Source: an uncultured Methanoregulaceae archaeon
GTDB taxonomy: Archaea; Halobacteriota; Methanomicrobia; Methanomicrobiales; Methanospirillaceae
DNA: 64,000 nucleotides
Reading direction: 5' to 3'
Assembly: GCA_963737635.1 (NCBI GenBank)
Contig: CAVTTL010000001.1
Coordinates: 128,001-192,000 of the forward strand
Shown here: positions 1 to 64,000 of the stretch, in pieces
Numbering within the stretch: position 1 is the first letter of the stretch
Layout: every line of letters begins with the position of its first letter
Position numbers and translations under genes: made by a program
Notes under the pieces: model-generated
The model's database searches: none
Told to the model about the DNA's origin: nothing
The model's input: the letters and a program-made list of their open reading frames with translations, nothing else

Positions 1-1
1 C

Positions 2-754
2 GAGGCGGCGATCGGGTACGGCGGCAGGCTCCCGACCGATGGAAACGCGATGATTCTCAGGTTTGCAAACCGGGTACCCCTTATGTACCAGCAGGGCGCC
101 TGCGCGATCACGGAATGCGTCTCTAATGTCAACTGGAAATCCTACAACATCTCCCAGCAGGGTCTTCCTGGGGGCCCGGTCATGATCCTTGTCCACGTTG
201 CCTCGACTAACGTGCCCTTCACGAGCGAAAGCAAGGATGCTATAGCAGGCATCCCGGAGATTGAAAAGGAGATTGTGCTCGCGCTCCAGGACCTGGGCCG
301 GGAGCTCAAAACGTTCCTCTCACGAAGAGACAAGAACAGGCTTGCCGAGGACCGGGCCCGGGCAGTCTGCGCGGTCATCCCCGAGATCGCGGCAAAAGTC
401 AGCGAGATCGTAGAAAAACCCTTGGTGGATACCTCCCCCATTGAAGGCAGGCTGATGCGCAAACTGATCGCAAAGAAATGGACGAAGGGGGGCAGGGTAA
501 CGATCGAGGTGAACAACTACACCGGGTCCGATGCCGAGCTCTCAGTCTACGATATCTCTGCAGATAGTGCAGCGGACGCGGACATGCCACCCGCTTTTTC
601 GACAAATATGGACGGGCAGTTCACCAAAGTCTGGAAGGTGGCGGTCCCGAAACAAACGGTCTGGCGCGTCACGTATACCGGCAAAGGGGGCGGCATGCTC
701 GACATCCGGGGTATAGAAGACAACAAGAAGATGGTGGTGGATCTCGATGTCTAA
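2..754 (+). CDS. top6B: DNA topoisomerase VI subunit B (5' part outside window)
   Basis: Frame open from base 2 (EAAIGYGG...RFANRVPL...STNVPFTSESKDAIA), typical of the TopoVI-B transducer region; overlaps top6A. Confidence 0.95.
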   Translation, partial: EAAIGYGGRLPTDGNAMILRFANRVPLMYQQGACAITECVSNVNWKSYNISQQGLPGGPVMILVHVASTNVPFTSESKDAIAGIPEIEKEIVLALQDLGRELKTFLSRRDKNRLAEDRARAVCAVIPEIAAKVSEIVEKPLVDTSPIEGRLMRKLIAKKWTKGGRVTIEVNNYTGSDAELSVYDISADSAADADMPPAFSTNMDGQFTKVWKVAVPKQTVWRVTYTGKGGGMLDIRGIEDNKKMVVDLDV

Positions 755-1835
755 AGAAGAACTCGATGCACGGTCGAAGAAAGCGCTTCTGGCGATTGCT
801 TCCGCATGGTACGACCAGATGATGGCCGGGGAGATCCCGTCGATTTCGCTTCCCACCCGTACCAAGTACAACATCGAGTACGACGATGTAAGCGAGGTCT
901 GGAAGTACGGTGACAAGGAGAGCCTGAGGACGGCGGCAACCGCAAAGAGCGCGACGCATCTCCTGAAAATGGCCTATGTGATCGGTTTTGTCAAACAGCA
1001 GCTCATCGAGAACCGGTCTTCGACACTCAGGGAAATGTATTACATCTCGGAGGGTTGGAAACGGGCGAAGTTTGCCGCGCAGGACGAGAGCAACTTTCTT
1101 GTTGAGGATCTTGAGATCATTTCCGATGTGCCCCGCGAGGGTTTCCATCTCCGGCCTGAGGAGGATGGAGCAAGCATCTACGGCCCGATGCGGATCCGGG
1201 AGCAGACCCGAAGGGGCTTGAAAACCATCCACTGCCAGGACGACGTAGGGGCTGCCGGATATTCAATCCCGAACAACGTAGAGAGTATCGAATTCGTCGA
1301 CCACGACGCGAAGTTTGTCATCGCGATGGAGACGGGAGGTATGTACGACCGGCTCATCGAAAACGGTTTTGACGAGGAGTACAACGCGATCCTCCTCCAT
1401 CTCAAAGGGCAGCCGGCCCGATCCACGCGCCGGATGCTCAACCGGATCAGTCAGACCTGGAACCTCCCTATCTGTGTCTTTACCGATGGCGATCCATGGT
1501 CCTACCGGATCTACGCATCGGTCGCCTACGGGGCCATCAAGAGCGCACATCTGTCTGAGCTCCTGGCATCTCCAAAGGCACAGTTTTTGGGCCTCCAACC
1601 AAGCGACATCCGGGACTATAACCTGCCCTCTGACAAATTGTCAGAGAAGGATGTCGAGGCCTTAAATGCTGAGCTGACCGATCCCCGGTTCGCAACCGAG
1701 TACTGGAAAAAGCAGATCAATTTGCAACTTGAACTGGGTCTCAAATCGGAACAGCAGGCATTTGCAGCCCGGGGGCTGGATTTTGTCACAAAGACATACC
1801 TGCCCTCGCGGCTCACCGAAATGGGCGTGATCTAG
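747..1835 (+). CDS. top6A: DNA topoisomerase VI subunit A
   Basis: STLREMYY catalytic Tyr motif, TOPRIM motifs E-TGGM, KGQP and FTDGDPW. Confidence 0.97.
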   Translation: MSKEELDARSKKALLAIASAWYDQMMAGEIPSISLPTRTKYNIEYDDVSEVWKYGDKESLRTAATAKSATHLLKMAYVIGFVKQQLIENRSSTLREMYYISEGWKRAKFAAQDESNFLVEDLEIISDVPREGFHLRPEEDGASIYGPMRIREQTRRGLKTIHCQDDVGAAGYSIPNNVESIEFVDHDAKFVIAMETGGMYDRLIENGFDEEYNAILLHLKGQPARSTRRMLNRISQTWNLPICVFTDGDPWSYRIYASVAYGAIKSAHLSELLASPKAQFLGLQPSDIRDYNLPSDKLSEKDVEALNAELTDPRFATEYWKKQINLQLELGLKSEQQAFAARGLDFVTKTYLPSRLTEMGVI

Positions 1836-1842
1836 GAAAAGC

Positions 1843-3249
1843 ATGAGCGTCGCTGTCTGCTACCCGGATACATATGCTGTTGAGGAGACCTTCCAGCTCC
1901 TTAAGATACCTTGGGAATGGTACGTGGACGGTCGGCAGTACGATGTGGTGATTGCGCGAAAACCAGATGTACCCGGCTGGACGGGAAACCTCATCGATCT
2001 CACGACAAATGATTTTTTTTCCAGGATAGCCACTATGCTTAACACCGGCCGGTTCCACATGCATGAACCGGCGTGTGATAGCCTGATCGATACGCTCCGG
2101 CAGGAACTCAGGAGACATACTGTGCTCGCGGAGATCCCTCCCGCCCCGTGGGGACATCCTTATATGGTGGCACTCACGCATGACGTGGATGTTACTTCCG
2201 TCAGGGAATGCCGGCTTGCAACGGCCGGTTATGCGGCGTTCCGGTGCATGGGAAGCGGCATGGTTTCCACCGGGCTCCGGCTCGGGTTTGCCTGCATCGG
2301 CATCGGAGACGATCCTTGGGCACTCTTTGATCGCTGGAAGACATGCGAAGAGGAACTGGGTGTGCGTTCGACGTTCTTTTTTGTTCCGAGAAAGAATGAT
2401 CCCGGTGTGCACGCGCACCCGTACCGGGCAATCAGGTATAACCTGGGGGAAAAAACCGGGGTACTGCGTGACCTCGAACAGAATGGCTGGGAAACCGGCG
2501 TTCACGGCATTGACAACTGGACGGACGCCGCACGTGGTAAAGAGGAGCTGAAAGCTCTTGGCACAGGTACCAAAAATCCCGGCAACAGGACGCACTGGCT
2601 CCTCTTTGACCGGGACAGCTGGAGAGTACTGGACGAGGCCGGATATTCGTACGACACGACATTCGGGTACAACGACGACGCTGGTTTCCGTGCAGGAACC
2701 CTTCAGGTGTACAAGCCGCGGGATGTACAGGACCTTCTGGAACTTCCGCTCCATATCCAGGATATCGGGCTGTTCGGGAAGTTCTGCTGGGCGCCCTCCG
2801 GTACCAGCTGGGAGAAAATCCCGTGCCTGCGGCTTGATGAACGGGAAGCACGTACCCGTTGTGACGGCATTTTCGATTACGCACGCACATTTGGAGGAGC
2901 CGTGACAATCCTCTGGCACTACGAAAACCTCGTGCCGCCCAGGAACTGGTCCGGAATCTACGTTGATCTGGTTAAGCGTGCACAAGCCGACGGAGCGTGG
3001 GTAACCACAGCAGGGGCAGTGGTGAAGTGGTTCAGGAAAAGGAGGGAGACAGGGATTGAATATGATATGAATAAAAACGTACTGACCATCCGGGTCCATA
3101 CTTCCCCTGCCGGGTGTAATCCCCCGCTCCTCGTGCGGGTCCATATAAATCCGGCCCGGGTCGTTCATATCAATGCAGCGTATAATTCCGGCGATGGATA
3201 TGTGGATATTATGGGCACTGTACCGGAAATAACGGTGACACTTACATGA
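1843..3249 (+). CDS. polysaccharide deacetylase-like protein
   Basis: LTHDVD, STFFF, GVHG, YDTTFG, LELPL and ILWH motifs of the CE4/NodB-like fold. Confidence 0.8.
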   Translation: MSVAVCYPDTYAVEETFQLLKIPWEWYVDGRQYDVVIARKPDVPGWTGNLIDLTTNDFFSRIATMLNTGRFHMHEPACDSLIDTLRQELRRHTVLAEIPPAPWGHPYMVALTHDVDVTSVRECRLATAGYAAFRCMGSGMVSTGLRLGFACIGIGDDPWALFDRWKTCEEELGVRSTFFFVPRKNDPGVHAHPYRAIRYNLGEKTGVLRDLEQNGWETGVHGIDNWTDAARGKEELKALGTGTKNPGNRTHWLLFDRDSWRVLDEAGYSYDTTFGYNDDAGFRAGTLQVYKPRDVQDLLELPLHIQDIGLFGKFCWAPSGTSWEKIPCLRLDEREARTRCDGIFDYARTFGGAVTILWHYENLVPPRNWSGIYVDLVKRAQADGAWVTTAGAVVKWFRKRRETGIEYDMNKNVLTIRVHTSPAGCNPPLLVRVHINPARVVHINAAYNSGDGYVDIMGTVPEITVTLT

Positions 3250-4397
3250 AAGTCGTTCTGACTGATGGCAATTTCAAGCATACTCTCGCAGCTGTGCGCT
3301 CCTTAGGGATACGGGGGGCAGATGTCACCGTGCTTTCGCACATGCCGACGAGTATCTCCTTTTATTCACGATACTGCCATCGTCATGTGATCGCTCCGGA
3401 TCCCGAGAAGGATCCAGGTTTTGCAGATTTCCTGCTCGAGTTTGTTAAAAACGATCATTTCGATGTCCTGCTGCCGGTCAGCTTCGCCGCGGTGATGCAG
3501 GTATCCCGAATCCGGCAGGAGCTGGAAAGATACGTACACATCGCCCTTCCCGATACACCTGCGCTCGAGATCGCCGCAAGCAAGGACCGCACCATCCGGT
3601 ACGCAGAAAAGATCGGCCTTTGCGTGCCGAAAACATGGTACCCACATTCAGAAGCCGAGGCGCGGGAGATTGCCCGGGAAGTAACCTACCCTGCCGTGAT
3701 CAAAGGATCCGAGGAATCCGGTTTTGTCCGGTATGCAAACGCGCCTGAGGAACTGGCCAAAAAATACCGGATGATCTCCCGGTACTCACCGGTTATTCAA
3801 GAATATATTACGGGCGAGGGATACGGGTTTTTTGCGCTTTATAACCACGGGAAGGCAAGAGCGATCTTCATGCACCGGCGAATCCGGGAGTACCCGGTTA
3901 CGGGAGGCCCTAGTGCCGTAGCTGAAAGTGTGTACGACCAGGTCCTCCGGGATGCGGGCCTCCGCCTTCTCGACAGCCTGAACTGGCACGGGGTGGCGAT
4001 GGTGGAGTTCAAGAAAGACGTAAAGACCGGGAAATTCGTGCTCATGGAGATCAATCCCAAGTTCTGGGGATCGCTTGGGCTCTCCATAGCGGCTGGCGTA
4101 GATTTCCCCAACCTGACCTGCCGTATGGCTCTTGACGGCGACATTGCGCCGGTCTGCCGGTACAAAACCGGAGTAAAATACCGCTGGCTTTTCCCGGCTG
4201 ATCTCTTTCATGTAATGACCAGTCCCAGCGCGCTCCCGCAGTTCATCCGGGATTTCGGGGATCGCACCATGCAGTACGATATAGATATTCATGATCCCGC
4301 CCCCACCATTATGCAGGCAGGGATGACTGCTGCCGAGCTTGTGATCCGTATATATCAGCACCGTTTCTGGAGGCCGCATGGACGACCTGATCGCTGA
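3246..4397 (+). CDS. ATP-grasp domain protein (carboxylate-amine ligase-like)
   Basis: VPKT, YPAVIK, QEYITG, MVEFK and LMEINPKFWGS ATP-grasp motifs. Confidence 0.88.
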   Translation: MKVVLTDGNFKHTLAAVRSLGIRGADVTVLSHMPTSISFYSRYCHRHVIAPDPEKDPGFADFLLEFVKNDHFDVLLPVSFAAVMQVSRIRQELERYVHIALPDTPALEIAASKDRTIRYAEKIGLCVPKTWYPHSEAEAREIAREVTYPAVIKGSEESGFVRYANAPEELAKKYRMISRYSPVIQEYITGEGYGFFALYNHGKARAIFMHRRIREYPVTGGPSAVAESVYDQVLRDAGLRLLDSLNWHGVAMVEFKKDVKTGKFVLMEINPKFWGSLGLSIAAGVDFPNLTCRMALDGDIAPVCRYKTGVKYRWLFPADLFHVMTSPSALPQFIRDFGDRTMQYDIDIHDPAPTIMQAGMTAAELVIRIYQHRFWRPHGRPDR

Positions 4398-5049
4398 TCT
4401 CCATATCCACTCGAAGTACTCCCACGATTCCCTGATGTCCCCGGAGAAGATCGTGAGGTACGCACGAAAAGCCGGGCTGACCTGTATTGCGATAACCGAT
4501 CACGATACCATACGCGGAGGCATTGAAGGAAAAAAAGCAGGGGGAAAATATGGCGTCGAGGTCATTGTCGGATCTGAGATAAATACCGAATGCGGGGATA
4601 TCATCGGCCTCAATCTCAGTGAAGAGATACGTGTTACCGGATGGCAGGAGGTCATACGGGCCGTACGGTTGCAGGGAGGTACCGTGGTGCTGCCCCATCC
4701 TTACCGCGATCACGTATCCGTAGAAAAGATTGCAGCGTGCGTGGATTTTATAGAGATATGGAATGGCAGATCAACCGAACAACAAAATAGGGATGCAAAA
4801 GATCTCGCAACGGGCACAGGAAAACCGGTAATGTACGGGAGCGATGCCCATAGCATCTCAGAGATCGGTGCGGTAAAAGCCCTCATCGATCCGGTCACAT
4901 ACCAGTACCGGGGGATCCTCTCAGTCCGCCCTGCATCTTCTTCTGAAATACGTCGCAGCCGTATTATCAGCCTGGTAAAACAGCGGAAATGGAGAACGTT
5001 GATCTCGCAGGGAAAGAGCTATCTTGGACAGAAATTATGGCCTCTCTGA
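4378..5049 (+). CDS. PHP-domain phosphoesterase
   Basis: DLHIHS, AITDHD, HPY and GSDAH motifs. Confidence 0.9.
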   Translation: MDDLIADLHIHSKYSHDSLMSPEKIVRYARKAGLTCIAITDHDTIRGGIEGKKAGGKYGVEVIVGSEINTECGDIIGLNLSEEIRVTGWQEVIRAVRLQGGTVVLPHPYRDHVSVEKIAACVDFIEIWNGRSTEQQNRDAKDLATGTGKPVMYGSDAHSISEIGAVKALIDPVTYQYRGILSVRPASSSEIRRSRIISLVKQRKWRTLISQGKSYLGQKLWPL

Positions 5050-5125
5050 TGGCAGTGTCCAGTGAAAACACGGAAGATGCCGGAGAAGATTTCACCGATA
5101 ACGACAAATACGAAAAACGGGACTG

Positions 5126-6370
5126 GTGAGGCATATAAGTCAGAAATCGGTTCAACCCATACCAGAAGATACCAGCGATAAAACATTGTTGGTAATTACC
5201 CCGGATTTTCCTGATGAAAAAAACCGGTATATCGGTTCCATCTATGTGAAAAACCAGATTGAGCCTCTCAAAAAATGGTTCAAACAGATTATTGTTATCT
5301 GCCCGGTCCTGTTTAGTTTCCGGCTGCTGCCCAATGACCGGTACTGTTTTGATTACCAGTACGATAACGTGAAGGTCTATTATCCCCGCTGTTTCTTCCT
5401 ACCCCGCGGCATTCACATCCCCGGCATGAGCAACAAAAAAAAGATATCGTTCGATTACCGGTATTCCGCGGTCAGGAGAGTCATTACCAAAGAAAACCTA
5501 TGCTTTGACCTGATCCATGCCCACTTCACCTGGCCCTCTGCGGCAATAGCGGTCCGGCTCAAGGAGGAATGCCACGTTCCGGTAGTGGTAACAATCCATG
5601 AGGATTCGGGCTGGCTTTCCGAGGAAATTGAGGATCACGATCCGCGGATCACTGGTGCATGGGGGAAAGCAGATGCCCTCATCCGGGTCAACAAAACCGA
5701 GGTTCCGGTGTTGCAACGGTTCAACACTAACGTGTATGCCGTCCCCAACGGGTTTGCGCCGGAATATATGCCCATGGACATGCAGGAATGCAGAAGAACG
5801 GTTGGCCTGTCTGGAGAAAAGAAAATCCTGTTTTCCTTCGGCGATATTCTCGAACGCAAAGGATTCCAGTACCTCATCGACGCAATGAAGATCCTCTCCG
5901 GCCAAAGAGACGATCTTCTCTGCGTTATTTCGGGGAAAGGCGGGTACAAATCCAGTCTCATCACACAGATCAAGCGGCTCGGCCTTGGCGATGCGGTGAT
6001 CCTTCTCGATTATATCCCAACGGAAAAAATGCCGGTCTGGATCAACAGTGCAGACCTGTTTGTGTTCCCCAGCCTCAAGGAAAGTTTCGGCATTGTGCAG
6101 GTCGAAGCTCTTGCCTGCGGGAAACCGGTCATCGCTGCACGAAATGCCGGCAGCACCGAGGTGATCACCTCCGGAGACGTCGGGATCCTGTGCGAATCCG
6201 GAAGTGCCGTATCACTCGCCGATGCTATCGCCCGCGGCCTGGAACGGTCATGGGACACTACAAAGATCCTTGAATACGCCAAACAATACCGGTGGGAAAC
6301 AATTGCAACGGATCTTGCCGGGATTTATAAAACCGTTCTGGAAAAAAACCCGACCGATCAGGGTTCGTGA
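5126..6370 (+). CDS. glycosyltransferase family 4
   Basis: HAHF, RKG, ESFGIVQVEALACGKPVI. Confidence 0.92.
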   Translation: MRHISQKSVQPIPEDTSDKTLLVITPDFPDEKNRYIGSIYVKNQIEPLKKWFKQIIVICPVLFSFRLLPNDRYCFDYQYDNVKVYYPRCFFLPRGIHIPGMSNKKKISFDYRYSAVRRVITKENLCFDLIHAHFTWPSAAIAVRLKEECHVPVVVTIHEDSGWLSEEIEDHDPRITGAWGKADALIRVNKTEVPVLQRFNTNVYAVPNGFAPEYMPMDMQECRRTVGLSGEKKILFSFGDILERKGFQYLIDAMKILSGQRDDLLCVISGKGGYKSSLITQIKRLGLGDAVILLDYIPTEKMPVWINSADLFVFPSLKESFGIVQVEALACGKPVIAARNAGSTEVITSGDVGILCESGSAVSLADAIARGLERSWDTTKILEYAKQYRWETIATDLAGIYKTVLEKNPTDQGS

Positions 6371-7515
6371 GAGAGGACCCGGGAATAGACGTCCAGGTGC
6401 TGGCGTGCAACGATCTCCGGCCGGAACTGCTGTGCATTCTCTCTCCCGGCCTCTTCCAGGGTCCGGCGCCGTGTGCTATCCTGCAACAAGGAGATGATGC
6501 CTGCTGCCATCGCACGGTCATCGCCGCATTCCACGAGGATACCGTTAATGCCGTCCTGGATCATGTCCGGGATCCCCCCAGCCCGTGTTGCGACGACGGG
6601 AGTACCGGTGGCCATCGCCTCAAGGATCACGATTCCCTGCGATTCTTCGTAGGAGGGCAAAACGAAGACTGCCGCCTCCCGGTATTCGTGAAGCAACGCT
6701 GAATCAGGTAACTGCCCGCAAAAGACGACGTTTTTTTCGAGGTTGTGGGATCTTATGAGACCGAGTATCGAATGATGATATACCACCTTCCGGATTCCTC
6801 CGACAATGTGCAGCTCGATATCCGGTATATCCATCTTAATTCTGGCAAGTGCCCGGATGAGGACATCAAGTCCTTTACGTTCTTCTATCCCGCCGACAAA
6901 AAGGATCCGGTTAGGATGTTCATCTTTTTGTACGGTAAAAAATTTGGGTTCAACCGGGTTAAATATCACCGATATCATTCCCTGTGTCATTGGTTGCACT
7001 GATTTTTTTACATAGGGCGATATAGCGATAATATGAAGAGCACGATTGAGGACAAAACGTTCCATCTGACGACCGGTTATAGCATGATATTTACCCTTTA
7101 TACCAGTCCAGTGCTTCGATTCTTCGTGGATGACCCCCTCGACCGTGATTACCGTGCGGCGGGGATCCCACTGTAAGGCCGGATATGCATAATCCTTTCC
7201 CGTTCCAAAAGCATGAACAATATCAGGTTGAATTGCTACGATGTTTTTTCTGATAATATAATCCGTAAGTTGCTTGGGAACAAGTATTGGCATATACTTC
7301 AACGGGAATCGTATATAGTGCACGAAAAGATTATCCTCATTAATAACAGTAGATTTTTTCACGTCTGAATTGAGTGTGCAGATATGAAATTCATAATCAG
7401 GTTCACTTGTTTTTAATTCCTGAACGATCGTGTAGAGGGCTCTGGGGACCCCCCCCGTTATTGGTTTTCCCGGCGAGGGGTAATCAGAGCAGAGCAGGAT
7501 CTTTTTCGTATGCAT
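6358..7515 (-). CDS. glycosyltransferase family 4
   Basis: RKGLDVL, ESQGIVILEAMATGTPVV. Confidence 0.92.
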   Translation of the reverse strand: MHTKKILLCSDYPSPGKPITGGVPRALYTIVQELKTSEPDYEFHICTLNSDVKKSTVINEDNLFVHYIRFPLKYMPILVPKQLTDYIIRKNIVAIQPDIVHAFGTGKDYAYPALQWDPRRTVITVEGVIHEESKHWTGIKGKYHAITGRQMERFVLNRALHIIAISPYVKKSVQPMTQGMISVIFNPVEPKFFTVQKDEHPNRILFVGGIEERKGLDVLIRALARIKMDIPDIELHIVGGIRKVVYHHSILGLIRSHNLEKNVVFCGQLPDSALLHEYREAAVFVLPSYEESQGIVILEAMATGTPVVATRAGGIPDMIQDGINGILVECGDDRAMAAGIISLLQDSTRRRTLEEAGRENAQQFRPEIVARQHLDVYSRVLSHEP

Positions 7516-7750
7516 TTTTTTACCATCGCTATTGTTAGAAATTCGACGTTTGAGAAGAAGGTGTTTCTGAATAATCTAGTGCGTTCACTATCATTATTTT
7601 AATGAATGTTTTTATGCTTACCTGTATCCCTGAAAAATATATCTTTTTCTTTGTGATTTGATCATACCGCGCCGTCGACCCCGGGTATCACAACAAAGAA
7701 ACAACGTAACCAGCTATTACAGATAGGGCACTGTTTTTTGATACGAGTCC

Positions 7751-8671
7751 TTAGGTATTTCTCGTTCTCTTTATCAGATATTTTAGAATTTTAGGGAGGG
7801 CAACAGGGAATAAATAGAAGTAGCGTAAGACGACACGGAGATAATCCATTCGTGTGCAGGACGATGATTCGTAAGCCATGCGATTGAGGATTATATCACA
7901 TTTCGTCGTTTGAATCCGATAGAACAGCAATAATTTTACTGCAAACGACAGCCGCTGTCTTTTCTGCAGGAAGTCTTCGAGCCGGTATAACACTTTCAGC
8001 ACGCACCGGTAGTACCTCACGTACGACCCGGATTGCCTGCACTGGACACTTTCGGGATTTATAGAATACTGGAACAATGGCTCGGGATCAAAGTAAATCC
8101 CGGAAACTGCCGCAAATCTTGCCGACAGGTCATAATCTTCACACAGCGGAAGATCTGCCCCCACGTGATACATTCCTGTTTTTTCAAGCAGTGCGGCACG
8201 GATTATACACGAGGAGGTCACCACAAAATCCCCCATGATCTCCTGGTTGAGCATATCCTGTTTGTTTTTGATCTTCCGGGGGACATACATGGTTTTTTTG
8301 CTATCTTCCAGTTCCACGTACCCGTTACTGCACCCGAGACCGATCTCCGGATTTTTTTCCAGAACTTCAACCTGTCGGTATAGTTTCTCAGGAAACCATA
8401 TATCGTCATCATCGAGAAATGCAATGTATTTTCCTCGGGCGTTTTTCATACCTGCATTCCGTGATTCGGCCGGATAAGGTGTCTGCGGGATCCTGATATA
8501 GTGAACCGTGTCTCCAAAATCCTTTACTACCCATTCAGCGGCCCCACAATCATCAACGATAATAATTTCATACGGGGAATATGTCTGGGCCAGGATGCTT
8601 TTTACTGCATGTACCAGCAAACGGTTCCGATTATGGGTAGGAACGATAACGCTGACAAGGGGGGACGACAT
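7751..8671 (-). CDS. glycosyltransferase family 2
   Basis: VSVIVPTHN, IIVDD, FLDDDD, CEDYDL. Confidence 0.92.
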   Translation of the reverse strand: MSSPLVSVIVPTHNRNRLLVHAVKSILAQTYSPYEIIIVDDCGAAEWVVKDFGDTVHYIRIPQTPYPAESRNAGMKNARGKYIAFLDDDDIWFPEKLYRQVEVLEKNPEIGLGCSNGYVELEDSKKTMYVPRKIKNKQDMLNQEIMGDFVVTSSCIIRAALLEKTGMYHVGADLPLCEDYDLSARFAAVSGIYFDPEPLFQYSINPESVQCRQSGSYVRYYRCVLKVLYRLEDFLQKRQRLSFAVKLLLFYRIQTTKCDIILNRMAYESSSCTRMDYLRVVLRYFYLFPVALPKILKYLIKRTRNT

Positions 8672-8798
8672 AAAATACGATCCTCTTAAAAAATGGGAAC
8701 TGCCTCTTTTTATGATCTAGGATTCTCCCTTACAAAAATCTATTCGAACGATACACATTTGAAGGTACGAAAAAAACAGTAAAGGAGTGATACTAATA

Positions 8799-9674
8799 AT
8801 GCTCACATTTTTTTCTATTCCCAAGCCATTCGCTGGAAAAATTGCGGTTCTCCAGAAAAATGCCATCCGGAGCTGGAAACAGGTCTGCCCGGAATGTGAG
8901 ATCCTGTTGTTTGGCGATGAGCCCGGGATCAAAGAAGCCGCAGAGGAATATGGTGTGCGCCACATTCCGGAAGTAAAAAAGAATGCTTATGGGACGCCTA
9001 TTCTCGAGGATATTTTTGACCAAGCCAGAAAATTATCCAAAAATGATCTCCTGTGTTACATCAACTGTGACATTATCCTGACAAGCGACATCATTGCAGC
9101 GCCAAAAAAAATTCCTTTCGAAGACTATCTTCTCGTTGGCCAGAGGACAAACGTCGATATTGATACTGAACTGGTCTTTAATGAAACGTGGGAGCACGAT
9201 TTACGGGAGCGGGCCCAGAACTACGGAGTATATGAAGGCACAATGGGCATTGATTATTTCCTCTATCCCAAAAAATCCATTACCCATATGCTGCCATTCG
9301 CCGTGGGGAGGCGCGGTTGGGACAACTGGTTTATTTACAACGCACGAAAGGAGGGAATCGCAGTCGTCGATTGTACTCCGGCGGTACTTGTTGTACACCA
9401 GAACCATGGATACGATCATGTCAAGCAAAAGACAGGCACCCGGTGGGAGGGGCCTGAATCTGACGTCAATATGAACTTGATTGGAAACCCGGCTTATCTC
9501 TGGGATCTTGGTGACGCAGACTGGATATTATCAGAACACGGTGTTACGAAAAAACCGTTCAGTCTACTGGGGGTTTACCGGTATTTCATACTTCATTCCC
9601 CGGGAATTCTTTTACCCATTATCAGTGGAATCGCTTCGGGGATTGTGAAAGTGAAAAAAATGAGTGGTATTTGA
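8799..9674 (+). CDS. putative GT-A fold glycosyltransferase
   Basis: QKNAIRSW, INCDII (DxD-like), WDNW and VHQNH; located in a glycan locus. Confidence 0.65.
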   Translation: MLTFFSIPKPFAGKIAVLQKNAIRSWKQVCPECEILLFGDEPGIKEAAEEYGVRHIPEVKKNAYGTPILEDIFDQARKLSKNDLLCYINCDIILTSDIIAAPKKIPFEDYLLVGQRTNVDIDTELVFNETWEHDLRERAQNYGVYEGTMGIDYFLYPKKSITHMLPFAVGRRGWDNWFIYNARKEGIAVVDCTPAVLVVHQNHGYDHVKQKTGTRWEGPESDVNMNLIGNPAYLWDLGDADWILSEHGVTKKPFSLLGVYRYFILHSPGILLPIISGIASGIVKVKKMSGI

Positions 9675-9866
9675 AAGAGCGATGAGGTGATTTTGGTATG
9701 GCATCCCGCGGGTGAAATCTGGTTGCCTAATCTCCATTTCAATCTTTACATCACCTTATGAACTAACAAACGGAGATCAGATCAAGATCAATTTTACCGC
9801 TGGTCGATTACACTCCTGAAAATACTACGATAAAGTCTTATTAATTAAAAATTCAATTAGTGATGA

Positions 9867-10853
9867 ATGTCCAGTAAAAACCCGCCAATAGTGACTACCC
9901 GGACTATTACCGCATCGGACCCGGTTGAACCTGAAAAAAAACTCCGGACCCCGATATTACTTCTCACCTTCAACCGTCAGGAAACGATGCAAAAAGTTTT
10001 CAACGAAATCCGGAAAGCGCGGCCGGAACAACTTTTTGTGGCTACTGATGCTCCCCGTAAGGATCATCCAACAGATATCGAGAAATGCAAAAAGGTTCTG
10101 GACATAGTTCATTCAGTTGATTGGGATTGTACTCTTTCAATATTTACTCACGAGGAAAATGTTGGCGGCAAAATCGGTATAACATCCGCGATGGACTGGT
10201 TCTTTTCTCAGGTTGAGATGGGTATTATTTTTGAAGATGACTGCCTGCCCGACCAGAGCTTCTTCCCATTCTGTCAGGAATTGTTAGAGCGATACCGGTA
10301 TGATGAAAGGATCATGATGATCTCCGGTGACAACTTCCAGGGTGGGAGGATAAGAACGGAGTACAGTTATTATTTCTCGCGGTATCCTCACACATGGGGA
10401 TATGCGACATGGCGGCGGGTCTGGAAAGACTACGATATCGCTATCAAAAAATGGCCGATGATCCGGGATGGCGGGTGGCTGGAAGATATCCTTCAGGATA
10501 AAAAAGCAGTCCGGTATTGGACCGGAATCTTCGAAGGCGTATATAATAGGACTATCTATTCCCATGATTACCAGATAGGATTTCTCTGTTGGATTACCGG
10601 GCGATTGTGCATCCTGCCGAACACCAATCTGATATCTAATATCGGTTTTGGGCAGGATGCCGCTCATACCAGCGATGTGAATAGTCCTTTCGCCAACATG
10701 CCGACAGTTCCTGTGCAATTCCCGCTGAACCATCCTCCATTTATCATCAGGGATAATAGGGCAGATCAATTCTCCCAAAGAACACATTTTGATACCGCAA
10801 CATGGATCAGCAGAACGCGATACTTTTTGGGACATATGTTGGGGCGAATATGA
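9867..10853 (+). CDS. nucleotide-diphospho-sugar transferase (GT-A)
   Basis: PILLLTFNR, IIFEDDCLP, WGYATWRR, NLISNIGFG. Confidence 0.8.
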   Translation: MSSKNPPIVTTRTITASDPVEPEKKLRTPILLLTFNRQETMQKVFNEIRKARPEQLFVATDAPRKDHPTDIEKCKKVLDIVHSVDWDCTLSIFTHEENVGGKIGITSAMDWFFSQVEMGIIFEDDCLPDQSFFPFCQELLERYRYDERIMMISGDNFQGGRIRTEYSYYFSRYPHTWGYATWRRVWKDYDIAIKKWPMIRDGGWLEDILQDKKAVRYWTGIFEGVYNRTIYSHDYQIGFLCWITGRLCILPNTNLISNIGFGQDAAHTSDVNSPFANMPTVPVQFPLNHPPFIIRDNRADQFSQRTHFDTATWISRTRYFLGHMLGRI

Positions 10854-11647
10854 ACGTTCGGTATGACAATATCGGATTATCTGATACTGATGAAAAAGAA
10901 ATTGAGAGATTGCTTGCTGTAAAAACCCCTTATTCTGATGATTTACACCGGATGGGTTTTCTCATAGATATGGTATGGGACGAACTCGGTTGTGATAATA
11001 AACATCTTGATGATAACAAATTAGCGCAGTTTTATTCTCATCCGGTCTGGATTCTCAATGGATTGTTCATCGAACAACATGCATTATCCATGCAGCATCG
11101 TAATGGAATCAGCCAATGGATTGCAGACAATAAAATGCGATCAGTAATTGATTATGGCGGGGGATTTGGAACACTCGCCCGGCTTATTCACCGGAAATCA
11201 CCGGAAACAGATATTGTCATATTCGATCCGTACTCGAATAATTCTTCATGTAAACAATTTCCGGAAATAACAAGCATACGATTCCTATCGGCAATTGATA
11301 AAGAGTATGATTGCCTCATCGCCGAGGATGTACTTGAACATGTACCGAAACCCATTCAACTCCTTTCCTTAATGACCTCATATGTGAAACCAGATGGCTA
11401 TCTGCTCATTGCCAACAATTTCAACCCGGTAATAAAATGTCATCTGCCTGCAACATTCCATCTGAGATATACTTTTGATCATATCGCAAAAGCACTTGGA
11501 TTGCAGAAGTGTGGCACGGTAGCAGGGGCACCACATACAACCATTTACCGGAAACACCATTGCAACTCTTCTGTCAGTAGCAAAGTGATTCTGATGGAAT
11601 GTGGATCGAAATTACTGTTTCCGATATTCAAAAGGGTGTTGGGATGA
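10850..11647 (+). CDS. class I SAM-dependent methyltransferase
   Basis: VIDYGGGFG motif I, DVLEHV; ATG overlaps upstream stop. Confidence 0.85.
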   Translation: MNVRYDNIGLSDTDEKEIERLLAVKTPYSDDLHRMGFLIDMVWDELGCDNKHLDDNKLAQFYSHPVWILNGLFIEQHALSMQHRNGISQWIADNKMRSVIDYGGGFGTLARLIHRKSPETDIVIFDPYSNNSSCKQFPEITSIRFLSAIDKEYDCLIAEDVLEHVPKPIQLLSLMTSYVKPDGYLLIANNFNPVIKCHLPATFHLRYTFDHIAKALGLQKCGTVAGAPHTTIYRKHHCNSSVSSKVILMECGSKLLFPIFKRVLG

Positions 11648-12888
11648 AAATTCTTTTTATAAACACCTTTGATTCTGTCGGGGCTGCAGCAAATAATGTG
11701 CATCTTTTATGTAAAAGTTTGCAGTCAGTTGGCGTTCAATGCGAGATGATGGTGCAATTCAAAGGTAGTGACGACCCCTCCGTTATCGGACCACAGGGAA
11801 AATTAAAAGAAAAAATGAGTTGGCTACACTACCATATGGACCGACTTCCTCTAAAATTTTACCCCGGTAAAAACAAAACAATGTTCTCACCGGCATGGGT
11901 GCCAAACAGGAATCTTGTCCATGCCATCAATAAAAGCGACGCGGATATCGTTCACCTTCATTGGATCACCGCAGGAATGATACGGGTAGAGGATCTCGCG
12001 CATATCAGAAAACCAATCATCTGGTCCCAGCACGATATGTGGCCGTTCACCGGGGGGTGCCATTATGATGGAGGATGTGGCAAGTACGCGACTCATTGTG
12101 GTGCCTGTCCGGTACTTGGTTCCTGTCATACAACCGATTTGAGTTACAGGGTTCATGCACGAAAAATAAAAGCATATGCAAAAATTCCCTCCCTTACCGT
12201 CAATGGTATAAGCCGGTGGATTACAGAGTGCGCAAAGAGGAGCACCGTATTCTCCGGCAGGGAGATAACAAACGTCTCAAGCCCTATAGATACAAAAGCA
12301 TTCCAGCCCTTGGACAAAGCCATTGCCCGGGATCTTCTCCATCTCCCGCAGGACAAGAAATTTATCTTGTTTGGCGGGGACGGCATGGTACAGGACCCGC
12401 GCAAAGGACACCGGTATCTCAAATCCGCATTAGACTTGATCAGTACCCCTGATGTCGAATTGCTCATTTTTGGCTCTGGTAATTTCGCGCCCTCACTCCA
12501 GTATAAATTTCCGGCTCACTATCTCGGGCATCTTCCTAACGATCTTACCATGAGGATCACTTACAGCGCGGCAGATGTCTATGTCATGCCAAGCGTTCAG
12601 GAGGTGTTGGGATGGGTGTCTACCGAATCGATGGCCTGCGGGACTCCTGCAATAACATTTGATTTAGGTGGGCCAAAGGAGATAGTCGACCATATGATAA
12701 ACGGGTATTGTGCCATCCCGGAAGATCCCGTTAGTCTGGCAAAAGGAATTGATTGGGTTCTCACCCATCCCGAGCCAAAGGATCTATCCACGAATGCCCG
12801 GCAGGCTATACTCAGCAAATTTGATTCCATACTCATAGCGAAGCAATACCGGGAACTCTATAAACGGCATATTGAATGTGACAACTGA
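11644..12888 (+). CDS. glycosyltransferase family 4 (WcaC-like)
   Basis: HLHW, HDMWPFTGGCHY, DPRKG, ESMACGTP. Confidence 0.9.
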   Translation: MKILFINTFDSVGAAANNVHLLCKSLQSVGVQCEMMVQFKGSDDPSVIGPQGKLKEKMSWLHYHMDRLPLKFYPGKNKTMFSPAWVPNRNLVHAINKSDADIVHLHWITAGMIRVEDLAHIRKPIIWSQHDMWPFTGGCHYDGGCGKYATHCGACPVLGSCHTTDLSYRVHARKIKAYAKIPSLTVNGISRWITECAKRSTVFSGREITNVSSPIDTKAFQPLDKAIARDLLHLPQDKKFILFGGDGMVQDPRKGHRYLKSALDLISTPDVELLIFGSGNFAPSLQYKFPAHYLGHLPNDLTMRITYSAADVYVMPSVQEVLGWVSTESMACGTPAITFDLGGPKEIVDHMINGYCAIPEDPVSLAKGIDWVLTHPEPKDLSTNARQAILSKFDSILIAKQYRELYKRHIECDN

Positions 12889-13198
12889 AACAAATATTAT
12901 GATAAAAAATATTTTGAATGGGTGAAATGTGCCTTGGCTGCAAACCTTTTCTCGTTTAAGGAATGTATATCGCCTCGCGATAACATCATTGAATTTGATT
13001 ATGAGGTTAAAGGCAGTCTCCCCCTTCGGGTAGATTCACCAGAAAAACGTTCGAGAATGGTATCCTTTGTTTTTCCTGCGGGATTGATGGCATAGGCAAC
13101 TCAACAATCACCCTAATCAGGGCAAGAAAGAAAAAGATGAATATGGTTCTTCAGACAATATATAACGAGAATCAACCGGAAAATTTGGGCACTATACC

Positions 13199-14155
13199 AT
13201 GAAAGCATTTGTTACTGGCGGCACCGGCTTTATCGGCAGTAATCTTGTAGACACGATACTTTCCCTTGGAAAAGAAGTTACCGTTTACGATAATTTTTCC
13301 ACAGGGATTCAGGAATACCTGGAGACTGCAGAAAAACGACCCGGGTTCCATTTGATCACCGGGGATCTCTTGGACCAGGAAAAATTGTGCACTGCAATGG
13401 CTGGCTGTGATTTTGTCTTTCATCTGGCTGCAAATGCCGATGTTCGCTATGGCACGGAACATCCGGAAAAAGATCTTTACCAGAATACTATCGCAACGTT
13501 TAACGTGCTTGAAGCGATGCGGAAAAACGCCATCAATAAGATTGCGTTCTCTTCCACCGGTTCCATTTATGGGGAAGCAACGGTAATTCCCACACCCGAA
13601 GATGCGCCGTTCCCGGTACAGACTTCGCTGTACGGTGCATCCAAGCTCGCGGGAGAAGGGCTGATTGAGGCATATTGTGAGGGGTTTGGCTTCCAGGCAT
13701 GGATCTTCCGGTTCGTGTCCATCCTCGGGGAACGCTACCCGCACGGGCATGTTTTTGATTTCTATAAACAGCTCCGTGCCCATCCCGATCACCTGAATGT
13801 TCTCGGAAACGGACATCAGAAAAAATCGTATCTCTATGTGCAGGACTGCATTAATGCCATTTTTACCGCAATCGAAAAATCCCGAGACCCGGTGAACATA
13901 TTCAATCTCGGTACTGATGACTATTGTGAAGTGAACGATTCCATCAACTGGATATGCAGTCACCTGGATCTCAAACCAGAGATCCGCTATACCGGCGGGG
14001 ACCGGGGCTGGATTGGGGATAACCCGTTCATATTCCTCGATTGTAAAAAGATCCGTTCCCTCGGCTGGAAACCAGAATATACGATTCATGAGGGTGTTAT
14101 CAAGTCGCTTGAATTCCTCGAATGCAATCCGTGGGTACTGGAGAGATTTCCATGA
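13199..14155 (+). CDS. NAD-dependent nucleotide-sugar epimerase/dehydratase (LmbM-type family)
   Basis: GGTGFIG, SSTGSIYG, YGASK extended-SDR motifs. Confidence 0.9.
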   Translation: MKAFVTGGTGFIGSNLVDTILSLGKEVTVYDNFSTGIQEYLETAEKRPGFHLITGDLLDQEKLCTAMAGCDFVFHLAANADVRYGTEHPEKDLYQNTIATFNVLEAMRKNAINKIAFSSTGSIYGEATVIPTPEDAPFPVQTSLYGASKLAGEGLIEAYCEGFGFQAWIFRFVSILGERYPHGHVFDFYKQLRAHPDHLNVLGNGHQKKSYLYVQDCINAIFTAIEKSRDPVNIFNLGTDDYCEVNDSINWICSHLDLKPEIRYTGGDRGWIGDNPFIFLDCKKIRSLGWKPEYTIHEGVIKSLEFLECNPWVLERFP

Positions 14156-15444
14156 AAATATGTGTGTTTGGGTTATGGCACCTGGGATCGGTCATTTGTG
14201 CGAGTCTTGCGAAATCCGGACATACCGTTGTCGGCCTTGATTTCAATCGGGAGAACATTGAAAACTTCCGGAACGCCAAAGCCCCCGTTTCAGAACCCGG
14301 ATTAAACGAACTAATTCTTGAAAATCTCCAGAAAAAATCGTTGCGTTTCACGTGCGATCCTGCACCTGCCCTGACAGATGCAGAGGTAGTGTGGATCGCA
14401 TTTGATACACCGGTGGATGAACAGGATAATGCAGATCCCAGTTATATAGAGAAGAATTTTGAGATAATTTCCGGATTTATACGGAACCAGGCGAAAATTA
14501 TCATATCCTCACAGGTTCCCGTTGGATTCACCCGGCATCTTTCTCAGAAATTCCATGAGAAATATCCTGGTAAAAACGTTTTCTTTTCGTACTCACCGGA
14601 AAACTTACGCTTGGGGAAAGCACTGAAAACATTTTTGGAACCGGACCGGATTGTCATTGGAACTCTGCCTGAAGATAAAGCCCTATTTCTCCCCATTTTC
14701 TCATCCATCAGTAATAGACAGGAATGGATGAGTATTGAATCAGCTGAAATGACAAAACATGCAATCAACTCTTTTCTTGCCACCTCAATCTGTTTTGCAA
14801 ATGAAATTGCAACACTCTGCGAATACGTGGGAGCAAATGCAAAAGAGGTCGAACGGGGATTAAAAACCGAAGAACGGATCGGTCCGAAAGCATACCTCAC
14901 ACCGGGCAATGCATTTTCAGGAGGTACCCTGGCAAGGGATATACGATTTTTACAAAAATTAGGAGACCATAACCATCTGCCGGTCCCCCTCATCAACGCT
15001 GTCTTAACAAGCAATGACTTCCACAAGACATGGATTAAAAGAAAATGTAACGAAACACTTGGTGAACTTAAGGGAAAAAATATCTCTGTCTTTGGACTTA
15101 CCTACAAACCAGGGACTGACACATTACGGAGATCCTTTTCCGTGGAACTCTGTACATGGCTCCATGGCGAAGGCGCCACAATCACCGCATTCGATCCCGC
15201 AATTCATGAGCTCCCCTCAGAATTACAGGGAACCCTTTCGTTATCTTCCGGCATTCTTCCCGCGGTAAAAGATGCAGACTGCCTTATCATTGCCACGGAA
15301 TGGCCGGATTTCCAAAAAATCCCGGTGGATATCCTTATTCATATGAGGACGAAGATCCTCATCGATCCCAATGGATTTGTGGAACACAATCTGGGAGAGG
15401 CCCATAATATTCGTTATCTGACCGTAGGAAGAGATCTTTCATGA
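14152..15444 (+). CDS. UDP-glucose/GDP-mannose dehydrogenase family protein lacking the catalytic Cys (LmbL-type)
   Basis: GLWHLG, FDTP, SPENLRLG, AEMTKHAIN, GLTYKPGTDTLR; FSGGTLARD where the family usually has GGxCxxKD. Confidence 0.85.
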   Translation: MKICVFGLWHLGSVICASLAKSGHTVVGLDFNRENIENFRNAKAPVSEPGLNELILENLQKKSLRFTCDPAPALTDAEVVWIAFDTPVDEQDNADPSYIEKNFEIISGFIRNQAKIIISSQVPVGFTRHLSQKFHEKYPGKNVFFSYSPENLRLGKALKTFLEPDRIVIGTLPEDKALFLPIFSSISNRQEWMSIESAEMTKHAINSFLATSICFANEIATLCEYVGANAKEVERGLKTEERIGPKAYLTPGNAFSGGTLARDIRFLQKLGDHNHLPVPLINAVLTSNDFHKTWIKRKCNETLGELKGKNISVFGLTYKPGTDTLRRSFSVELCTWLHGEGATITAFDPAIHELPSELQGTLSLSSGILPAVKDADCLIIATEWPDFQKIPVDILIHMRTKILIDPNGFVEHNLGEAHNIRYLTVGRDLS

Positions 15445-16307
15445 AACTCGCTGGACGAAATGCGATAATAACCGGGGCAAACCGGGGTTTTGGCCTTGAA
15501 ATTGCCAAAAAGTTTGTTGAAGAAGGAGCGTCTGTTCTCATCTGCGGGAGAGACGAAGATCAGGTTGCGCTTGCCGTTGATTCCCTGCGGAAACTCACTT
15601 CGTCGGAACAAACCGTTGTTGGTGTACCCCTAGACGTGTCAAAGGAAGAAAATGTCAAACAGATGATTAACGTCGCAATCGATACGTTGAAACGGATTGA
15701 CATCGTGGTCAACAATGCCGGGATATACGGGCCAAAAGGACTCATAGAAGATGTCGATTCAGGGGAATGGGTATCTGCGATCCATATCAACCTTTTAAGC
15801 GTTTTTTTCATGTGTAAAGGGATACTTCCGCATATGAAAAAGAACAATGCCGGGAAAATAATCAACCTTTCCGGAGGAGGAGCAACGGCACCATTACCAA
15901 GAATAAGTGCCTATGCCGCATCCAAAGCAGCAGTCGTAAGATTGACAGAAACACTCGCTGAGGAATGCAGGGAATATGCAATTGATATTAACGCTGTTGC
16001 ACCGGGTGCACTCAACACCCGGCTTCTCGACGAAATCCTGGAGTCCGGGCCTGATGTTGTAGGTAAGGCGTTTTACGAGAAAGCCCTCAAACAAAAAGCC
16101 GATGGCGGAACACCCCTCCAGTTAGGTGCTGAACTCTGTGTTTACCTGGCATCTTCTGCCAGTGACGGGATAACCGGGAAACTAATCAGCGCCCCTTGGG
16201 ACCCCTGGCAAAACCTTGCGCAGTACCGCGATGAACTAAGAAATTCGGATATTTACACATTAAGAAGGATCGTTGAGAAAGATCGCGGTAAAAACTGGGG
16301 GACCTGA
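15441..16307 (+). CDS. short-chain dehydrogenase/reductase
   Basis: TGANRGFG, NNAG, YAASK. Confidence 0.92.
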   Translation: MKLAGRNAIITGANRGFGLEIAKKFVEEGASVLICGRDEDQVALAVDSLRKLTSSEQTVVGVPLDVSKEENVKQMINVAIDTLKRIDIVVNNAGIYGPKGLIEDVDSGEWVSAIHINLLSVFFMCKGILPHMKKNNAGKIINLSGGGATAPLPRISAYAASKAAVVRLTETLAEECREYAIDINAVAPGALNTRLLDEILESGPDVVGKAFYEKALKQKADGGTPLQLGAELCVYLASSASDGITGKLISAPWDPWQNLAQYRDELRNSDIYTLRRIVEKDRGKNWGT

Positions 16308-16308
16308 C

Positions 16309-17299
16309 GTGAAAGTCGGTATAATCGGGTGCGGTGCCGTCGGGAAGAAACGTGCTCTTGCCTTGGGGGATAACGAACTTGTGATGGCTGTCGATACGTC
16401 ACTCGAACGGGCGCGGGACGTAGCGCAGCTCAAAAACTGTACTTCAGTAAGCACTGATTACCATGATGCGCTGAATAACGACCAGATTGAGCTTTTGTTT
16501 ATCTCAACCACCAATGAATTTCTCGCAAAAATTACCTTAGATGCAGTCTCTGCCAAAAAGCATGTACTGGTAGAGAAACCCGCAGGCAGGACCCCTAAAG
16601 AACTCATTCCCATTATCGAAACGGCACAACGAAATAATGTTTTTGTCAAAGTGGGATTCAATCACCGGTTTCATCCGGCATTGCACAAGGCAAAACAACT
16701 GGTGGATTCAGGAGAGATTGGACCGTTAATGTTTATCCGCGGCCGGTATGGTCACGGGGGGCGGCGCGGATATGAAAAAGAGTGGCGTTCAATTCCTGAA
16801 AAATCGGGGGGTGGGGAGCTCATCGACCAAGGAGTTCACCTGATCGATTTGTCACGATGGTTCCTTGGCGACCTTGATGTCGCTGAAGGTTTTGCCCATA
16901 CGGTACTTCTGGGATATGCCGGTCGATGATAATGCATTCCTGATGCTGAAAAGTCCACGCGATCAGATCGCATGGCTCCATGTCAGCTGCACTGAGTGGA
17001 AGAATATGTTTTCTTTTGAAATTTATGGAAAAACGGGAAAACTCCAGATAGAGGGTCTTGGCGGAAGTTATGGCACGGAACGGCTATGCCTTTATAAAAT
17101 GCTTCCTCTGATGGGCCCACCGGAAACGACGATATGGGAATATCCGTTCCCGGACGATTCCTGGAATCTCGAAGTGAATGAATTCATCCGGTCGATCGAA
17201 ATGCACAAAGAACCAGAGGGAAATATACGCGATGCCAAAAAAGCACTGGATATCGTCGAGAAAGTGTATGACAAATCCCATTTTAAGGTGAATATATGA
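16309..17299 (+). CDS. Gfo/Idh/MocA family oxidoreductase (LmbZ-type family); frameshift near 16900
   Basis: GIIGCGAVG, VLVEKP, GFNHRF, GGGELIDQGVH; C-terminus continues in ORF 16865..17299. Confidence 0.85.
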
Positions 17300-18279
17300 T
17301 TATCACTCGTAGTCCTTTGAGAATCTCCCTTGGCGGCGGAGGAACAGATCTGCCTTCGTATTACCAGAAACATGAAGGTTTTTTGATTGCCGCGGCGATC
17401 GACAAATACGTCTATATCAACCTGCACGATACGTTCGTTGATTATCTCATTGTAAAATACTCAAAAATGGAAGAGGTCAGGAGCATCGAAGAGATCAAGC
17501 ATCCCATTATTCGCGAATCCCTGAAACTGCTGGGATTTGACGCCCGGTACCTTGAAATTGCGAGCCTTGCAGACATCCCGGCAGGTACTGGCCTCGGCTC
17601 GTCCAGCAGCTTTACCTGTTCGCTCCTTAAAGCACTTCATACCCATAAGAAAAACCTGATTTCACCGGCGGATCTTGCTGAACAAGCTTGTCACATTGAG
17701 ATGGATCTTCTTCACGAACCCATTGGCAAACAGGATCAATATATCTCCGCACATGGTGGCATTAACTGTTTCACGTTCTGTAAAGACAACCGGGTAAAAA
17801 CGGAAAAACTCAATATATCCCCGGAAACACTCTACAATCTCGAGGACCACCTCTTGCTCTTTTTCACCGGGTACTCACGTTCTGCATCAAACGTTCTCAG
17901 AGAGCAGGACGACAAAAGCAAGAAAAACGATACCACCATGATCGATAACCTGCACTTTGTCAAGGAACTGGGGTATAAGAGTAAAACAGCTTTTGAACGT
18001 GGGGATCTTGAAGAGTTTGCCAACATCATGAACGTTCATTGGGAGCATAAGAAGCAGCGCTCGAACGCGATGAGCAACGACCGGATCAACACGTGGTACG
18101 ATATCGCTATGAAAAACGGTGCGCTGGGGGGGAAACTCATCGGTGCCGGGGGCGGGGGATTTTTGATGTTCTATGCTGAAGACACCAAGAAACTCCGCAA
18201 GGCCATGGCATGCGAAGGGCTCCAAGAAGTCCGGTTCCGGTTTGACTTCGACGGCAGCAAAGTGGTGACTACATCGTAA
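17296..18279 (+). CDS. GHMP sugar-phosphate kinase (HddA/LmbP family)
   Basis: SPLRISLGGGGTD, PAGTGLGSS, GKQDQY, GAGGGGF. Confidence 0.92.
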   Translation: MIITRSPLRISLGGGGTDLPSYYQKHEGFLIAAAIDKYVYINLHDTFVDYLIVKYSKMEEVRSIEEIKHPIIRESLKLLGFDARYLEIASLADIPAGTGLGSSSSFTCSLLKALHTHKKNLISPADLAEQACHIEMDLLHEPIGKQDQYISAHGGINCFTFCKDNRVKTEKLNISPETLYNLEDHLLLFFTGYSRSASNVLREQDDKSKKNDTTMIDNLHFVKELGYKSKTAFERGDLEEFANIMNVHWEHKKQRSNAMSNDRINTWYDIAMKNGALGGKLIGAGGGGFLMFYAEDTKKLRKAMACEGLQEVRFRFDFDGSKVVTTS

Positions 18280-18996
18280 TGCTGCCAGTGGTTATTCTTG
18301 CGGGAGGACTTGCCACCCGCCTGTACCCGGTAACCCAAAAAATCCCCAAATCTCTGATTTTGATCGCCGGCCGGCCCTTTATCGATCACCAGCTGGAGCT
18401 CCTGAAAGAAAAAGGCGTGGCCCGGGTCGTCCTGTGTGTGGGAAACTTTGGCGCTATGATCGAATCATATGTTGGCGACGGCTCCCGGCTCGGGCTGGAA
18501 GTGACAGTACTCCTATGATGGGGACGCTCTCCTTGGGACAGGTGGCGCAATTAAAAAGGCAGCCGGGATGCTTCCGGAGGCGTTCATGATCCTGTACGGT
18601 GACTCCTATCTCGATATCGATTTTGAACCGATCGCGCAAACGTTTAGCGCGGGGACACTTCCGGCCCTGATGACGGTGTACCGGAACCGGAACACATTCG
18701 ATACGAGCAACGTCATTATGAAGGATGGGAAAATTGTAAGGTATGACAAGAAATCCCGCGATCCGTCCATGGAATACATTGATTATGGGCTCATTGCGAT
18801 CCGGAAAAACGTTTTCGATGAGTATCCGGTAAATGAACCCTTCGATCTCTCTCTAGTTCTTTCCCGGCTGGTTGACACCGGGCAGGTCTTAGGATATGAG
18901 GTCACGAAACGCTTTTACGAGATCGGGTCGACATCAGGGATCAAGGAAACTGAAGACTATATCAGGACAAGAAAACCAGTTTCATACAAGGTCTGA
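18279..18996 (+). CDS. sugar-1-phosphate nucleotidyltransferase (HddC/LmbO family); frameshift near 18510
   Basis: ILAGGLATRL...PKSL, then LGTGGA, LYGDSY and FYEIGS in the next frame. Confidence 0.85.
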
Positions 18997-18998
18997 AA

Positions 18999-19607
18999 AT
19001 GACGAGTGAAAACGATTATATTTCTGCATTCCTCAACGACGCTGTAACGATAATCCGGAAAATCGATCAGGTCCAGATCAAAAAAATGTCTGAAATTCTC
19101 CAGGACATCCGAAAAAACGGCGGGCGTCTGTTCATTCTCGGCGTCGGCGGTGGAGCCGGACACGCATCCCATGCAGTGAACGATTTCCGGAAGATCGCCG
19201 GGATTGAATCCTATGCGCCGACGGATAACGTTTCGGAGCTCACCGCCCGTGTCAATGATGACGGCTGGGAGACCGTTTTTGAGAGCTGGCTCAAAGGAAG
19301 CAGGCTCACCGCGAAGGACTGCATCTTTGTCTTTTCTGTCGGCGGCGGGAATGCAGAAAAGAATGTCAGCGTGAACCTAGTGAATGCCCTGCGATATGCA
19401 AAGGATACCGGTACAAAAATCATCGGTGTTGTGGGACGTGATGGTGGCTACACGGCAAAAGTTGCGGATGCCTGCGTGATTATCCCGACCGTAAACGAGA
19501 AGACCGTAACCCCCCAGACGGAAGCTTTCCAGGCCGTTGTCTGGCATCTCATCGTTTCAAGCCCGGCGATGCAGAAGTTCGAGATGAAGTGGGAAAGCAC
19601 AAAATAA
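18999..19607 (+). CDS. SIS-domain phosphosugar isomerase (GmhA/LmbN-related)
   Basis: GVGGGAGHASHAVND, SVGGG; GmhA-like length but divergent motif. Confidence 0.85.
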   Translation: MTSENDYISAFLNDAVTIIRKIDQVQIKKMSEILQDIRKNGGRLFILGVGGGAGHASHAVNDFRKIAGIESYAPTDNVSELTARVNDDGWETVFESWLKGSRLTAKDCIFVFSVGGGNAEKNVSVNLVNALRYAKDTGTKIIGVVGRDGGYTAKVADACVIIPTVNEKTVTPQTEAFQAVVWHLIVSSPAMQKFEMKWESTK

Positions 19608-19616
19608 TTTTTTTCG

Positions 19617-20204
19617 ATGAAACCGGCAGTTTTTTTCGATCGCGATGGTGTCATCAACGAGCTCATGCTGAACTCGGACACCGGGGAGTACGAACCGCCC
19701 CATTCACCGGGAGATCTTACTCTTTTTCCTGATGTGATTGCATCTTTACGAATCCTTCAGAATGCCGGTTTTGATCTCTTCCTCGTGTCCAACCAACCAG
19801 ATTACGCAAAAGGGAAAACGACGCTGGAGCAGATCCAAGCGGTGCACGAGAGACTCAATCAGATCCTGAAATCCGAAGGGATTCTGTTCCGTGACTACTA
19901 TTACTGCTACCACCACCCGCAGGGAACTGTCCCTGAATATTCTTTCTCGTGTGAGTGCCGGAAACCAAAACCCTATTTCATCCTGAAAGCAGCCCGGGAT
20001 TATGGGATCGATCTCGCGCATTCGTGGATGGTCGGCGATCGGGATACCGATATTGCATGCGGAAAAGCGGCAGGGACCCGGACTATTCTGATTCTTTATC
20101 CACACTCAGCTGGAAACCGTGGCTCCGGCGACCCGGATTACAAAGTTGAAAATATCCGGGATGCGGTACACACGATAATACGTCCCTCTGACAAAAAAAT
20201 ATGA
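19617..20204 (+). CDS. HAD-IIIA sugar-bisphosphate phosphatase (GmhB/LmbK family)
   Basis: FFDRDGVIN, VSNQ, CxH...CECRKP, MVGDRDTD. Confidence 0.92.
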   Translation: MKPAVFFDRDGVINELMLNSDTGEYEPPHSPGDLTLFPDVIASLRILQNAGFDLFLVSNQPDYAKGKTTLEQIQAVHERLNQILKSEGILFRDYYYCYHHPQGTVPEYSFSCECRKPKPYFILKAARDYGIDLAHSWMVGDRDTDIACGKAAGTRTILILYPHSAGNRGSGDPDYKVENIRDAVHTIIRPSDKKI

Positions 20205-20305
20205 CTGTAGCGTAAATCGCCGAATATAAAACAACGAATCTTAAAGATGCAGAACAGATAATACTTCATAATCAGGACTAAAAAAAGTGAACTGGAAGTA
20301 ATATT

Positions 20306-21022
20306 ATGAGCGGATTACCACAGTTTAAGATCAAGCTCTATGCGGATGGTGCCGATCTCGACGGCATGATCGAGGAGTACAAAAAAGGGATTGCAAGCGG
20401 TTTTACGACCAACCCGACCCTTATGAAAAAAGCCGAGGTCAAAAGTTACGAGGATTTTGCAAAAGCTGCCCTCAAGGCGATTCCGGACCTTCCCATCTCA
20501 TTCGAAGTTTTTTCTGATGACCTGCCCGGGATGGAACGCGAAGCCCGGAAGATCGCTGGCTGGGGAAAGAACGTCTATATCAAGATCCCGGTGACCAACA
20601 CCAAAGGCGAAAGCACAGCACCGCTCGTGAAAAAACTCTCCCACGACGGTCTGAAGCTGAATGTTACCGCTATCCTGACCCTCGACCAGGTAAAGACAGT
20701 GGCAAAGGCCCTTTCCCCGGATACGCCGAGCATCGTTTCGGTGTTTGCCGGTCGTATCGCGGATACCGGAAGAGACCCGATGCCGATTATGAAAGATGCC
20801 GTGAAGATCCTCAAGCCCTTGCCGAAAGCCGAACTGCTCTGGGCAAGCACCCGAGAGCTGTTGAACCTTGTTCAGGCCGAGTCCTGCGGCTGTCACATCA
20901 TCACGATCACGAATGATATCTTAAAGAAGGTCCCGCAGGTCGGTAAAGATCTGAACCAGTTGTCGCTTGAGACCGTGCAGATGTTTTACTCCGATGCGCA
21001 AAGTGCGGGATATAAGATTTAA
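20306..21022 (+). CDS. tal: transaldolase
   Basis: GFTTNPT, ISFEV (Glu), YIKIP Schiff-base Lys, SVFAGR (Phe): transaldolase rather than FSA residues. Confidence 0.9.
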   Translation: MSGLPQFKIKLYADGADLDGMIEEYKKGIASGFTTNPTLMKKAEVKSYEDFAKAALKAIPDLPISFEVFSDDLPGMEREARKIAGWGKNVYIKIPVTNTKGESTAPLVKKLSHDGLKLNVTAILTLDQVKTVAKALSPDTPSIVSVFAGRIADTGRDPMPIMKDAVKILKPLPKAELLWASTRELLNLVQAESCGCHIITITNDILKKVPQVGKDLNQLSLETVQMFYSDAQSAGYKI

Positions 21023-21034
21023 TTTCCAAAACCG

Positions 21035-21096
21035 GAAATTTCTCTTTTTTTAAAGAGATCTTTATTAAAATAATGTTTTTTACAGAATTTTTTAAT
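21035..21096. terminator. T-rich intergenic region between convergent genes, probable archaeal terminator
   Basis: Several T5-T7 runs directly after the tal stop. Confidence 0.4.
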
Positions 21097-22563
21097 TTAT
21101 TTTATCTTCGCATTTTTTGGAACGTCCCGTGACCCCCCAAAAGAACTCCCGAATCGTCCTTTAATGCGAGGCCACCAGAACATTCTCCACTTAAACGCAT
21201 AAATGGTCGGGATAAGCTGCCACTGGTGCTTGAATCCGCGCCATGTGAAAAGAGTGTCGCAGGAGAGATAGGATCGTAATTCTTCCCATAACTCATGTAA
21301 TTCTTCTTCGGTGTGTTCTGCGGTATATACTGGTACGGGGTTTTCAGTAAGCCAATAATCATCGGTAATTTGCCCACATGCTTTCATATCCTCGAAGAGT
21401 TCGGTACCGGGATAAACTCGGGCAATCCGTTTCTTCTCTTCCTCTGCTGCATAATAATGATACTTTTCCTTCTGGATGCGGTTCATCAGCCGGCCCGTAT
21501 TTCTGATAGATTCCATAGTTTCTCCCTTCAGGCCGACAATAAAGAAGACGTCTAGATCTATACTGGTATTCTTAAACAGGTCTATGGCGCGAATCACATC
21601 CTCAGGGGTGGTGTGTTTATGACAGTTTTTTAAAACGGTGGGATCCCCACTTTCCAATCCGAACGATGCTCTTTCAAATCCGGTTTGTGCCAAAGCGTCG
21701 ATGACCTCTTTGGAGAGGGGGCGAAATCGTGCCTGACACCGGTAAGTAAAAGGAAGTTTGTTTTCCCGGATTAATTCACACAACCGGATGATCCTTTTAT
21801 TATCGGTTAAAAACGCATCATCATGGAAAAAAATTCTTTCTATGAACGGATAATCCCTGACGATGTCTTTGAGTTCGGCAACAATGTTCTCCGGGGATCG
21901 GTATCGCGTCATCCTTTTTGCCGTGGGATTCAAAGAGCAAAATGAACAGGCGTTTGGGCACCCTCGTGCTGTCAGAACGCACGCACTTTTCCGGCCAGTA
22001 CCTTTTAGGAATGGAGATTGATCCGGGAATGGCAGTGTATCAAGATCGGTAAGGGGTCTTACCTCTGTCGTAACAATCTCTCCATCACGCATAAATGCGA
22101 TTCCTTTAACTGCATCAATAGGTATGCCTTTCTCTAGTTTATCCGCGAGTTCCGCAAAGGTCAAATCACCCTCGCCGACAACTACGATGATATGAGGGTA
22201 TTTATTAAGCATCTGCTTGTAGAGGATTGTTGCATGGATTCCTCCGATAACAACTTTTATTCCGGGATGATTATCATGGAGATATTCAATAAGACGGTAT
22301 GATGAGATTCGTTTTTCAGTAAGGATCTGGATACCGATTACGTCAGGCTGCTTGTCTCGGGTGAACACCTTGATTTTTTGTTCGGCCTCTGTCTCGCTGT
22401 AATCGTCGAGATAAAGTAAATCCACATCGTGGTTATCTTTTAGCGAAGCCGCAACGTATGCCAATCCTAAGGAGTATTGGCTTTGAGATGGGTCTACCAT
22501 GGGGAGGCGGGGGCCATCAAATGTCGATTGATCCCAAGGCATTGTAACTAGAACTATTTTCAT
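21097..22563 (-). CDS. B12-binding radical SAM protein (class B methyltransferase-like)
   Basis: SLGLAYVAA, IGGIHAT, GEGD, ARGCPNACSFC (CX3CX2C), GLESG. Confidence 0.9.
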   Translation of the reverse strand: MKIVLVTMPWDQSTFDGPRLPMVDPSQSQYSLGLAYVAASLKDNHDVDLLYLDDYSETEAEQKIKVFTRDKQPDVIGIQILTEKRISSYRLIEYLHDNHPGIKVVIGGIHATILYKQMLNKYPHIIVVVGEGDLTFAELADKLEKGIPIDAVKGIAFMRDGEIVTTEVRPLTDLDTLPFPDQSPFLKGTGRKSACVLTARGCPNACSFCSLNPTAKRMTRYRSPENIVAELKDIVRDYPFIERIFFHDDAFLTDNKRIIRLCELIRENKLPFTYRCQARFRPLSKEVIDALAQTGFERASFGLESGDPTVLKNCHKHTTPEDVIRAIDLFKNTSIDLDVFFIVGLKGETMESIRNTGRLMNRIQKEKYHYYAAEEEKKRIARVYPGTELFEDMKACGQITDDYWLTENPVPVYTAEHTEEELHELWEELRSYLSCDTLFTWRGFKHQWQLIPTIYAFKWRMFWWPRIKGRFGSSFGGSRDVPKNAKIK

Positions 22564-22853
22564 TCAATTACTCCAACAAAGATACATTTGCGTTGCTCCT
22601 TTAACAAAGTCAATTATTGTCTCTGTCTCCTCATGGAGTAATATTTTTCGTAGTCAAGTCACCGTTTACCATCAAATAGGGATCCGAACGAGGCGTTCGT
22701 TACCCTCTCGATGTTGTAGTCTTCTCCGCGCTCGTTAAAATCCTCAAGCGGCTGTAATAACACCCGATAATAGTTAACATTGGGTATCCAGCCAAATTAA
22801 CACACAGATGATCTATGAAATCAGAATGTTTACAAGTGTCGTTATGTAGATCC

Positions 22854-23657
22854 CTATTTATTACTAACAAAATCCATGATGGTCTTCCCGCCTAACATCT
22901 TTTCTTTCAACCTAGTTAACTTCTGGATATGATAATTCTGAGCGGTCGGGCATTTATGGCAGATGGATTTCGGCTGGGTCTGCAGTTCCAATGAAATACC
23001 GCGATGTTTTTCCACGAGTTCCCGGTACGTGTTTTTATAAAGCGAGCCAATTGGTTCTGTTAATCCTCGCATAGAGCAACAGAAAATAACATCACCATTT
23101 GGCATCATCTGGTAACCCGGCACTTCGAGATGGGAACAAATCACGCGGCCTCGTTTGAACGTTTTAATTTTGCCTCGCGCCAAGTCCTCAACATGGCAGG
23201 TCTGAAATAACCCCCCCATATTCATAATCTCCATATTATGTACATGGGTAAGGACGTAGGTTAGAACGTCCTGATAATTCTGGGTAATAGGAATGTGAGC
23301 GTTACCTTCAGCATCGGGAAGATGTAGTATAAACTGCACAAACGGGATCTCGCATAATGTTACCGCATCGGAAATCTGCAATCCGACAAGAGTGGTGGAA
23401 ACCCGGATCTTATGCCCTTTCTCGTACGCATACAGGATCATCGCTGGACACTCCGGGTTCTGGAAGACTTCCGACAACCCGGCAAAATCAACGATTACCT
23501 CTGGCGGAACGGTTTCAATCAGTTCTTTAAATGCAGCAAGAGTTAGTGGTTTCATCCCCCCAAGTTTCTTCACAATTAGTTCCTGCGGACAATACTTTAT
23601 GCAATTAATGGCACACCCAATTTGCGTTGTTATTTCAAGATAGGGTTGATCAGTCAT
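22854..23657 (-). CDS. radical SAM/SPASM-like protein with CX3CX3C motif
   Basis: GCAINCIKYCPQ, FAGLSE, C-terminal Cys cluster (CSHL, FCCS, CHKC). Confidence 0.7.
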   Translation of the reverse strand: MTDQPYLEITTQIGCAINCIKYCPQELIVKKLGGMKPLTLAAFKELIETVPPEVIVDFAGLSEVFQNPECPAMILYAYEKGHKIRVSTTLVGLQISDAVTLCEIPFVQFILHLPDAEGNAHIPITQNYQDVLTYVLTHVHNMEIMNMGGLFQTCHVEDLARGKIKTFKRGRVICSHLEVPGYQMMPNGDVIFCCSMRGLTEPIGSLYKNTYRELVEKHRGISLELQTQPKSICHKCPTAQNYHIQKLTRLKEKMLGGKTIMDFVSNK

Positions 23658-24119
23658 TTAATCACTCCGAATAATACGGACATCTCCGGGTGTTGATGGT
23701 GAGGAGCAAAATTGCCTCCTCAATGAGGTAACAGTCTTATAAATAATGTACTTTCTCTTATGGATTAAGTTCACTCTTCCATTCCATGAGCAGAGTGTTT
23801 ACCTCTTTTTTCAGTCTAGGATGAGCCATTGCTTAAACCCACCTTGAATGAGAAAATTCCAAGGTTTTTTTCCCGGGAAATCAACATTCGATTATGAAAA
23901 GATATTTGCAATTCAATAGTGCAAACGCTGATTTAAGAATCGTTTGGGAATTTTGAGTTTTAGAATAATTTCGCCGGGCGAAAAACAGGCCATCTTGATA
24001 TTTCGTAATCCTTAAAAAATAAGTTGTAAAGAAATATGCCCCCTTCATTGTAATAGAATTGCCATGTCCATTGTGTTGTTACCATTCCGACATTTCAAAC
24101 AACAAAAAGATCGAGAGTT

Positions 24120-24830
24120 CTATTTAAGTTTGTAGAGTTTATCAGAGTACTCATTATTCGAATTCAGAGTCCCTACAAGATTGTACTTAGTTCCAATGAT
24201 TTTCTCAACCATTTCTTGCAATTTTGGATGAACTTCAATAAGAAGATAATCGGGAGCATGTCGATCGAAGTCTATACCCCGAAGAACTTCAACTTCATAA
24301 CCCTCAACATCAAGAGATAAAAAATCGATGTGTTTAATACCATAATAATCCAAAACGGCAGAAAGCGGTTTTGCTGGAACGCGAACAATATATGAAGACT
24401 CATCTTTTTTAAGGCATTTTTTACCATTTGCAATATGATTTGAAGCAACGATCTCATCTTCAAAAGCACCGTGAACACAAGTCGCCAAATTACAATAATT
24501 CACTTCTATCGATTTGTCTGGATAATCAAATGCAACAAGCGCACAGTTCTCAATTATGCATTTTGGGCGATTTTCGCGGCATTTTTTCGCAAGATCCGGA
24601 ACTGCTTCTATCAACAATCCTTTCCATCGTTTATACTTCTCAAAATATAGTGTATTGCTTTGATTGATGCCGTCATTTGCACCTACCTCTATAAAAAACC
24701 CGGAATTGAAATTAAGATAGGGTTTCAACTTTAAATCAAGTTGGTTTAACGAAAACGATTTTTCCCATCTTAAATTTCGCAAATCACGGTTTTTGAAGAT
24801 GTGGTTATTAAAGAAATCCCAAATTGTCAT
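24120..24830 (-). CDS. FkbM family methyltransferase
   Basis: [21 protein letters not shown]. Confidence 0.9.
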
Positions 24831-26104
24831 TTGAGTTCACCATTCCATTCCATGAGAGGAGCGATAACGCCGGGTCTTCTTTCCGTCCAATAGGGGCTGT
24901 CGCTTAGACCGCCAACAATATTTATATTTACAAAGGGTGCTTTTTTCCTAGAATCTATAATTAAATGTCTGCACCGGAGAGAGGCAGTTAATTCGATGGT
25001 GTAAATCCCCTCGTTTAAAAATCGTTTGGGAATTTTTGTCTTTAACAGAAAATTCCCCAATGAAAATTTCGGCCAGTCCGTCTCTTTTTGATCGGTACAA
25101 AGAGATGTATATATTACAATTCCATTTTCATTCGAAATGAAATAACCAAGTGCTAATCCAGGATCTAATTGTTTAATTTCACCTTCGATTTCAATCCAGA
25201 TATCCTTGTTATTACTTGTTGGATTATTTATAAAATTTCCCAAAGAATCACAAATGATCATTTTTAGAGGTTTAAACCATGGATTCTCAAATTCTTTACC
25301 AGAATTATTCCACTGAGATGAAAATGTCCCACTAGTTTCCACTGATATGTAGGAGTCTATAATTTGCCTTACATGTGGCCCTTTTTGTTTAATGTGGCCA
25401 TTTTCTATGAGAATGCCATACGAGCACAACTGTTCAATCGCATTCATATTATGGCTCACAAAAATGACCGTTCGCCCCTCTTTAGCCACCTCGCCCATTT
25501 TTCCCAGGCATTTTTTCTGGAATGCTGCATCACCGACAGCAAGCACCTCGTCCACCAGTAGAATCTCCGGTTCAAGGTGAGCTGCCACTGCAAACGCGAG
25601 CCGGATATACATCCCGCTTGAATATCGTTTCACCGGTGTATCAAGAAATTTTTCAATCTCAGAAAATTTTACAATATCATCCAGTTTGGCATCGATCTCT
25701 TTCCGTTTCATTCCGAGGATCGAACCAGATAAATAGATATTCTCCCGACCAGTTAATTCCTGATGAAACCCGGTCCCGACTTCCAGCAGTGAACCGACCC
25801 GGCCATGCAACTCCACGGTTCCTTCCGTAGGAGAAGTAATCCGGGAAAGGATCTTTAAGAGCGTACTCTTCCCGGCTCCGTTTCTCCCGATAATCCCGAC
25901 AATCTCACCCTGCTCAACGTCAAACGATACATCCTTTAAAGCCCAGAACCCTTCCACCGGTGGGGCCTTGTGGAACACTTTCAATGGCGCCTTAAGAGAA
26001 TTGACAATTGCATCCCGAAAGGTATGATACGGTTCCTGCGGTCCACCGATACGGTATTGTTTGCTCAGGTGATTTACACGGATGGCGATTTTGTCAGACG
26101 TCAT
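24827..26104 (-). CDS. wzt: polysaccharide ABC exporter ATPase with C-terminal carbohydrate-binding domain
   Basis: [30 protein letters not shown] plus a C-terminal extension. Confidence 0.92.
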
Positions 26105-26259
26105 AATTGATGAACATTCCCGTAAGAATGAGGTATCTTTAGAATGTTTGTATCCGGAATAATTGAATCAAACGGTAGTGAATAGACTACCAGAAAACTC
26201 TTTGTGATATCGTTTCGGTCTCATTTCCATTGACAGAATTAAGTCAAATCTATTCTGCA

Positions 26260-27111
26260 TCACACAATGTCCGCATAATACTGCTCCATTCTCCGGAAGT
26301 AAAACATGCCTGAAATAAGGATGATAAGCACCATGACCACCGAGACGAGCACCATTGCACTGGGCGTACCGTTACCCAGAAGTGCCCAGCGGAATCCTTC
26401 AATCACTCCGGTCATTGGGTTGAGTCCATACCATACCCTCAACGACTCCGGGACAATGCTTGAGGCATAAACAACAGGTGATGCAAACATCCAGATCTGG
26501 ATGAGGAAGGGAACCGTATACTGAAAGTCACGGTACTTTACGTTGAGAGCCGAGAGCCAGAGGCCGACCCCGAGTGATGTCGCAAGAGCCAGCAGGAGGA
26601 AGAGCGGCAGAAAAACAATGTTAACTGTCGGTGCATATCCGTAATAGACCATCATCGCAAGCAGGACAATAAAAGAAACCGCAAAATCGACAAGTGGCGA
26701 GATGACGCTCGAGAGTGGCATGATCAGGCGTGGGAAGTACACCTTGGTCATGATAGTAGAATTTGTCACCATGGTGTTCGTCGACCGCGTCAGCCCTTCG
26801 GCAAAGAGTGTCCACGGAAGCAGGGCAGCAAGTACAAAGAGCGGGTACGGCACCCCGTTGGAAGGTATCTTTGCAAGACCCCCGAAAAAGATCGTGAATA
26901 TGACCATCGTCAGGAGTGGCTGGAGGAGCGCCCATGCAATCCCAAGCCCGGTCTGTTTGTACCGGAGCTTCACGTCCCGCATAGTGAACGCCGCAATCAG
27001 TTCGCGGTACGACCAGAGCTCATGCAGGTTCACCGGCACCCATTTTCGGGGCGGCCGGATGACAAGCGTTGGTACGGTATGTTCCGGAGCTGGCGAGGTA
27101 GTCCCATTCAT
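26260..27111 (-). CDS. wzm: polysaccharide ABC exporter permease
   Basis: RDVKLRYKQT.LG..W, KVYFPR, YRDF, LNPM. Confidence 0.92.
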   Translation of the reverse strand: MNGTTSPAPEHTVPTLVIRPPRKWVPVNLHELWSYRELIAAFTMRDVKLRYKQTGLGIAWALLQPLLTMVIFTIFFGGLAKIPSNGVPYPLFVLAALLPWTLFAEGLTRSTNTMVTNSTIMTKVYFPRLIMPLSSVISPLVDFAVSFIVLLAMMVYYGYAPTVNIVFLPLFLLLALATSLGVGLWLSALNVKYRDFQYTVPFLIQIWMFASPVVYASSIVPESLRVWYGLNPMTGVIEGFRWALLGNGTPSAMVLVSVVMVLIILISGMFYFRRMEQYYADIV

Positions 27112-27176
27112 GGATGTGATCAGGAATTTTGTTGTCACATTACTTATAGTCTGGTGACTGGGACTGCAGAATCCTT

Positions 27177-28170
<994 letters not shown>

Positions 28171-28249
28171 TTATTTCCTGGAATATTTCGTTTGTTTAAA
28201 CGAAGGGATGCCTGTTACCGCGAGTACTTCAGTCAGCATATCTCTGACA

Positions 28250-29296
28250 TCAGTCGCACTTCCACCACCGGTGAGGGAACGTTCTTTTCACGATCGCGTC
28301 GCCTTTACCTATCGGTTCCAGTCCAGCGGCCTTCAAATCTGCATCCACCATAATCGTCACCAGATCAGCAAATTTTATCACGGGTTTCCAGCCAAGGACG
28401 TTTTCGGACTTCCTTGCATCTGCGATGAGTACTTCTACTTCTGTCGGCCGGAAATATTTTGGATCGATCCGGACGTGTTCCTCGACATCGAGGCCTGCAT
28501 AGGCAAACGATTCATGCAGGAATTCATGGACAGAATGCGTCTCCCCGGTACCGATCACGAAGTCCCCGGGCTCTTCCTGCTGGAGAATCCGCCACATACA
28601 CTCGACGTACTCCGGGGCATATCCCCAGTCCCTTCGGGCATCGAGGTTGCCGAGATAGAGATATTTTTCCTTCCCGGCACGGATGCGGGCGATCGCACGG
28701 GTGATTTTGCGGGTAACAAAGGTTTCGCCCCGGCGCGGTGACTCGTGGTTGAAGAGGATTCCGTTGGACGCAAAGAGATTGTACCCTTCCCGGTAGTTCC
28801 GGGTCATCCAGTACGAGTATACCTTCGCGCAGGCATAGGGGCTCCGGGGGTGGAAGAGTGTATCTTCACCCTGAGGGGGATGCGCAGCGCCGAACATCTC
28901 GCTGGAGGAGGCCTGGTAAAACTTCACGTTATTGTTGCTCCGGCGGATTGCCTCAAGGAGCCGTGTTGTACCCAGGGCCGTGACATTGCCGGTGTACTCA
29001 GGGGTGTCGAAGCTGACCCGGACATGGCTCTGGGCCCCGAGGTGGTAGACCTCGTCCGGCCGGATATTGTACATCACGTTTGCGATCTGCTCGGAGTCGG
29101 AGAGGTCGCCGTAGTGCAGGAAGAGCCGGGCACCGGATTCATGGGGGTCAACATAGATGGAATCGATCCGGCTCGTGTTGAAGGTGGACGACCGGCGCAC
29201 CAGTCCGTGGACTTCGTACCCTTTACTCAACAGGAGTTCGGCGAGGTACGACCCATCCTGGCCGGTGATGCCGGTGATGAAGGCTTTCTTTGTCAT
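28250..29296 (-). CDS. gmd: GDP-mannose 4,6-dehydratase
   Basis: [48 protein letters not shown]. Confidence 0.96.
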
Positions 29297-29385
29297 GGTG
29301 AATCGTTTCGTACCTACTATAAAATCCGGGATAATTTCAAGGTATTGGAGCACGGGGGGTCGGGAACCCGGATTAACGCCGCTCC
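29190..29385. repeat. direct repeat copy 1 (gmd 5' end plus upstream region, ~196 bp)
   Basis: Near-identical to 30406..30601, about 7 mismatches by eye. Confidence 0.93.
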
Positions 29386-29668
29386 TGGTTATACCTCATC
29401 GCGGCGTGATAGCACTATGTGATCCACGCTGGATCGATCCTGAAGAAAAAATAAAAAATGCCGCCATTCTCCTGGCAAGGAACCCATGGCAACACCTGCC
29501 AGAATTATCCGGCGTAGTGTTCAAACTGCATTTTTTGTGGAGTACTATCTCATCGATACTAATATTCTTATTGTCTTTTTCACCGTTGCTCCCCGGACTT
29601 ATGAGAGCATGGTGAACTACCCGAACACTACGGATTATTAATACGGTCAGGCACTACAACGATTCCGG

Positions 29669-29914
29669 GTGGAGCACATGAAATCCTACCAGTTCACCGT
29701 TACCATCTGGGAAGAAGATGGCGTCTATGTGTCAAAGTGCGTTGAACTTGAGATTGCCAGTTGCGGCGATACCCCTAGAGACGCACTTGATAATATTCGG
29801 GAGGCTATCGATATTTACCTGAAAAATGCTCGGGAATACGGCATGTTCGGGGACATTGAACCGTCAATTACTGCCCATGAAAAATTTACCTCGGTCATTG
29901 AGGTCGAAGCGTGA
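29669..29914 (+). CDS. hicB: HicB family antitoxin (short form)
   Basis: WEEDGVYVSKCVELEIASCGDTPRDALDNIREAIDIYL. Confidence 0.88.
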   Translation: MEHMKSYQFTVTIWEEDGVYVSKCVELEIASCGDTPRDALDNIREAIDIYLKNAREYGMFGDIEPSITAHEKFTSVIEVEA

Positions 29915-30021
29915 AACTCCCGAGGGTATCCTCATCGTTTGTTATTAAACGACTCAGGAAAACAGGTTTTGAGAAAGGGAAATTTACCCATGAGGAATTT
30001 CTTTGCCTGCTGGAAAAGTAA
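29911..30021 (+). pseudogene. hicA: internally deleted HicA-like toxin remnant (36 aa)
   Basis: GTG overlaps the hicB stop; MKLPRVSSSFVIKRLRKTGFE joined to KGKFTHEEFLCLLEK; central GSH/His region absent. Confidence 0.7.
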
Positions 30022-30278
30022 TGCGTGTCTGCCACTATTATGTTTCCCCTTGCTATTCCTGTATTATTTTAAAACGTGTTTTTAAGAAACATCATGGGTG
30101 TCTGAACGCTACGGTACCCCCATTCCCGGGATCCGTTTGGGGAAATTCCGGTAATCTCAGCTGACATTTTTGAAAGGTTTTAACCCCTTGGCAAACTCTT
30201 TTTGAAATCTTCAGCAACCGTATCCAGCTTTTTTGGAAGAGGCCGGCAATACCGATGGACTTTTTTCCAAATGGTTCA

Positions 30279-30601
<323 letters not shown>

Positions 30602-30786
30602 AGAGAGACTTACTGCAATAGTCTTTTTTGATTGGACCGGGTCTGTTTTTGATATGCGTGGAACCAGACGCGCAAACGCCTGTCGGGTTTTGAGCCAAAC
30701 ATCTACCTGTTCAAATACGATCTGGAATCTTCGCAAGGGCGGACTTAGAAAAAGGAAAACGGCAAACCAATTCAGAAAAAAAAAGA

Positions 30787-31197
30787 TTAGATGGTGCTTG
30801 AATAAATCACTTGAGTTGTGCCATCAGTGAAGTATCCAACACCGACGACTTGCGAGTTCGTTGGAGCAGGGTAATTAAGCGTTGTACCCACAGATAAAAT
30901 CGTGGATGAACCCAATGTTCCCATATATCCTCCAGCACTCACGGTTGTATTTACGGCGGTAGTAAAGTTAATTACTTCCAGCGTACCTGCATCCTGACCC
31001 CCTTGGTAGGTAAAGACAACATGTTGAGAATCTATTCTTTGTGCTGTCACCGCAACCACTTTGGTCTTCTGGATATTCCCGGCCATGCCGAACACGAACG
31101 CAGCGATGACTGCTGCGAGAATCACGGTGATCGCGACCATCAGGATAACGCCGATGACCGGTGATACTGCCTCTTCATTTTTTCTGGTGTACATCAT
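30787..31197 (-). CDS. archaeal type IV pilin (DUF1628-type)
   Basis: Class III signal peptide KNEEA/VSPVIGVILMVAITVILAAVIAAFVFG. Confidence 0.93.
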   Translation of the reverse strand: MMYTRKNEEAVSPVIGVILMVAITVILAAVIAAFVFGMAGNIQKTKVVAVTAQRIDSQHVVFTYQGGQDAGTLEVINFTTAVNTTVSAGGYMGTLGSSTILSVGTTLNYPAPTNSQVVGVGYFTDGTTQVIYSSTI

Positions 31198-31677
31198 TAA
31201 ACAACTCCATGAAAACATATCCGCTAACCGGATATGACACTGTATGATTTGATTATTTCCTCTTCTTGTATATATATATTGCGATTTAAGGAAAAATACG
31301 GAAAACAGTATTATCAGGAAATCCTGCGGATGGCCACAAAAATTTTTTTTCCTTATAAAAAACTAGCGAATATGCACATCATTAGATATCATTCATGTAT
31401 TGACCCCCCCAAAAAGTGAGCTTCCCCTTCCAGTATAATTCGCCTTTTTATAATTCTAATCAATCACAATATGCCAAAATATACATTCTGATTCGAAGAA
31501 AAAAATTGGATCTGGTGTGTCTTTCATCCTTATTGCTCATGGAAACGGGAGTAAATCTCCGATCTATCGACAAATAGCGTTCGGAGTTATTAGAATTGCT
31601 TTGGATTCATCACTGATGGCTAACGCAAACGGAACAGAAATCGCTCCTCATTCCAGAAAATTCGAACAAAACGTGTA

Positions 31678-31750
31678 AGCCTCAGCCGTGATTTGAACAC
31701 GGGACCTGCTGATTACAAGTCAGCCGCTCTGCCAACTAAGCCACTGAGGC
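31678..31750 (-). tRNA. tRNA-Thr(TGT)
   Basis: GCCTCAG/CTGAGGC acceptor stem, anticodon loop CT-TGT-AA, T-loop TTCAAAT. Confidence 0.96.
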
Positions 31751-31873
31751 GCCATATACAATAGACCGTGAGGGGTAAAAAATGTGGTGCTGATGCGAGG
31801 AACCGGGCACGGTGCCAGACGGTTCAATGCCAAATACATTATACACATCAGGATGAGTAATGTACCAGCGAAA

Positions 31874-33100
31874 ATGGCACAGCTGACCGTGGACATCGGG
31901 GGACGGGCGGGCGTAGACTGCCGGGGGTTCTGCGAATACTGCTATTTTAAACGAGTGAAGACCGCCCGGGCGTTCGGCTGCCGGTACTGTCTGCCATTCA
32001 AGAAGGGCTGCGACTACTGTACCCGGGGCGTCCGGGAGGAATATGCCGGATTCAAGGATCTCATGACCATCGCCCAGGAGACGCTTGCAGCCCTCCAAAC
32101 TAAGACCGGCGATCTTGACCGGATCACCATCAGTGGTGGCGGCGACCCCAGCTGCTACCCACAGTTTACCGACCTCATCGAACTGTTAGGCGCGACAGAA
32201 GCACCGCTCCATATCGGGTACACCAGCGGCAAAGGCTGGGATGATGAAACAATCGCCGATCTCCTTATAGATAACAACCTTGCCGAGTGCTCGTTTACGG
32301 TCTTTGCCACGGATCCGGCCCTCAGGAAACGCTGGATGCACGATCCTACCCCGGACGCCTCACTCGCCATCCTCGAACGGCTCTGCGGCTCGGCCGACGT
32401 CTACGCTGCCGCAGTCGTGCTGCCCGGGGTAAACGATGGCCAGGTTCTCGAAGAGACCTGTGCGTGGCTCGAGGAACGCGGCGCCAAAGGGGTCATCCTC
32501 ATGCGATTTGCAAATACCACCGGTCAGGGGCTTATCCTTGAAAATGCACCGGTCATCAAAGGCCAGGCTGTGCAGTCGGTGGAATCGTTCCGGGACATGG
32601 TCAGCGATCTGAACAGCAGGTTTAACATAAAGATCTCCGGTACGCCGCTCTGGGATCCGGAGATCGGCTCGCCCTTTGCAATCCTGCATGAACCATCTCT
32701 GGTAAAAAAACTCCCCCGGATCCAGCGCCGGGCATCAGTCATCACCGGTGCCGTGGCTGCACCATTTATCAGCGAGATTTTGTCGGCACGCGGGGCAATC
32801 GCCCCGGTCATCCCGGTAAAAAAGGAGATCGCCTGCCTGATCACAGAGGACGACCTCAGGGAGATCGATTGTTCACTTCTCGAACCAACCGTTATCATCC
32901 CGGGAAGGGCATTCGTCCACGATGCCGAGGCAAAAAACGTCCTCAGCCGGGACGGCACAGCCCGCGAAGTAATCCGGGGGCCGGATCAGCTCACTGCCGA
33001 TGCGGAGACGAGCATGGGCATGACACGGCGTGACGTTCTCGATAGGGAGATGGCAGGTTTTTCCGATCTCATCCGGCTGATCAACCTGTACGGGAAATAG
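31874..33100 (+). CDS. mmp10: methyl-coenzyme M reductase arginine methyltransferase Mmp10 (methanogenesis marker 10)
   Basis: MAQLTVDIGG..G.DC.GFC.YCYF, C.YC......C.YC, SGGGDPSCYP, HIGYTSGKG. Confidence 0.92.
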   Translation: MAQLTVDIGGRAGVDCRGFCEYCYFKRVKTARAFGCRYCLPFKKGCDYCTRGVREEYAGFKDLMTIAQETLAALQTKTGDLDRITISGGGDPSCYPQFTDLIELLGATEAPLHIGYTSGKGWDDETIADLLIDNNLAECSFTVFATDPALRKRWMHDPTPDASLAILERLCGSADVYAAAVVLPGVNDGQVLEETCAWLEERGAKGVILMRFANTTGQGLILENAPVIKGQAVQSVESFRDMVSDLNSRFNIKISGTPLWDPEIGSPFAILHEPSLVKKLPRIQRRASVITGAVAAPFISEILSARGAIAPVIPVKKEIACLITEDDLREIDCSLLEPTVIIPGRAFVHDAEAKNVLSRDGTAREVIRGPDQLTADAETSMGMTRRDVLDREMAGFSDLIRLINLYGK

Positions 33101-33103
33101 GCA
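32999..33103. repeat. direct repeat copy 1 (mmp10 3' end, 105 bp)
   Basis: Matches 33838..33942 with 3 mismatches. Confidence 0.95.
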
Positions 33104-33268
33104 GGATCATCCCCGTCTGGGATGGAAATCATCAATGACGTTGTCATACCGGATACTGAATCCTCCATGTCAAGCCAGGTGCCATCAAAGTTTAGGCGGA
33201 GACTGGGTATGACACATAAATTTAACGAGCAAAAGGACAAATGGTACATTTAGCCCAAAAAGGAGAAT

Positions 33269-33550
33269 ATGGCCATGGCAAAAAACTGCAATCCTCTTAC
33301 TGAGAAAGTGCTCGTTTCTACGGATACCAAAAAAGCCCTGATGTCCATCAAGGAGCCGGGGGAAAGGTTCGGGGATGTGATCGATCGGGTGTTGCAGGAC
33401 CGGAAGCGTCAGGACTTCATTGCACACCTTGATAAGATCGCAGAGGAAGGAGAATTCGTCCCGTTCGACAGCGATGCCGAATACGCGACACTGAAAAAAG
33501 AGATGCGTCGTGAGAGTAAACATCGACAAGCGGGCGCTGCAGTACGTTAA
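33269..33550 (+). CDS. putative antitoxin (RHH-like N-terminus)
   Basis: VLVSTDTKKALMSIKEPGERFGDVIDRVL; overlaps the downstream toxin-like ORF. Confidence 0.65.
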   Translation: MAMAKNCNPLTEKVLVSTDTKKALMSIKEPGERFGDVIDRVLQDRKRQDFIAHLDKIAEEGEFVPFDSDAEYATLKKEMRRESKHRQAGAAVR

Positions 33551-33776
33551 CAGCCTGCCGGAGAAGAATCGCCGGATCGTCAAGCAGCATTTGCTGAATC
33601 TTGAAGATCCGTATACGGCCCCGGATGTGGAGCTGTTGCAGAATGGTCACTGCCGGATGCACATCGCTCATTCGTATACTGCCTTCTTCGATATCCTTCC
33701 TGGGGGCATTGTCAACATTCTCGAAGTGATGACAATCGAGGAAGCGCATAAAAGGTATAAGCGATTCGGGAAGTAA
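33510..33776 (+). CDS. RelE/ParE-like toxin
   Basis: 88 aa basic protein, RVNIDKRA...SLP...RRIV..L..L.DP pattern of archaeal RelE. Confidence 0.7.
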   Translation: MRVNIDKRALQYVNSLPEKNRRIVKQHLLNLEDPYTAPDVELLQNGHCRMHIAHSYTAFFDILPGGIVNILEVMTIEEAHKRYKRFGK

Positions 33777-33837
33777 CCGTACCGGGCAGATGTTTCGGTT
33801 TCACTATGAGTTCTCAAATTGTGGGGAAATCTCCTGT

Positions 33838-33942
33838 GATGCCGAAACGAGCATGGGCATAACACGGCGTGACGTTCTCGATAGGGAGATGGCAGGTTTT
33901 TCCGATCTCATCCGGCTGATCAACCTGTACGGGAAATAGGCA
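33838..33942 (+). repeat. direct repeat copy 2: displaced mmp10 3' end
   Basis: Encodes DAETSMGITRRDVLDREMAGFSDLIRLINLYGK-stop with no upstream ORF. Confidence 0.95.
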
Positions 33943-33992
33943 CAAATATCCCTGCAAAAACAAGGGGGGCTCCTTCACATAGGGAGGTGAAG

Positions 33993-34922
33993 TCACGTGG
34001 CTACTTTCAGGATGATCTTTCCCGTCGCATGCCCGGATTGGCTCAGATCCTGTGCGGCTTGCGCCTCGGCAAGGGGAAACACCTTTTCTACGACCACTTT
34101 GAGTTTTTCCATATCGACCAGACTACCGATCTCCTGGAGCCGGGCCCCGTTAGAGACGAGCGTGAACGACCTGCCGGCAACACCATGAGCTGCTGCCGCT
34201 TTCTGGTCTGCTCCTACAGACGACACCAGTACCCCGCCTTTTCGTATCACGCCCCACGATTTTGCCTGGGTCTCCCCACCAATGGTATCGAAGACCACAT
34301 CAACATCACTGACTTTCTTGCTGAAATCCTCGGCTGTGTGATCGATAATTTCGTCCGCACCGAGCGAACTTACCATCGCGGCATTTTTCGATGATGTTGT
34401 GCCGATGACATAAGCACCCGCAATTTTTGCCAGCTGGACGGCAAAGGTGCCAACCCCACCAGATGCCCCGTGAACGAGGATCTTCTGGTCTTTCCTGAGG
34501 CCGGCGACCTCAAAGAGTGCCATCCATGCTGTCTGAGATGCGAGTGGTATGCCCGCAGCCTGAACGAGCGGGATACTCCGTGGTGCAGGTGCGACGTCGA
34601 TAGTCCGTACCGTCACATATTCTGCATATCCCCCATTCCGTGAGGTGTCAGGACGGCAGAAGACAGCGTCGCCTTTCTTGAACCGCTTGACGAGACTCCC
34701 GGTCTCTTCCACCGTACCTGCGACATCCCACCCAAGGGTCAGGGGAAGCATATGGGGAGCCATATTCTCCATGAACCCTTCGCGAATCTTCCAGTCGACG
34801 GGGTTGACGCCACACGCATGCACCTTGACCAGGACTTCATCGGGACCGGTCTCCGGCCTGGGTGCATCTTCGTACTTCAGGACCCCGGAATTGCCAAACG
34901 CATGGATACGTACCGCTTTCAT
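33993..34922 (-). CDS. NADP-dependent quinone oxidoreductase (MDR family)
   Basis: [27 protein letters not shown]. Confidence 0.9.
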
Positions 34923-35055
34923 GATACCCTCGTCCTGCTAATCATACCATGAGAGTAAAAACATTTGTTTCGTACGTAGCGAAACACGGTGAAGGACGTA
35001 TATAAAAACGAAAAAATGCGCCCGGCATGTGCCGGACTCGAAAAAGATGCGTGGA

Positions 35056-35559
35056 TCAGGCCAGTGCCGCCGTGATTCCGACAATCCCGGACTGGATGAT
35101 CAGGGCAACGGCAATAATGACCCCGGCCATCTCAAGCGCAACAGCGACGTTTCCTTTTTTGAGTTCTTCAAACTCGTGGACGCCGGTAGTCAGCTTGTCG
35201 AGGATGGTAAGGGCAAGATAGATAGCAACCACCGCAAGGATGACGCCAAGCACCAGCTGGAGGATCGCAACACAGATTATCGTGAGTCCGTCAACGGACA
35301 TCAGGCCGACCGCCGATGCCTTGCTGATACCGACTGATATGCCGGTGATGCCTGACTGGACAACCACTGCAATAGCCACAAAAATGGCGGCAACTACAAT
35401 ACCAAATGCGACGTTTCCCTTCGCGAGTTCCTGCTGCTCATCGACGTCCCGGGTAATCCTGCCAAAGACATAGAACCCCATATAAAGCGCTGCCACCGCA
35501 AGGATGACTGCGATGATCAACTGGACTATCCCGATAGCTGCATTCAGAAGAATCATCAT
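35056..35559 (-). CDS. DUF350-like membrane protein
   Basis: Internally repeated E..KGNVA motif with four hydrophobic segments. Confidence 0.75.
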   Translation of the reverse strand: MMILLNAAIGIVQLIIAVILAVAALYMGFYVFGRITRDVDEQQELAKGNVAFGIVVAAIFVAIAVVVQSGITGISVGISKASAVGLMSVDGLTIICVAILQLVLGVILAVVAIYLALTILDKLTTGVHEFEELKKGNVAVALEMAGVIIAVALIIQSGIVGITAALA

Positions 35560-35794
35560 CAGACCTCTTTTACTATTTTCTTTGCGTTGATGCAGCACAT
35601 AAATATATCCCCGGGAAAGAGGACAAATCCGTGAGGATCCACGATAAAACGGCATTCCGGCTAAATAAAATCATTAAAAAAGTACCTGCAGCGCCCTCAG
35701 GAGACTTCGTATCATTTCAACCGAGGGGGAAAGGATCACGTTCACGGAGTACAGAAAAACACGATACGAAAAGATGTTCTGTACTACCAAAAAA

Positions 35795-35911
35795 TGCTGC
35801 GGGTGGGTTACGATCCCACGATCTCCAGATGTCCCAAAGTTCTCACGCACCAAAGCGGGCGTGTATCAAACCCTATGAGTCTGGCGCCCTAACCAGCTAG
35901 GCCACCGCAGC
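35795..35911 (-). tRNA. tRNA-Met(CAT), elongator type, with a 43-nt intron (35831..35873) at position 37/38
   Basis: GCTGCGG/CCGCAGC acceptor stem (G1-C72), CCAGA-CTCATA[intron]A-TCTGG anticodon arm. Confidence 0.92.
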
Positions 35912-35976
35912 ACGAGGTGCATAATTACAACGCCGTAAAAATTCTTAAAGGTTCTGATACGAAAGATGAGCACGTA

Positions 35977-37452
35977 TCAGCCTTTTTTCTGCTGGAGATA
36001 GACGTTCACCGCTGCGGTTATCGCGGCCACTTTGTTGCCCTGGGAAAACGAACCGGCAAGGGTCTGCATCCGTGTCTCCTCATCGGTCTTGTACCGTTCA
36101 AGTGTTTTTATGATATGCTCTTCCTGCAGGAAGTGGGTATGGGTGTTGCCCTCAATGAACTGCGGGTTGTTCATAATTGCATAGTGAAGCGGGAGCGTGG
36201 TTTTGATCCCAAGGATGATGTATTCCGAGATTGCGCGGCGCATTCTCATGATTGCCTCGGGACGCGTACTGTCCCATGCGCAGAGTTTTGCGATCATCGA
36301 ATCGTAGTTGGGCGGGATCATGTATCCCATATGGATACCGCTGTCCACCCTGATACCGGGACCGCCCGGGGACCGGTACCGGAGGATCTTGCCCGGGTCA
36401 GCGGCAAAATTGTTGAGCGGGTCTTCCGCGTTGATCCGGCACTCGATCGCGTGTCCCCGGATCGATATGTCCTCCTGGTCAAACGGCAGGGATTCACCGG
36501 CGGCGATGGCTATCTGCTGCTTGACAAGATCGATCCCCGTGATGAACTCGGTGATGGTGTGCTCGACCTGCAGCCGGGTGTTCATCTCCATGAAGTAATA
36601 GTTCCCGTTACTGTACAGGAACTCGACCGATCCGGCATTGGTGTAATCCGACGCTTCCGCCACCTTGAGCGCAGAAGACGACATGCGTTCGCGCAGCTCG
36701 GGTGTCATAATCGCCGAGGGGGCCTCTTCGACCAGTTTCTGGTGCCGGCGCTGGATGGAACACTCGCGGTCGTAGAGGTGGACTGCATGCCCATGCTCGT
36801 CGGCAAGCACCTGAAACTCGATATGCCGGGGCTTGACCAGGTATTTTTCGATAAAGACCGTAGGATCGCCGAACGCAGACTGGGCGATCCGCATGCTGCC
36901 GGTAATTGCTTCTTCGAGGGCAGCCTCATCGTTAACGATCTGCATCCCAATCCCGCCACCACCAGCGCTCGCTTTCACGATGACCGGGTAGCCGATCTCT
37001 CCTGCCACCTTTTTTGCCGTATCGATATCCTTGATGCCGTCATCGGTCCCCGGCAGCACCGGCACACCGGCCTGCTTCATCATCTGCTTGCTGCCGATCT
37101 TGGATCCCATGGCTTTGATGGTCTTTGAGCACGGACCAATAAAGATCACGCCTTCATCAGCGCAGTGCTTGGCAAAACGGTAATTCTCCGCGAGGAAACC
37201 GTATCCCGGATGGATCGCCTCGGCACCGCTCTTTTTTGCAATGTCAACGATCCGGTCCATGTTGAGGTAGCTCTTCGAAGGGTGTGCTTCACCGACCGGG
37301 AAGGCTTCATCTGCATATTTCACATGAAGGGCATTTTTGTCCACAGAAGAATAGATCGCCACCGTATCGATATCGAGTTCCCGGCAGGCACGCATGACCC
37401 GGATCGCGATCTCGCCCCGGTTTGCGATCAGGATCTTCTCAAAAAATTTCAT
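35977..37452 (-). CDS. pycA: pyruvate carboxylase subunit A (biotin carboxylase)
   Basis: ANRGEIA, HPGYGFLAEN, RECSIQRRHQK, EMNTRLQVEH. Confidence 0.93.
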   Translation of the reverse strand: MKFFEKILIANRGEIAIRVMRACRELDIDTVAIYSSVDKNALHVKYADEAFPVGEAHPSKSYLNMDRIVDIAKKSGAEAIHPGYGFLAENYRFAKHCADEGVIFIGPCSKTIKAMGSKIGSKQMMKQAGVPVLPGTDDGIKDIDTAKKVAGEIGYPVIVKASAGGGGIGMQIVNDEAALEEAITGSMRIAQSAFGDPTVFIEKYLVKPRHIEFQVLADEHGHAVHLYDRECSIQRRHQKLVEEAPSAIMTPELRERMSSSALKVAEASDYTNAGSVEFLYSNGNYYFMEMNTRLQVEHTITEFITGIDLVKQQIAIAAGESLPFDQEDISIRGHAIECRINAEDPLNNFAADPGKILRYRSPGGPGIRVDSGIHMGYMIPPNYDSMIAKLCAWDSTRPEAIMRMRRAISEYIILGIKTTLPLHYAIMNNPQFIEGNTHTHFLQEEHIIKTLERYKTDEETRMQTLAGSFSQGNKVAAITAAVNVYLQQKKG

Positions 37453-39198
37453 TGAACCACCACCAGGACATCGCCGTTCTGGACGACATCGCCGGTATCG
37501 ACAAAAATCTCAGTGACTTTGCCGTCAACCGGGCTGTGGATGGGGTTCTCCATCTTCATCGCTTCAAGGACGATGAGGGTATCGCCTTTTTTCACCGTCG
37601 CGCCCCGGTGAACCATGACCTGGAGCACCATGCCCTGCATATTGCTGCGGATCCCGCCGGCAATCTCGCCCCGCGGCGCTTTCTGGGGTGCTGCCCGGGT
37701 TACCTGCACCTGGTTTCCACCGACCGACACGATGCGTACCGAGAAGACTTCCCCGTCAACTTCAACTTCCATCTGGTCCGGGATACCGCCGGCAGTCGTT
37801 GCCGACTGGGCAGCTGGCAGTTTTCCGGGAATCAATTCTTGCTGGCGTTCACCTTTCAAAAACGAGGGTGCGATCGCGGGGTACATGATGTAGGTGAGCA
37901 CGTCCTCCTCTTTTTTGACGAGCCCGGCTTTTTCAGCTTCGGCTTTCATCCGATCGTAGGAGGGTTCCAACAAATCGGCAGGACGGCATACAATCGGGAC
38001 TTCGTCACCGATGATCTGGCACCGGATCGCGTCGCTGACCGGTGCCGGCGAACGGCCGTACAGATCCCCGTACGTAGTCCTTGACTTCTTTTGTCACGTT
38101 CGCGTACCGCTGGCCGTTTACGAGCACGTTCAGGACCGCCTGCGTACCAACGATCTGGCTCGTCGGTGTCACGAGCGGCGGGTAACCGAGATCCTTTCTC
38201 ACCCGCGGGATCTCGGCAAACACTTCCTCGAGCCTGTTAAGCGCATCCTGCTCCACCAGCTGCGAGACAAGGTTGGAGATCATGCCACCGGGCAGCTGGT
38301 AGATGAGGACGTCGCTGTCCACGCGCTCGGAGATAGGGTTCACCAGCCCCGCGTATTTCTCGCGGATCTGCACGCAGGTATTCCTGACAGCCCGGAGTTT
38401 GAGGAGATCGATACCAGTGTCCCGGGACGTCCCGGCTAGGGATGCCACTACACTTTCCGTCGGCGGCTGGGAGGTCCCCATCGCAAACGGCGACATGGCA
38501 GTGTCCAGGATATCTACACCGGCTTCGATGGCTGCCTGGTAACTCATGGGAGCAATCCCGCTCGTTGAGTGGCTGTGCAGGCAGACCCGGATATCGACCG
38601 CTTCTTTTATGCCGCCGATAAGCTCGCGAGCCGATTCCGGCATGATGAGCCCGGCCATATCCTTGATACAGATAGAATCGCAGTCAAGCGCGGCAAGCTC
38701 CTTCGCCATCTCGATAAACATGCCGGTGCTGTGAACCGGGCTCGTCGTATATGAGATAGTGCCCTGGAGGTGCGCCCCGGCCTTTTTTACCTGCTCCATC
38801 GAGCGTTTCATATTCCTGATATCGTTGAGTGCATCAAAGACCCGGAAGATATCCACACCGTTTTTATAGGACGCAGCAACAAAACGATCGACTACGTCAT
38901 CGGAATAGTGGCGGTACCCGACCAGGTTCTGGCCCCGGAGCAGCATCTGGATGGGAGTATGTTTCAGTTCTGTCTTGAGTGCCCGGAGCCGGTCCCAGGG
39001 ATCTTCGTTGAGGAACCGGATGGAGGTATCAAAGGTCGCCCCGCCCCATGCTTCGGCCGAGAAAAAACCGCACGCGTCAATCTCCTGTGCAAGCGGGAGC
39101 ATATCTTCGGTGCGAAGCCGGGTAGCAATGAGAGACTGGTGAGCGTCGCGAAGAGTGGTATCGGTGATAAGTAATTTGTGGGAATCGGCAGCACGCAT
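37449..39198 (-). CDS. pycB: pyruvate carboxylase subunit B; frameshift near 38060
   Basis: TLRDAHQSL, WGGATFD, IKDMAG, PLVTPTSQIVG; biotinyl EAMKM in the downstream frame. Confidence 0.9.
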
Positions 39199-39270
39199 GA
39201 GAAACCTCGAAGGGGCTCCGGTTGTATAATTAGCCTCTCAAAACTTCATCAGGAAAGTATAAAAAATTCA

Positions 39271-39900
39271 CTAACGGAGGAGGCAGGCACAGACGAATGC
39301 TGCCGCGGCACAGGTCCCGGCAAGGATCTCGGCGGGGGGCGTGCAAAAATGCGTGCATATTGTCCCTCCGGCGCGGTACCCCCGCATGGCAAGGACTTCA
39401 GCGGTATCTTCTGCCCGCCGGAGCGTATCGCAGATAAGGATCCAGCCGACGGGCAGAATGCTTCGGATCCCCCACGGCACCCCTTTCTGCACCGACGCGA
39501 TCCGTACCCGGTAAAAATCCCCGGAGAGCCCTTGGGCCACTTCCAGCGCCATTCCGGCGATCATCCCCAGTTCGAACCCGACCCGGGTACCAAGAAGCCA
39601 GGTACCGGCGGCTAGGAAATCGCTGGCGCAGGAATCTGCATACACCCAGGTACCAACAAGCAGGATCGTGGTCATCCGGGCGAGATACGAGAGTCCGTTG
39701 CTTCCGGTAAACGCGAGAACTGCTGCCACCAGGACAAACAAGAGGAGCGTCGCAAATACTGCCCGGCGGTGCCGGATAGTCTTCCACCGGGGGGTAAATA
39801 CCAGCCACCAGGCAAAAGCCGCGGCGGCGCCGGCGATACTGATAAAGGCCGCAAGCGAGAGCAGAAACGCACAGGCAAACCTTAGTCGCGGGTCCTGCAT
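39271..39900 (-). CDS. ECF transporter transmembrane component (EcfT-like)
   Basis: DPRLR N-terminus, hydrophobic, LAMRGY; lies in the bioY operon. Confidence 0.7.
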   Translation of the reverse strand: MQDPRLRFACAFLLSLAAFISIAGAAAAFAWWLVFTPRWKTIRHRRAVFATLLLFVLVAAVLAFTGSNGLSYLARMTTILLVGTWVYADSCASDFLAAGTWLLGTRVGFELGMIAGMALEVAQGLSGDFYRVRIASVQKGVPWGIRSILPVGWILICDTLRRAEDTAEVLAMRGYRAGGTICTHFCTPPAEILAGTCAAAAFVCACLLR

Positions 39901-40579
39901 GCTGCCTCCCGGATCCCTTCCGGCGTGATATTTTCCGGCATTCTCCCGGTCTGGACTAGTCTTTTGATCAGGTGCGGTGCATGCTGCCAGCGCATGAGCG
40001 CCCCGGGCATTTCACCGCAATCGACAAGGTGCCCACCCGCTATTTCCCAGATATGACTGATTGTAGGAAAAGTGGTCTGTTCGTGAGTGAAGATTACCGT
40101 AATGCCGCGGGATCGCCTGCTGATCTGCTGGCAGACCTGCTCCTTTCCCGGGCAATCGAGCGATGAGAATGGCTCATCGAGCAGCAGCAGGTCGTTATCC
40201 CGGGAGAGGACACAGGCAAGGTGCAGGCGTTTGAGCTCCCCCGGCTCAGCGAGAGGGCTTGGGCCTTTGGGAGCACATCAATCCCAGCTTTTTGTATCAC
40301 CGCTTCTGGTATGAGCCCCCACGATTCACATTCGTCTGCAACTGAGAGCCCGGTGACATGGAACTCGGGAAACTGGAACGAGAGCATCGTGCTTTGGATT
40401 CCCTCGCGGATAACGGAGCCACCCTCAGGTACACCTAAACCAGCCATCATGAGGGCAAGCGTGGACTTGCCGCTCCCGACGTCCCCGCTCACCAGGTGAA
40501 TGCCCGGCATAAAAACACCGTGCGCCGCAAGCGACCAGTGCGGATGGCGTGCCAAGAGTTGATCGAGAACCAGCCTCAT
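39882..40579 (-). CDS. ECF transporter ATPase; frameshift near 40230
   Basis: GDVGSGKST, QFPE, LSRG then ELKRL...LLLDEPF in the shifted frame. Confidence 0.78.
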
Positions 40580-41247
40580 ACCGGCCACCTCCATGAGAGC
40601 GGGTAGAAGGATGTATCGGAAAGCCGGGAAAAGACCGCCGCCGGTGCCCCGGTATGCACCACCCGGCCCTTCTCAAAATAGAGCAGCAGGTTCCCTTGTG
40701 CCGCAGTCTCCATCTGCTGCGTACACCGGATGATATACGGAACACCGGAAGCGCGGAGAGCCTCCTCGAGCCATGCGCACCGGCCCGCGTCAAGGTGCGA
40801 ATCGCATTCATCAAGGACGAGGACGCGGGGCCGGTTGATGCAGGCCGCGGCAAACGCAACGATGACTTTCTCTCCTCCGCTCAGGTCCTGCATGCGCCGG
40901 TCCAGCAGGTTATGGATCCCAAAACGTCCTGCACAGTCCCGTACTGCACGACTTGTCTCTTTACATGGTGTATACTGAAAACGCAAGGACGAGGCAAGTT
41001 CATCCCGTACTGTCGAAAAAAGGATGTTCCGATCCGGGAACTCGTTTACATACCCAATCCCGGTCAACCGGGGGGGCTGTTCGTCAACGAGCACGATACC
41101 GCACTCAGGTTCAGTGATACCGGCGCAAAGTTTCAAAAAGGTACTTTTGCCGCTGCCGTTCCTGCCGATAACCGATGTGACGCCAGGGGGAATAGCAAGA
41201 GCATCGATAGCAAGGCACCGATACCGGATTTTATCAAGAGTGATCAT
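40576..41247 (-). CDS. ECF transporter ATPase
   Basis: GRNGSGKST, LSGGE, LVLDE. Confidence 0.85.
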   Translation of the reverse strand: MITLDKIRYRCLAIDALAIPPGVTSVIGRNGSGKSTFLKLCAGITEPECGIVLVDEQPPRLTGIGYVNEFPDRNILFSTVRDELASSLRFQYTPCKETSRAVRDCAGRFGIHNLLDRRMQDLSGGEKVIVAFAAACINRPRVLVLDECDSHLDAGRCAWLEEALRASGVPYIIRCTQQMETAAQGNLLLYFEKGRVVHTGAPAAVFSRLSDTSFYPLSWRWPV

Positions 41248-41753
41248 GGCAGCTGCCGGGCAACCAGGTACACGGCACCGGCCTTTGCCGCTTCACCAGG
41301 AAGGAAAATGACTAGTCCAAGGATGAATGCCGCACCAAGGGCCATACCCGAAGTTGCCATCAGCCATGCCACACCGCAGAGGAGGATGAGCACTGCAGCG
41401 CAGCAAAGCCCCGCAATCCGCCGGATCAAACCATCCGACTCCCAGGCAACACCGGCAAGGAAAGCCGCAGGAATAAACCCGATCAGGTATCCCCCGGTAG
41501 GCCCAAGCAGTACACCTATCCCGGCGACACCGTTATGAAAAATCGGCAGGCCGAGGGTACCTAGCACCACATACAACGCGACCGGGATAACGGCTTCGCG
41601 CTTCATGACCGCTGCAGAGAGCAGGACAAAAAACGTCTGTAGGGTAAACGGTGCGGGAACGAACGGAACCGAGATCCAGCCGCCTAAGGTGATGAGTCCG
41701 ATAAAGGCTGCAGTATAGGCAATACGGCGTGAACGCTGGAGGTCGCCAAACAT
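41244..41753 (-). CDS. bioY: biotin transporter substrate component
   Basis: PFTLQT, GLPIF, GPTGGYLIGF. Confidence 0.92.
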   Translation of the reverse strand: MFGDLQRSRRIAYTAAFIGLITLGGWISVPFVPAPFTLQTFFVLLSAAVMKREAVIPVALYVVLGTLGLPIFHNGVAGIGVLLGPTGGYLIGFIPAAFLAGVAWESDGLIRRIAGLCCAAVLILLCGVAWLMATSGMALGAAFILGLVIFLPGEAAKAGAVYLVARQLP

Positions 41754-41810
41754 CGTCAACCACTAAAAATTGAGAGGTTGACGATAAAAAAGTACCGGTC
41801 TCACTGGCTT

Positions 41811-41860
41811 TGCACGTAATGTCGTTTCTGCACGTAAAGTATGAGACTTGCACGTAAAGT
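41811..41860 (+). repeat. left-end array of three TGCACGTAA(A/T)GT motifs
   Basis: Copies start at 41811, 41829 and 41849. Confidence 0.9.
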
Positions 41861-41909
41861 CCAAAATGTTGCGGCAATAATCGGAAATTGGACGAAAGAT
41901 AAAAAAAAG

Positions 41910-43262
41910 TTACTTTCTCGTCTCTTCGGCTTCTATGCCATAGAAGTCTAGTTTTATTTGGACAGCTTCTTTCTGTACTCTATCTTCATCAATTTTATCA
42001 AAGAAAGATGAAAGCTTGTCTTTAATGTCATACTCAGGGCCAGTGATTTTTCTAGAATTTGCTGCTACAGTTAAAACATCAGATAATAATTCCTTTCCGC
42101 CTTTGTTTGGAGCTATTGTTAAAACGCCCTCAGTTATAGCATCTTTACTGATTAACCCAACCTGATCTAATGAGTTCCTCACTTTTTGAACAACCGCAAC
42201 TTCAAATTCGTCAATTAATTCGTCTTCTGTGACCGAATCCCGATTTTGTATTTTTACGAGTATATCCGTTGACTCAGGTACACTTCTTATAAGACGCAAT
42301 ATGTCAGCAGCATTGTTGTATTCGTAATAATTCAAACCTAGCAATGTGCCACTTGTAGGGCGACTTAATGCATCTTCTAATTGGAGTGTACGTGTCCTTT
42401 GGGCAAGTCCCATATTATCAACGTGCCTAATTAACCGATTCACAACCCTCTGATTCCACCCTGTAGCTTCAACAATTTCGCTTTGAGTGATATAACCTCC
42501 AAATTCTCCCGTTGTGATTAATAACTGCTTTAATGCAACTCTTACCTCATTTGCCTCTTCTAATACAGTTTGCCAAGTATTCAGGGCTTTTTCTCCGAGA
42601 ACGTATGCTTTAGCAAAAGTAAATTCTCTTCCAGTTACACTAATCGGACGGATTATGTCGATATCTGATAATGCACCATAATCCCTTGCAAAATCAGCCC
42701 AATTTGGAGAATTTGCCTCAAGATCATTTGTAAGTTCCGGAAAATCCTGAATACGGTACATAATATCAAAATGGTTTTTTTGCTCGCTAAACAACTTTGT
42801 ATTCAAAAGGAAGTTATTTCGGACATACAATTTACTGCCCACTTGATATGGCATTACTTTTTCAATTTTCTTTTTTGTTGGATCAAATTGAATTATTCCA
42901 TCGGAAATAAGATGAGGTATAACAGTACCATTCAAACTAGTGTTGAAACTAGATCTTTGACTTGTTGTAGGTGTGACATTCCAAACTCTTTCCACAATAT
43001 CATTCACGGAATGAGTGGAGTGAGCAGCATCCAAAAATGCCAATGCTCTGGCTAGAGAGACGGCAGAGCTAAAATGTCCGGCATGTCTTTGATAAGTTCT
43101 CAGTGGATTCGATAAAACAAATTCTCTGACCCCACGGGTCATCTGATCTACCGCTCTTATTACATCATTTAATTGTTTATCATTCAAACGAGAGAGAACA
43201 TTTGGAGGTATTTTTTTAACCATAGGATCTGAAAGATAGGGTTTAAAAATATCATCGGCCAT
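41910..43262 (-). CDS. transposon cargo protein of unknown function with probable tandem winged-helix domains (450 aa)
   Basis: ITQSEIVEATGWNQRVVNRLIRHVDNMGLAQR and VTEDELIDEF...VRNSLDQVGLI resemble wHTH units; AT-rich. Confidence 0.65.
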   Translation of the reverse strand: MADDIFKPYLSDPMVKKIPPNVLSRLNDKQLNDVIRAVDQMTRGVREFVLSNPLRTYQRHAGHFSSAVSLARALAFLDAAHSTHSVNDIVERVWNVTPTTSQRSSFNTSLNGTVIPHLISDGIIQFDPTKKKIEKVMPYQVGSKLYVRNNFLLNTKLFSEQKNHFDIMYRIQDFPELTNDLEANSPNWADFARDYGALSDIDIIRPISVTGREFTFAKAYVLGEKALNTWQTVLEEANEVRVALKQLLITTGEFGGYITQSEIVEATGWNQRVVNRLIRHVDNMGLAQRTRTLQLEDALSRPTSGTLLGLNYYEYNNAADILRLIRSVPESTDILVKIQNRDSVTEDELIDEFEVAVVQKVRNSLDQVGLISKDAITEGVLTIAPNKGGKELLSDVLTVAANSRKITGPEYDIKDKLSSFFDKIDEDRVQKEAVQIKLDFYGIEAEETRK

Positions 43263-43263
43263 A

Positions 43264-44238
43264 TCATTTCATCTCCTTGAGGATTTTCTTCTTGCAATCA
43301 TCCAAAAATATTTGAGAAATTATTATATTATCTGTTTTTGGGTCAAGGGACACAATCGAAGCATTGTTAATTTTTAATCTCCAATTCTCGTGTTTAAATA
43401 GACGATCAAGATCAGGGGCGAAATCATAATTCTTTAGAGATTTTAACAAGATATCACGATCTTCAGCTTGTTTTATTGAATGAATTGCATCGGAAAATAT
43501 TGCAAAAATTTGTTCATTCAGATCAAGAATAGGGGCAAACGGATGTATGGATGTGCTCGATGCTTTCCCCTCCAATTTATAACTCATAGCTGAAGCCAAT
43601 CCCCGAATTAATGAAAAATATTGCATATTTTGTTTATTCACTTTTTCAATTTTGTACAGAGGCTCAAAAAGTGTGGAAATGTCTTTACCAGAAGGATTAC
43701 GGATTGTTTTTATTGAAATTATGGTATGAGCTGAACTGATAATCATAATCCTTCGGATTGTATCTAATGATGTGGCATTACCTAATTGTTGAGATAATTC
43801 TAGATCATTAAGTCCTTCCTTAAAATTCTCAATAACTTCCCAACAATGGTTTTCAAAGATTAAGGAAAAGGGTGAAAACGGATCGCACACCATTGAATCA
43901 TAGCTCTCAGCAAGCAATCCCGCAGTAATATGGTTTTTTGTTGAGGAATCTAAATCGTCTTCCAATGCAGGAATGCCCCCAACCCATCTAACGAACGATT
44001 TTTTTGACTTTATTCCTTTATATTTGACTACAAATCCCTCGTTCTGAAGAATATTTGCGCGTCTACCTGTGTTGCTTGCATGAAGGCCTATCTCTAAAGC
44101 AAGATCAGGGACGGAAATCTCCTTCCTCTCGAAAACTATTTTTAGAATCTTTTCATCAATGGGATCAATTGGTCTATTAATGATCTTGGCAATTCGTGTT
44201 GTTTTCGAACCGCTTGATTTTTTTGGGTCTGGCTTCAT
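43264..44238 (-). CDS. transposon cargo protein with N-terminal MarR-like wHTH (~324 aa)
   Basis: DPIDEKILKIVFERKEISVPDLALEIGLHASNTGRRANILQNEGFV; a second wHTH-like segment follows; stop is 1 bp from the next start. Confidence 0.7.
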   Translation of the reverse strand: MKPDPKKSSGSKTTRIAKIINRPIDPIDEKILKIVFERKEISVPDLALEIGLHASNTGRRANILQNEGFVVKYKGIKSKKSFVRWVGGIPALEDDLDSSTKNHITAGLLAESYDSMVCDPFSPFSLIFENHCWEVIENFKEGLNDLELSQQLGNATSLDTIRRIMIISSAHTIISIKTIRNPSGKDISTLFEPLYKIEKVNKQNMQYFSLIRGLASAMSYKLEGKASSTSIHPFAPILDLNEQIFAIFSDAIHSIKQAEDRDILLKSLKNYDFAPDLDRLFKHENWRLKINNASIVSLDPKTDNIIISQIFLDDCKKKILKEMK

Positions 44239-44388
44239 AATACATTCATTCTCCCCGAAGTTTTTACATCTTTGCGCAATCTGCAACTCTGCGCAACTCT
44301 GCGCATATAATCAACGTTGCTCTCCTGACTACTTATAAATAACTCCATTTCGAACATTAATTTTCACCCTGCGTTCTGAATGTTTTAA

Positions 44389-44538
44389 TTAACCATTCAT
44401 TTTCTCTCTCTTCGGAATGTTCCAATAAGGACTCTTACACTTCGGACAAACTTTTGGCTCCTCCGTACCTCGTGCGATCCACTCGTGCCCACACCGTTCA
44501 CACTTGAATCCATCAACTACTAGCTTCACTTTTGCCAT
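44389..44538 (-). CDS. zinc-ribbon microprotein (49 aa), absent from the ORF track
   Basis: Translated by hand: MAKVKLVVDGFKCERCGHEWIARGTEEPKVCPKCKSPYWNIPKREKMNG; two CxxC motifs. Confidence 0.82.
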   Translation of the reverse strand: MAKVKLVVDGFKCERCGHEWIARGTEEPKVCPKCKSPYWNIPKREKMNG

Positions 44539-44553
44539 GCATAGTGTGTTACT

Positions 44554-44638
44554 TTGTTAGTATATAATTATGTAAGGTATTACCAACTAATCGGCAAGTA
44601 TATATGCAATGCTTACGTATATAGTAATATACCAACAA
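44554..44638. promoter_or_regulatory. divergent promoter region with inverted repeat
   Basis: TTGTTAGTATAT (44554) and ATATACCAACAA (44627) are inverted, 11/12 match; TATA-like runs between the microprotein and the transposase. Confidence 0.5.
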
Positions 44639-44662
44639 GGTAAGTTTAAGGAGTGAAAAAAG

Positions 44663-45898
44663 ATGCAAACCAACAAACCCCTAACCACCAGCCGCGAAGA
44701 GAGGGGGCGAGAAATCGCTAACAAGAGCGGTCACATCCAGAAAGTCAAAGACAACCAGTACAAGGTAAGGTCACAGTCCGGCAATGGCTCTTATGAGATC
44801 AAAATCACCGGGACCGGGGCCGAATGCAGTTGCCCGGATTTCCAGAACCGGCACCAGCCCTGTAAACACATTCTGGGACTTCGCTATTATCTTGAAATTC
44901 AGAAAGATACTCCAAAAGGCACCGTTACTGAAAAGGTACGCTTAACCTACACTCAGGCATGGAGCGCATACAACGCCGCGCAGACAGAAGAGATCAAGAT
45001 ATTCGATGCTCTGTTAAAGGACTTAGTAAAGGCGATTCCTGAGCCGGAGCAAAAGATGGGGAGACCGCGCCTGCCCATGAGTGAAACTCTCTTCTGTGCG
45101 ATTCAGAAGGTATACTCGCAGTTATCCAGCCGCCGCGCACACAGCCTCTTTCAAAATGCAGTCGAGCGGAAACAGATCGACCACGCGCCATACTTCAATG
45201 TAACATCAGCCGTTTTTAACAACCCTGAGATTACGCCGATACTTCACGAACTGGTTACACTCTCGGCGTTACCGGTTGCCGGTCTGGAAACAGACTTCGC
45301 GGTAGACTCTACCGGATTCAGAACCACTACATTTAGCGAATACTGCGGAATGAAACATGGACAGAAGAAAGCACACCGATGGATCAAGGCACACTTGGCA
45401 ACCGGTGTAAAGACCAATATCGTAACAAGTATTGAGATCACCGGAGAGAACGGTGCGGATTCCCCGCAGTTTACGCCACTTGTCAAAGACATCTCAAAGA
45501 ATTTCAATATCCACGAGATTTCCGCCGACAAAGCATATTCATCCCGCGACAACTACGAGACTGTAAATGCAGTCGGCGGTACTGCATATATCCCGTTCAA
45601 GAATCATGCAACTGGCAAGACTCGCGGCTCTCCCATCTGGAAAAAGATGTACCATTACTTCCAACTTAACAAGGACGAGTTTATGGAGCACTATCACAAG
45701 CGCAGTAATGTAGAATCCACCAACGCAGCGATCAAAAGGAAGTTCGGGGAAACCCTGAAATCAAAGAATCAGATCGCGCAGGTGAACGAATTACTAGCAA
45801 AAATCATCGCATACAATCTGACGGTAGTAATTCACGAGATGTACGAGAATGGGATCTCACCGGACTTCCTGCACGTAAAGTCCGAGGTTTGCACGTAA
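44663..45898 (+). CDS. tnp: DDE transposase (IS5/IS903-like) with N-terminal SWIM zinc finger
   Basis: CSCPDF...CKH SWIM motif; AVDSTG, SADKAY, YHKRSNVES..K catalytic motifs. Confidence 0.93.
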   Translation: MQTNKPLTTSREERGREIANKSGHIQKVKDNQYKVRSQSGNGSYEIKITGTGAECSCPDFQNRHQPCKHILGLRYYLEIQKDTPKGTVTEKVRLTYTQAWSAYNAAQTEEIKIFDALLKDLVKAIPEPEQKMGRPRLPMSETLFCAIQKVYSQLSSRRAHSLFQNAVERKQIDHAPYFNVTSAVFNNPEITPILHELVTLSALPVAGLETDFAVDSTGFRTTTFSEYCGMKHGQKKAHRWIKAHLATGVKTNIVTSIEITGENGADSPQFTPLVKDISKNFNIHEISADKAYSSRDNYETVNAVGGTAYIPFKNHATGKTRGSPIWKKMYHYFQLNKDEFMEHYHKRSNVESTNAAIKRKFGETLKSKNQIAQVNELLAKIIAYNLTVVIHEMYENGISPDFLHVKSEVCT

Positions 45899-45929
45899 TG
45901 TAGGGTCAAAACCCTACTTTACGTGCAAA
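45870..45929. repeat. right-end motif array and 19-bp-stem palindrome
   Basis: Motifs at 45870 and 45890 (direct) and 45916 (inverted); TTTGCACGTAATGTAGGGT-CAAA-ACCCTACTTTACGTGCAAA. Confidence 0.88.
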
Positions 45930-45936
45930 GCCGGTC

Positions 45937-46916
45937 TCACTGGTGGAAACAGTCGCCGGCGATTACACGTTCAAGCTTGCCATTGTCTTTGCGGATGATG
46001 AGCGCGCCAAACTCGTCGATATCAACCGCCTCACCAGAAAAACTGTTCTTGAGTGTCCGGATATTCACCCGGTGTTCGAGTGTGCAGGAGAGGCTTTTCC
46101 ATTCCCGGATGATGGTATCGTATTCCCCACCTTCGAGAAGGAGATACTGGCCCTCAAACTCTTTTAAGATCCGTGCGAGAAACGAAGCACGGTCTACTTC
46201 GTGGCCGAGTTCTGCGGATATCGAGGTAATATTGTCCTGCAGCGCCGGAGAGAACGTACTGATGGGAACATTTGCATCGATGCCTATCCCGAGCAGGCAG
46301 TAATGGACGGTATCAGCTTCCGCCGCGAGCTCAAGAAGCAGGCCTGCGACTTTCTTGTTCCCAATGAAGATGTCATTTGGCCACTTGATCAGTCCACCGA
46401 GGGAAAACTCCTTGCGTATCGCCCGTGCAACCGCGACAGAACCTGCCATGGTGATCATAAAGACATGATCGATCGGGATATGGGGCTTTAGGACAATCGT
46501 AATCCAGATCCCGCCGCTGGGCGAGAGCCAGGCCCTTCCCATCCTGCCGATGCCGCCGGTCTGCTCCTCGGCGATGATTACCATACCGTGCATCTTCTCT
46601 ACGTCGCCTTCGGCACAGAGCTGTTTTCCCGCCCAGATGGTCGAAGGCGTATTCTCCAGGTACCGCATCTTCTTTCCAATAAACGTGGTATGGAGTTTTT
46701 TATGGATCTCGTACGGGAGCAGCTTGTTGCTCATGCGGGTGAGCCGGTACCCTCTTTCTGAGATGACTCGATGTCATAACCCATCATGCGCAGTTCGTTG
46801 ATGTGCTTCCATACCGCAGACCGGGTGATGCCCAGTTCGTTGCTGACAGCCTCACCTGATATGGGACCGTCCGCCTTTTCGAGAATTTCCATGACCCGAA
46901 ATGCAGAATCAGGCGT
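45937..46916 (-). CDS. birA: bifunctional biotin-protein ligase/repressor; frameshift near 46750 separates the HTH
   Basis: QTGGIGRMGRAW, KWPND, KKVAGLL; upstream frame encodes ISGEAVSNELGITRSAVWKHINELR; start codon uncertain (ACG after GGAGGTGA). Confidence 0.88.
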
Positions 46917-46922
46917 AACAGT

Positions 46923-47345
46923 TCACCTCCGGTTATTGCTTGAATCCTGCGGCAGCGGGCAGGGATCCTTACCGCAGACCTGTTTAATAATTGCGGATTG
47001 GTGTTCCATCAACGTGGCCAGATCGAAGATCCCGGTGACATCGACGACTCCGATTGCACCGATAGCCTTTCCATCGCGATCCCTGATCGGAGCTACCGTT
47101 ACCGGTACCCCTTTATAGGCACCTTGCTCCGGTGTTATTTTGATCACCTTGTTCGATTCGATGGACGCTTCGAGCACCGGGCCGGTATAATTACGGTCAA
47201 CCACCCGGCCGTCCTCAATCCGGATACCTGGTTTGAGTAACGATTTCGCCGTCACCGGCAGGCGGTGAATGATCTCATGGATGGCAAGGGCCACCGGTTC
47301 AAGATCTGCTGCCTCCGCAGTTTCGCATAACATGTAACGGTGCAT
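46923..47345 (-). CDS. DUF2111-like methanogen protein
   Basis: LPVT..S....GIRIE.G, YTGPVLE, GAYKGVPV.VAPI. Confidence 0.75.
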   Translation of the reverse strand: MHRYMLCETAEAADLEPVALAIHEIIHRLPVTAKSLLKPGIRIEDGRVVDRNYTGPVLEASIESNKVIKITPEQGAYKGVPVTVAPIRDRDGKAIGAIGVVDVTGIFDLATLMEHQSAIIKQVCGKDPCPLPQDSSNNRR

Positions 47346-47380
47346 CGGATATTCCTCATATCAATCTGGTATTTTTCCTG

Positions 47381-47957
47381 CTAGAATAAGGTTTGCGTAC
47401 CCTGAGCGCAGAATTGTTGTACAAAAGCACGGGAGGGATATTCGTGGACGCTGGTCACGATCACCGTTCCTTTCCCCACGTTTTTCTCGATGATGACCGG
47501 TGAGCCATCAGAGCCTCCAGCTATATCCCCTTCATGGGAGGGAAACGAGCCATCACACTCGATGCAGGCGGGATCGTAGTCTTCTATAAGAGCCGTCCCC
47601 AGCACCGATCCCCCGCAGGTAACCTTCCGGGGAAAGACATCGTGCCGGTACGTGACCGGAAACGGCAGCCAGTCGTACGCGTCCGGCCGGTCGATTGCCG
47701 CCCCGAAAACAAGGAGGTTGCCACCGTTCTCTACAAATCGTTGTATACGTTCCGAAGATGCACGGAGTGCCGGAAGCAACCGGCAAAATGCAGGGTTTGC
47801 AAAACCGGTAGGGATAACAAGGCAGGTAAACGAGCCACGGAAGAATGGTGCAGCGAGCATGTACGGGGTAACGAGCTCGCAAGGGACGCCGCAATCCTCG
47901 ATATACCGGACAAAATGCTGGGGCGTCTCCCAGACAAATCCCGCCCGGCGAGCTCAT
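47381..47957 (-). CDS. conserved hypothetical protein (probable frameshift just after the start)
   Basis: Frame 47381..47860 extends upstream (GFVWETPQHFVRYIEDCG) to an out-of-frame ATG overlapping the rtcB stop. Confidence 0.6.
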
Positions 47958-49388
47958 CCTTTGATCACTCCCAGCGGGGAGAGACGGGCGACGAGAGTGG
48001 AGAGCCCGGCATCATGAACGACCTGTACCACTTCACTGCTGGGTTTGTAGACCTCCGGTGCCTCGTCGGCAATCGCCGCCTCATTAGGTGCCCTGACGAT
48101 AATTCCCTGGGCAAGGAGCCGGTCAGCCACCTCTTTTCCGGTCAGTGCCTTTTTGGCCTGGGACCGGCTCATGACTCGGCCCGAACCGTGGCAGGTGCTG
48201 CCGAAGGTCCGCTCCATCGCTGTTGTGGTCCCTTTGAGGACGTACGATGATGTCCCCATGCTCCCGGGAATGAGCACCGGTTGGCCGATCCCGGCAAGGT
48301 CCGCTGGCAGGTCCGGGGCACCGGGCCCAAACGACCGGGTGGCTCCTTTGCGGTGTACCATGAGCCGGGTCCGGCGGCCGTCATACTGATGCTCCTCAAT
48401 CTTTGCTACGTTATGGGCGACATCGTAGACAAGGGGCATACTTTCGTACCCGATCCCGAACATCCGGACGAACTCCTGGCGTGCCGCGTGCAGGATCAGC
48501 TGGCGGTTTGCCCATGCATAATTTGCCGCGGCGGCCATCGCCCCAAAATAAGCTGTTCCTTCGGGAGACTCGATAGGGGCGCAGGCAAGCTGGCGATCCG
48601 GGAGGAGGATATGATACTTCTTTGTCGCAGTCTCCAGGGTTTTAATATGATCGGTACAGATCTGGTGGCCAAGCCCCCGGGAGCCGCAGTGGATCATGCA
48701 GCATATCCGGCCCTTTTCCAGGCCAAATGCCGCCGCTGCTGCCTCATCGTAGATCTCACAAACTTCCTGGAGCTCGAGAAAATGGTTGCCCGAACCAAGC
48801 GTTCCACCCTGGGGGACTCCCCGGGCCCGGGCCTTAGCCGAGACCGCACGGGTATCGGCCTGTTTCATGGCACCACCTTCTTCGCACCGGACAAGATCCC
48901 GTTCAAGGCCGTCAGCCGGCTTCTATTGCCCAGCGCGCTCCCTTCTCCATCATAGCATCGAGTGCTGCCGGAGTAAGCTTGAGAGAACTCTTTGCACCGA
49001 CACCGGTTGGCACGGCACGATATAAGGCCTCGATGAGATCCCGGGGTTTTTTAATATCCCTTCGCACAAGCGGTGTGGTAAAGAGCCGCACCCCGCAGTT
49101 GATGTCAAACCCGACCCCTCCGGGAGAGATTATCCCTTCATCAAAGGAGAACGCCGCGACACCACCGATGGGAAAACCGTAGCCCCAGTGGAGGTCCGGC
49201 ATACCCAGAGAATACTTGACGATCCCCGGCAGGGTGGCAACATTTGCCAGCTGCTGTACGGCACCCGGTTCAAGGATAGCCTCAAGGGCATCTGAAAGGA
49301 AAAACCGCCCCGGCACGCGCATACCAGGCACATAACCGAGGGGTATCTCCCATTCACTTGGACCGGCTCGTATCACACCTTCAGGCAT
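47954..49388 (-). CDS. rtcB: RNA-splicing ligase RtcB; frameshift near 48910
   Basis: MPDLHWGYGFPIGGV, GFDINCGVR, GTLGSGNHFLE, HRKGATR, STCHGSGR. Confidence 0.93.
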
Positions 49389-49400
49389 CTCCGTTCCCCG

Positions 49401-49808
49401 CTATACATCAAATAAGATATCCAGCATATATCCTTTGGCATCTCTCTCGACCGTCATGCCCGAATACGAAATGCCTTTTACCTCCGTTCCTTTGGCATGC
49501 CGCGCCGGATCAAATAGTTCGCCGTCGAGAACCGCATGGAGCTGCATTCCCTCGAGATGTACATCGGCCTTCTGGAAGACCAGCCCCTCAACTTCAGAGA
49601 CATACAGCGCTTCAGACAGGAAATCAAAGAGAAGCGATTCAAGGTCGGCGGCAGTGAGATCGATCGTACGGATCATCCCTCCTCCGCGGTCCCCACCGTA
49701 CATCACCTGCATCAGCGCCTGGAACGATTCTCCGAAGAGTGCATCCGGGGTAGGGGCACGGACCCGCATCTTTACATCTGCTGTATGGGAAAGCTCTTCG
49801 TAACTCAT
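49401..49808 (-). CDS. archease
   Basis: HTADV, EVKGISY, LFDV; adjacent to rtcB. Confidence 0.92.
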   Translation of the reverse strand: MSYEELSHTADVKMRVRAPTPDALFGESFQALMQVMYGGDRGGGMIRTIDLTAADLESLLFDFLSEALYVSEVEGLVFQKADVHLEGMQLHAVLDGELFDPARHAKGTEVKGISYSGMTVERDAKGYMLDILFDV

Positions 49809-50095
49809 CGTTCCGGGTGCCTGAACCTTTCCGGTTCATCGTAGAACGGAATCATATCAGTCCGTATTTCAGCCAGAAAACGTGCCTGGTGAATGGAAAC
49901 ATAGATAGTATGGCGGGCGGCCTGGAGAAGGACATCGCTTTTTTTGGGGGGTTTAATACGAACCGGAAGAAGGATCGGACCTCCACATGAGGTACAGATA
50001 CGGAAATCGCAGTCCTTTTTCTCAATATAGTCCATGACATCAGGTGCGATGGTGATCCGGGAAACGCCGGGAGGATCAGAAGGCTTGCCAGGCAT
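49805..50095 (-). CDS. hypothetical protein (CTSCGG motif)
   Basis: Overlaps the archease start; DFRICTSCGGPILLP. Confidence 0.6.
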   Translation of the reverse strand: MPGKPSDPPGVSRITIAPDVMDYIEKKDCDFRICTSCGGPILLPVRIKPPKKSDVLLQAARHTIYVSIHQARFLAEIRTDMIPFYDEPERFRHPER

Positions 50096-50156
50096 TATGC
50101 CGGTTATATTGTGAAGCGGTGGTAAAAACGGTTATGGTTAAGGAGAGGTGGCATGT

Positions 50157-50465
50157 TCATGCGCCAACGAGCCGCACGACCATGGATGCATACTTATCCC
50201 TGAGTTCATAGGTAGTGACTCCCCCGATGTTCCTGCTGACTTTCAGGATACCAATACGAGAGGCGATGATGCCTACCATAGATGCGATCGTGTGGAAGGA
50301 GACCTTGAACTGTTCCCTGAGATCTGCAAGGATATCTGCAATGGTCGTTTGCCGGATCCGGAGAAGGATCCGAAGCACTTCGCGGCGGATACCGGTCTTA
50401 TCCCGTGAGAGATATGATTTCAGCCGCCCCTCGATCATCCGTTCGATCTCAAACTGAGATCTCAT
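50157..50465 (-). CDS. DUF2551-like methanogen wHTH protein
   Basis: RLKSYLSRDKTGIRR...SMVG.I.SRIGIL. Confidence 0.75.
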   Translation of the reverse strand: MRSQFEIERMIEGRLKSYLSRDKTGIRREVLRILLRIRQTTIADILADLREQFKVSFHTIASMVGIIASRIGILKVSRNIGGVTTYELRDKYASMVVRLVGA

Positions 50466-50657
50466 GCGTTAGTGTCACGACTTTTTCCATAAATAACTTT
50501 TGTTTTTTTCCGTTTTACAAACCCTGTTCGAAAATCCTGACATTCCGGTCGGGTACAGGGACATTCTGCGGGATATTTGCCTGCAAAACTACAAGGACGC
50601 GATCTCCGCATCTTCCATTGGTAATTATTTAATCGTTCATGAACAGATGATTATACC

Positions 50658-51513
50658 ATGGAATTATTCCATTACAATATCGAAAAATATTCACCAAAGC
50701 AACTGGTGATAATCCCAACGGTGCTGCTGGTCCTCTCGCTGGTGGTGCTGGCCTATGTTACGCTCACCGTCGGGATGCCGGTTACACCGGGGATAGATTT
50801 CTCCGGAGGGACGGCAGTAACCGTGATTACCTCTGATACGCCGGCCCAGATCCAGTCGGAGTTCGCCGGTTACCCGCTGGTAAGTATCAGCCAAGGATTG
50901 AACAACGGGAAGTTCATCACCTTTGGGACGATGAGCGATACGCAGTACCAGAGACTTTACTTCCCTGATTGAGACCAAATATCCGGATGCCCAGATCGAT
51001 CAGATCGGCGAATCCTTTGGAAAAACTCTTCAGGATCAGGCATTAATCGCCCTCATTATTGCCTTTATCGGCATGGCGATCGTGGTTTTTGTCTCATTCA
51101 GGACCTTTGTCCCGTCCTGTGCAGTAGTTCTTTCGGCCTTTGCGGATATGGTCATGACCGCTGCTATGATGAATATCATTGGCATCCAACTTTCGCTTGG
51201 GACCGTTGCGGCGCTGCTCATGCTGATCGGGTATTCAGTGGATAGTGATATCTTGCTCACTACGAGGGTGCTTAAGCGGCAGGGAAAACTCAACGACAAA
51301 CTGACCGGGGCGTTCCATACCGGCATCATCATGACCTCTACGACTATCGCTGCGGTCACGGTGCTGCTCATCGTATCCTGGGCCGGGCAGGTCGAAATAG
51401 TAGAAGAGATCTCTGCGGTCCTTCTAATGGGGCTGTTCTTTGATATCCTGAACACCTGGCTCACCAACGTCGGTATCCTGAAATGGTATGTCCTCAAAGG
51501 AGGCGGGAAATGA
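50658..51513 (+). CDS. secF: protein translocase subunit SecF; frameshift near 50960
   Basis: GIDFSGGT; LMLIGYSVDSDILLTTR. Confidence 0.9.
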
Positions 51514-52970
51514 AGCAGGAACGAGTCAAGGATCTCTTCAGGGACTGGCGGGTGCTCGTGCTGATCGCCCTGCTGATCCTTTCGGTCGTTGCCATCTACC
51601 CGCACTTCGACAACAATGGGAACCTGACCACTAACCTCCAATATGGTCTCGATTTCCAGCAGGGATCCTGGATCCAGCTCAAGTTCGATGCAGAAGTGGT
51701 CGGGTTCACGACAACCGAACCGGTTGACACCTTTGTTACCAACCTCTCCAAGAGCCTCGATACTGATGTAGTACAGATCGATGCCACCCACCTCGAGATC
51801 CGGAAATCATATACCCAAGCAGAGCTCGAGCCGTACTTTCCAGCTGAAGGCGGCACGGTGGTCTCGTACCAGCCGGGCATATCTTCCAGTACAGCAGATC
51901 TAGTAAAACAGATCCTTGAACAGAAGATCAACTCGATGGGTACCAAGGATGCAAAAGTCAATACTATCACAAGTCTGAACAATGTCGCCCAGTACGTCCG
52001 CGTAGAGATGGCTGGCGTTGATATGAGCCAGGCCCAGCAAATCATCGGCAGGCAGGGCAAATTCGAGATCCGTGTCCAGACCACCGGCAACCAGTCAGCA
52101 CACGTCCTCTACGGCGATTCCATAACGAGTGTCCAGGTACCCAGCCAGTCACCGGTCGGCAGCGGAAACTGGGGCGTCGGGTTTACTCTGAGTGCGGCTG
52201 GAGCTGCAACCTTCCAGAATGCATCCATCACGTACGGTGCAACTACCGATCCGGCCGATCACAAGCTCACTATGCTTCTCGATAACCAGACCGTGTACTC
52301 GGCGCCACTCTCCACGCAACTGGCAGGAACGCTCCTGACCGAACCCACGACCCAGCTGTTCGCCTCAACCGGATCAGGCACATCCGGTGAGCAACAGGCA
52401 ACAAACCTCGAGATCCAGCTCCGGGCGGGTGCACTGCCGGTCGATGTGGAGATCGCGGGTTCCGGCTCAACATCGGCATCCCTTGGCCAGCACTACATGG
52501 AGATGTGCCTGATCGCAGGCATACTCGCGCTCATCATGGTTGCGTTTGTGATCTTCTACCGGTACCGCGAACCAAGGATCGTCCTTCCCATGGTGCTGAT
52601 CAATGCATCCGAAATCGTGATCCTACTCGGGTTTATCAGCGTGATCCAGTTCCAGATTGATCTCCCGACCGTCGCAGGGCTTATCGCCGTACTGGGTACG
52701 GGTATCGACCAGCTGGTCGTGATCACCGACGAGATCCTGCACGAAGGGATCGTCCCATCTCACAATGTCTATTTAAAGAGGCTCGCCCGTGCACTCAGTA
52801 TCATCGTGACTGCGGCTGCAACCGTACTGATTGCAATGCTTCCGCTTGCACTTCTTGATCTCTCCACACTCACCGGCTTTGCGATCATAACCATGATGGG
52901 TGTTATCGTGGGCGTAGTAGTGACCCGGCCGGCCTACGGTAGGATCATTATGGAAATCCTCTCCGAATAA
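51510..52970 (+). CDS. secD: protein translocase subunit SecD
   Basis: GLDFQQGS, LRAGALPV, GTGIDQLVVITDE, TRPAY. Confidence 0.92.
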   Translation: MKQERVKDLFRDWRVLVLIALLILSVVAIYPHFDNNGNLTTNLQYGLDFQQGSWIQLKFDAEVVGFTTTEPVDTFVTNLSKSLDTDVVQIDATHLEIRKSYTQAELEPYFPAEGGTVVSYQPGISSSTADLVKQILEQKINSMGTKDAKVNTITSLNNVAQYVRVEMAGVDMSQAQQIIGRQGKFEIRVQTTGNQSAHVLYGDSITSVQVPSQSPVGSGNWGVGFTLSAAGAATFQNASITYGATTDPADHKLTMLLDNQTVYSAPLSTQLAGTLLTEPTTQLFASTGSGTSGEQQATNLEIQLRAGALPVDVEIAGSGSTSASLGQHYMEMCLIAGILALIMVAFVIFYRYREPRIVLPMVLINASEIVILLGFISVIQFQIDLPTVAGLIAVLGTGIDQLVVITDEILHEGIVPSHNVYLKRLARALSIIVTAAATVLIAMLPLALLDLSTLTGFAIITMMGVIVGVVVTRPAYGRIIMEILSE

Positions 52971-53025
52971 CGATAGCATAGATTTATCTTTTTTTTTAAC
53001 TGACTACTTTACCGGGTATGATTAT

Positions 53026-53298
53026 ATGTCGAAACCTGTGCTGTACGACTTTTTTGCCACTTGGTGTGGTCCCTGCCGGATGCAAACGCCGATCATCGAG
53101 GAACTGGCAAAGAAACTGGGCGACGCTGTCGAGATAAAAAAAGTGGATGTCGACGAACATATGGATCTTGCAGAAAAATACGGGATTCGTGTGGTACCCA
53201 CCCTTATTATCGAAAAGGACGGGAAAGTTGTCCAGACCATGGAAGGTGTCACTGATGCCGCCACGCTCGAAAACCTGCTCCGGCCGCTGGTGGGATAA
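53026..53298 (+). CDS. trxA: thioredoxin
   Basis: WCGPC, VPT. Confidence 0.93.
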   Translation: MSKPVLYDFFATWCGPCRMQTPIIEELAKKLGDAVEIKKVDVDEHMDLAEKYGIRVVPTLIIEKDGKVVQTMEGVTDAATLENLLRPLVG

Positions 53299-53949
53299 GT
53301 GAAGATCGGTATCGTCGGTGGTACCGGGGATATAGGAGAAGGTATGGCCATGCGCCTCTCTCCAGTCTTTGACCTTGTAGTCGGTTCGCGGGAGCAGGAC
53401 AAGGCTGAGGCAAGCTGCACGATCACCCGGGAGACCCTGAAAAAGCGGGGACAGGAATGCAACCTTTCCGGCGTCACAAACCAAGACGCTGTAGACAAGG
53501 GTGATATTGTCATTCTCGCGATCCCGTTCCGGCATGTCCTGCCGACGCTCTCGACGCTGTGCGGGTTTGAAGACAAGATCGTTATTAGCCCGGTCAACCC
53601 GATGGAAAAGCAGGATCACTTTGTTTTTGTCCCCCCTCCTGAAGGATCGGCAGCACTGCTCATACGCAAACTCCTGCCTAAAGAGGCACGGCTCTGCTGC
53701 GCGTTTAACACCATTGCCGCTAACCGGTGGAAAGCGCTCGACGAGGAACTGTCGTACTCGGTGCCCGTCTGCGGTGATGACGATGAGGCAAAGCAGAAAG
53801 TAATGGGAATCGTCAATCAGATCTCAAAACTTCAGGCATTCAATGCCGGGCCGCTGGACGTCTCACCTATGATCGAATCGCTCACACCGCTGGTGCTCAA
53901 TATCGCGCGGTACAATAAGATGCGGGATGTCGGGATCCAGTTCCGGTAG
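53299..53949 (+). CDS. npdG: NADPH-dependent F420 reductase
   Basis: IVGGTGDIGEG, GSR, SPVNP, EGSAA. Confidence 0.9.
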   Translation: MKIGIVGGTGDIGEGMAMRLSPVFDLVVGSREQDKAEASCTITRETLKKRGQECNLSGVTNQDAVDKGDIVILAIPFRHVLPTLSTLCGFEDKIVISPVNPMEKQDHFVFVPPPEGSAALLIRKLLPKEARLCCAFNTIAANRWKALDEELSYSVPVCGDDDEAKQKVMGIVNQISKLQAFNAGPLDVSPMIESLTPLVLNIARYNKMRDVGIQFR

Positions 53950-54571
53950 CGAGGCCAGGGCAGGAAAGATCGTCGGTATCCTTAGAGCCCGTTTCGGGGA
54001 GATTCCCTGGTGGCCGGGCGATACTGACGAAGTTATGATCGGCGCAATCCTGACCCAGCAGACCCGGTGGGAAAACGTGGAGCGGGCTCTAAGGCTCCTC
54101 AAAGAGCGGGGTCTCTGTTCCCTCTCTGCCTTGCACGCGGCAGATGCACCTGTGATTGAGGATGCCGTACGGTGCACCGGGTTTTACCGGATAAAGGCAC
54201 GCCGGCTCAAGGCGCTTGCTGCGTTTGTCACCGAGACCTGCGGGGGCGTGTCCAGGATGGACGCCCTCCCGACGGCAACTCTCCGCAAAGGCCTTCTTGG
54301 TGTCAACGGGATTGGCGAAGAAACTGCCGACAGTATCCTCTGCTACGGGTTTGGCCGGCCCAGTTTTGTCATTGACGCCTATACAGAACGCATCGCACGC
54401 TGCGCCGGTATAACAATTCCCCGCCCGGGGTTCAAAGATCTCTTCGAAGGTGTTCTCGCAAAGGAAATCCATACATACCGCCAGACCCATGCCCATATTG
54501 TTGAATATGCCAAACAGTATTGTACAAAAAAGAGGTGCGAAGGATGCAGGATTATGGCTTTGGACGGATAG
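53927..54571 (+). CDS. endonuclease III-related HhH-GPD protein
   Basis: GAILTQQTRWENV, GFYRIKA, GIGEETADSI, VIDAYT. Confidence 0.88.
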   Translation: MSGSSSGSEARAGKIVGILRARFGEIPWWPGDTDEVMIGAILTQQTRWENVERALRLLKERGLCSLSALHAADAPVIEDAVRCTGFYRIKARRLKALAAFVTETCGGVSRMDALPTATLRKGLLGVNGIGEETADSILCYGFGRPSFVIDAYTERIARCAGITIPRPGFKDLFEGVLAKEIHTYRQTHAHIVEYAKQYCTKKRCEGCRIMALDG

Positions 54572-55080
54572 GAAGACGGCTATTTGAAGAACACCTGGTC
54601 GGCGGCAACTTCGGGAACATGAGTGTCCGTGAGGGAGATGACGGTTTTCTTGTTAAGAAAACCGGGGCGTATCTCGATTCCCCGGGAGATCCCGTGTTCG
54701 TCCCGTTCGAAGGCGAAGTACCCAAAGAAGCTTCAAGCGAATACCGCGTCCATCGTGCAGTATATGCAAAAACACCGTACCGGGCGATTGTCCATGCTCA
54801 CCCACCATACGCCGTCGCCGCCTCGCTCGTGGTTGATGAGATACGGCCCTTGGACAGCGAGGGAGTAATGTTCTGCCCCCTCATACCGATCGCTACCGGT
54901 GCACCCGGTACCCAGGGCCTTGCAGATGCGGTTAGTGAAATGATGCGCCACCACAAACTGGTCATTGCACGGGGACATGGGACATTTGCCGCTGGGGCAA
55001 CACTTGACGAAGCCTTCCTGCTCACCTCCCTTGCCGAACATGCATGCAGGGTTATTGCGTTCAGAAAGTCATTTCTTTGA
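54544..55080 (+). CDS. class II aldolase/adducin family protein
   Basis: GNMSVR, ASSE..VH, VHAHP, GHG. Confidence 0.88.
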   Translation: MQDYGFGRIGRRLFEEHLVGGNFGNMSVREGDDGFLVKKTGAYLDSPGDPVFVPFEGEVPKEASSEYRVHRAVYAKTPYRAIVHAHPPYAVAASLVVDEIRPLDSEGVMFCPLIPIATGAPGTQGLADAVSEMMRHHKLVIARGHGTFAAGATLDEAFLLTSLAEHACRVIAFRKSFL

Positions 55081-55173
55081 TGTAAACTTGCTCCTTCAAA
55101 ATGGCGCTGAAAAAAGCTAAAAGGTATTTGGCCTTCTTTTTGGGAAAATAGAGGAGACCTTATTTCTTTCGGG

Positions 55174-56097
55174 TTATTTCTGTTGCCGGGGTGGCTGGTT
55201 CAGCTGGATCTCCCGGATGATTTCGCGGTGGAATACCAGGAGCATATCTGAGATCATCCCGAACATGAAGATCTCAATCCCGACCACGATAAGAAGCACC
55301 GTTAAGATAGTAAGCGGGATGTGTTCGATGTGGCGCAGCCATTCCAGGGTGACGTATACGCCCGTAAGAATCCCAAGAAGTGTCGTGAATATACCCATAA
55401 TGCCAAAGTAGAAGAGTGGGTTGTTCACCCGGGCAAGCCGGTAAATCGTCGTTACGATCCGGATCCCGTCATGGAAAGGAGAGAGTTTTGTGGGCGTTCC
55501 CGGGCGGCGTGAATACCGTATGGGTACGACCATGATCCGCTGGCCGTTCCGTACCGCTTCCACCGACATCTCGGTCTCGATCTCAAACCCGGTCTCCTTG
55601 AGGTTCATCTGCTGGATGGATAATTTGGTAAAGGCCCGGTATCCGGAGAGGATATCATGGAGGTCCCGGCTATGGGCAAGCTTGAAAAAAAGGTTGAGGA
55701 GATGGTTGCCGAAGAGGTTGAGGCGTGAAAACGATCCTTCCTCCGCATTGATGAGCCGGTCACCAATCACCTGGTCGAACCCCAAAAAGAGGGGCGTGAG
55801 CATCTTCTCGGCATCTTTTGCCGAGTAGGTGCCGTCGCCGTCCAGCATCAGGATATACGGCTGCTCGATCACCTCGAATGCTTCAATGATAGCATTCCCT
55901 TTCCCCTTTCCCGACTGAGTCCTTACAACAGCACCGGCCTCCCGGGCATTTTTCACGGTGTTGTCCGAACTCTTGCCGTCAATGACCATGATATGGATGT
56001 AGCCCAGATTCCGGAATTCCTTTATCACCGGGCCGATAGTCAGACTTTCGTTCAATGTGGGGATAAGGATGCAGACCTCATCTTTGTTGAATTTCAT
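55174..56097 (-). CDS. aglJ: S-layer N-glycosylation glycosyltransferase AglJ (GT2)
   Basis: IPTLNE, GKGKG, MLDGDGTY, DILSGYR, two C-terminal TM segments. Confidence 0.82.
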   Translation of the reverse strand: MKFNKDEVCILIPTLNESLTIGPVIKEFRNLGYIHIMVIDGKSSDNTVKNAREAGAVVRTQSGKGKGNAIIEAFEVIEQPYILMLDGDGTYSAKDAEKMLTPLFLGFDQVIGDRLINAEEGSFSRLNLFGNHLLNLFFKLAHSRDLHDILSGYRAFTKLSIQQMNLKETGFEIETEMSVEAVRNGQRIMVVPIRYSRRPGTPTKLSPFHDGIRIVTTIYRLARVNNPLFYFGIMGIFTTLLGILTGVYVTLEWLRHIEHIPLTILTVLLIVVGIEIFMFGMISDMLLVFHREIIREIQLNQPPRQQK

Positions 56098-56135
56098 CGG
56101 TATACTATTTTTAACCGGGTGTCATAAGTGCTTCT

Positions 56136-56705
56136 ATGCACCTCCCCAAAAAAGGCCTCCGGGTACTAGGCATTGCGGAAAGTTATGCCGGTAGGACGTA
56201 CTCGACCCTCGCCGGGATCGTGATGCGCAAAGACCTTATCCTGGACGGTGTCGCGTTCTCCCGCGTAACGGTGGGTGGCACGGATGCGACCAAAGGCGTC
56301 CTCGCAATCGCCCAGACCCTTGATCGCCGGGATATCAACGTGATCTTCCTTTCAGGTTGCGTTATCGCTTTTTTCAATATCATCGACCCACACCGGGTAA
56401 ACGATTGCACGGGACTGCCGGTCGTTTGCGTAACGTATGAAGAGTCTACCGGACTGGAAGAGGATATCCGCCACCATTTTCCCGGTGACACCGGCGGCTG
56501 GACGCATACCGCCGGCTGGGCGAACGCACACCCCACATCCTGCCCGGACGGGCAGACCGTCTACCTGCGGAGCTGGGGCATTGATCCCCCGGACGCCGGC
56601 AGGCTCTGTACGGCGTTTACCCGCGAAGGAAAGATCCCCGAGCCACTCCGGGTTGCACGGCTCTCTGCCCGGGCCTCACACGTTTATACGGCGGCAGGAG
56701 AGTGA
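56136..56705 (+). CDS. DUF99 family (endonuclease V-like) protein
   Basis: [29 protein letters not shown]; probable compensating indels at 56490-56545. Confidence 0.8.
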
Positions 56706-56802
56706 ATTCCAGAGAGAGATTGCTGTTCAAATCGCTGCCCGGACAGCAGAGTTCATATCTGGCGAGGTTGATGGATACAAAAGAACTATCCGAGGTAACC
56801 AG

Positions 56803-56997
56803 ATGACACAACAGACGGTAAAACCCGCCCGCTGGGTATGTCTTGAATGCCATTACATCTATGATCCGGCAAAAGGGGATAAGACTCAGGGAATCCCCCC
56901 GGGAGTCCCGTTCGAGGATCTACCAGACACATGGCATTGCCCGGAGTGCAAGGTCCTGAAGTGTAAGAGGGGCGTATTCAAAAAACTCGATGAGTGA
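56803..56997 (+). CDS. rubredoxin
   Basis: [14 protein letters not shown]...[18 protein letters not shown]. Confidence 0.92.
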
Positions 56998-57132
56998 GAA
57001 GCCCGGACCAGCCTTTTTCTTTCACCGGCTTTAGAACGTAAACTGGTGCACCTTCAACCTGCCACGACCCTCCTCTTTATAATCCCGCATCTTTCCAGGT
57101 ACTGGTAATGCAGTACCGAGTTTGGCATTCAC

Positions 57133-58005
57133 ATGAAAGGTGGGATCATCACCGAGCGTGACCCTGACCTGAGCACCATCCGCATCCGGGCACCGGCGGG
57201 GTTACTCACTATTGAACAGCTACGGGGGATTGCGAAAATCGCAAAGAAGTACGGGACCGGCGTGGTCCACTGCACGACCCGCCAGACCATCGAAATCCCC
57301 CATGTCAAGTCCACTGCTTTCAAAAAACTGGCAGCCCAGCTCGAAAAGAACGGAACACCCGTCGGTTCCGAGAAAGATGAAGTCGTCAACATCATTTCCT
57401 GCCCCGGGACCGAGCGCTGTAAATTTGCCAATATCGATACCATCAGCCTCGCACAAAGGATCGATAAGAAACTCTTTGGCAAGGCGATGCCGGTTAAGAT
57501 GCGCATCGGGCTCTCGGGATGCCCCAATGCCTGCACAAGCCCCATGCTCAACGAGATCGGCGTTATCGGGAGAATCCGCCCGGTCCGCACGGCCGGCCTC
57601 TGCACCGGTTGCGGCTCCTGTGTCTATTACTGTAAAGAAGATGCCATAAAAATCCGGAATGGGGTCTCCGAGCTGGACGAGGAAAAATGCATCCAGTGCG
57701 GCATGTGTATCAAGTCCTGCTCGTTTAACCTGCTCAAATCAGCTGCTCAACCGCATTTCCTCATCACCGTTGGCGGTCGGCGGGGACGCCACCCGAAGAT
57801 CGGCAGGGAGCTCTTAACGGTGGATACCGAAGATCAGGTCCTCTTCGTCATAGAGAAGATCATAGACTGGGTGTACCGCCGAGCATGGAGCGGGAGGCTC
57901 CTCTCCGAACAGCTCGACGAACTCCAGTTCGGGAAGTTCCGCGACGAGATCCTCGGGCAGGTACCAAAATCTGAACCGGCTGGACAGGTACCGGGTAAAA
58001 TTTAA
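57133..58005 (+). CDS. sulfite reductase-like 4Fe-4S protein (Dsr-LP type)
   Basis: TTRQ, CPGTERC, SGCPNAC siroheme motif and two ferredoxin motifs. Confidence 0.88.
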   Translation: MKGGIITERDPDLSTIRIRAPAGLLTIEQLRGIAKIAKKYGTGVVHCTTRQTIEIPHVKSTAFKKLAAQLEKNGTPVGSEKDEVVNIISCPGTERCKFANIDTISLAQRIDKKLFGKAMPVKMRIGLSGCPNACTSPMLNEIGVIGRIRPVRTAGLCTGCGSCVYYCKEDAIKIRNGVSELDEEKCIQCGMCIKSCSFNLLKSAAQPHFLITVGGRRGRHPKIGRELLTVDTEDQVLFVIEKIIDWVYRRAWSGRLLSEQLDELQFGKFRDEILGQVPKSEPAGQVPGKI

Positions 58006-58038
58006 AAACAATAGATAGACCGAACTCGTAACCTGCCT

Positions 58039-59247
58039 TTACCACAGGATCACCTCCACATCGCTGCCCTTTTCAATCCCTTCCACACCTGCCGGGATGC
58101 GGACAAGCCCGTCGCTTTTCACAAGAGTATTCAGCAGTCCCGCCTTGCCAAAGACCGGAAAAGCAGTCCCGTCTTTCAGACTGACCCTGACATACTCTTC
58201 CCGGCCTTTCTGGGAAGGGATGCTATCACCAAGGATGGCCTTTGTGGTCCGGATCAGAGGCTTCTTTTCGCCGAGCATATGGCTGATAAGCGGGAGGACG
58301 ATAACGATAAGTACGACATAAGCCGAGGCCGGATGCCCCGGAAGACCAAAGACCGGTTTATTCCCTATCCTGCCAATGATCGTCGGTTTACCGGGGGCAA
58401 TGGTAACCCCGTGGACCAGCACCTCACCTGTGCCGGAAATAATGCCGGCGGTCATATCCCGGTCATCTTTGGAACTCCCCCCTGATATGAGGAGGACATC
58501 GCATTCCGGGAGGGCTTTTGACAGTGCAGCCTCAAATGACGTTCGTTCGTCCCGGACAATCCCGTACAGCCGGGGAGTACACCCGTACTCCCGGAGATAT
58601 GCCGCAAGCATGGAGGCGTTCGCATCCCGGACCTGCCCCGGCCCGGGGGTAGATTGTACCGGCACAAGCTCGTCACCGGTAGAAATAATCCCGATCACCG
58701 GTCGTTGTGCGACCGTAACTGAGGTTTTGCCACAGGTGGCAAGCACACCTGCATCCTGCGGTGAGAGCCGGCGGCCGGTCGGAAGGATAACCGCGCCGCG
58801 CTGGTAATCTTCGTCATGGAGCAATACGTTTTCGCCGTATGCGACGGGACGCTTCACCAGCACGGTATCGCCCGCCCGGTCCGTATACTCAACCATAACG
58901 ACAGCATCTGCTCCTTCCGGGAGGACGCCACCGGTGGGGATATACGCGCACCTGCCCCGGGTGACCACAAGCCCGCGCTCCCCTTCGCCCATGTAAACCC
59001 GCCCCATGCACTGGAGAAGGGCGGGGACGGTTTCGCTGGATCCGGTAGTGTCTTCTGCCTTGACCGCAAACCCGTCCACAATGGACCGGTCAAAGCCGGG
59101 GATGTCGTCTGCCGCAATCACATCTGCCTGGAGAACCCGTCCCGTTGCACCATCTGCCGGGATCTCTTCCGGCACAGGCTCCGGGGCAATGCGGACTGCG
59201 GTGTCCACCGCCTCGGGAACATTGACAAGATGGAGGAATTTACTCAT
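58039..59247 (-). CDS. moeA: molybdopterin molybdotransferase
   Basis: FDRSIVDGFAV, STGDEL, SGGSS, PGKP, LPGHP. Confidence 0.93.
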   Translation of the reverse strand: MSKFLHLVNVPEAVDTAVRIAPEPVPEEIPADGATGRVLQADVIAADDIPGFDRSIVDGFAVKAEDTTGSSETVPALLQCMGRVYMGEGERGLVVTRGRCAYIPTGGVLPEGADAVVMVEYTDRAGDTVLVKRPVAYGENVLLHDEDYQRGAVILPTGRRLSPQDAGVLATCGKTSVTVAQRPVIGIISTGDELVPVQSTPGPGQVRDANASMLAAYLREYGCTPRLYGIVRDERTSFEAALSKALPECDVLLISGGSSKDDRDMTAGIISGTGEVLVHGVTIAPGKPTIIGRIGNKPVFGLPGHPASAYVVLIVIVLPLISHMLGEKKPLIRTTKAILGDSIPSQKGREEYVRVSLKDGTAFPVFGKAGLLNTLVKSDGLVRIPAGVEGIEKGSDVEVILW

Positions 59248-59398
59248 AGAAAGCAACCCGGATGGTTGATCCTGATCCGGTTCCTTCGCACTGCTTTTTT
59301 TATTTTATCATTGCTCATCATTAGCCTCTTCGATTTACATTCTCATTGGGTTTACTTCTTTTGCATAATCACGGAAAGCAGGAGATTAGCTGCATAGT

Positions 59399-59560
59399 TT
59401 ATACCCGGAACTCCGGCCCCTTATCGAAAAGCCCCTGGTACAGTCGGGTAAAGAGGGTAGTGTACTCGGTCGCCCGCTCAGTTGCAACATACGTCGACTT
59501 TTCGCCGTCTCTCTCTATGGCGAGAAAACCGCGGCTGACCAGAAATCCGAGATATTCCTG
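59399..59560 (-). pseudogene. 3' half of a small wHTH regulator
   Basis: QEYLGFLVSRGFLAIERDGEKSTYVATERA is a recognition helix plus wing; upstream sequence belongs to the opposite-strand MFS gene. Confidence 0.55.
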
Positions 59561-60031
59561 CCCCTGTACCTTGCGTCCCTTGGCTTCCCGGCCTATCAGA
59601 TCGGGATCATCTTTGCGATCCAAGTCCTGATTATCGCCGCGACAAAGCCGGTCTTTGGCCGGATCGCCGATCGGATCGACAAGCGTGTCCAGATCGCGGC
59701 AGGCCTGCTCGTTACCGGCGGTGCTATTGCCGCGGTGCCGGCCGCGTCGACCTACCCGGGATTCCTTCTCGCAAGCGCGCTCTTTGGCCTTGGGATCTCT
59801 ATTTCCACCGTTGCGACCAGCGCGTACGTGGCTGACGTTGCAAAAAGCGATGAGATCGGGTCAGCAATGGGCGCCCTCTCATCGATCATGGACATCGGGC
59901 AGTCGTCCGGGCCGCTCGTGACCGGTGTCGTCATCACATTCGCCGGATATCCTGCAGGATTCTTAGCCTCGCTTCTCCTTGCAGCGGCGGTCACCGGGAT
60001 CTTTGTGATCTCAGCGCGGACGGGACACTAA
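59555..60031 (+). pseudogene. 3' half of an MFS transporter
   Basis: FLPLYLASLG..YQIG...KPVFGRIADRIDKR...GSAMGALSSIMDIGQSSGP; no N-terminal half. Confidence 0.75.
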
Positions 60032-60113
60032 AGTAACTTTCCGGTGCCGAGCTTATAGTAACAGGCGAAACCCTTTACGTTCGGCAGACTATGATCGCTG
60101 CTGGTGAAAAGGA

Positions 60114-60713
60114 ATGCAGTTTGCAGAGTGCGTCATGCAGCGGTATGCGACCAAGAAGTTTGACGGCAGGAAGATTCCCGAAGACAAGGTAAACAAGCTC
60201 TTTGAGCTGGTGCGGTTTGCACCGTCGGCCCTGAACCTTCAGCCCTGGAAGATCAAGATCGTCGCGGACAAGCAAACCAAAGAGGAACTCCGCCGCGCTT
60301 CAAACGACCAGGAGCAGATCCCGACCTGTTCGCACCTGCTCGTCTTCTGTGCAGATGCAGATTACGACAGCCTGATCACACGGCTCGGCGAACTGATGAC
60401 CAAAAACCATGTGCCGGCGGATGTCGTCATGATGATCACCGGGATGGCCGCCCGGTTTGTTGCCGGGATGTCACCGGAACAGCAAAAGGCATGGTCCCAA
60501 GCGCAGACCTACCTCGCAGTAGGGAATGCACTCAACGGCGCAAAATCGCTTGGTTTTGATTCCTGCCCGATGACCGGCTTTGACCCTGCGGCATACGCCC
60601 GGATCCTGCATATCCCGGCTCATCTCACTCCGGTTATGCTCTGCCCGATCGGGTACGCGGCAGACACCCCCAAACCGAAGATCCGGTATTCCCGGGACGA
60701 GCTGGTGTTCTAG
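60114..60713 (+). CDS. nitroreductase family protein
   Basis: RYATKKF, APSALNLQPW, DSCPMTGFD, IGY. Confidence 0.92.
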   Translation: MQFAECVMQRYATKKFDGRKIPEDKVNKLFELVRFAPSALNLQPWKIKIVADKQTKEELRRASNDQEQIPTCSHLLVFCADADYDSLITRLGELMTKNHVPADVVMMITGMAARFVAGMSPEQQKAWSQAQTYLAVGNALNGAKSLGFDSCPMTGFDPAAYARILHIPAHLTPVMLCPIGYAADTPKPKIRYSRDELVF

Positions 60714-61053
60714 AAGCAGGAACAACCTTTGCTTCGGCACCGACGGTCCGAGCAGGTAAAACGGATCCCCGGTCTCCCGGTGTGGAAAAACAGGTAGTAA
60801 GGGGCCGTGACGAAGATTCCACTCACACCCGTAATTTTCCGTATCCATACAGGGTCCGGCACTTTTTTTTTGAGAGAGACGATAACCAGCCCACCAAAGT
60901 CCGCCGGCCCACGAGGGGGAGCAGGTTCCGGGACATGACCACCGCACCGCAGGAAACCCGATCTCCCGGCACCGGAAAAAACAGCGAACACGACTCCCCC
61001 CCGACGTCTCTTGTATCGCAATAGTTATATAGTCAATATGTGAATATTGACAT

Positions 61054-61500
61054 ATGCTTCTGCAGACGAACGAGAAGCAGTTCGCGTTCTGGAAGATGCG
61101 GCGCAGCGGCGTGCCAAACATCACCATAGCACACCGTGTCGGCATCTCGCGGCAGGCAGTCTCCCGGGCACTCCAGCTCATGGACGGCAAAATTGAATCG
61201 ACCCTCCGGGAGATGGCACATGCAAACCAGATCGAGATTGGGCAGATCAACGCAGAACGGGGCGTCCTCATCGGGAGATCCATCCCATTCCAGACCTCCG
61301 CGATCATCTTTGTCTCGGAGAAACACGGGATCCAGGTCTGGTACGAGCATGACGGCACGTGTGGCACCTGCGCGCGGTACACCGAATGCATCGAGCTCAT
61401 CTGGGATTATGCCACCGAACTTGGCATGAAGATCGAAAAGGCTGCCGACCCGACGAAAATGGCAGAAGAATTATTTGCAAAGGTAAAGGCGATCGTATGA
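61054..61500 (+). CDS. HTH transcriptional regulator
   Basis: IAHRVGISRQAVSRAL; C-terminal CGTC...C. Confidence 0.75.
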   Translation: MLLQTNEKQFAFWKMRRSGVPNITIAHRVGISRQAVSRALQLMDGKIESTLREMAHANQIEIGQINAERGVLIGRSIPFQTSAIIFVSEKHGIQVWYEHDGTCGTCARYTECIELIWDYATELGMKIEKAADPTKMAEELFAKVKAIV

Positions 61501-62010
61501 TAACACGATTCTCAGAAATGATCAACAACTGGATGGGCTGGTGCCCGAATGTCCAGATGCTCCCGAATGCCCCGACAACCACGACCATACCTGGGGCCCC
61601 GGTCCAGGGTGAACCGATAGGAGGCGGGGACGCGGGATCAACCAGGGAGTATCGCCACTGGCGGCGGGGACGGCGCTCCCTGGTCCCGGCCGGGCTCCTC
61701 ATCGGTCTTGGTGTCGGCCTGCTCGTAGGTTATGTACCTAGCCGCCGGGTTGATCGGCCTTGGTCTTGGATTCCTGGGATCCGCAGTCGTGAATACCCAA
61801 CAGCGTACAAGCGATGAGGATGGTTCGTCGTCCCACAAGCATGGCTTTGGCATTGCCATCGTCGGGATCTTTTTTATCATCTTCGGTATCCTGATCGTCT
61901 GGGCTCCGGTCCTCATCTGGCCATACATCGGTGCCGCCTTCCTCATCCTCCTCGGGATCGGGATCCTCGTCCACAGTTTCCTCCACCACGATCACGGACA
62001 GTGGTACTAA
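61497..62010 (+). CDS. DUF1673-like membrane protein; frameshifted
   Basis: WMGWCPN N-terminal motif; hydrophobic continuation in ORF 61732..62010. Confidence 0.6.
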
Positions 62011-62088
62011 TTTTTTTTTGCGGAAGATTTGCGGAAGAGAACCATGATGGCATACCCCGGTGAAAAAAGGTATTGTTGAGGGTTGGTT

Positions 62089-62809
62089 ATGGTATCCACC
62101 GAACTGAATGCCGCAAACGACGTTGAGCATTTCAACCGCTGGTCGAAGACCTACGAGGCATCATGGATGCAGCGCCTGTATTTCGACCGTATCCACAAAC
62201 GGGTCCTTGCCGTCAGCCGGTGCCGGGCCTGCTCCCGGCAGCATCGTGGATGTCGGGTGCGGGACCGGGAGATTGCTGCGGAAAGCCCGGGAACGCTGGC
62301 CCCATGCGCACCTGATCGGTGTCGATCCGGCAGAAGGCATGGTGAAAAAAGCCCGGCTCATGATGCCGGATTCCGTGTTTATCGTGAGCCCGGCGGAATT
62401 GATACCTCTCCCGGATAGCTCAGTCGATCTCGTAGTCAGTACAACGTCGTTTCATCACTGGCAGGACCAGCTCCAGGGCATACGCGAGATCCGGCGCATT
62501 TTACGCCCCGGGGGCCCATTCCTTCTCTCTGATATGACGTTCCCTCAGTTCATGTTGAAATTCATTCACCACGGCCGGTTCTGTAATCCCCAGGAAGTCC
62601 GGGACATGTTCGAACAAGCCGGCCTGGAAGTCCGGATGCAGCGCCGGTCGTTGCTGGGACGGTCCCTGGTAACGGTTGGCATCCGGCCGTCGCTGGCCCC
62701 TAGGGATTCAGGCAAGTCTGCCGGTGAGTTGATGGGGGTCTGCTGTGGTTGGGACTCGATGGTGATCCGCACAACCCCTCAAATTCGCCAGACACTATCT
62801 GACCGATAG
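62089..62809 (+). CDS. class I SAM methyltransferase; frameshift near 62220
   Basis: FNRWSKTY in the first frame; VDVGCGTG, GVDP and SFHHW in the second. Confidence 0.8.
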
Positions 62810-62919
62810 TCTGAATGCGGGCAGCAAAAACATAGTCGCCAGACGGCCGGATAGGTGATGAAAAAAAGATCCCCGATCTTTCGGCGCTAAAAAAAAAAGG
62901 TAGTTGTTCCTGTGATTCG

Positions 62920-63498
62920 TCATTTTTTTGTAATTGACGAGAGCCAGGCACGGGGGCCGTCGGCCCTCGCACGGCTCTCGAAGACCGCCGGCCTGATGTA
63001 ATTGATGGTCCAGCCGTCGCGGAAGCAGTCCTGAATTTCTTTCTGTGTCACTCTCCGTGGGCCGTATCCGCCGGGCTCGAGTTCGGAGAAGCAGAGCATG
63101 AAGTATTTGCCGGCCGGGGCAAGGACGGCTGCGAGGTTCTCCACAAAGATCGGGCGGTCTTCGTCTGATAGGGTGTGGAAGAGCCCGGAATCGGTGGCGG
63201 TATCGAACATCCGGTTGAGTTTCCTGAGTTCCAAGGCGTCCAGGACAAGAAAATGCACGTGGACTCCTCTCCCGATAGATTTCTCCTGTGCCTTCTTGAT
63301 CGCTAAGGGAGCGGCGTCGATCCCGTACACCTCGTGACCTTCCGCGGCAAAGAAGAGCGCGTGCTCCCCGGTCCCGCACCCGATGTCCAGGATATCACCG
63401 GTTATCTCCCCTCTCCGGGCCAGGTCAACAAACTCCTTCTGGGGCCGGCCGATGTCCCAGGGAGGTGTGCCCTGGTATGCCTCATCAAAAAAATCCAT
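62920..63498 (-). CDS. class I SAM methyltransferase
   Basis: PPWDIGRPQ, LDIGCGTG, DSGLFH. Confidence 0.9.
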   Translation of the reverse strand: MDFFDEAYQGTPPWDIGRPQKEFVDLARRGEITGDILDIGCGTGEHALFFAAEGHEVYGIDAAPLAIKKAQEKSIGRGVHVHFLVLDALELRKLNRMFDTATDSGLFHTLSDEDRPIFVENLAAVLAPAGKYFMLCFSELEPGGYGPRRVTQKEIQDCFRDGWTINYIRPAVFESRARADGPRAWLSSITKK

Positions 63499-63649
63499 AG
63501 CTCACGATAGTTTCTAAGGGAGATATCAGGGTTTCTCCACGTTATAGCCGGTGCAACACTGGGGCATAGAAAGGATGCGATTTTACCGGGTACAAAGATC
63601 CGCTTCATCTGGTAGACGAGCCCTCTTAAGAGACCAAAGGGGATTGCCC

Positions 63650-64000
63650 TCAATGGGTAATGACCATCGAATCCGGCAGGGCACCGTGGTAGGCAAGGAC
63701 TTCTTTGAGCGTCATGGAGGCAAGCATCCGCGCCATGATAAGGGAGCCCGGCGAAACCCCCCGGACCTTCGCGAGCGGGTCATCCGGATCGCCGCAAGGA
63801 AGTTCACCGGATACTACCTGATCGAATACCTGTTTTATCATGTGGTTCTGGACAAACGTCAGTTCGGTCACGAAGCGCTGGCCGGGCATCCGGGCTGCAG
63901 CAAAGACGAAGCGGATCGTATCCTCGGACGGGTGCGCACTTCCTTCCGAAGAAAGTCTGAGCGTGCACGAGATTTCATACTGCTCAATTTCCCCTTTTTT
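63650..64000 (-). CDS. hypothetical protein, 5' end outside window
   Basis: Frame of ORF 63650..63889 stays open to the window edge. Confidence 0.5.
   Translation of the reverse strand, partial: KKGEIEQYEISCTLRLSSEGSAHPSEDTIRFVFAAARMPGQRFVTELTFVQNHMIKQVFDQVVSGELPCGDPDDPLAKVRGVSPGSLIMARMLASMTLKEVLAYHGALPDSMVITH

Follow-up and report, generated by a model that had tools for sequence, protein, structure and literature searches.

A bacterial-type operon in a methanogen surface-glycan locus that probably makes a nucleotide-activated octose

Introduction

Two described routes come closest to the operon analyzed here. One is the GDP-D-glycero-alpha-D-manno-heptose pathway (GmhA, HddA, GmhB and HddC), which like the operon employs a ketose-phosphate isomerase, an anomeric GHMP kinase, a HAD-IIIA phosphatase and a nucleotidyltransferase; to our knowledge, no described heptose pathway contains a UGD-like enzyme devoid of its cysteine together with a Gfo/Idh/MocA partner. 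The other is the amino-octose branch of lincomycin and celesticetin; the nucleotide of the lincomycin pathway is GDP. In agreement with a resemblance pointed out in a sequence-only reading of this DNA, the families of the lincosamide genes LmbK, L, M, N, Z, P, O and R, as tabulated in Table 2 of PMC4351081, match eight of the nine genes of the operon, in one operon in both cases (see also the review PMC12945683).

Results

The window, i.e. the whole stretch of 64,000 nucleotides that was analyzed, belongs to the genome of a methanogen: McrA was found in the genome, topoisomerase VI lies within the window, and the closest named relatives are Methanoregula. Pfam and NCBIfam searches confirmed nine co-oriented genes of the families assigned earlier on the + strand at 13199-21022, as well as their mostly tight spacing, with neighbors overlapping or separated by 1-10 nt except for a gap of 102 nt 5' of the transaldolase gene. 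The operon starts with an extended-SDR NDP-sugar epimerase/dehydratase of putative LmbM-like role (13199-14155; PF01370, 166.7 bits), which falls under every NCBIfam equivalog cut-off, followed by an LmbL-type, UGD-family dehydrogenase that has the three UGD domains without the catalytic cysteine (14122-15444; TIGR03026, 300.9 bits) and for which the ATG at 14152 is the probable real start. Then come a classical, FabG-like SDR proposed to be a ketoreductase (15441-16307; PF00106, 185 bits; no NCBIfam equivalog attained), a Gfo/Idh/MocA oxidoreductase of putative LmbZ-like role (16273-17299; PF01408 and PF22725 on its first piece), a GHMP sugar-phosphate kinase for the HddA/LmbP role (17296-18279; PF00288 and PF08544) and a sugar-1-phosphate nucleotidyltransferase for the HddC/LmbO role (18279-18996; PF00483 on its first piece). 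The last three genes encode a SIS-domain ketose-phosphate isomerase that is not of the GmhA type and may act like LmbN (18999-19607), a HAD-IIIA sugar-bisphosphate phosphatase for the GmhB/LmbK role (19617-20204; TIGR01662, 91.8 bits, above the cut-off) and a transaldolase of the TIGR02134 type, the proposed octulose 8-phosphate synthase (20306-21022).

The flanks of the operon are a glycan locus, as had been claimed. Upstream (5126-12888), Pfam identified three GT4 genes (5126-6370, 6358-7515 and 11599-12888), one GT2 gene (7751-8671), a methyltransferase gene and two ORFs without a family. Downstream, on the - strand (21097-29353), are genes of a B12-binding radical SAM protein, an FkbM methyltransferase, a Wzt/Wzm ABC exporter (24827-27183), a split SDR and a GDP-mannose 4,6-dehydratase (28250-29353).

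Far from being peculiar to archaea, the cassette occurs widely among bacteria. The synteny survey that the earlier reading had called for found the operon in various bacterial phyla, mostly with its own transaldolase, and the archaeal copies nest inside the bacterial ones. Among the best 80 related loci, 47 were flanked by 6 kb or more on either side; a close isomerase was present in 36 of these, and in 30 of the 36 there was also a close transaldolase within 9 kb. Seven of the 80 related loci carry the full set with the classical SDR between the UGD-like and Gfo genes. Two locus variants (G042 and G143) have the same isomerase and transaldolase without kinase or transferase.

Like UDP-glucose and GDP-mannose 6-dehydrogenases, the UGD-like protein belongs to the three-domain fold family and has Lys, Asn and Asp conserved around its active site, but alignment placed its FSGGTLARD opposite GYGGSCFPKD of the solved UGDs, so that the nucleophilic cysteine is replaced by threonine. 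With threonine in that position, the enzyme should be unable to perform the thioester step by which twofold oxidation yields a uronic acid, and the chemistry is likely a single dehydrogenation. The GGTL motif was found in 19 of the 21 cassette-linked homologue matches covering it; the exceptions were one GGHL and one true GGSC, the latter in a second gene of locus L091. For comparison with lincosamide-type enzymes we used four Streptomyces-like blocks ordered like lmbK-L-M-N-Z-P-O-S-R as a proxy for the characterized Lmb/Ccb proteins. The L-type proteins of all four carry AGATLHRD, sharing TLxRD with the window protein. In a tree of 28 rows, one clade (100/99) united the window protein with 17 other GGTL cassette proteins, the four block proteins and the protein of L034; outside it were E. 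coli Ugd, the true UGD in L091 and three further UGD-family genes of the host.

These blocks are not lincosamide clusters: a PhzF-type gene was absent near all four, and in the two whose flanks were examined (G940 and G1009) the neighbors were a glycosyltransferase, an ABC-2 exporter and an ANT(2'')-like gene. The case for kinship to LmbL is thus built on the families and the order of the genes, not on characterized proteins. Window and blocks share a collinear run of Gfo, kinase and transferase genes, but their proteins are only 25-38% identical, the epimerase being the highest among the nine (38% over 309 aa) and the Gfo/Idh/MocA protein reaching 34-37%. Compared with the lincosamide branch itself, the window operon has no PLP aminotransferase (LmbS/CcbS) and carries a classical SDR in its tailoring part, its transaldolase comes from another subfamily, its kinase falls outside the lincosamide-type group, and it resides in an archaeal surface-glycan locus with glycosyltransferases and Wzm/Wzt, not in an antibiotic cluster. 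Judged by these proxy proteins, the phylogenies asked for earlier thus divide, with the Cys-less UGD-like protein joining the L-type clade and the kinase and transaldolase standing apart.

None of the four window proteins corresponding to the GDP-heptose enzymes attains its NCBIfam cut-off. With the gmhA model TIGR00441 (cut-off 209) the window isomerase scored 52.9 bits and the block isomerase 50.4, compared with 196.6 for a true archaeal GmhA (that of genome G073), and the best solved GmhA matched the window isomerase at 46 bits. In the isomerase tree E. coli GmhA joined the G073 protein (100/98), with window and block types together on the other side, joined with weak support (84/44) and on long branches. 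Given its score and its position apart from GmhA, we rejected GmhA as the identity of the window isomerase. The kinase scored 176.8 bits with the HddA model NF049969 (cut-off 600), and the phosphatase was below both GmhB models (NF006506, 117.5 against 178; the other, 106.3 against 149.6). The intact orthologue of the nucleotidyltransferase in locus L014 reached 97.4 bits with the HddC model (cut-off 300). Of the solved structures, those closest to the kinase are the heptose kinases 3k85 (163 bits) and 4usm (155 bits), and a quick tree grouped it with HddA-like kinases, including the kinase that goes with G073's true GmhA, and set the block kinases apart on a long branch. The transaldolase scored 355.9 bits with TIGR02134 (cut-off 282) as against 65 for the block transaldolase, which is on a separate branch. 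The host has a second copy, 97% identical (G000:C1:1384106-1384819), and in the cassette-free genome G004 a transaldolase 80% identical to that of the window adjoins a split transketolase, indicating that the window enzyme looks generic.

In the host genome, neither PF00456 nor a same-genus transketolase query gave a transketolase match, and DAHP synthase likewise had no match while DHQ synthase II is present, leaving erythrose 4-phosphate without a known source or use in the host. We surveyed one sample of 151 Methanomicrobiales genomes, in which relatedness and a horizontally moving cassette make the counts non-independent. A GmhA-type isomerase (156-197 bits) occurs in six of the 151 (G073, G110, G155, G062, G095 and G054), and all six have a transketolase; the isomerase gene adjoins a transaldolase in every one, with the transketolase close by on the same contig in four. 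A window-type isomerase (48-54 bits) lies beside a transaldolase in eight of the 151, including the host, and none of these eight gave a transketolase match, so that sedoheptulose 7-phosphate has no known source in them. The two arrangements share an archaeal sugar locus with a transaldolase beside a SIS isomerase, and G073 also has kinase, transferase and phosphatase, its full cluster coming after a transaldolase and two pairs of transketolase genes. They differ in that the six have a true GmhA, an FSA/TalC-like transaldolase (29-36% identical) and a transketolase in the genome, located beside the pair wherever the contig reaches, which the window type lacks. In one related Methanospirillum genome with the full nine genes (G1224), transketolase was matched at 133.6 bits, with a single TGA inside the match. 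Formation of octulose 8-phosphate from fructose 6-phosphate and ribose 5-phosphate is feasible in transketolase-free genomes. Among the bacterial hosts of the cassette that were examined, five of five have a transketolase and three of five a separate long transaldolase, indicating that the cassette copy is unneeded there for sedoheptulose 7-phosphate.

Discussion

We consider it probable that the operon, acquired from bacteria by horizontal transfer, is a cassette for producing an eight-carbon aldose, activated by a nucleotide and destined for a surface glycan. The transaldolase would move a C3 unit from fructose 6-phosphate to ribose 5-phosphate, giving octulose 8-phosphate, which the SIS isomerase would convert to octose 8-phosphate; phosphorylation at C1 by the GHMP kinase, removal of the 8-phosphate by the HAD-IIIA phosphatase and nucleotidyl transfer would then yield an NDP-octose, N standing for the nucleotide. 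The epimerase, the Cys-less UGD-like protein and the Gfo/Idh/MocA oxidoreductase may then act on the side chain in the manner of LmbM, LmbL and LmbZ, producing a keto-deoxy intermediate, whose ketone the classical SDR would reduce where the lincosamide pathway transaminates. The resulting NDP-deoxy-octose could be used by the neighboring GT4 and GT2 glycosyltransferases and the Wzm/Wzt exporter. This product, already proposed from the letters of the DNA, remains a predicted one; families, Cys-less clade, isomerase and transketolase pattern speak for it, and the kinship of kinase and transaldolase does not. If the octose reading is true, the glycan would carry a type of surface sugar that has yet to be described, built by the logic of the lincomycin sugar.

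The main rival, to which we give roughly one chance in five, holds that the cassette makes an NDP-heptose of the D-glycero-D-manno type, which is then modified. In this view the transaldolase does no more than supply sedoheptulose 7-phosphate, and oxidation or reduction of the heptose side chain falls to the UGD-like, Gfo and SDR enzymes. Four genes do have GmhA, HddA, GmhB and HddC as their best named models, but all four scores are far under the equivalog cut-offs and the isomerase stands very far from GmhA; the kinase, with its HddA-like relatives and nearest heptose-kinase structures, fits a heptose better. TIGR02134 is named just 'transaldolase' in NCBIfam, and both the 80% identical copy beside a transketolase in G004 and the transketolase match in the cassette carrier G1224 agree with sedoheptulose 7-phosphate supply. 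The window operon differs from the GDP-heptose route in including a transaldolase. Against such supply, erythrose 4-phosphate, the precursor of sedoheptulose 7-phosphate, lacks a known source given the missing transketolase match in the host and in all eight genomes with the window-type isomerase, as opposed to six of six with true GmhA; moreover, bacteria already having transketolase and transaldolase keep the cassette's own copy, and the Cys-less UGD-like and Gfo/Idh/MocA pair is foreign to the heptose pathways we know of. The Cys-less UGD-like protein, the non-GmhA isomerase and the transketolase pattern favor octose over heptose. It is still less probable, about one chance in ten, that the transaldolase takes another acceptor (arabinose 5-phosphate, a hexose 6-phosphate or an unphosphorylated aldose), giving another octose stereoisomer or a nonose. 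Sequence leaves the acceptor unfixed, the cassette subfamily differs from that of the blocks, and the G042 and G143 variants show that the isomerase-transaldolase module has more than one use. However, ribose 5-phosphate is a universal metabolite, and by Pfam the operon has no extra enzyme for a different acceptor. Ribose 5-phosphate is also the acceptor in the sole characterized pathway with this set of families (PMC4351081).

We regard it as very improbable that the cassette is a remnant in decay that no longer functions. Two of its nine genes appear frameshifted in the window, the Gfo/Idh/MocA gene in two pieces (16273-16929 and 16865-17299; frame switch at about 16900) and the nucleotidyltransferase gene likewise (18279-18518 and 18568-18996; frame switch near 18505), and the kinase is split in L017, one of six other Methanomicrobiales loci compared. 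Another of the six, L019, belongs to a different type of cluster. In the remaining four (L014, L015, L016 and L020), however, the cassette genes are intact and conserved at 57-93% identity, and the Gfo/Idh/MocA gene is unbroken in L014-L017. Further genes of the window show the same kind of split (an SDR, 27177-28152, and a pyruvate carboxylase B subunit, 37449-39198), which fits an indel-prone assembly. Short-read contigs of four public runs, one of which (X1) may be the source sample, were aligned to 16200-19100; they lacked exactly the extra base at 16902 (three of three covering runs) and that at 18503 (four of four) and were otherwise identical to the window over the 2901 bases, indicating that both breaks are assembly insertions and that the genes are whole in nature.

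The cassette is intact and lies in a surface-glycan locus

Annotation with Pfam and NCBIfam confirmed both the nine co-oriented genes claimed by the sequence-only reading and the family claimed for each. The genes follow one another on the + strand (13199-21022), most of them overlapping by 1-4 nt, and encode, in this order, an extended-SDR epimerase, a UGD-family protein, a classical SDR, a Gfo/Idh/MocA oxidoreductase, a GHMP kinase, a nucleotidyltransferase, an SIS isomerase, a HAD-IIIA phosphatase and a transaldolase. The cassette is flanked by three GT4 genes, one GT2 gene, methyltransferases, a B12-radical SAM protein, Wzt/Wzm and a GDP-mannose 4,6-dehydratase, indicating that the locus is a surface-glycan locus. 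The window corresponds to G000:C1:128001-192000 of the host genome. This genome (2.46 Mb in four contigs, 90% marker completeness) carries McrA, and its closest named relatives are Methanoregula.

In the window sequence, the Gfo/Idh/MocA and nucleotidyltransferase genes carry one frame change each. Contigs of four public short-read runs, one of which is possibly the source sample, were placed on positions 16200-19100. One base was absent from the short-read contigs at 16902 (3/3 covering runs) and one at 18503 (4/4 runs), and these were the sole differences between these contigs and the window in this interval. Given that the missing bases coincide with both frame breaks, we concluded that the two genes are whole in nature and that both apparent frameshifts are assembly errors. 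Two more genes, the SDR gene adjacent to gmd (27177-28152, - strand) and a pyruvate carboxylase B subunit gene (37449-39198, - strand), are split in what looks like the same way as at the two proven insertions. Split genes elsewhere in the window and the 90% completeness of a nearly closed genome fit an indel-prone assembly, and the completeness value of this four-contig genome may have the same indel cause. Directly after the cassette lie a B12-binding radical SAM protein (21097-22563, - strand) and a protein with a faint SPASM match (22854-23657, - strand), adjoined by an FkbM methyltransferase; the pair may be involved in sugar methylation. Radical SAM genes are present too in the related clusters L015 and L019.

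The cassette is rare in Methanomicrobiales and widespread in bacteria

The cassette kinase is present in 7 of the 151 sampled Methanomicrobiales genomes. The same core (kinase, transferase, isomerase, phosphatase and transaldolase) and also the epimerase are found in five of the six other loci of this order; among these five, one has a UGD-like gene too and three have a Gfo gene and a different SDR with no UGD-like gene. Locus L018 carries the core and the epimerase, but no UGD-like gene, Gfo or SDR. The sixth locus, in G073, a genome with a true GmhA, is a different kind of cluster. A search of reference genomes with an alignment of kinase representatives provided a wider set of related loci, the best 80 of which (46-81% identity) belong to Verrucomicrobiota, Acidobacteriota, Planctomycetota, Chloroflexota, Legionella-like bacteria and Coxiellaceae, Clostridia and others. 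The complete set of nine families is present in 7 of the best 80. Sequence of at least 6 kb on both sides was available for 47 of the best 80, and 36 of these 47 have a close isomerase, accompanied by a close transaldolase within 9 kb in 30 of the 36. Of the 14 UGD-like genes in these loci, 13 are accompanied by a Gfo gene. The archaeal transaldolases make up one clade in the tree, nested inside the bacterial cassette copies, indicating that the archaea obtained the cassette from bacteria. The cassette is thus rare in Methanomicrobiales, mobile and widespread in bacteria. The possibility that the transaldolase is a housekeeping enzyme of the order was rejected, as copies at least 79% identical were found in only 6 of the 151 sampled genomes.

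The cassette resembles the octose branch of lincosamide biosynthesis

In lincosamide biosynthesis, LmbM, LmbL and CcbZ reportedly remodel the side chain by 6,8-dehydration to a keto-deoxy sugar. Table 2 of a study of lincomycin genes lists lmbK as C8 phosphatase, lmbL as C8 dehydrogenase, lmbM as C8 epimerase, lmbN as C8 isomerase, lmbZ as C8 oxidoreductase, lmbP as C8 kinase, lmbO as C8 guanylyltransferase, lmbS as aminotransferase and lmbR as transaldolase (PMC4351081), and a review passage describes the conversion of GDP-octose to GDP-lincosamide by LmbM, LmbL, CcbZ and CcbS (PMC12945683). As in that pathway, a transaldolase, an SIS isomerase, a GHMP kinase, a HAD phosphatase and a nucleotidyltransferase are encoded together on one strand (17296-21022), and a UGD-family enzyme, a Gfo/Idh/MocA oxidoreductase and an extended-SDR epimerase are all in the cassette. 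Unlike the lincosamide pathway, the cassette has a putative reductase in the place of the aminotransferase, a transaldolase of another subfamily, a surface-glycan setting and hosts that include archaea and many bacterial phyla. No DegT-family PLP aminotransferase (LmbS) was found in the cassette operon; a DegT-family gene occurs within 8 kb in only 4 of the best 80 related loci, in none of them inside the tailoring block.

To obtain a comparator, a phylum sample and the chaplin family were used to find three chaplin-rich genomes (7.5-9.2 Mb), and a 401-genome sample was then drawn from the genus of one of these; this genus, with chaplin-rich genomes of 7-12 Mb, was taken as Streptomyces-like. 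The kinase had 14 matches in the sample, 10 of which lie in other clusters with no UGD-like or Gfo gene; no transaldolase was found in the 20-40 kb around 4 of these 10. A block of nine families (phosphatase, UGD-like protein, epimerase, isomerase, Gfo, kinase, transferase, aminotransferase and transaldolase) is present in 4 of the 401 genomes (L150/L151 in G940, L152/L153 in G1009, L154 in G1038 and L155 in G1205), and its gene order is the K-L-M-N-Z-P-O-S-R order of the lincomycin Table 2 (PMC4351081). In G940 and G1009, whose flanks were examined, the surroundings of the block encode an ABC-2 exporter, a glycosyltransferase of 436 aa and a protein resembling alpha-1,3-glucanase, and also include an ANT(2'')-like gene. 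Neither set of flanks was found to hold genes for lincosamide synthetase or propylproline, and no PhzF-type gene was found near any of the four blocks. Given that the flanks examined are not those of a lincosamide cluster, the block served as a proxy for the Lmb/Ccb proteins; the blocks may be amino-octose glycan or glycoside loci outside antibiotic clusters. Identity between window and block proteins ranges from 25 to 38%: 38% for the epimerase, 34-37% for Gfo, 30-32% for the isomerase, 29-32% for the phosphatase, 29-30% for the UGD-like protein, 25-29% for the kinase and 25-28% for the transaldolase.

Alignment of the UGD-like protein to the solved structures 4a7p and 3gg2 revealed Thr in place of the nucleophilic Cys of UGD (FSGGTLARD versus GYGGSCFPKD), so that the protein does not match the catalytic-Cys motif GGxCxxKD of the uronic-acid-forming UDP-glucose/GDP-mannose 6-dehydrogenases. 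The GGTL motif is found in 19 of the 21 cassette-linked homologue matches that cover it; the two exceptions are one GGHL and one true GGSC enzyme, the latter a second gene in the related locus L091. All four block proteins carry AGATLHRD and likewise have no Cys. In a tree of 28 rows, the window protein, 17 other GGTL cassette proteins, the four block proteins and that of the related locus L034 form one clade (100/99), outside of which fall, as a small set of outgroups, E. coli Ugd, three other UGD-family genes of the host genome and the true UGD of L091. With the gmhA model, the window isomerase reaches 52.9 bits and is about as distant as the block isomerase at 50.4, against 196.6 for that of G073, and the best solved GmhA matches the window isomerase with 46 bits. 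In the isomerase tree, E. coli GmhA and the G073 protein are joined (100/98), and the window and block types are sisters opposite GmhA, on long branches and with support of 84/44. The Lmb-like reading is favoured by the tree of the UGD-like protein, which groups with the block proteins, and the isomerase may lean the same way; it is not favoured by the kinase and the transaldolase, which lie apart from the block ones, or by the missing aminotransferase. The block proteins are proxies and not Lmb/Ccb proteins themselves.

The true heptose isomerase of sampled Methanomicrobiales travels with transketolase

Transaldolase needs erythrose 4-phosphate to make sedoheptulose 7-phosphate, and the known source of erythrose 4-phosphate is transketolase; ribose 5-phosphate is available in every cell. 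In the host genome, at 90% completeness, neither a PF00456 transketolase match nor a tblastn match to a transketolase of the same genus was found, an absence that is not proof. No match to DAHP synthase was found in this genome, and DHQ synthase II, which belongs to the erythrose-4-phosphate-independent aromatic route, is present. Transketolase occurs in 16 of the 151 sampled Methanomicrobiales genomes. A GmhA-type isomerase (156-197 bits) was detected in six of the 151 (G073 with locus L019, G110 with locus L162, G155, G062, G095 and G054), and all six have transketolase; in all six the isomerase adjoins an FSA-like transaldolase, with a split transketolase beside the pair wherever the contig reaches. 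In G073, two transketolase pairs precede a full heptose-type cluster, and the row continues with transaldolase, epimerase, radical SAM, kinase, transferase and aminotransferase genes, then GmhA and GmhB. Groups of GmhA, transaldolase and transketolase such as these appear to be a self-contained source of sedoheptulose 7-phosphate. Eight of the 151 genomes, from five genera, have the window-type isomerase (48-54 bits) beside a transaldolase, and none of the eight has a transketolase match; two genomes with intermediate isomerase scores both have transketolase. In Methanomicrobiales, the true heptose isomerase travels with transketolase and transaldolase, and the window type travels with transaldolase alone; these counts are not independent, since they come from related genomes and a mobile cassette. 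Given that ribose 5-phosphate is universal, the formation of octulose 8-phosphate from F6P and R5P is the one productive reaction that can be named for a transaldolase in the absence of transketolase.

Two genomes are caveats to this argument. G1224, a Methanospirillum genome outside the 151-genome sample, carries all nine genes together with a transketolase match that contains a single internal TGA. In G004, a genome without the cassette, a transaldolase 80% identical to that of the cassette lies near a split transketolase (L005; G004:C8:606001-626000) in a neighbourhood of defence-like genes (AAA_13, PD-(D/E)XK nucleases). In the transaldolase tree this copy branches inside the group of archaeal cassette transaldolases, which would fit the reuse of a cassette gene in a pentose-phosphate pair. 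For bacteria the reasoning is reversed: among the cassette hosts tested, 5/5 have transketolase and 3/5 a separate long transaldolase, and the cassette transaldolase is kept nonetheless. At L160 (G042) and L161 (G143), the neighbours of a window-type isomerase (56-61% identical) are a transaldolase of another kind (31-35%), two SDRs and a Gfo/Idh/MocA gene. Within 20 kb of either, neither a kinase nor a transferase nor a phosphatase was found, and no transketolase in either genome, and the product of this variant may not be nucleotide-activated.

A putative NDP-octose pathway and its alternatives

The cassette is probably a pathway to an NDP-(deoxy)octose for a surface glycan; that the product has eight carbons is supported indirectly by the lack of transketolase matches. 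The transaldolase would form octulose 8-phosphate, which the isomerase, kinase, phosphatase and transferase would convert to NDP-octose; the epimerase, the Cys-less UGD-like dehydrogenase and the Gfo protein would then yield a keto-deoxy sugar in the manner of LmbM, LmbL and CcbZ, and the classical SDR would reduce its ketone. The product would be used by the glycosyltransferases and exported by Wzm/Wzt. The pathway logic would be the known logic of the lincosamide sugar, and the surface-glycan setting, the reductase, the transaldolase subfamily and the hosts would be new.

That the cassette makes a modified NDP-heptose instead appears unlikely. The closest structural relatives of the window kinase are solved heptose kinases, and in a quick tree it falls on the same side as the kinase of G073 and further HddA-like kinases, with the block kinases on a long branch of their own. 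None of the heptose equivalogs was reached, however: the scores against cut-offs were 52.9/209.45 for GmhA, 176.8/600 for HddA, 117.5/178 for GmhB and 97.4/300 for HddC, the last obtained with the intact nucleotidyltransferase orthologue of the related locus L014. The transaldolase is a full member of TIGR02134 (355.9 bits versus a cut-off of 281.95, with the whole model covered), and the block transaldolase, with 65 bits on this model, forms a separate branch in the tree. Some other higher sugar as the product is improbable. A dead cassette, as the two frame breaks would have it, can hardly be credited, and pseudogenisation was rejected on the grounds that both extra bases are absent from the short-read contigs.

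To our knowledge, aldo-octoses made from ribose 5-phosphate are known only from lincosamide antibiotics, and in the literature searched, with subscription journals outside its scope, we found no description of a cassette like this one in a glycan locus. The NDP-octose reading can be extended to a broader proposal, for which we see the chances as evenly balanced: an NDP-octose pathway that begins with a transaldolase would be widespread among bacteria and archaea as a surface-glycan module that moves horizontally, and the lincosamide sugar branch would have been borrowed from this pool; octulose 8-phosphate formation would be the only productive use of the transaldolase in transketolase-free methanogens, and a (deoxy)octose, a class not reported from prokaryotic surface glycans, would be placed on the cell surface. 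If the cassette performs lincosamide-type octose chemistry, eight-carbon sugars would be ordinary surface-glycan units in Verrucomicrobiota, Acidobacteriota, Planctomycetota, Legionella-like and Coxiella-like bacteria, Clostridia and Methanomicrobiales. They would form a new class of glycan epitopes, the Cys-less UGD-like enzyme family would gain a defined role and the lincosamide sugar branch a candidate evolutionary source. The transketolase contrast provides a simple genomic rule that separates heptose from putative octose clusters in archaea, and the octose idea could be put to a direct test with two or three recombinant enzymes.

Additional observations in the host genome

A second cassette-type transaldolase gene lies outside the window (G000:C1:1384106-1384819; L001, L004), with 97% protein identity and 95% DNA identity across 724 nt, and the likeness stops at the ORF borders. 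Genes for an ApgM-like mutase and for a small secreted protein precede this copy, a GT2 and a methyltransferase gene lie downstream, and a paralogue of the cassette epimerase (45% identical) lies 2 kb upstream. Within the window, two large ORFs with no Pfam family (41910-44286, - strand, and 44663-45898, + strand) are located in a stretch of 36% G+C, adjoined by a DDE transposase with a SWIM finger; the stretch around 41910-45898 is probably foreign DNA.

Follow-up and report, generated by a model that had tools for sequence, protein, structure and literature searches.

The 4127-bp element at positions 41806–45932 of the window (the 64,000-nucleotide stretch GCA_963737635.1 CAVTTL010000001.1:128001-192000 from an uncultured Methanoregulaceae archaeon, in which all coordinates are counted from 1) lies in a methanogen genome and is very probably an intact unit transposon, or 'transporter IS', of a large archaeal IS5-derived family nearest to IS903. 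Taken as a whole, this is the best explanation of what we found. Two features of the family are new here. The target-site duplication abuts an archaeal BRE/TATA promoter, which in the window is the bioY promoter, and the ends are asymmetric, conserved and made of co-varying 9-mers.

The left terminal inverted repeat (41806–41819, plus strand) is GGCTTTGCACGTAA, 14 bp that include the 9-mer TGCACGTAA at 41811–41819 (site L1), and the right end (45919–45932, minus strand; TTACGTGCAAAGCC on the plus strand) is its exact reverse complement. The 9-bp sequence GGTCTCACT lies directly outside both ends, at 41797–41805 and 45933–45941, and the right copy contains the birA stop codon (45937–45939, TCA on the plus strand). 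An earlier note on this DNA had described perfect 14-bp repeats starting GGCTTTG, an exact 9-bp duplication, and one uninterrupted transposase with three further genes inside the repeats; the repeats and duplication are as described, and the ORF map agrees on the genes. It had also proposed searching the genome for the repeat plus a 9-bp duplication and comparing cargo, and this search yielded a sister element with different cargo. The exact 14-mer occurs at only four places in the 2.46-Mb assembly, all accounted for by both ends of the window element and by this sister (C1:978781-982455), which has its own 9-bp duplication and a 91%-identical transposase. Only the first 58 bp and the final 1531 bp of the two are homologous. 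A gene-less 412-bp derivative (C1:855947-856358) is likewise flanked by a 9-bp duplication. No second identical copy of the window element was found in the host genome assembly.

The element separates birA (45937–46734, minus strand), on its right, from bioY (41244–41759, minus strand), on its left. In 19 of 24 same-genus genomes these flanks abut within 25 bp, with a single target copy and no element, which supports the proposed insertion into an empty birA-bioY site. Eight of the 19 were aligned, and each has one copy of the GGTCTCACT site and a conserved bioY promoter. In the other genomes, the flanks are separated by an unrelated 486-bp spacer (G009) or split over two contigs (G002), only the right flank was found (G011), or the flank search gave no match (G007 and G012). 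The element is present at the identical site in contigs of four other sequencing runs, from four studies, and no empty site was seen among the contigs of those runs. The insertion had been called recent, which is correct relative to species divergence but goes too far beyond that, given that all four other runs are occupied. Because the same site is occupied in these runs and there is no second identical copy, the window copy may no longer jump.

The transposase (411 aa; an uninterrupted ORF at 44663–45898, plus strand) combines a SWIM finger with an IS5/IS903-type DDE core. Pfam SWIM matches residues 52–73 (26.9 bits, cut-off 19.6), with C55, C57, C67 and H69 as the finger residues, and DDE_Tnp_1 (PF01609) matches residues 210–386 (92.3 bits). 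The catalytic core contains D215, D289 and E351 together with Y344-R347-E351-K358 (Y-2-R-3-E-6-K), and D215, D289, E351, Y344, R347 and K358 are invariant in the 12 family members aligned. Among named relatives, IS903B, ISAba10 and IS17 match best. Identity to IS903B is 23% over residues 100–385, and the motifs DSTG, SAD.AY and Y-2-R-3-E-6-K are common to both proteins. All NCBIfam matches are to IS5, IS1182, ISNCY, IS4 or IS1634 models; the IS5-family model NF033579 is matched over profile positions 3–288 of 289 at 142.3 bits, a marginal score 2 bits above the cut-off of 140. PF13737 (DDE_Tnp_1_5) gave no match in the window transposase in Pfam at E up to 0.1; IS903B has this domain at E 3.8e-39, and residues 100–210 of the window transposase still align there. 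Judged by these comparisons, the core is of the IS5 family and closest to IS903, a kinship the earlier note had rightly claimed: IS903B is among the best named relatives and shares both the DDE_Tnp_1 core residues and the GGCTTTG tips. No Mutator/IS256-type domain was found: Pfam at E up to 0.1 returned DDE_Tnp_1 and SWIM only.

IS903 makes a 9-bp target duplication, like the window element, and its target preference is roughly palindromic. The one IS903B copy examined (in L109) is 1057 bp long, has ends that start with GGCTTTG, and has one gene and no SWIM domain, in keeping with the previous description of IS903 as about 1 kb without cargo or SWIM finger; its flanks have no matching target duplication. 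Compared to this copy, the window element at 4127 bp has three extra genes and an N-terminal SWIM region of about 100 aa. It also differs in the asymmetric arrangement of three 9-mer sites at either end and in its target, a BRE/TATA promoter instead of a rough palindrome. Neither the window element nor any of 68 delimited elements has the simple-IS format of about 1 kb with a transposase gene only.

At the left end, L1 is followed in direct orientation by L2 (41829–41837) and L3 (41849–41857, both plus strand), placing the sites at +6, +24 and +44. Positions 6, 24 and 44 recur in the family with co-varying sequence. The right end has a different layout: two sites oriented like the left ones, R3 (45870–45878) and R2 (45890–45898, both plus strand), and one inverted terminal site, R1. 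R3 and R2 lie within the 3'-terminal codons of the transposase gene, whose TAA stop falls in R2, and R2 and R1 together form a near-perfect palindrome at 45888–45929 (19-nt arms, 4-nt spacer, 95% complementary). Of 40 elements, 18 show the complete pattern, 6/24/44 and -63/-43/-14, with at least seven different 9-mers among them; the subfamilies have TGCACGTAA, TGCTACTAA, TGCTCCTAA and others. Such conservation and co-variation suggest that each end offers the transposase three 9-mer binding sites. The earlier note mentioned neither asymmetric ends nor a promoter target.

We found at least 5608 homologues of the transposase. Of 78 genome loci, 38 could be delimited, as could 34 of 80 loci from metagenomes; 28 of these 34 are new sites. 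Delimitation needed an exact 9-bp duplication, favouring young insertions, and many of the loci left undelimited (40 of 78 and 46 of 80) are cut by contig ends. The 68 non-duplicate elements, a few of them at orthologous and not independent sites (L045/L084, L130/L131), are 2326–7715 bp long, and all 68 have extra genes. About four in ten elements (18 of 38, and 8 of 26 distinct ones in the second set) encode a DNA methyltransferase, usually as part of a restriction-modification system, and PADLOC defence models match 19 of 38. The GC content of the cargo (0.33–0.40) differs from that of the transposase gene (0.45–0.50) and the flanks (0.51–0.60), and cargo varies between elements whose transposases are 90–91% identical. 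These genes appear to occupy a variable bay whose borders are the left end sites and, next to the transposase gene, the gene of a small DNA-binding protein, and the bays would mostly hold restriction-modification, toxin-antitoxin-like and other defence-type genes. Two pairs of elements are 100% identical, L137/L139 along 4154 bp and L158/L159 along 3256 bp; within each pair the flanks are unrelated and the duplications differ, which indicates that the whole unit moves.

In the window, the cargo is a low-GC operon of a zinc-ribbon gene and a rare pair of tandem winged-helix passenger proteins. The zinc-ribbon protein (49 aa, CxxC...CxxC, KSPYW; 44389–44538, minus strand) is encoded by the first gene of this leftward operon, divergent from the transposase gene, and 9 of 40 elements have a homologue in this position. 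Cargo gene 1 (43264–44286, minus strand) is a 340-aa ORF with an N-terminal winged helix-turn-helix (HTH_24, E 1.7e-4, just under the cut-off; model pLDDT 80.4) and further winged-helix-like domains. Translation probably starts at the ATG at 44238, giving 324 aa, which is about the length of the database copy of the protein and of most homologues. Cargo gene 2 (41910–43262, minus strand) encodes 450 aa with tandem winged-helix domains (AlphaFold2 pLDDT 85.3, pTM 0.79), and 44 homologues were found in total. Fold searches with the predicted models of the 450-aa and 340-aa proteins returned only winged-helix domains and no enzymatic fold, and PADLOC (2023 library) gave no match to the window cargo better than E 0.0085. 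The 124-bp AT-rich region at 44539–44662, with several TATA-like stretches, may contain the promoters from which the transposase gene and cargo operon are transcribed. Archaeal transcription ends at oligo-T terminators, and the T8 run at 41901–41908 (minus strand), which follows immediately on the stop codon of cargo gene 2, is likely that of the operon. Our best guess is that the cargo is a DNA-binding regulatory or defence-type module.

It could be argued that the three extra genes encode accessory transposition or target-selection proteins and not passengers, given that all three products are of DNA-binding type and that the 450-aa and 340-aa pair adjoins the transposase family in four of five genome instances examined (the window, L034, G133 and G415, the last with a degenerate transposase). 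We consider this very improbable. The sister, with its 91%-identical transposase and the same ends, has unrelated cargo, and an element with a 90%-identical transposase (L023) has a BsoBI-type restriction-modification system instead. Moreover, the same target motif is found with entirely different cargo, the cargo GC is unlike that of the transposase module, and the pair occurs in G278 with no transposase within 3.8 kb upstream. Since cargo bays differ sharply even among close relatives, some capture or exchange process must exist. This divergence, together with the narrow homology between window element and sister, would also fit a plain IS that once mobilised host DNA via a surrogate end, by one-ended or composite capture, and never formed a stable unit-transposon family. 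However, the window has no internal end 9-mer or inverted repeat beside the transposase gene, most elements are likewise (0–1 internal matches in 33 of 40), none of the 68 is a bare IS of about 1.3–1.5 kb, and identical whole units lie at different sites, leaving little likelihood of such an origin.

The bioY core promoter (41783–41796, minus strand) is retained beside the element and begins directly beyond the left duplication. Its BRE position, ggtact, is at 41796–41791 and its TATA-like sequence, TTTTTATC, at 41790–41783 (both minus strand), a 6/8 match to TTTATATA at the family-wide +6 offset. When at least 6 of 8 positions of TTTATATA are required to match, 36 of 68 sites have a TATA box exactly 6 nt outside the duplication, compared to a background of 0.0046 per position; the other 32 have no such match at the fixed offset. 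The first 40 sites had it at the left in 18 cases and at the right in 5, never at both (binomial p 9e-32 and 1e-6), and the 28 new sites replicated this (left 9, right 4; p 6e-15 and 8e-6). The left bias is 27:9 (p 0.004), about threefold. Strong left matches number 18 at offset 6, compared with 3 at offset 4, 5 at offset 8 and no more than 2 at any other offset from 0 to 35, and the flank consensus, gaAAcC-TTTATATA, takes in the BRE position. An outward gene start lies 25–150 bp away in 19 of 28 flanks with a +6 TATA and in 24 of 78 without (Fisher p 8e-4), with gene starts coming from an ORF heuristic and not a gene caller, and with a cruder version of the test showing no left-right asymmetry. 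The ACC-N9-GGT symmetry described previously is real at the window site but does not generalise, since 40 sites together show no enrichment of mirrored positions in the flanks.

These observations suggest how the element probably works. A single DDE transposase would excise and insert the entire 4.1-kb unit, presumably by the cut-and-paste chemistry expected of its family, and the duplications show 9-bp staggered target cuts. Insertion would be non-random, such that the duplication meets the upstream edge of a BRE/TATA core promoter, with the TATA box 6 nt away. The host promoter would be left intact and firing away from the element, as may be the case for the bioY promoter right after the birA stop codon. 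The SWIM region of about 100 aa is the best candidate for an extra DNA-recognition or target-recognition function.

While the promoter association could instead reflect purifying selection, with near-random insertion and survival only at harmless spots upstream of promoters, we find this unlikely. Delimited elements are by definition survivors, AT-rich intergenic promoter regions tolerate insertions, and there are the 32 sites with no strong +6 match. Nevertheless, selection could not produce a single-nucleotide register with a peak at offset 6, the BRE position is also part of the flank consensus, and L137 and L159, which are very young because the copies are 100% identical, already lie at 7/8 and 8/8 TATA sites. 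Targeting seems real, and there is not quite an even chance that it is pure readout of the sequence or bendability of (G/A)AAnn-TTTATATA by a transposase that does not touch TBP or TFB, as opposed to tethering to the initiation complex. A preference for bent or AT-rich targets is common among DDE transposases, the hosts belong to very distant archaeal phyla with differing TFB and TBP, and TAAAG is common to the target and the element's end repeats (CGTAAAGT). On the other hand, the end 9-mers co-vary from one subfamily to the next with no accompanying change in the target motif, so target and end recognition are separable.

No description of this archaeal transposon family was found in the literature searched, and the source records name homologues only as 'transposase' or 'IS5 family transposase'; the label 'ISxxx-like element' does not appear among them. 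With extra genes in every delimited element, the earlier idea of a poorly described family with cargo is supported. Transporter IS (tIS) is the ISfinder term for IS-like elements with passenger genes. Here, passenger genes lie inside the inverted repeats and identical whole units are found at unrelated sites; one transposase, short inverted repeats, a small duplication and passengers unrelated to transposition are further common ground. In contrast to transporter IS as occasional derivatives, cargo is the rule for this large archaeal family (68 of 68), and its place is a defined bay next to the slot of a small regulator gene. Among eukaryotic elements, Ty3 and Ty1 target Pol III genes, Tf1 targets Pol II promoters, and Mutator/MULE elements have a SWIM-bearing transposase, a 9-bp duplication and a 5'-end preference. 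All of these likewise insert just upstream of transcription start regions and spare coding sequence, and Mutator also shares the SWIM finger and 9-bp duplication. The differences are the archaeal host and exact 6-nt register from the TATA box seen here and, relative to Mutator/IS256, the DDE_Tnp_1 catalytic domain.

The bacterial transposon-like restriction-modification units of Furuta et al. 2010 (PMC2853133) resemble this family in their restriction-modification genes, inverted repeats, short (8-bp) target duplication and empty sites in relatives. Cases with linked mobility genes had been removed before those units were selected, and no archaeal RM system is reported to have survived the procedure, whereas the elements described here are archaeal, autonomous and of one family with a defined transposase. 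Tn7-like transposons (Benler et al. 2021, PMC8649781) are likewise site-selective with defence-dominated cargo, but they are bacterial and much larger, use multi-protein TnsABC(D/E) machinery, and have attachment sites downstream of conserved genes. Here, a single IS5-type transposase is found, and promoters are the target.

The segment at window positions 41806–45932 is a real, intact unit transposon derived from the IS5/IS903 group. Re-inspection of the sequence confirmed the perfect 14-bp inverted ends that the earlier note had described, the left terminal inverted repeat GGCTTTGCACGTAA (41806–41819) being the perfect reverse complement of the right one (45919–45932), as well as the exact 9-bp duplication GGTCTCACT directly outside each end (41797–41805 and 45933–45941), and it placed a single uninterrupted transposase (411 aa, plus strand) and three minus-strand genes (450, 340 and 49 aa) within those ends. 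The exact 14-mer occurs in only four places in the 2.46-Mb assembly, which are both ends of this element and both ends of one sister. On one side the neighbour is a biotin ligase gene (birA; BPL_LplA_LipB and BPL_C), whose stop codon falls within the right copy of the duplication; on the other side are bioY and then an ABC ATPase gene.

The transposase matches Pfam SWIM (residues 52–73) and DDE_Tnp_1 (residues 210–386), and NCBIfam NF033579, 'IS5 family transposase', over residues 100–387 (142.3 bits against a cut-off of 140). Comparison with plasmids by tblastn aligned residues ~100–385 with IS903B, ISAba10, IS17 and similar IS5-family elements at 22–25% identity, and the pairwise alignment with IS903B (23% identity) holds the motifs DSTG, SAD.AY and Y-2-R-3-E-6-K in register, so the earlier description of the element as IS903-like stands. 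The two nevertheless differ: the one copy of IS903B that we fetched is 1057 bp long with the end sequence GGCTTTGTTGAATAAATC, and its protein has DDE_Tnp_1_5 and DDE_Tnp_1 without SWIM. Across 12 aligned family members the CxCxnCxH SWIM signature (C55, C57, C67, H69) is invariant, as are D215, D289, E351, Y344, R347 and K358. Taken together, the profile matches, the IS903B alignment and the invariant residues indicate an IS5/IS903-type core with an added N-terminal zinc-finger region. A sequence-profile search of the PDB with the transposase alignment gave no relevant match. The plasmid match ISGNB1 was considered as a SWIM-bearing relative and rejected, since the additional sequence is not part of its annotated 315-aa gene.

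The earlier note had suggested looking for the empty birA–bioY site in relatives, and it is there. When the region and its flanks were compared with 40 relatives, 24 of them of the same genus, 19 of these 24 had the bioY-side and birA-side flanks no more than 25 bp apart, with nothing between them. The exceptions are G009, with a 486-bp unrelated spacer, G002, with the flanks on two contigs, G011, with the right flank only, and G007 and G012, which gave no match and are 63% and 73% complete. All eight empty sites that were aligned carry a single target copy, which in the closest relative reads ACCGGTCT-ACTGGT. Four other sequencing runs, from four studies, gave contigs that run across both junctions unchanged; among them no contig joining across the element was seen, although rare variants would not be visible in contigs. 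The runs listed included no RNA data set. These results make the insertion younger than the species and not visibly polymorphic; the claim that it is recent holds in the first sense, but the four other runs give no visible sign of an empty allele. The spacer in G009 (L018:1015–1500, the extracted locus) is AT-rich and lies at the exact position of the window element; it contains neither inverted ends nor a notable ORF.

Three unusual traits characterize the family as a whole: obligatory cargo rich in defence genes, asymmetric ends with three sites each, and insertion at a fixed register beside promoters. At least 5608 proteins match the transposase family (7999 best candidates scored), and those from Methanoregula, Methanothrix and a Pacearchaeota archaeon are named at source only 'transposase' or 'IS5 family transposase'. 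Scanning one genome per species gave 78 loci, whose hosts are Methanoregulaceae, Methanotrichaceae, Methanocellaceae, Methanosarcinales, Methanomassiliicoccaceae, Thermoplasmata, Micrarchaeota, Altiarchaeota, Aenigmatarchaeota, Nanohalarchaeota, Bathyarchaeia and a few bins labelled bacterial. A script that required an exact 9-bp direct repeat around ends matching at 11 or more of 14 positions delimited 38 of these 78 loci and 34 of 80 metagenome loci (80 of at least 240); six of the 34 repeated earlier sites and were dropped. With the window element and its sister this makes 68 elements of 2326–7715 bp, none of which is a bare IS, which bears out the proposal of a cargo-bearing family.

Cargo and transposase move as a whole unit. 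Two elements, L137 and L139, show 100% identity along 4154 bp, a stretch that takes in an 819-aa type IIG-like restriction-modification gene; two others, L158 and L159, do so along 3256 bp. Within each pair the flanks are unrelated and the duplications differ, and a third site is occupied by L131, a copy at 95.7% identity. L130 and L131 lie in two related organisms at what seems to be one and the same site (flanks 88–96% alike) and have only the transposase part in common (81%), with different type IIG-like genes (800 and 819 aa). Either this is an old insertion with fast-evolving cargo, or the site was reused or the cargo swapped. At two further loci (L035:101–5051 and L097:4654–4700) the left end of another element directly follows the right-hand duplication, and in L035 the identical 9 bp occur three times, between 2462-bp copies. 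Such arrangements could reflect repeated insertion at one promoter; the apparent tandem copies of L035 were left out of the evidence because the contig end mirrors its start and an assembly artefact is possible.

The ends are built from repeated 9-mers. In the window element, the left end has TGCACGTAA at 6, 24 and 44 from the tip, all direct, and the right end has the 9-mer twice in the same orientation (−63 and −43) and once inverted at the tip (−14), so that a 19-nt palindrome arises from the −43 site together with the tip. Both same-orientation copies fall inside the last transposase codons, and the stop codon belongs to a site. This exact layout is found in 18 of 40 elements and partially in most others, and the 9-mer varies by subfamily (TGCACGTAA, TGCATCTAA, TGCTACTAA, TGCTCCTAA, TGCTCTTAA, TGCACCTAA, TGCACTTAA). 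Fixed position and co-varying sequence are what would be expected of transposase binding sites, which we infer the 9-mers to be. In practical terms, the conserved ends (GGCTTTGC, three 9-mers, 9-bp duplication) permit automatic delimitation of family elements.

The 38 foreign genome elements gave 118 cargo ORFs of at least 80 aa, and 18 of the elements have a DNA methyltransferase domain among them. Restriction-modification examples include a BsoBI endonuclease with its methylase, an EcoRI-type methylase with GmrSD/HNH, a C5 methylase with HNH, and many genes combining HSDR_N, N6_Mtase and a specificity domain. Other cargo comprises SDH-type ClpP-like proteases, HNH, PIN and NYN proteins, a SocA/Panacea antitoxin domain, KaiC with FIST, and DUF4365. 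For 15 elements this domain scan gave no match at E 1e-5. PADLOC models match 19 of the 38 elements, including both parts of the candidate systems PDC-M02 and PDC-M19. A second set of 52 ORFs of at least 100 aa from 26 distinct metagenome elements yielded a methyltransferase in eight elements, one with an SfiI-type endonuclease, together with DarT and Macro, PIN, SDH protease, ORC/CDC6-like and AAA/STAND proteins. The DarT and Macro-domain pair (L177:3736–5488) is a DarTG-type toxin-antitoxin or defence module. Immediately upstream of the transposase gene stands a small divergent gene of one of several types: a zinc ribbon in 9 of 40 elements, two AbrB/MazE-like groups in five and three (PF04014, MazE/AbrB, matches two of the five members of the first), and five groups of 2–3 elements. 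One of these five is Pfam-confirmed ribbon-helix-helix (RHH_5, 3/3 members); the other four gave DUF7557 (one), a single sub-threshold RHH_6 match (one) or no match (two).

The window's own cargo forms a leftward operon of zinc ribbon, 340-aa protein (probably 324 aa) and 450-aa protein, closed by a T8 run beside the left end. Its GC content is 0.33–0.40, compared with 0.45–0.50 for the transposase gene and 0.51–0.60 for the flanks. We regard these genes as passengers because elements with 90–91% identical transposases carry other cargo. Neither large protein has a match above Pfam, NCBIfam or PADLOC thresholds, and their families are small: a set of 5.8 billion sequences yielded 44 and 56 clusters, and the all-against-all library has only 11 representatives. 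Both predicted models (450 aa: pLDDT 85.3, pTM 0.79; 340 aa: pLDDT 80.4, pTM 0.58) are chains of winged-helix domains, which in fold searches most resemble single winged helices of the ArsR, MarR or Cdc6 type (Z ≤9.0, ~60 residues), with weak whole-chain resemblance to multi-winged-helix proteins such as RPC62 (E 1e-3). Foldseek returned nothing at E ≤ 0.001 for either model. In the ESM Atlas the 340-aa protein matched nothing but generic winged-helix clusters below 0.9, and no usable match came up for the 450-aa protein. A related pair, 44% identical, lies in a Methanothrix element with a 72% identical transposase, and the pair was also found in 3 of 400 sampled other genomes of the phylum: beside a truncated family transposase in G133, where no end pair with an exact duplication was found around the two, beside a degenerate transposase and right end in G415, and with no transposase nearby in G278. 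A DNA-binding regulatory, silencing or defence-type role is our guess.

Three related pieces lie elsewhere in the same genome. The sister element (contig C1:978781–982455; L008:2001–5675) is 3675 bp long, is flanked by the duplication GGATGCCCG, and has in common with the window element the ends, the zinc-ribbon gene and a 91% identical transposase. DNA similarity is limited to the first 58 bp and last 1531 bp; its inner borders are precisely the end of the third left 9-mer and the zinc-ribbon stop codon, a pattern that would fit exchange of the cargo as a cassette. The sister's cargo (468 and 184 aa) is unrelated to that of the window element and, with the cut-offs applied, has no match in Pfam or PADLOC, and the suspected kinship of its 468-aa protein with the like-sized cargo of the locus L058 was rejected, the two being unrelated. 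In a third, 5'-truncated transposase copy, a 157-aa EVE-domain gene separates the transposase stop from the right end, and just outside lie overlapping genes for a 393-aa protein without family and a radical-SAM protein (the whole at L009:4208–5403 and 5488–7414). Finally, a gene-less derivative of 412 bp (C1:855947–856358; L010) has related ends (GGTTTTGCACCTAA and AGCTTTGCACCTAA) within a 9-bp duplication, GAACTTTTG, and on its right side caaacc-TTTAAGAT stands at the register that the family shows relative to promoters.

What this register is emerged from the target sites. The earlier note had drawn attention to a symmetric ACC-N9-GGT target, which does not generalize: 40 aligned sites show no palindrome and instead a strong one-sided motif. 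Outward from the element, the flank consists of the 9-nt duplication, gaAAcC and TTTATATA, and the archaeal BRE/TATA consensus has this same arrangement. A match to TTTATATA at 6 or more of 8 positions, exactly 6 nt past the duplication, is found on the left in 18 of 40 sites and on the right in 5, never both, against a background of 0.0046 per position in DNA 100–1500 bp away (binomial p 9e-32 and 1e-6). Offsets 4 and 8 gave three and five matches, and every other offset fewer than three. The 28 new metagenome sites replicated the pattern (left 9, right 4; p 6e-15 and 8e-6), for an overall left-to-right ratio of 27:9 (p 0.004), in which L045/L084 and L130/L131 are orthologous sites and not independent. 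With gene starts taken from a greedy non-overlapping ORF set, an outward-reading start lies 25–150 bp away in 19 of 28 evaluable TATA flanks vs 24 of 78 flanks without TATA (p 8e-4); this set replaced a crude nearest-ORF test that showed no asymmetry (left 16/34, right 15/39). A strong TATA match is absent in 32 of the 68 sites, a sample that the exact-duplication requirement weights toward young insertions. A scan with sigma-70 promoter and terminator models, which are not applicable to archaea, stayed at chance level. We conclude that the family's insertions keep a fixed register with respect to archaeal core promoters, on their upstream side.

At the window site, the bioY promoter motif ggtact-TTTTTATC (41796–41783, minus strand) lies 24–30 nt upstream of the bioY start codons and is also found in the relatives' empty sites. 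Because the duplication supplies 9 of the 15 bp that precede the TATA box, all 15 are unchanged, and the core promoter therefore survives the insertion. Between the TATA-like box and the bioY start is an inverted repeat, ATCGTCAACC...GGTTGACGAT (41752–41785), kept in all eight aligned same-genus empty sites; it is likely an operator for biotin-dependent regulation of bioY.

The promoter may be recognized by DNA readout or through TFB and TBP. Under a wider reading that favours the second route, the SWIM region would read the assembled initiation complex (TFB on BRE, TBP on TATA), the safe harbour so gained would let the family shuttle restriction-modification and defence cassettes between very distant archaeal phyla, and the window's winged-helix pair would be a new module that works on DNA or on the initiation of transcription. 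The weak RPC62/TFIIE-type resemblance of the predicted folds may be a hint at an initiation role for the pair, yet we consider this combination as a whole rather doubtful. If it were true, homing to the initiation complex would be an archaeal DNA-transposon counterpart of Ty3 and Ty1, which target Pol III genes. One of the 38 foreign genome elements carries a TBP-domain protein as cargo, a 99-aa single-repeat protein at the left end of an element from an uncultured archaeon (L061:2247–2546; PF00352, E 4.9e-11), which is notable because the family inserts beside TATA boxes. The window's own genome encodes three TBP paralogues (C1:54538–55056, 1737374–1737892 and 2106445–2106966), but only a single TFB with PF00382 was found.

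Searches of openly available papers yielded no description of archaeal cargo transposons combining SWIM and IS5 or of promoter-targeted archaeal IS, and the words SWIM, IS903 and passenger are absent from a 2026 archaeal IS survey. A passage of a 2019 survey states that passenger-carrying DNA transposons were not detected in archaea (PMC6563490), and according to part of a 2010 survey of mobile restriction-modification units, no archaeal case passed selection (PMC2853133). The family supplies the elements reported missing, with thousands of members from methanogens to Micrarchaeota, Altiarchaeota, Aenigmatarchaeota and Thermoplasmata. It is a concrete horizontal route for restriction-modification, DarTG, PIN and candidate defence systems in archaea, and its cargo bays are a place to seek new ones. 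The +6 nt TATA rule offers a probe of how a transposase recognizes an archaeal promoter or initiation complex, and the insertions mark real promoters in uncultured archaea. Archaea have few genetic tools, and an orientation-aware, promoter-proximal insertion tool is a possible development.

Elsewhere in the window, RtcB is encoded by two consecutive minus-strand ORFs (47954–49388) of 158 aa (48912–49388) and 304 aa (47954–48868), the latter spanning only profile positions 127–426 of 426; this could reflect a split gene, a frameshift or recoding.

Follow-up and report, generated by a model that had tools for sequence, protein, structure and literature searches.

Two open reading frames, orfA and orfB, lie side by side on the minus strand of the 64,000-nt stretch of an uncultured Methanoregulaceae archaeon genome analyzed here (the window). 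They form a 36-37% GC island in a surrounding genome of ~57% GC (0.368 and 0.359 within 42-44 kb, compared to 0.52-0.60 in the flanks), with a single nucleotide (43263) between the stop codon of orfA and the ATG of orfB. The initial annotation, which had described AT-rich ORFs of 324 and 450 aa spaced by 1 bp, was correct on all these points. The features of the locus are listed below.

41797..41805: left 9-bp target-site duplication (TSD) GGTCTCACT, 9/9 identical to 45933-45941
41806-45932: unit transposon of 4127 bp, carrying orfA-orfB as passenger
41806..41822, plus strand: left terminal inverted repeat GGCTTTGCACGTAATGT, 17 nt, inverted match to 45916-45932; sister elements have the same end
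41811-41822, 41829-41840 and 41849-41860, plus strand: three direct subterminal repeats TGCACGTAAWGT, presumed transposase-binding sites
41910..43262, minus strand: orfB, 450 aa, acidic; tandem winged-helix (WH) domains and a long C-terminal helix
43264..44238, minus strand: orfA, 324 aa counted from the ATG (340 aa from an alternative TTG start at 44286)
44273..44311, minus strand: putative promoter and operator of orfA-orfB, a TATA-like element at about 44304-44311 followed by TGCGCA repeats
44300-44305, 44290-44295 and 44273-44278: TGCGCA copies of the putative operator, plus a TGCA half-site at 44282-44285
44357..44425, minus strand: 22-aa ORF, whose C-terminal residues resemble, by eye, the C-terminus of a small DUF7557-like ORF preceding orfA in another locus (L042)
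44389..44538, minus strand: 49-aa zinc-ribbon ORF (CxxC...CxxC) of the transposon backbone, with weak zinc-ribbon Pfam matches
44539..44662: conserved intergenic region from which the zinc-ribbon and transposase genes diverge, nearly identical in both elements of the genome
44663..45898, plus strand: transposase, 411 aa, with N-terminal SWIM zinc finger and DDE_Tnp_1; IS5 family
45870..45932: right end, with subterminal repeats at 45870-45881 and 45890-45901 and the terminal inverted repeat at 45916-45932
45933..45941: right 9-bp TSD GGTCTCACT, overlapping the stop codon of a BirA-like ORF (45937-45939)

The unit transposon and its cargo slot

The orfA-orfB pair is a passenger cassette. It fills the variable cargo slot of a unit transposon of 4.1 kb that belongs to the IS5 family (SWIM+DDE) and occurs in Methanoregula-type methanogens and their relatives. 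The transposase matched PF01609 (4.6e-26) and PF04434 (3.3e-06) and exceeded the cut-off of the IS5-family model NF033579 (142.3 bits, cut-off 140). Terminal inverted repeats and a TSD surround the whole unit. The 2.46-Mb genome contains 12 exact matches to TGCACGTAAWGT, every one of them at an end of one of the two full elements, while a control pattern gave 0. A 13-bp target duplication was also considered and was rejected for a 9-bp TSD with inverted repeats starting GG, because the duplication is then perfect in the second copy of the genome (copy 2) and in ten further loci.

Perfect 9/9 TSDs surround pair-bearing elements at four other distinct insertion sites (L031, L035, L036 (=L037) and L038) as well as six elements with other cargo (L014, L060, L068, L070, L071 and L072). 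Together these make 11 further loci, representing 10 distinct elements, with inverted repeats and a TSD. Interrupted genes could be recognized, with a histone-deacetylase-domain gene split by one insertion (L036) and a TrkA-like gene by another (L016). Perfect target duplications are documented for at least seven different cargos of this transposon family. The transposon moves as a unit together with its cargo, which supports the earlier proposal that the two genes are cargo spread by transposition.

The cargo slot has been swapped between otherwise near-identical elements. Sister elements have the same ends and transposases of 65-91% identity, but different cassettes take the place of orfA-orfB. 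Within this genome, copy 2 encodes a transposase that is 91% identical, and its ends and zinc-ribbon gene (89% identical, and present too in L068-L070) correspond to those of the orfA-orfB element, but its cargo is an unrelated 184+468-aa pair. Kinship of the two alternative cassettes of this genome was rejected (hhalign probabilities of 0.2% and 19%). Similarity between the two copies stops near the 22-aa ORF, which, judging from the sequence, is a candidate remnant at the recombination joint of backbone and cassette.

Among nine other elements examined in genomes, two carry R-M cargo: one a BsoBI REase (1.5e-110) with a type II MTase (6e-163), the other a system of HSDR_N, N6_Mtase and a specificity domain. 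The rest of the cargos consist of unknown, membrane-like or small wHTH proteins.

A precedent is provided by Tn7-like transposons, whose cargo is enriched in defense genes (PMC8649781). With these elements and with passenger-carrying IS forms, the present family has in common a unit transposon with inverted repeats and a TSD, and a variable cargo region that contains R-M systems and unknown genes. Unlike those, the present family has a single-transposase IS5-family backbone of ~1.6 kb, a slot for one cassette and an archaeal host. A 2019 survey states that passenger-carrying DNA transposons were not detected in archaea (PMC6563490). The orfA-orfB system is undescribed, and full-text searches of the literature retrieved no account of the pair or of this transposon family.

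Winged-helix proteins and their putative operator

Both proteins are built of winged-helix domains and contain no recognizable enzyme; their AlphaFold models consist of tandem WH domains without a catalytic fold. Scans against Pfam, NCBIfam, PADLOC (E<=1) and PHROGs (E<=0.1) yielded no catalytic or TM family for either protein. The initial annotation had seen no Walker A, PD-(D/E)xK, HNH or TM motif by eye. The sole matches of orfA and orfB in these scans were sub-threshold wHTH matches, with PHROGs (E<=0.1) giving no match to either. PADLOC-DB 2.0 gave no significant model match, the best being wHTH portions of CARF/CasR models (E 0.008-0.025). Nor did the orfB profile match the PDB at E<=1, and a protein atlas offered no usable match for orfB. 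The pair thus maps to no known system in these resources, as had been suggested.

The orfB model (pLDDT 85.3, pTM 0.79) supports three winged-helix domains, and a fourth is suggested by a weak Pfam match and the predicted pattern. The protein is acidic (pI 5.57, with a family median of 5.5) and has 0 Cys. OrfA comprises a basic N-terminal MarR/Lrp-type wHTH (residues 23-89; pI of the N-terminus 9.7-11.2), a low-confidence linker (88-107) and a conserved C-terminal domain from about residue 108. One of its WH domains is supported and up to two more are suggested by the predicted pattern; the first, WH1, is the least conserved section of the protein. OrfA has 3 Cys.

The wHTH DNA-binding domain of Lrp/AsnC and MarR regulators is present in orfA (HTH_24 score 21.6, just below the Pfam cut-off of 21.9), and like the genes of archaeal MarR/Lrp-AsnC/ArsR repressors, orfA has a putative operator of the dyad or repeat type beside a TATA-like box. 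Unlike these repressors, it showed no RAM or MarR dimerization domain (Pfam, E<=1), it exceeds, at 324 aa, the Lrp/AsnC-MarR family length of about 140-170 aa, its C-terminal part comprises ~220 conserved residues to which no fold is assigned, and it has an obligate 450-aa partner gene. No fused form of residues 100-324 was found among longer proteins, which is weak evidence.

Upstream of orfA lies an exact 10-nt repeat of a kind reached by 1.4% of shuffles. Across 28 distinct upstream regions, 12 contained an exact repeat or palindrome equaled in <=5% of shuffles (in <=1% for six of them), while the same test found no significant exact repeat in the other 16, including all ANME-2-type regions. 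The repeat sequence differs between lineages, whereas the transposon ends stay conserved; the idea that the operator repeats derive from the repeats of the transposon ends was rejected on these grounds. The presence, in many loci, of a lineage-specific repeat or palindrome beside a TATA-like box before orfA suggests autoregulation, and the cassette is probably self-regulated from its own apparent promoter and operator.

In structure comparisons (Foldseek), the best row for orfB was RPC62 (E 1e-3), and orfA had RPC62/RPC39 as its best rows (E 3-5e-3). These rows count in favor of the alternative that the pair is purely regulatory or architectural, that is, a mobile transcription-factor or chromatin complex, possibly associated with RNAP (TFE, Pol III C82/C34-like), which would tune expression of host or element, or lessen the cost of an AT-rich element, without any function in conflict. 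Every recognizable domain being WH fits this alternative, as does the MarR/Lrp-type DNA-binding domain of orfA together with its putative operator, and orfB resembles C82 in its tandem WH domains and C-terminal helix. TM scores of the RPC62/RPC39 rows were only 0.14-0.19, however, with no full-length superposition; a second look at the alignments revealed matches of single WH domains, and multi-domain rows had an rmsd of 12-16 A. Beyond generic WH similarity there is no sequence relation to TFE/TFIIE or C82/C34. The pair contains no Zn-ribbon or Fe-S module and no Cys cluster, and its genes are carried by a transposon instead of the core genome. We consider a purely regulatory pair rather unlikely.

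Structure-search lists were filled by single WH domains, with the orfA C-terminal domain and orfB 1-150 barely covered. ESCRT-II and kite-kleisin proteins (MukE/F, JetA/B, Nse1/3/4), which are likewise non-enzymatic WH-repeat proteins and assemble into complexes, ranked low in the Foldseek list (probabilities 0.12-0.77, TM <= 0.16), and unlike them, no pair locus contains an SMC or ESCRT partner. These comparisons thus establish no homology to C82/C34, ESCRT-II or kite-kleisin proteins, for which the initial annotation had claimed none either. Viral structures (BFVD) gave only low-TM wHTH rows for orfA.

In a language-model feature search of the protein atlas with orfA 100-324, the top entry was a "WhiP replication initiator" cluster (0.84, below the lead threshold of 0.9). 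This would be compatible with a replication or segregation initiator or adaptor pair (Cdt1/WhiP, RepA, Orc-like WH), a plasmid or viral remnant that the transposon has captured, and the region of one pair locus (L025) also contains ArdC and DUF6876 genes. Yet the scores lie within the range reached by unrelated WH domains, no AAA+, primase, helicase or ParA partner occurs in any locus, and no iterons were found except for the promoter-proximal repeats. Such an origin seems very improbable.

Linkage, distribution and selection

The pair is strictly linked, rare, patchily distributed and under purifying selection. OrfA and orfB each represent a small conserved archaeal family, and neither family could be assigned in Pfam, PADLOC, PHROGs or PDB sequences beyond weak WH matches. 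Homologous protein clusters (44 and 54) and a dN/dS of 0.07-0.23 for the two genes show that they are not chance ORFs. Co-occurrence of the homologues, proposed as a check together with the initial annotation, was clear, with orfA directly upstream of orfB in 36/37 loci elsewhere. Some of these loci are duplicates of one element, and the counts are not independent since the loci are related. OrfB was present in 4/401 genomes of the phylum and in 1/11 other genomes of the genus. Its profile matched 31 of 1.84 billion representatives, one of which was a plant LRR protein; this spurious repeat match was also the only longer (fused) relative retrieved. Neighborhoods of the homologues consist of housekeeping genes interrupted by the element and are not defense islands.

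A transposase match lies divergently upstream of the pair in 18/37 orfB loci. Eight of these 18 matches are near full-length (about 70-72% identity), one is weak and covers the SWIM region only, and the rest are cut or fragmentary. In ANME-2 genomes, copies of the pair are flanked by FBA and QueC and lack both transposase and transposon ends; they are included in the dN/dS range given above. These copies are more conserved than their flanks, but vertical inheritance was rejected: dS is 0.26-0.41 in the copies and far higher in the flanks (0.85-1.9), indicating that the pair has spread more recently into one and the same intergenic position. Purifying selection that persists in ANME-2 genomes without the transposase is in line with a regulatory pair, whereas a rare and patchy distribution with horizontal spread would be unusual for a host regulator.

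These data also bear on a role of the pair as an accessory of transposition, aiding or controlling the SWIM-DDE transposase through end binding, target choice or transposition immunity. Accessory proteins of this kind are known from the Myb-like partner of the IS5-related PIF/Harbinger elements and from TnsD/TniQ of Tn7. Besides the divergent transposase genes, the conserved ends common to transposase-bearing pair elements fit such a role, as does a weak TnsD match of the small 184-aa wHTH protein in the alternative cassette of copy 2 (E 0.0019; 17.8 bits, below the cut-off of 32.4); orfA and orfB themselves did not match TnsD/TniQ models. However, pair-less sister elements with the same ends have perfect 9-bp TSDs, the operator repeats vary by lineage unlike the transposon ends, and the transposase-free ANME-2 copies remain under purifying selection. 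Transposition control, one of the options raised initially, is thus quite improbable.

A proposed conflict-type role of the pair

Because the slot holds R-M systems in some sister transposons, the pair is a candidate for a new module of conflict or regulation. We tentatively favor, at somewhat less than even chances, a non-enzymatic conflict-type module (defense, exclusion or addiction) that pays for the carriage of the transposon, in a role analogous to that of the R-M systems of sister elements. Slot-sharing with R-M is weak evidence for such a role, as only two of the nine sister cargos are recognizable defense systems. We also count against it that neither protein shows an effector domain of enzymatic or pore-forming type or a PADLOC model match, that the homologues do not lie in defense islands, that 16 of the 28 upstream regions show no significant exact repeat, and that a wHTH autorepressor with a partner fits a purely regulatory pair equally well.

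In the conflict-type module, the basic, fast-evolving OrfA MarR/Lrp-like wHTH would bind the lineage-specific repeat or palindrome abutting its own TATA-like box, and binding there would repress the operon. The conserved C-terminal domain of OrfA may engage OrfB. A complex prediction of orfB with orfA, run without controls, scored 0.30 against a mark of 0.32, which speaks neither for nor against contact. OrfB, acidic and with several WH domains and a C-terminal helix, could be the effector, a scaffold that would act through binding of a protein or nucleic-acid target and not through catalysis.

Two-gene toxin-antitoxin and abortive-infection cassettes in which the first gene encodes a wHTH autorepressor are known, AbiEi-AbiEii being an example. 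The predicted arrangement of orfA and orfB is similar, with an upstream gene encoding an N-terminal wHTH and a partner-facing C-terminal domain, and a larger downstream effector. Tight spacing (1 nt here) or overlap of the genes, a putative operator at the promoter, and a mobile, patchily distributed cassette are further common features. Unlike in these cassettes, orfB lacks any known toxin fold, be it a nucleotidyltransferase, a nuclease, a kinase or another. In size, the two proteins greatly exceed those of typical type II toxin-antitoxin pairs, and no toxin family of type II/IV pairs was found in Pfam, NCBIfam or PADLOC, the orfB model being all-WH.

In its most far-reaching form, which we regard as unlikely, the proposal is that of a categorically new enzyme-free, all-WH two-protein conflict system, one of several interchangeable cassettes of perhaps the first described archaeal family of passenger-carrying unit transposons. 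OrfA would then be sensor and repressor, and the OrfB scaffold would block the replication or transcription machinery of invader or host, possibly by mimicking RNAP partners of the TFE/C82-C34 type. Much less is known of defense and conflict systems in archaea than in bacteria, and tractable virus-host models are few for methanogens and ANME archaea. With its strict pairing, selection, lack of an enzyme and a slot common with R-M, the pair is a concrete and cheap-to-test candidate for a new mechanism. Whatever the pair does, its carrier is of interest too, being a compact unit transposon of the IS5 family whose single slot takes exchangeable cassettes. It offers a natural "hotspot" in which to look for more accessory systems of archaea.

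The two genes and their sequence families

The genes orfA and orfB are separated by one nucleotide and lie in a stretch of low GC content (0.36-0.37 over 42-44 kb vs. 0.52-0.60 on each flank). They are passengers of an element with the following features:

41806..45932, whole element, 4127 bp, with 17-nt inverted repeats
41797..41805 and 45933..45941, perfect 9-bp target-site duplication (TSD), GGTCTCACT
41910..43262, minus strand, orfB, 450 aa
43264..44238, minus strand, orfA, 324 aa from ATG (340 aa if started at TTG 44286)
44273..44278, 44290..44295 and 44300..44305, TGCGCA repeats
44282..44285, TGCA half-site upstream of orfA
immediately upstream of orfA, before the TGCGCA copies, TATA-like element
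44389..44538, minus strand, zinc-ribbon ORF (CxxC...CxxC), 49 aa
44663..45898, divergent from the zinc-ribbon ORF, transposase, 411 aa, with SWIM finger and DDE_Tnp_1 (IS5 family by NF033579)

Neither protein matched a Pfam or NCBIfam model at the curated cut-off. All winged-helix (WH) matches were sub-threshold, namely HTH_24 for orfA residues 25-70 (21.6 bits vs. a cut-off of 21.9) and MarR_2 (247-291), DUF7344 (83-133) and Lrs14/Sta1 (328-376) for orfB. PADLOC matched just the wHTH portions of CARF/CasR models, below the curated cut-off, PHROGs gave no match, and none of these four scans yielded a catalytic or membrane family. Homologous clusters (E<=1e-3, the window's own counted in each) numbered 44 for orfB and 54 for orfA. 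Nearly all named clusters belonged to Methanoregula, ANME-2 (Methanogaster) and other archaeal MAGs, with a single orfA cluster labelled as a Bacilli MAG; additional pair loci were found in Methanothrix and Methanophagales.

A profile built from 42 orfB sequences retrieved 31 proteins among 1.84 billion representatives, 9 near full length and the remainder mostly fragments. One of the 31, a plant LRR protein, was discarded as a spurious repeat match. Against PDB sequences, the orfB profile had no match at E<=1, and the orfA profile matched only Lrp/AsnC/MarR-type HTH proteins via its first ~70 positions (best E 8e-6). orfB was present in 4/401 genomes sampled from the phylum, including the window's own, and in one of 11 further genomes from the window's genus. 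All nine comparisons of orfA or orfB between close relatives gave dN/dS values of 0.07-0.23. Judged from these data, orfA and orfB are real genes of new families, and the searches assigned neither to any described family or system.

A unit transposon with an exchangeable cargo slot

By its sequence organization, the carrier is a unit transposon, with the zinc-ribbon and transposase genes situated beyond the pair's putative promoter region. Three TGCACGTAAWGT subterminal repeats lie inside each element end, and all 12 genome-wide occurrences of this motif are at the ends of two elements (control, 0). The element is inserted between the stop codon of a BirA-like (biotin ligase) ORF and a BioY-like membrane ORF (names by eye). 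According to by-eye translation, the TSD takes in this stop codon, so the element cuts the BirA-like ORF off from downstream, same-strand ORFs of BioY-like and ECF-transporter-like type. As orfB is oriented toward the BioY-like ORF, read-through could affect expression of the latter.

The second element of the window's genome (copy 2, L014; G000:C1:977500-983500, element 1282-4956) has a perfect 9-bp TSD, GGATGCCCG. Its transposase is 91% identical to that of the window element, the zinc-ribbon gene 89%, the ends are alike and the promoter region is near-identical. Its cargo, a 184-aa wHTH and a 468-aa protein without family in Pfam, PADLOC or PHROGs, is unrelated to orfA-orfB; this second unknown pair merits separate study. 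The window's genome also holds a third, truncated transposase copy (L062, G000:C1:1054500-1060500, about 4639-5304; residues 178-407, one stop).

We sought the transposase in 201 genomes from the order and 401 from the class and fetched the elements found. At E<=1e-100 it occurred in 8/401 class genomes, in one family only.

Cargo of further sister elements

L068 (1742-6252, transposase 90% identical): BsoBI-type REase and type II MTase (Pfam 1.5e-110; PADLOC 3.5e-90, 6e-163)
L070 (1678-6258, transposase 84% identical): type I/IIG-like restriction-modification (R-M) system of HSDR_N, N6_Mtase and specificity domain in three ORFs (apparent split)
L069: three unknown ORFs
L060, L072: DUF7557 mini-protein with membrane-like ORFs
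L071: HTH_45 protein, 259 aa
L061: wHTH, 71 aa

TSDs of L060, L068, L070, L071 and L072 are perfect (9/9), and bona fide R-M cargo is present in two of nine non-window elements. From this comparison, the cargo slot is exchangeable.

The small ORF between transposase and orfA also varies among elements (as seen for L022, L024, L031, L032, L035, L038, L043, L044, L047 and L049). The window and L046 have a zinc ribbon here, and L042 a DUF7557-like ORF, as do L060 and L072 with their different cargo; numerous further elements have an ORF with an AbrB/SpoVT-like end (by eye). A 22-aa ORF at 44357-44425 (minus strand) ends similarly to the L042 ORF. Near it, the window element and copy 2 cease to be similar, and this position may be a recombination joint for cassette exchange.

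The pair at other loci

The orfB relatives occupied 37 loci (9 genomes, 1 viral-labelled contig and 27 metagenomes), including the duplicate entries L036=L037, L022=L040=L041 and L033 inside L034. The initial annotation had treated the two genes as a unit, and the homologues do co-occur: orfA lies directly upstream in 36/37 loci. In the remaining one (L048, 3285-4466), orfB is N-truncated and frameshifted beside an ISL3 transposase. In L023 (6732-8749), an IS21 element (rve and IstB genes) lies inside orfB. Judging by these disruptions, L023 and L048 are decayed copies.

A match to the window-type transposase was located divergently upstream in 18/37 loci; 8 are near full length with 70-72% identity, and the rest are fragmentary or truncated at contig ends, L042 having a weak SWIM-region match only. 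The other 19 loci were without a match, several on contigs too short to tell. Pair-bearing elements had perfect TSDs in L031, L035, L036/L037 and L038; L022 showed 7/9 identity, and L024, at 5/9, had no matching TSD. The L036 element interrupts a histone-deacetylase-domain gene and that of L016 a TrkA-like gene; neighbourhoods are otherwise housekeeping genes. No defence island was consistent across the neighbourhoods examined. The L035 element (56-6086, 6031 bp) has about 2 kb of additional DNA on the transposase side, and the L024 element (26-4119, viral-labelled contig) adjoins large CBM-domain ORFs.

In ANME-2 genomes (L017, L021, L029), the pair is flanked by a class II aldolase gene and queC, apparently also in L028 and L030. 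Neither a transposase match nor the end motif was found in L017, L021 and L029. Pair identity among these three is 86-93% vs. 71-85% for flanking genes, and dS is 3-5 times lower (0.26-0.41 vs. 0.85-1.9). The pair therefore appears to have reached this single, fixed intergenic position after host divergence, in a probably recent spread. With dN/dS of 0.12-0.23, its sequences indicate that the pair is maintained by selection without a linked transposase.

Homologous loci share the layout upstream of orfA with different repeat sequences: a perfect 22-24-bp palindrome (L036, L046), GTGCAC repeats (L031, L035) or TTCATGAACGTTC repeats (L019, L023, L033). Among 28 distinct regions (70 nt before the start codon, 500 shuffles), exact repeats or palindromes were reached by <=5% of shuffles in 12 and by <=1% in 6; 16 were not significant, including all ANME-2-type regions. 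The first WH domain (WH1) is the least conserved part of OrfA, and we infer binding of OrfA to a putative operator of its own that co-evolves with it. The transposon ends, unlike these repeats, are conserved across the elements. A function as transposition accessory is very unlikely, since the putative operators do not resemble the ends, sister elements without the pair still have perfect TSDs, and selected copies exist without transposase.

Predicted structures and possible role

AlphaFold2, run on the family alignments, gave models with pLDDT 85.3 and pTM 0.79 (orfB) and pLDDT 81.2 and pTM 0.62 (orfA, residues 1-22 and 88-107 disordered). Foldseek found no PDB match to either model beyond E<=1e-3, the best lying exactly at that value. 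Its top rows were RPC62 (Pol III C82), RPC39, TFIIIC tauB, STK19, ESCRT-II and MarR proteins (query TM 0.1-0.2). A Foldseek-independent search and second-look alignments returned single-domain matches only, multi-domain rows having an rmsd of 11-16 A. Because structure and profile searches match single WH domains, we read the orfB model as a WH chain, three domains being supported, that closes in a long helix. The DUF7344 match and predicted pattern suggest a fourth at about 83-136. The orfA model has one certain WH, then a C-terminal domain, beginning at about residue 108, that is highly conserved and modelled with confidence. In segment-wise profile comparison, orfA WH1 is related to orfB WH3 (69%) and WH4 (80%) and to no other segment. 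With a pI of 9.7-11.2, the N-terminus of orfA is basic, and the orfB family is acidic (median 5.5, range 5.1-6.0), which suggests that several orfB WHs bind protein rather than DNA.

The pair is a mobile, exchangeable, selected and strictly paired cassette of proteins in which WHs are the only recognisable domains. This WH-only make-up would fit a plainly regulatory or chromatin-related function, including a TFE/C82-C34-like factor; the structural resemblance is weak at most, and we consider this somewhat unlikely. A replication or segregation adaptor is highly improbable, its sole basis being scores within the range of unrelated WH domains. We tentatively favour a conflict-type role (defence, exclusion or addiction), because R-M systems occupy the same slot in sister elements, because the pair is rare and patchy, and because defence genes are enriched in the cargo of other transposons (PMC8649781). 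OrfA would act as autorepressor and adaptor and OrfB as a non-enzymatic effector. That the pair is a categorically new enzyme-free system seems unlikely.

In the literature searched, we found no description of the pair or of this transposon family. The Discussion of PMC6563490 states that passenger-gene-carrying DNA transposons were not detected in archaea. The family described here is one such archaeal transposon family with passenger genes; later literature on the subject may exist. The overall arrangement, a transposon passenger cassette with wHTH regulator and effector, is already familiar.

Low-GC stretches (0.36-0.47) at 7000-26000 hold glycosyltransferases, sugar-nucleotide enzymes, methyltransferases and an ABC-2 exporter; considered as a mobile or defence island, this region was rejected, its gene content being that of an ordinary variable surface-glycan cluster. 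Elsewhere the window has ordinary content: genes for Topo VI, glycan synthesis, an ABC transporter and pilin, plus ORFs that by eye resemble pyruvate carboxylase, ECF transporter and RtcB genes.
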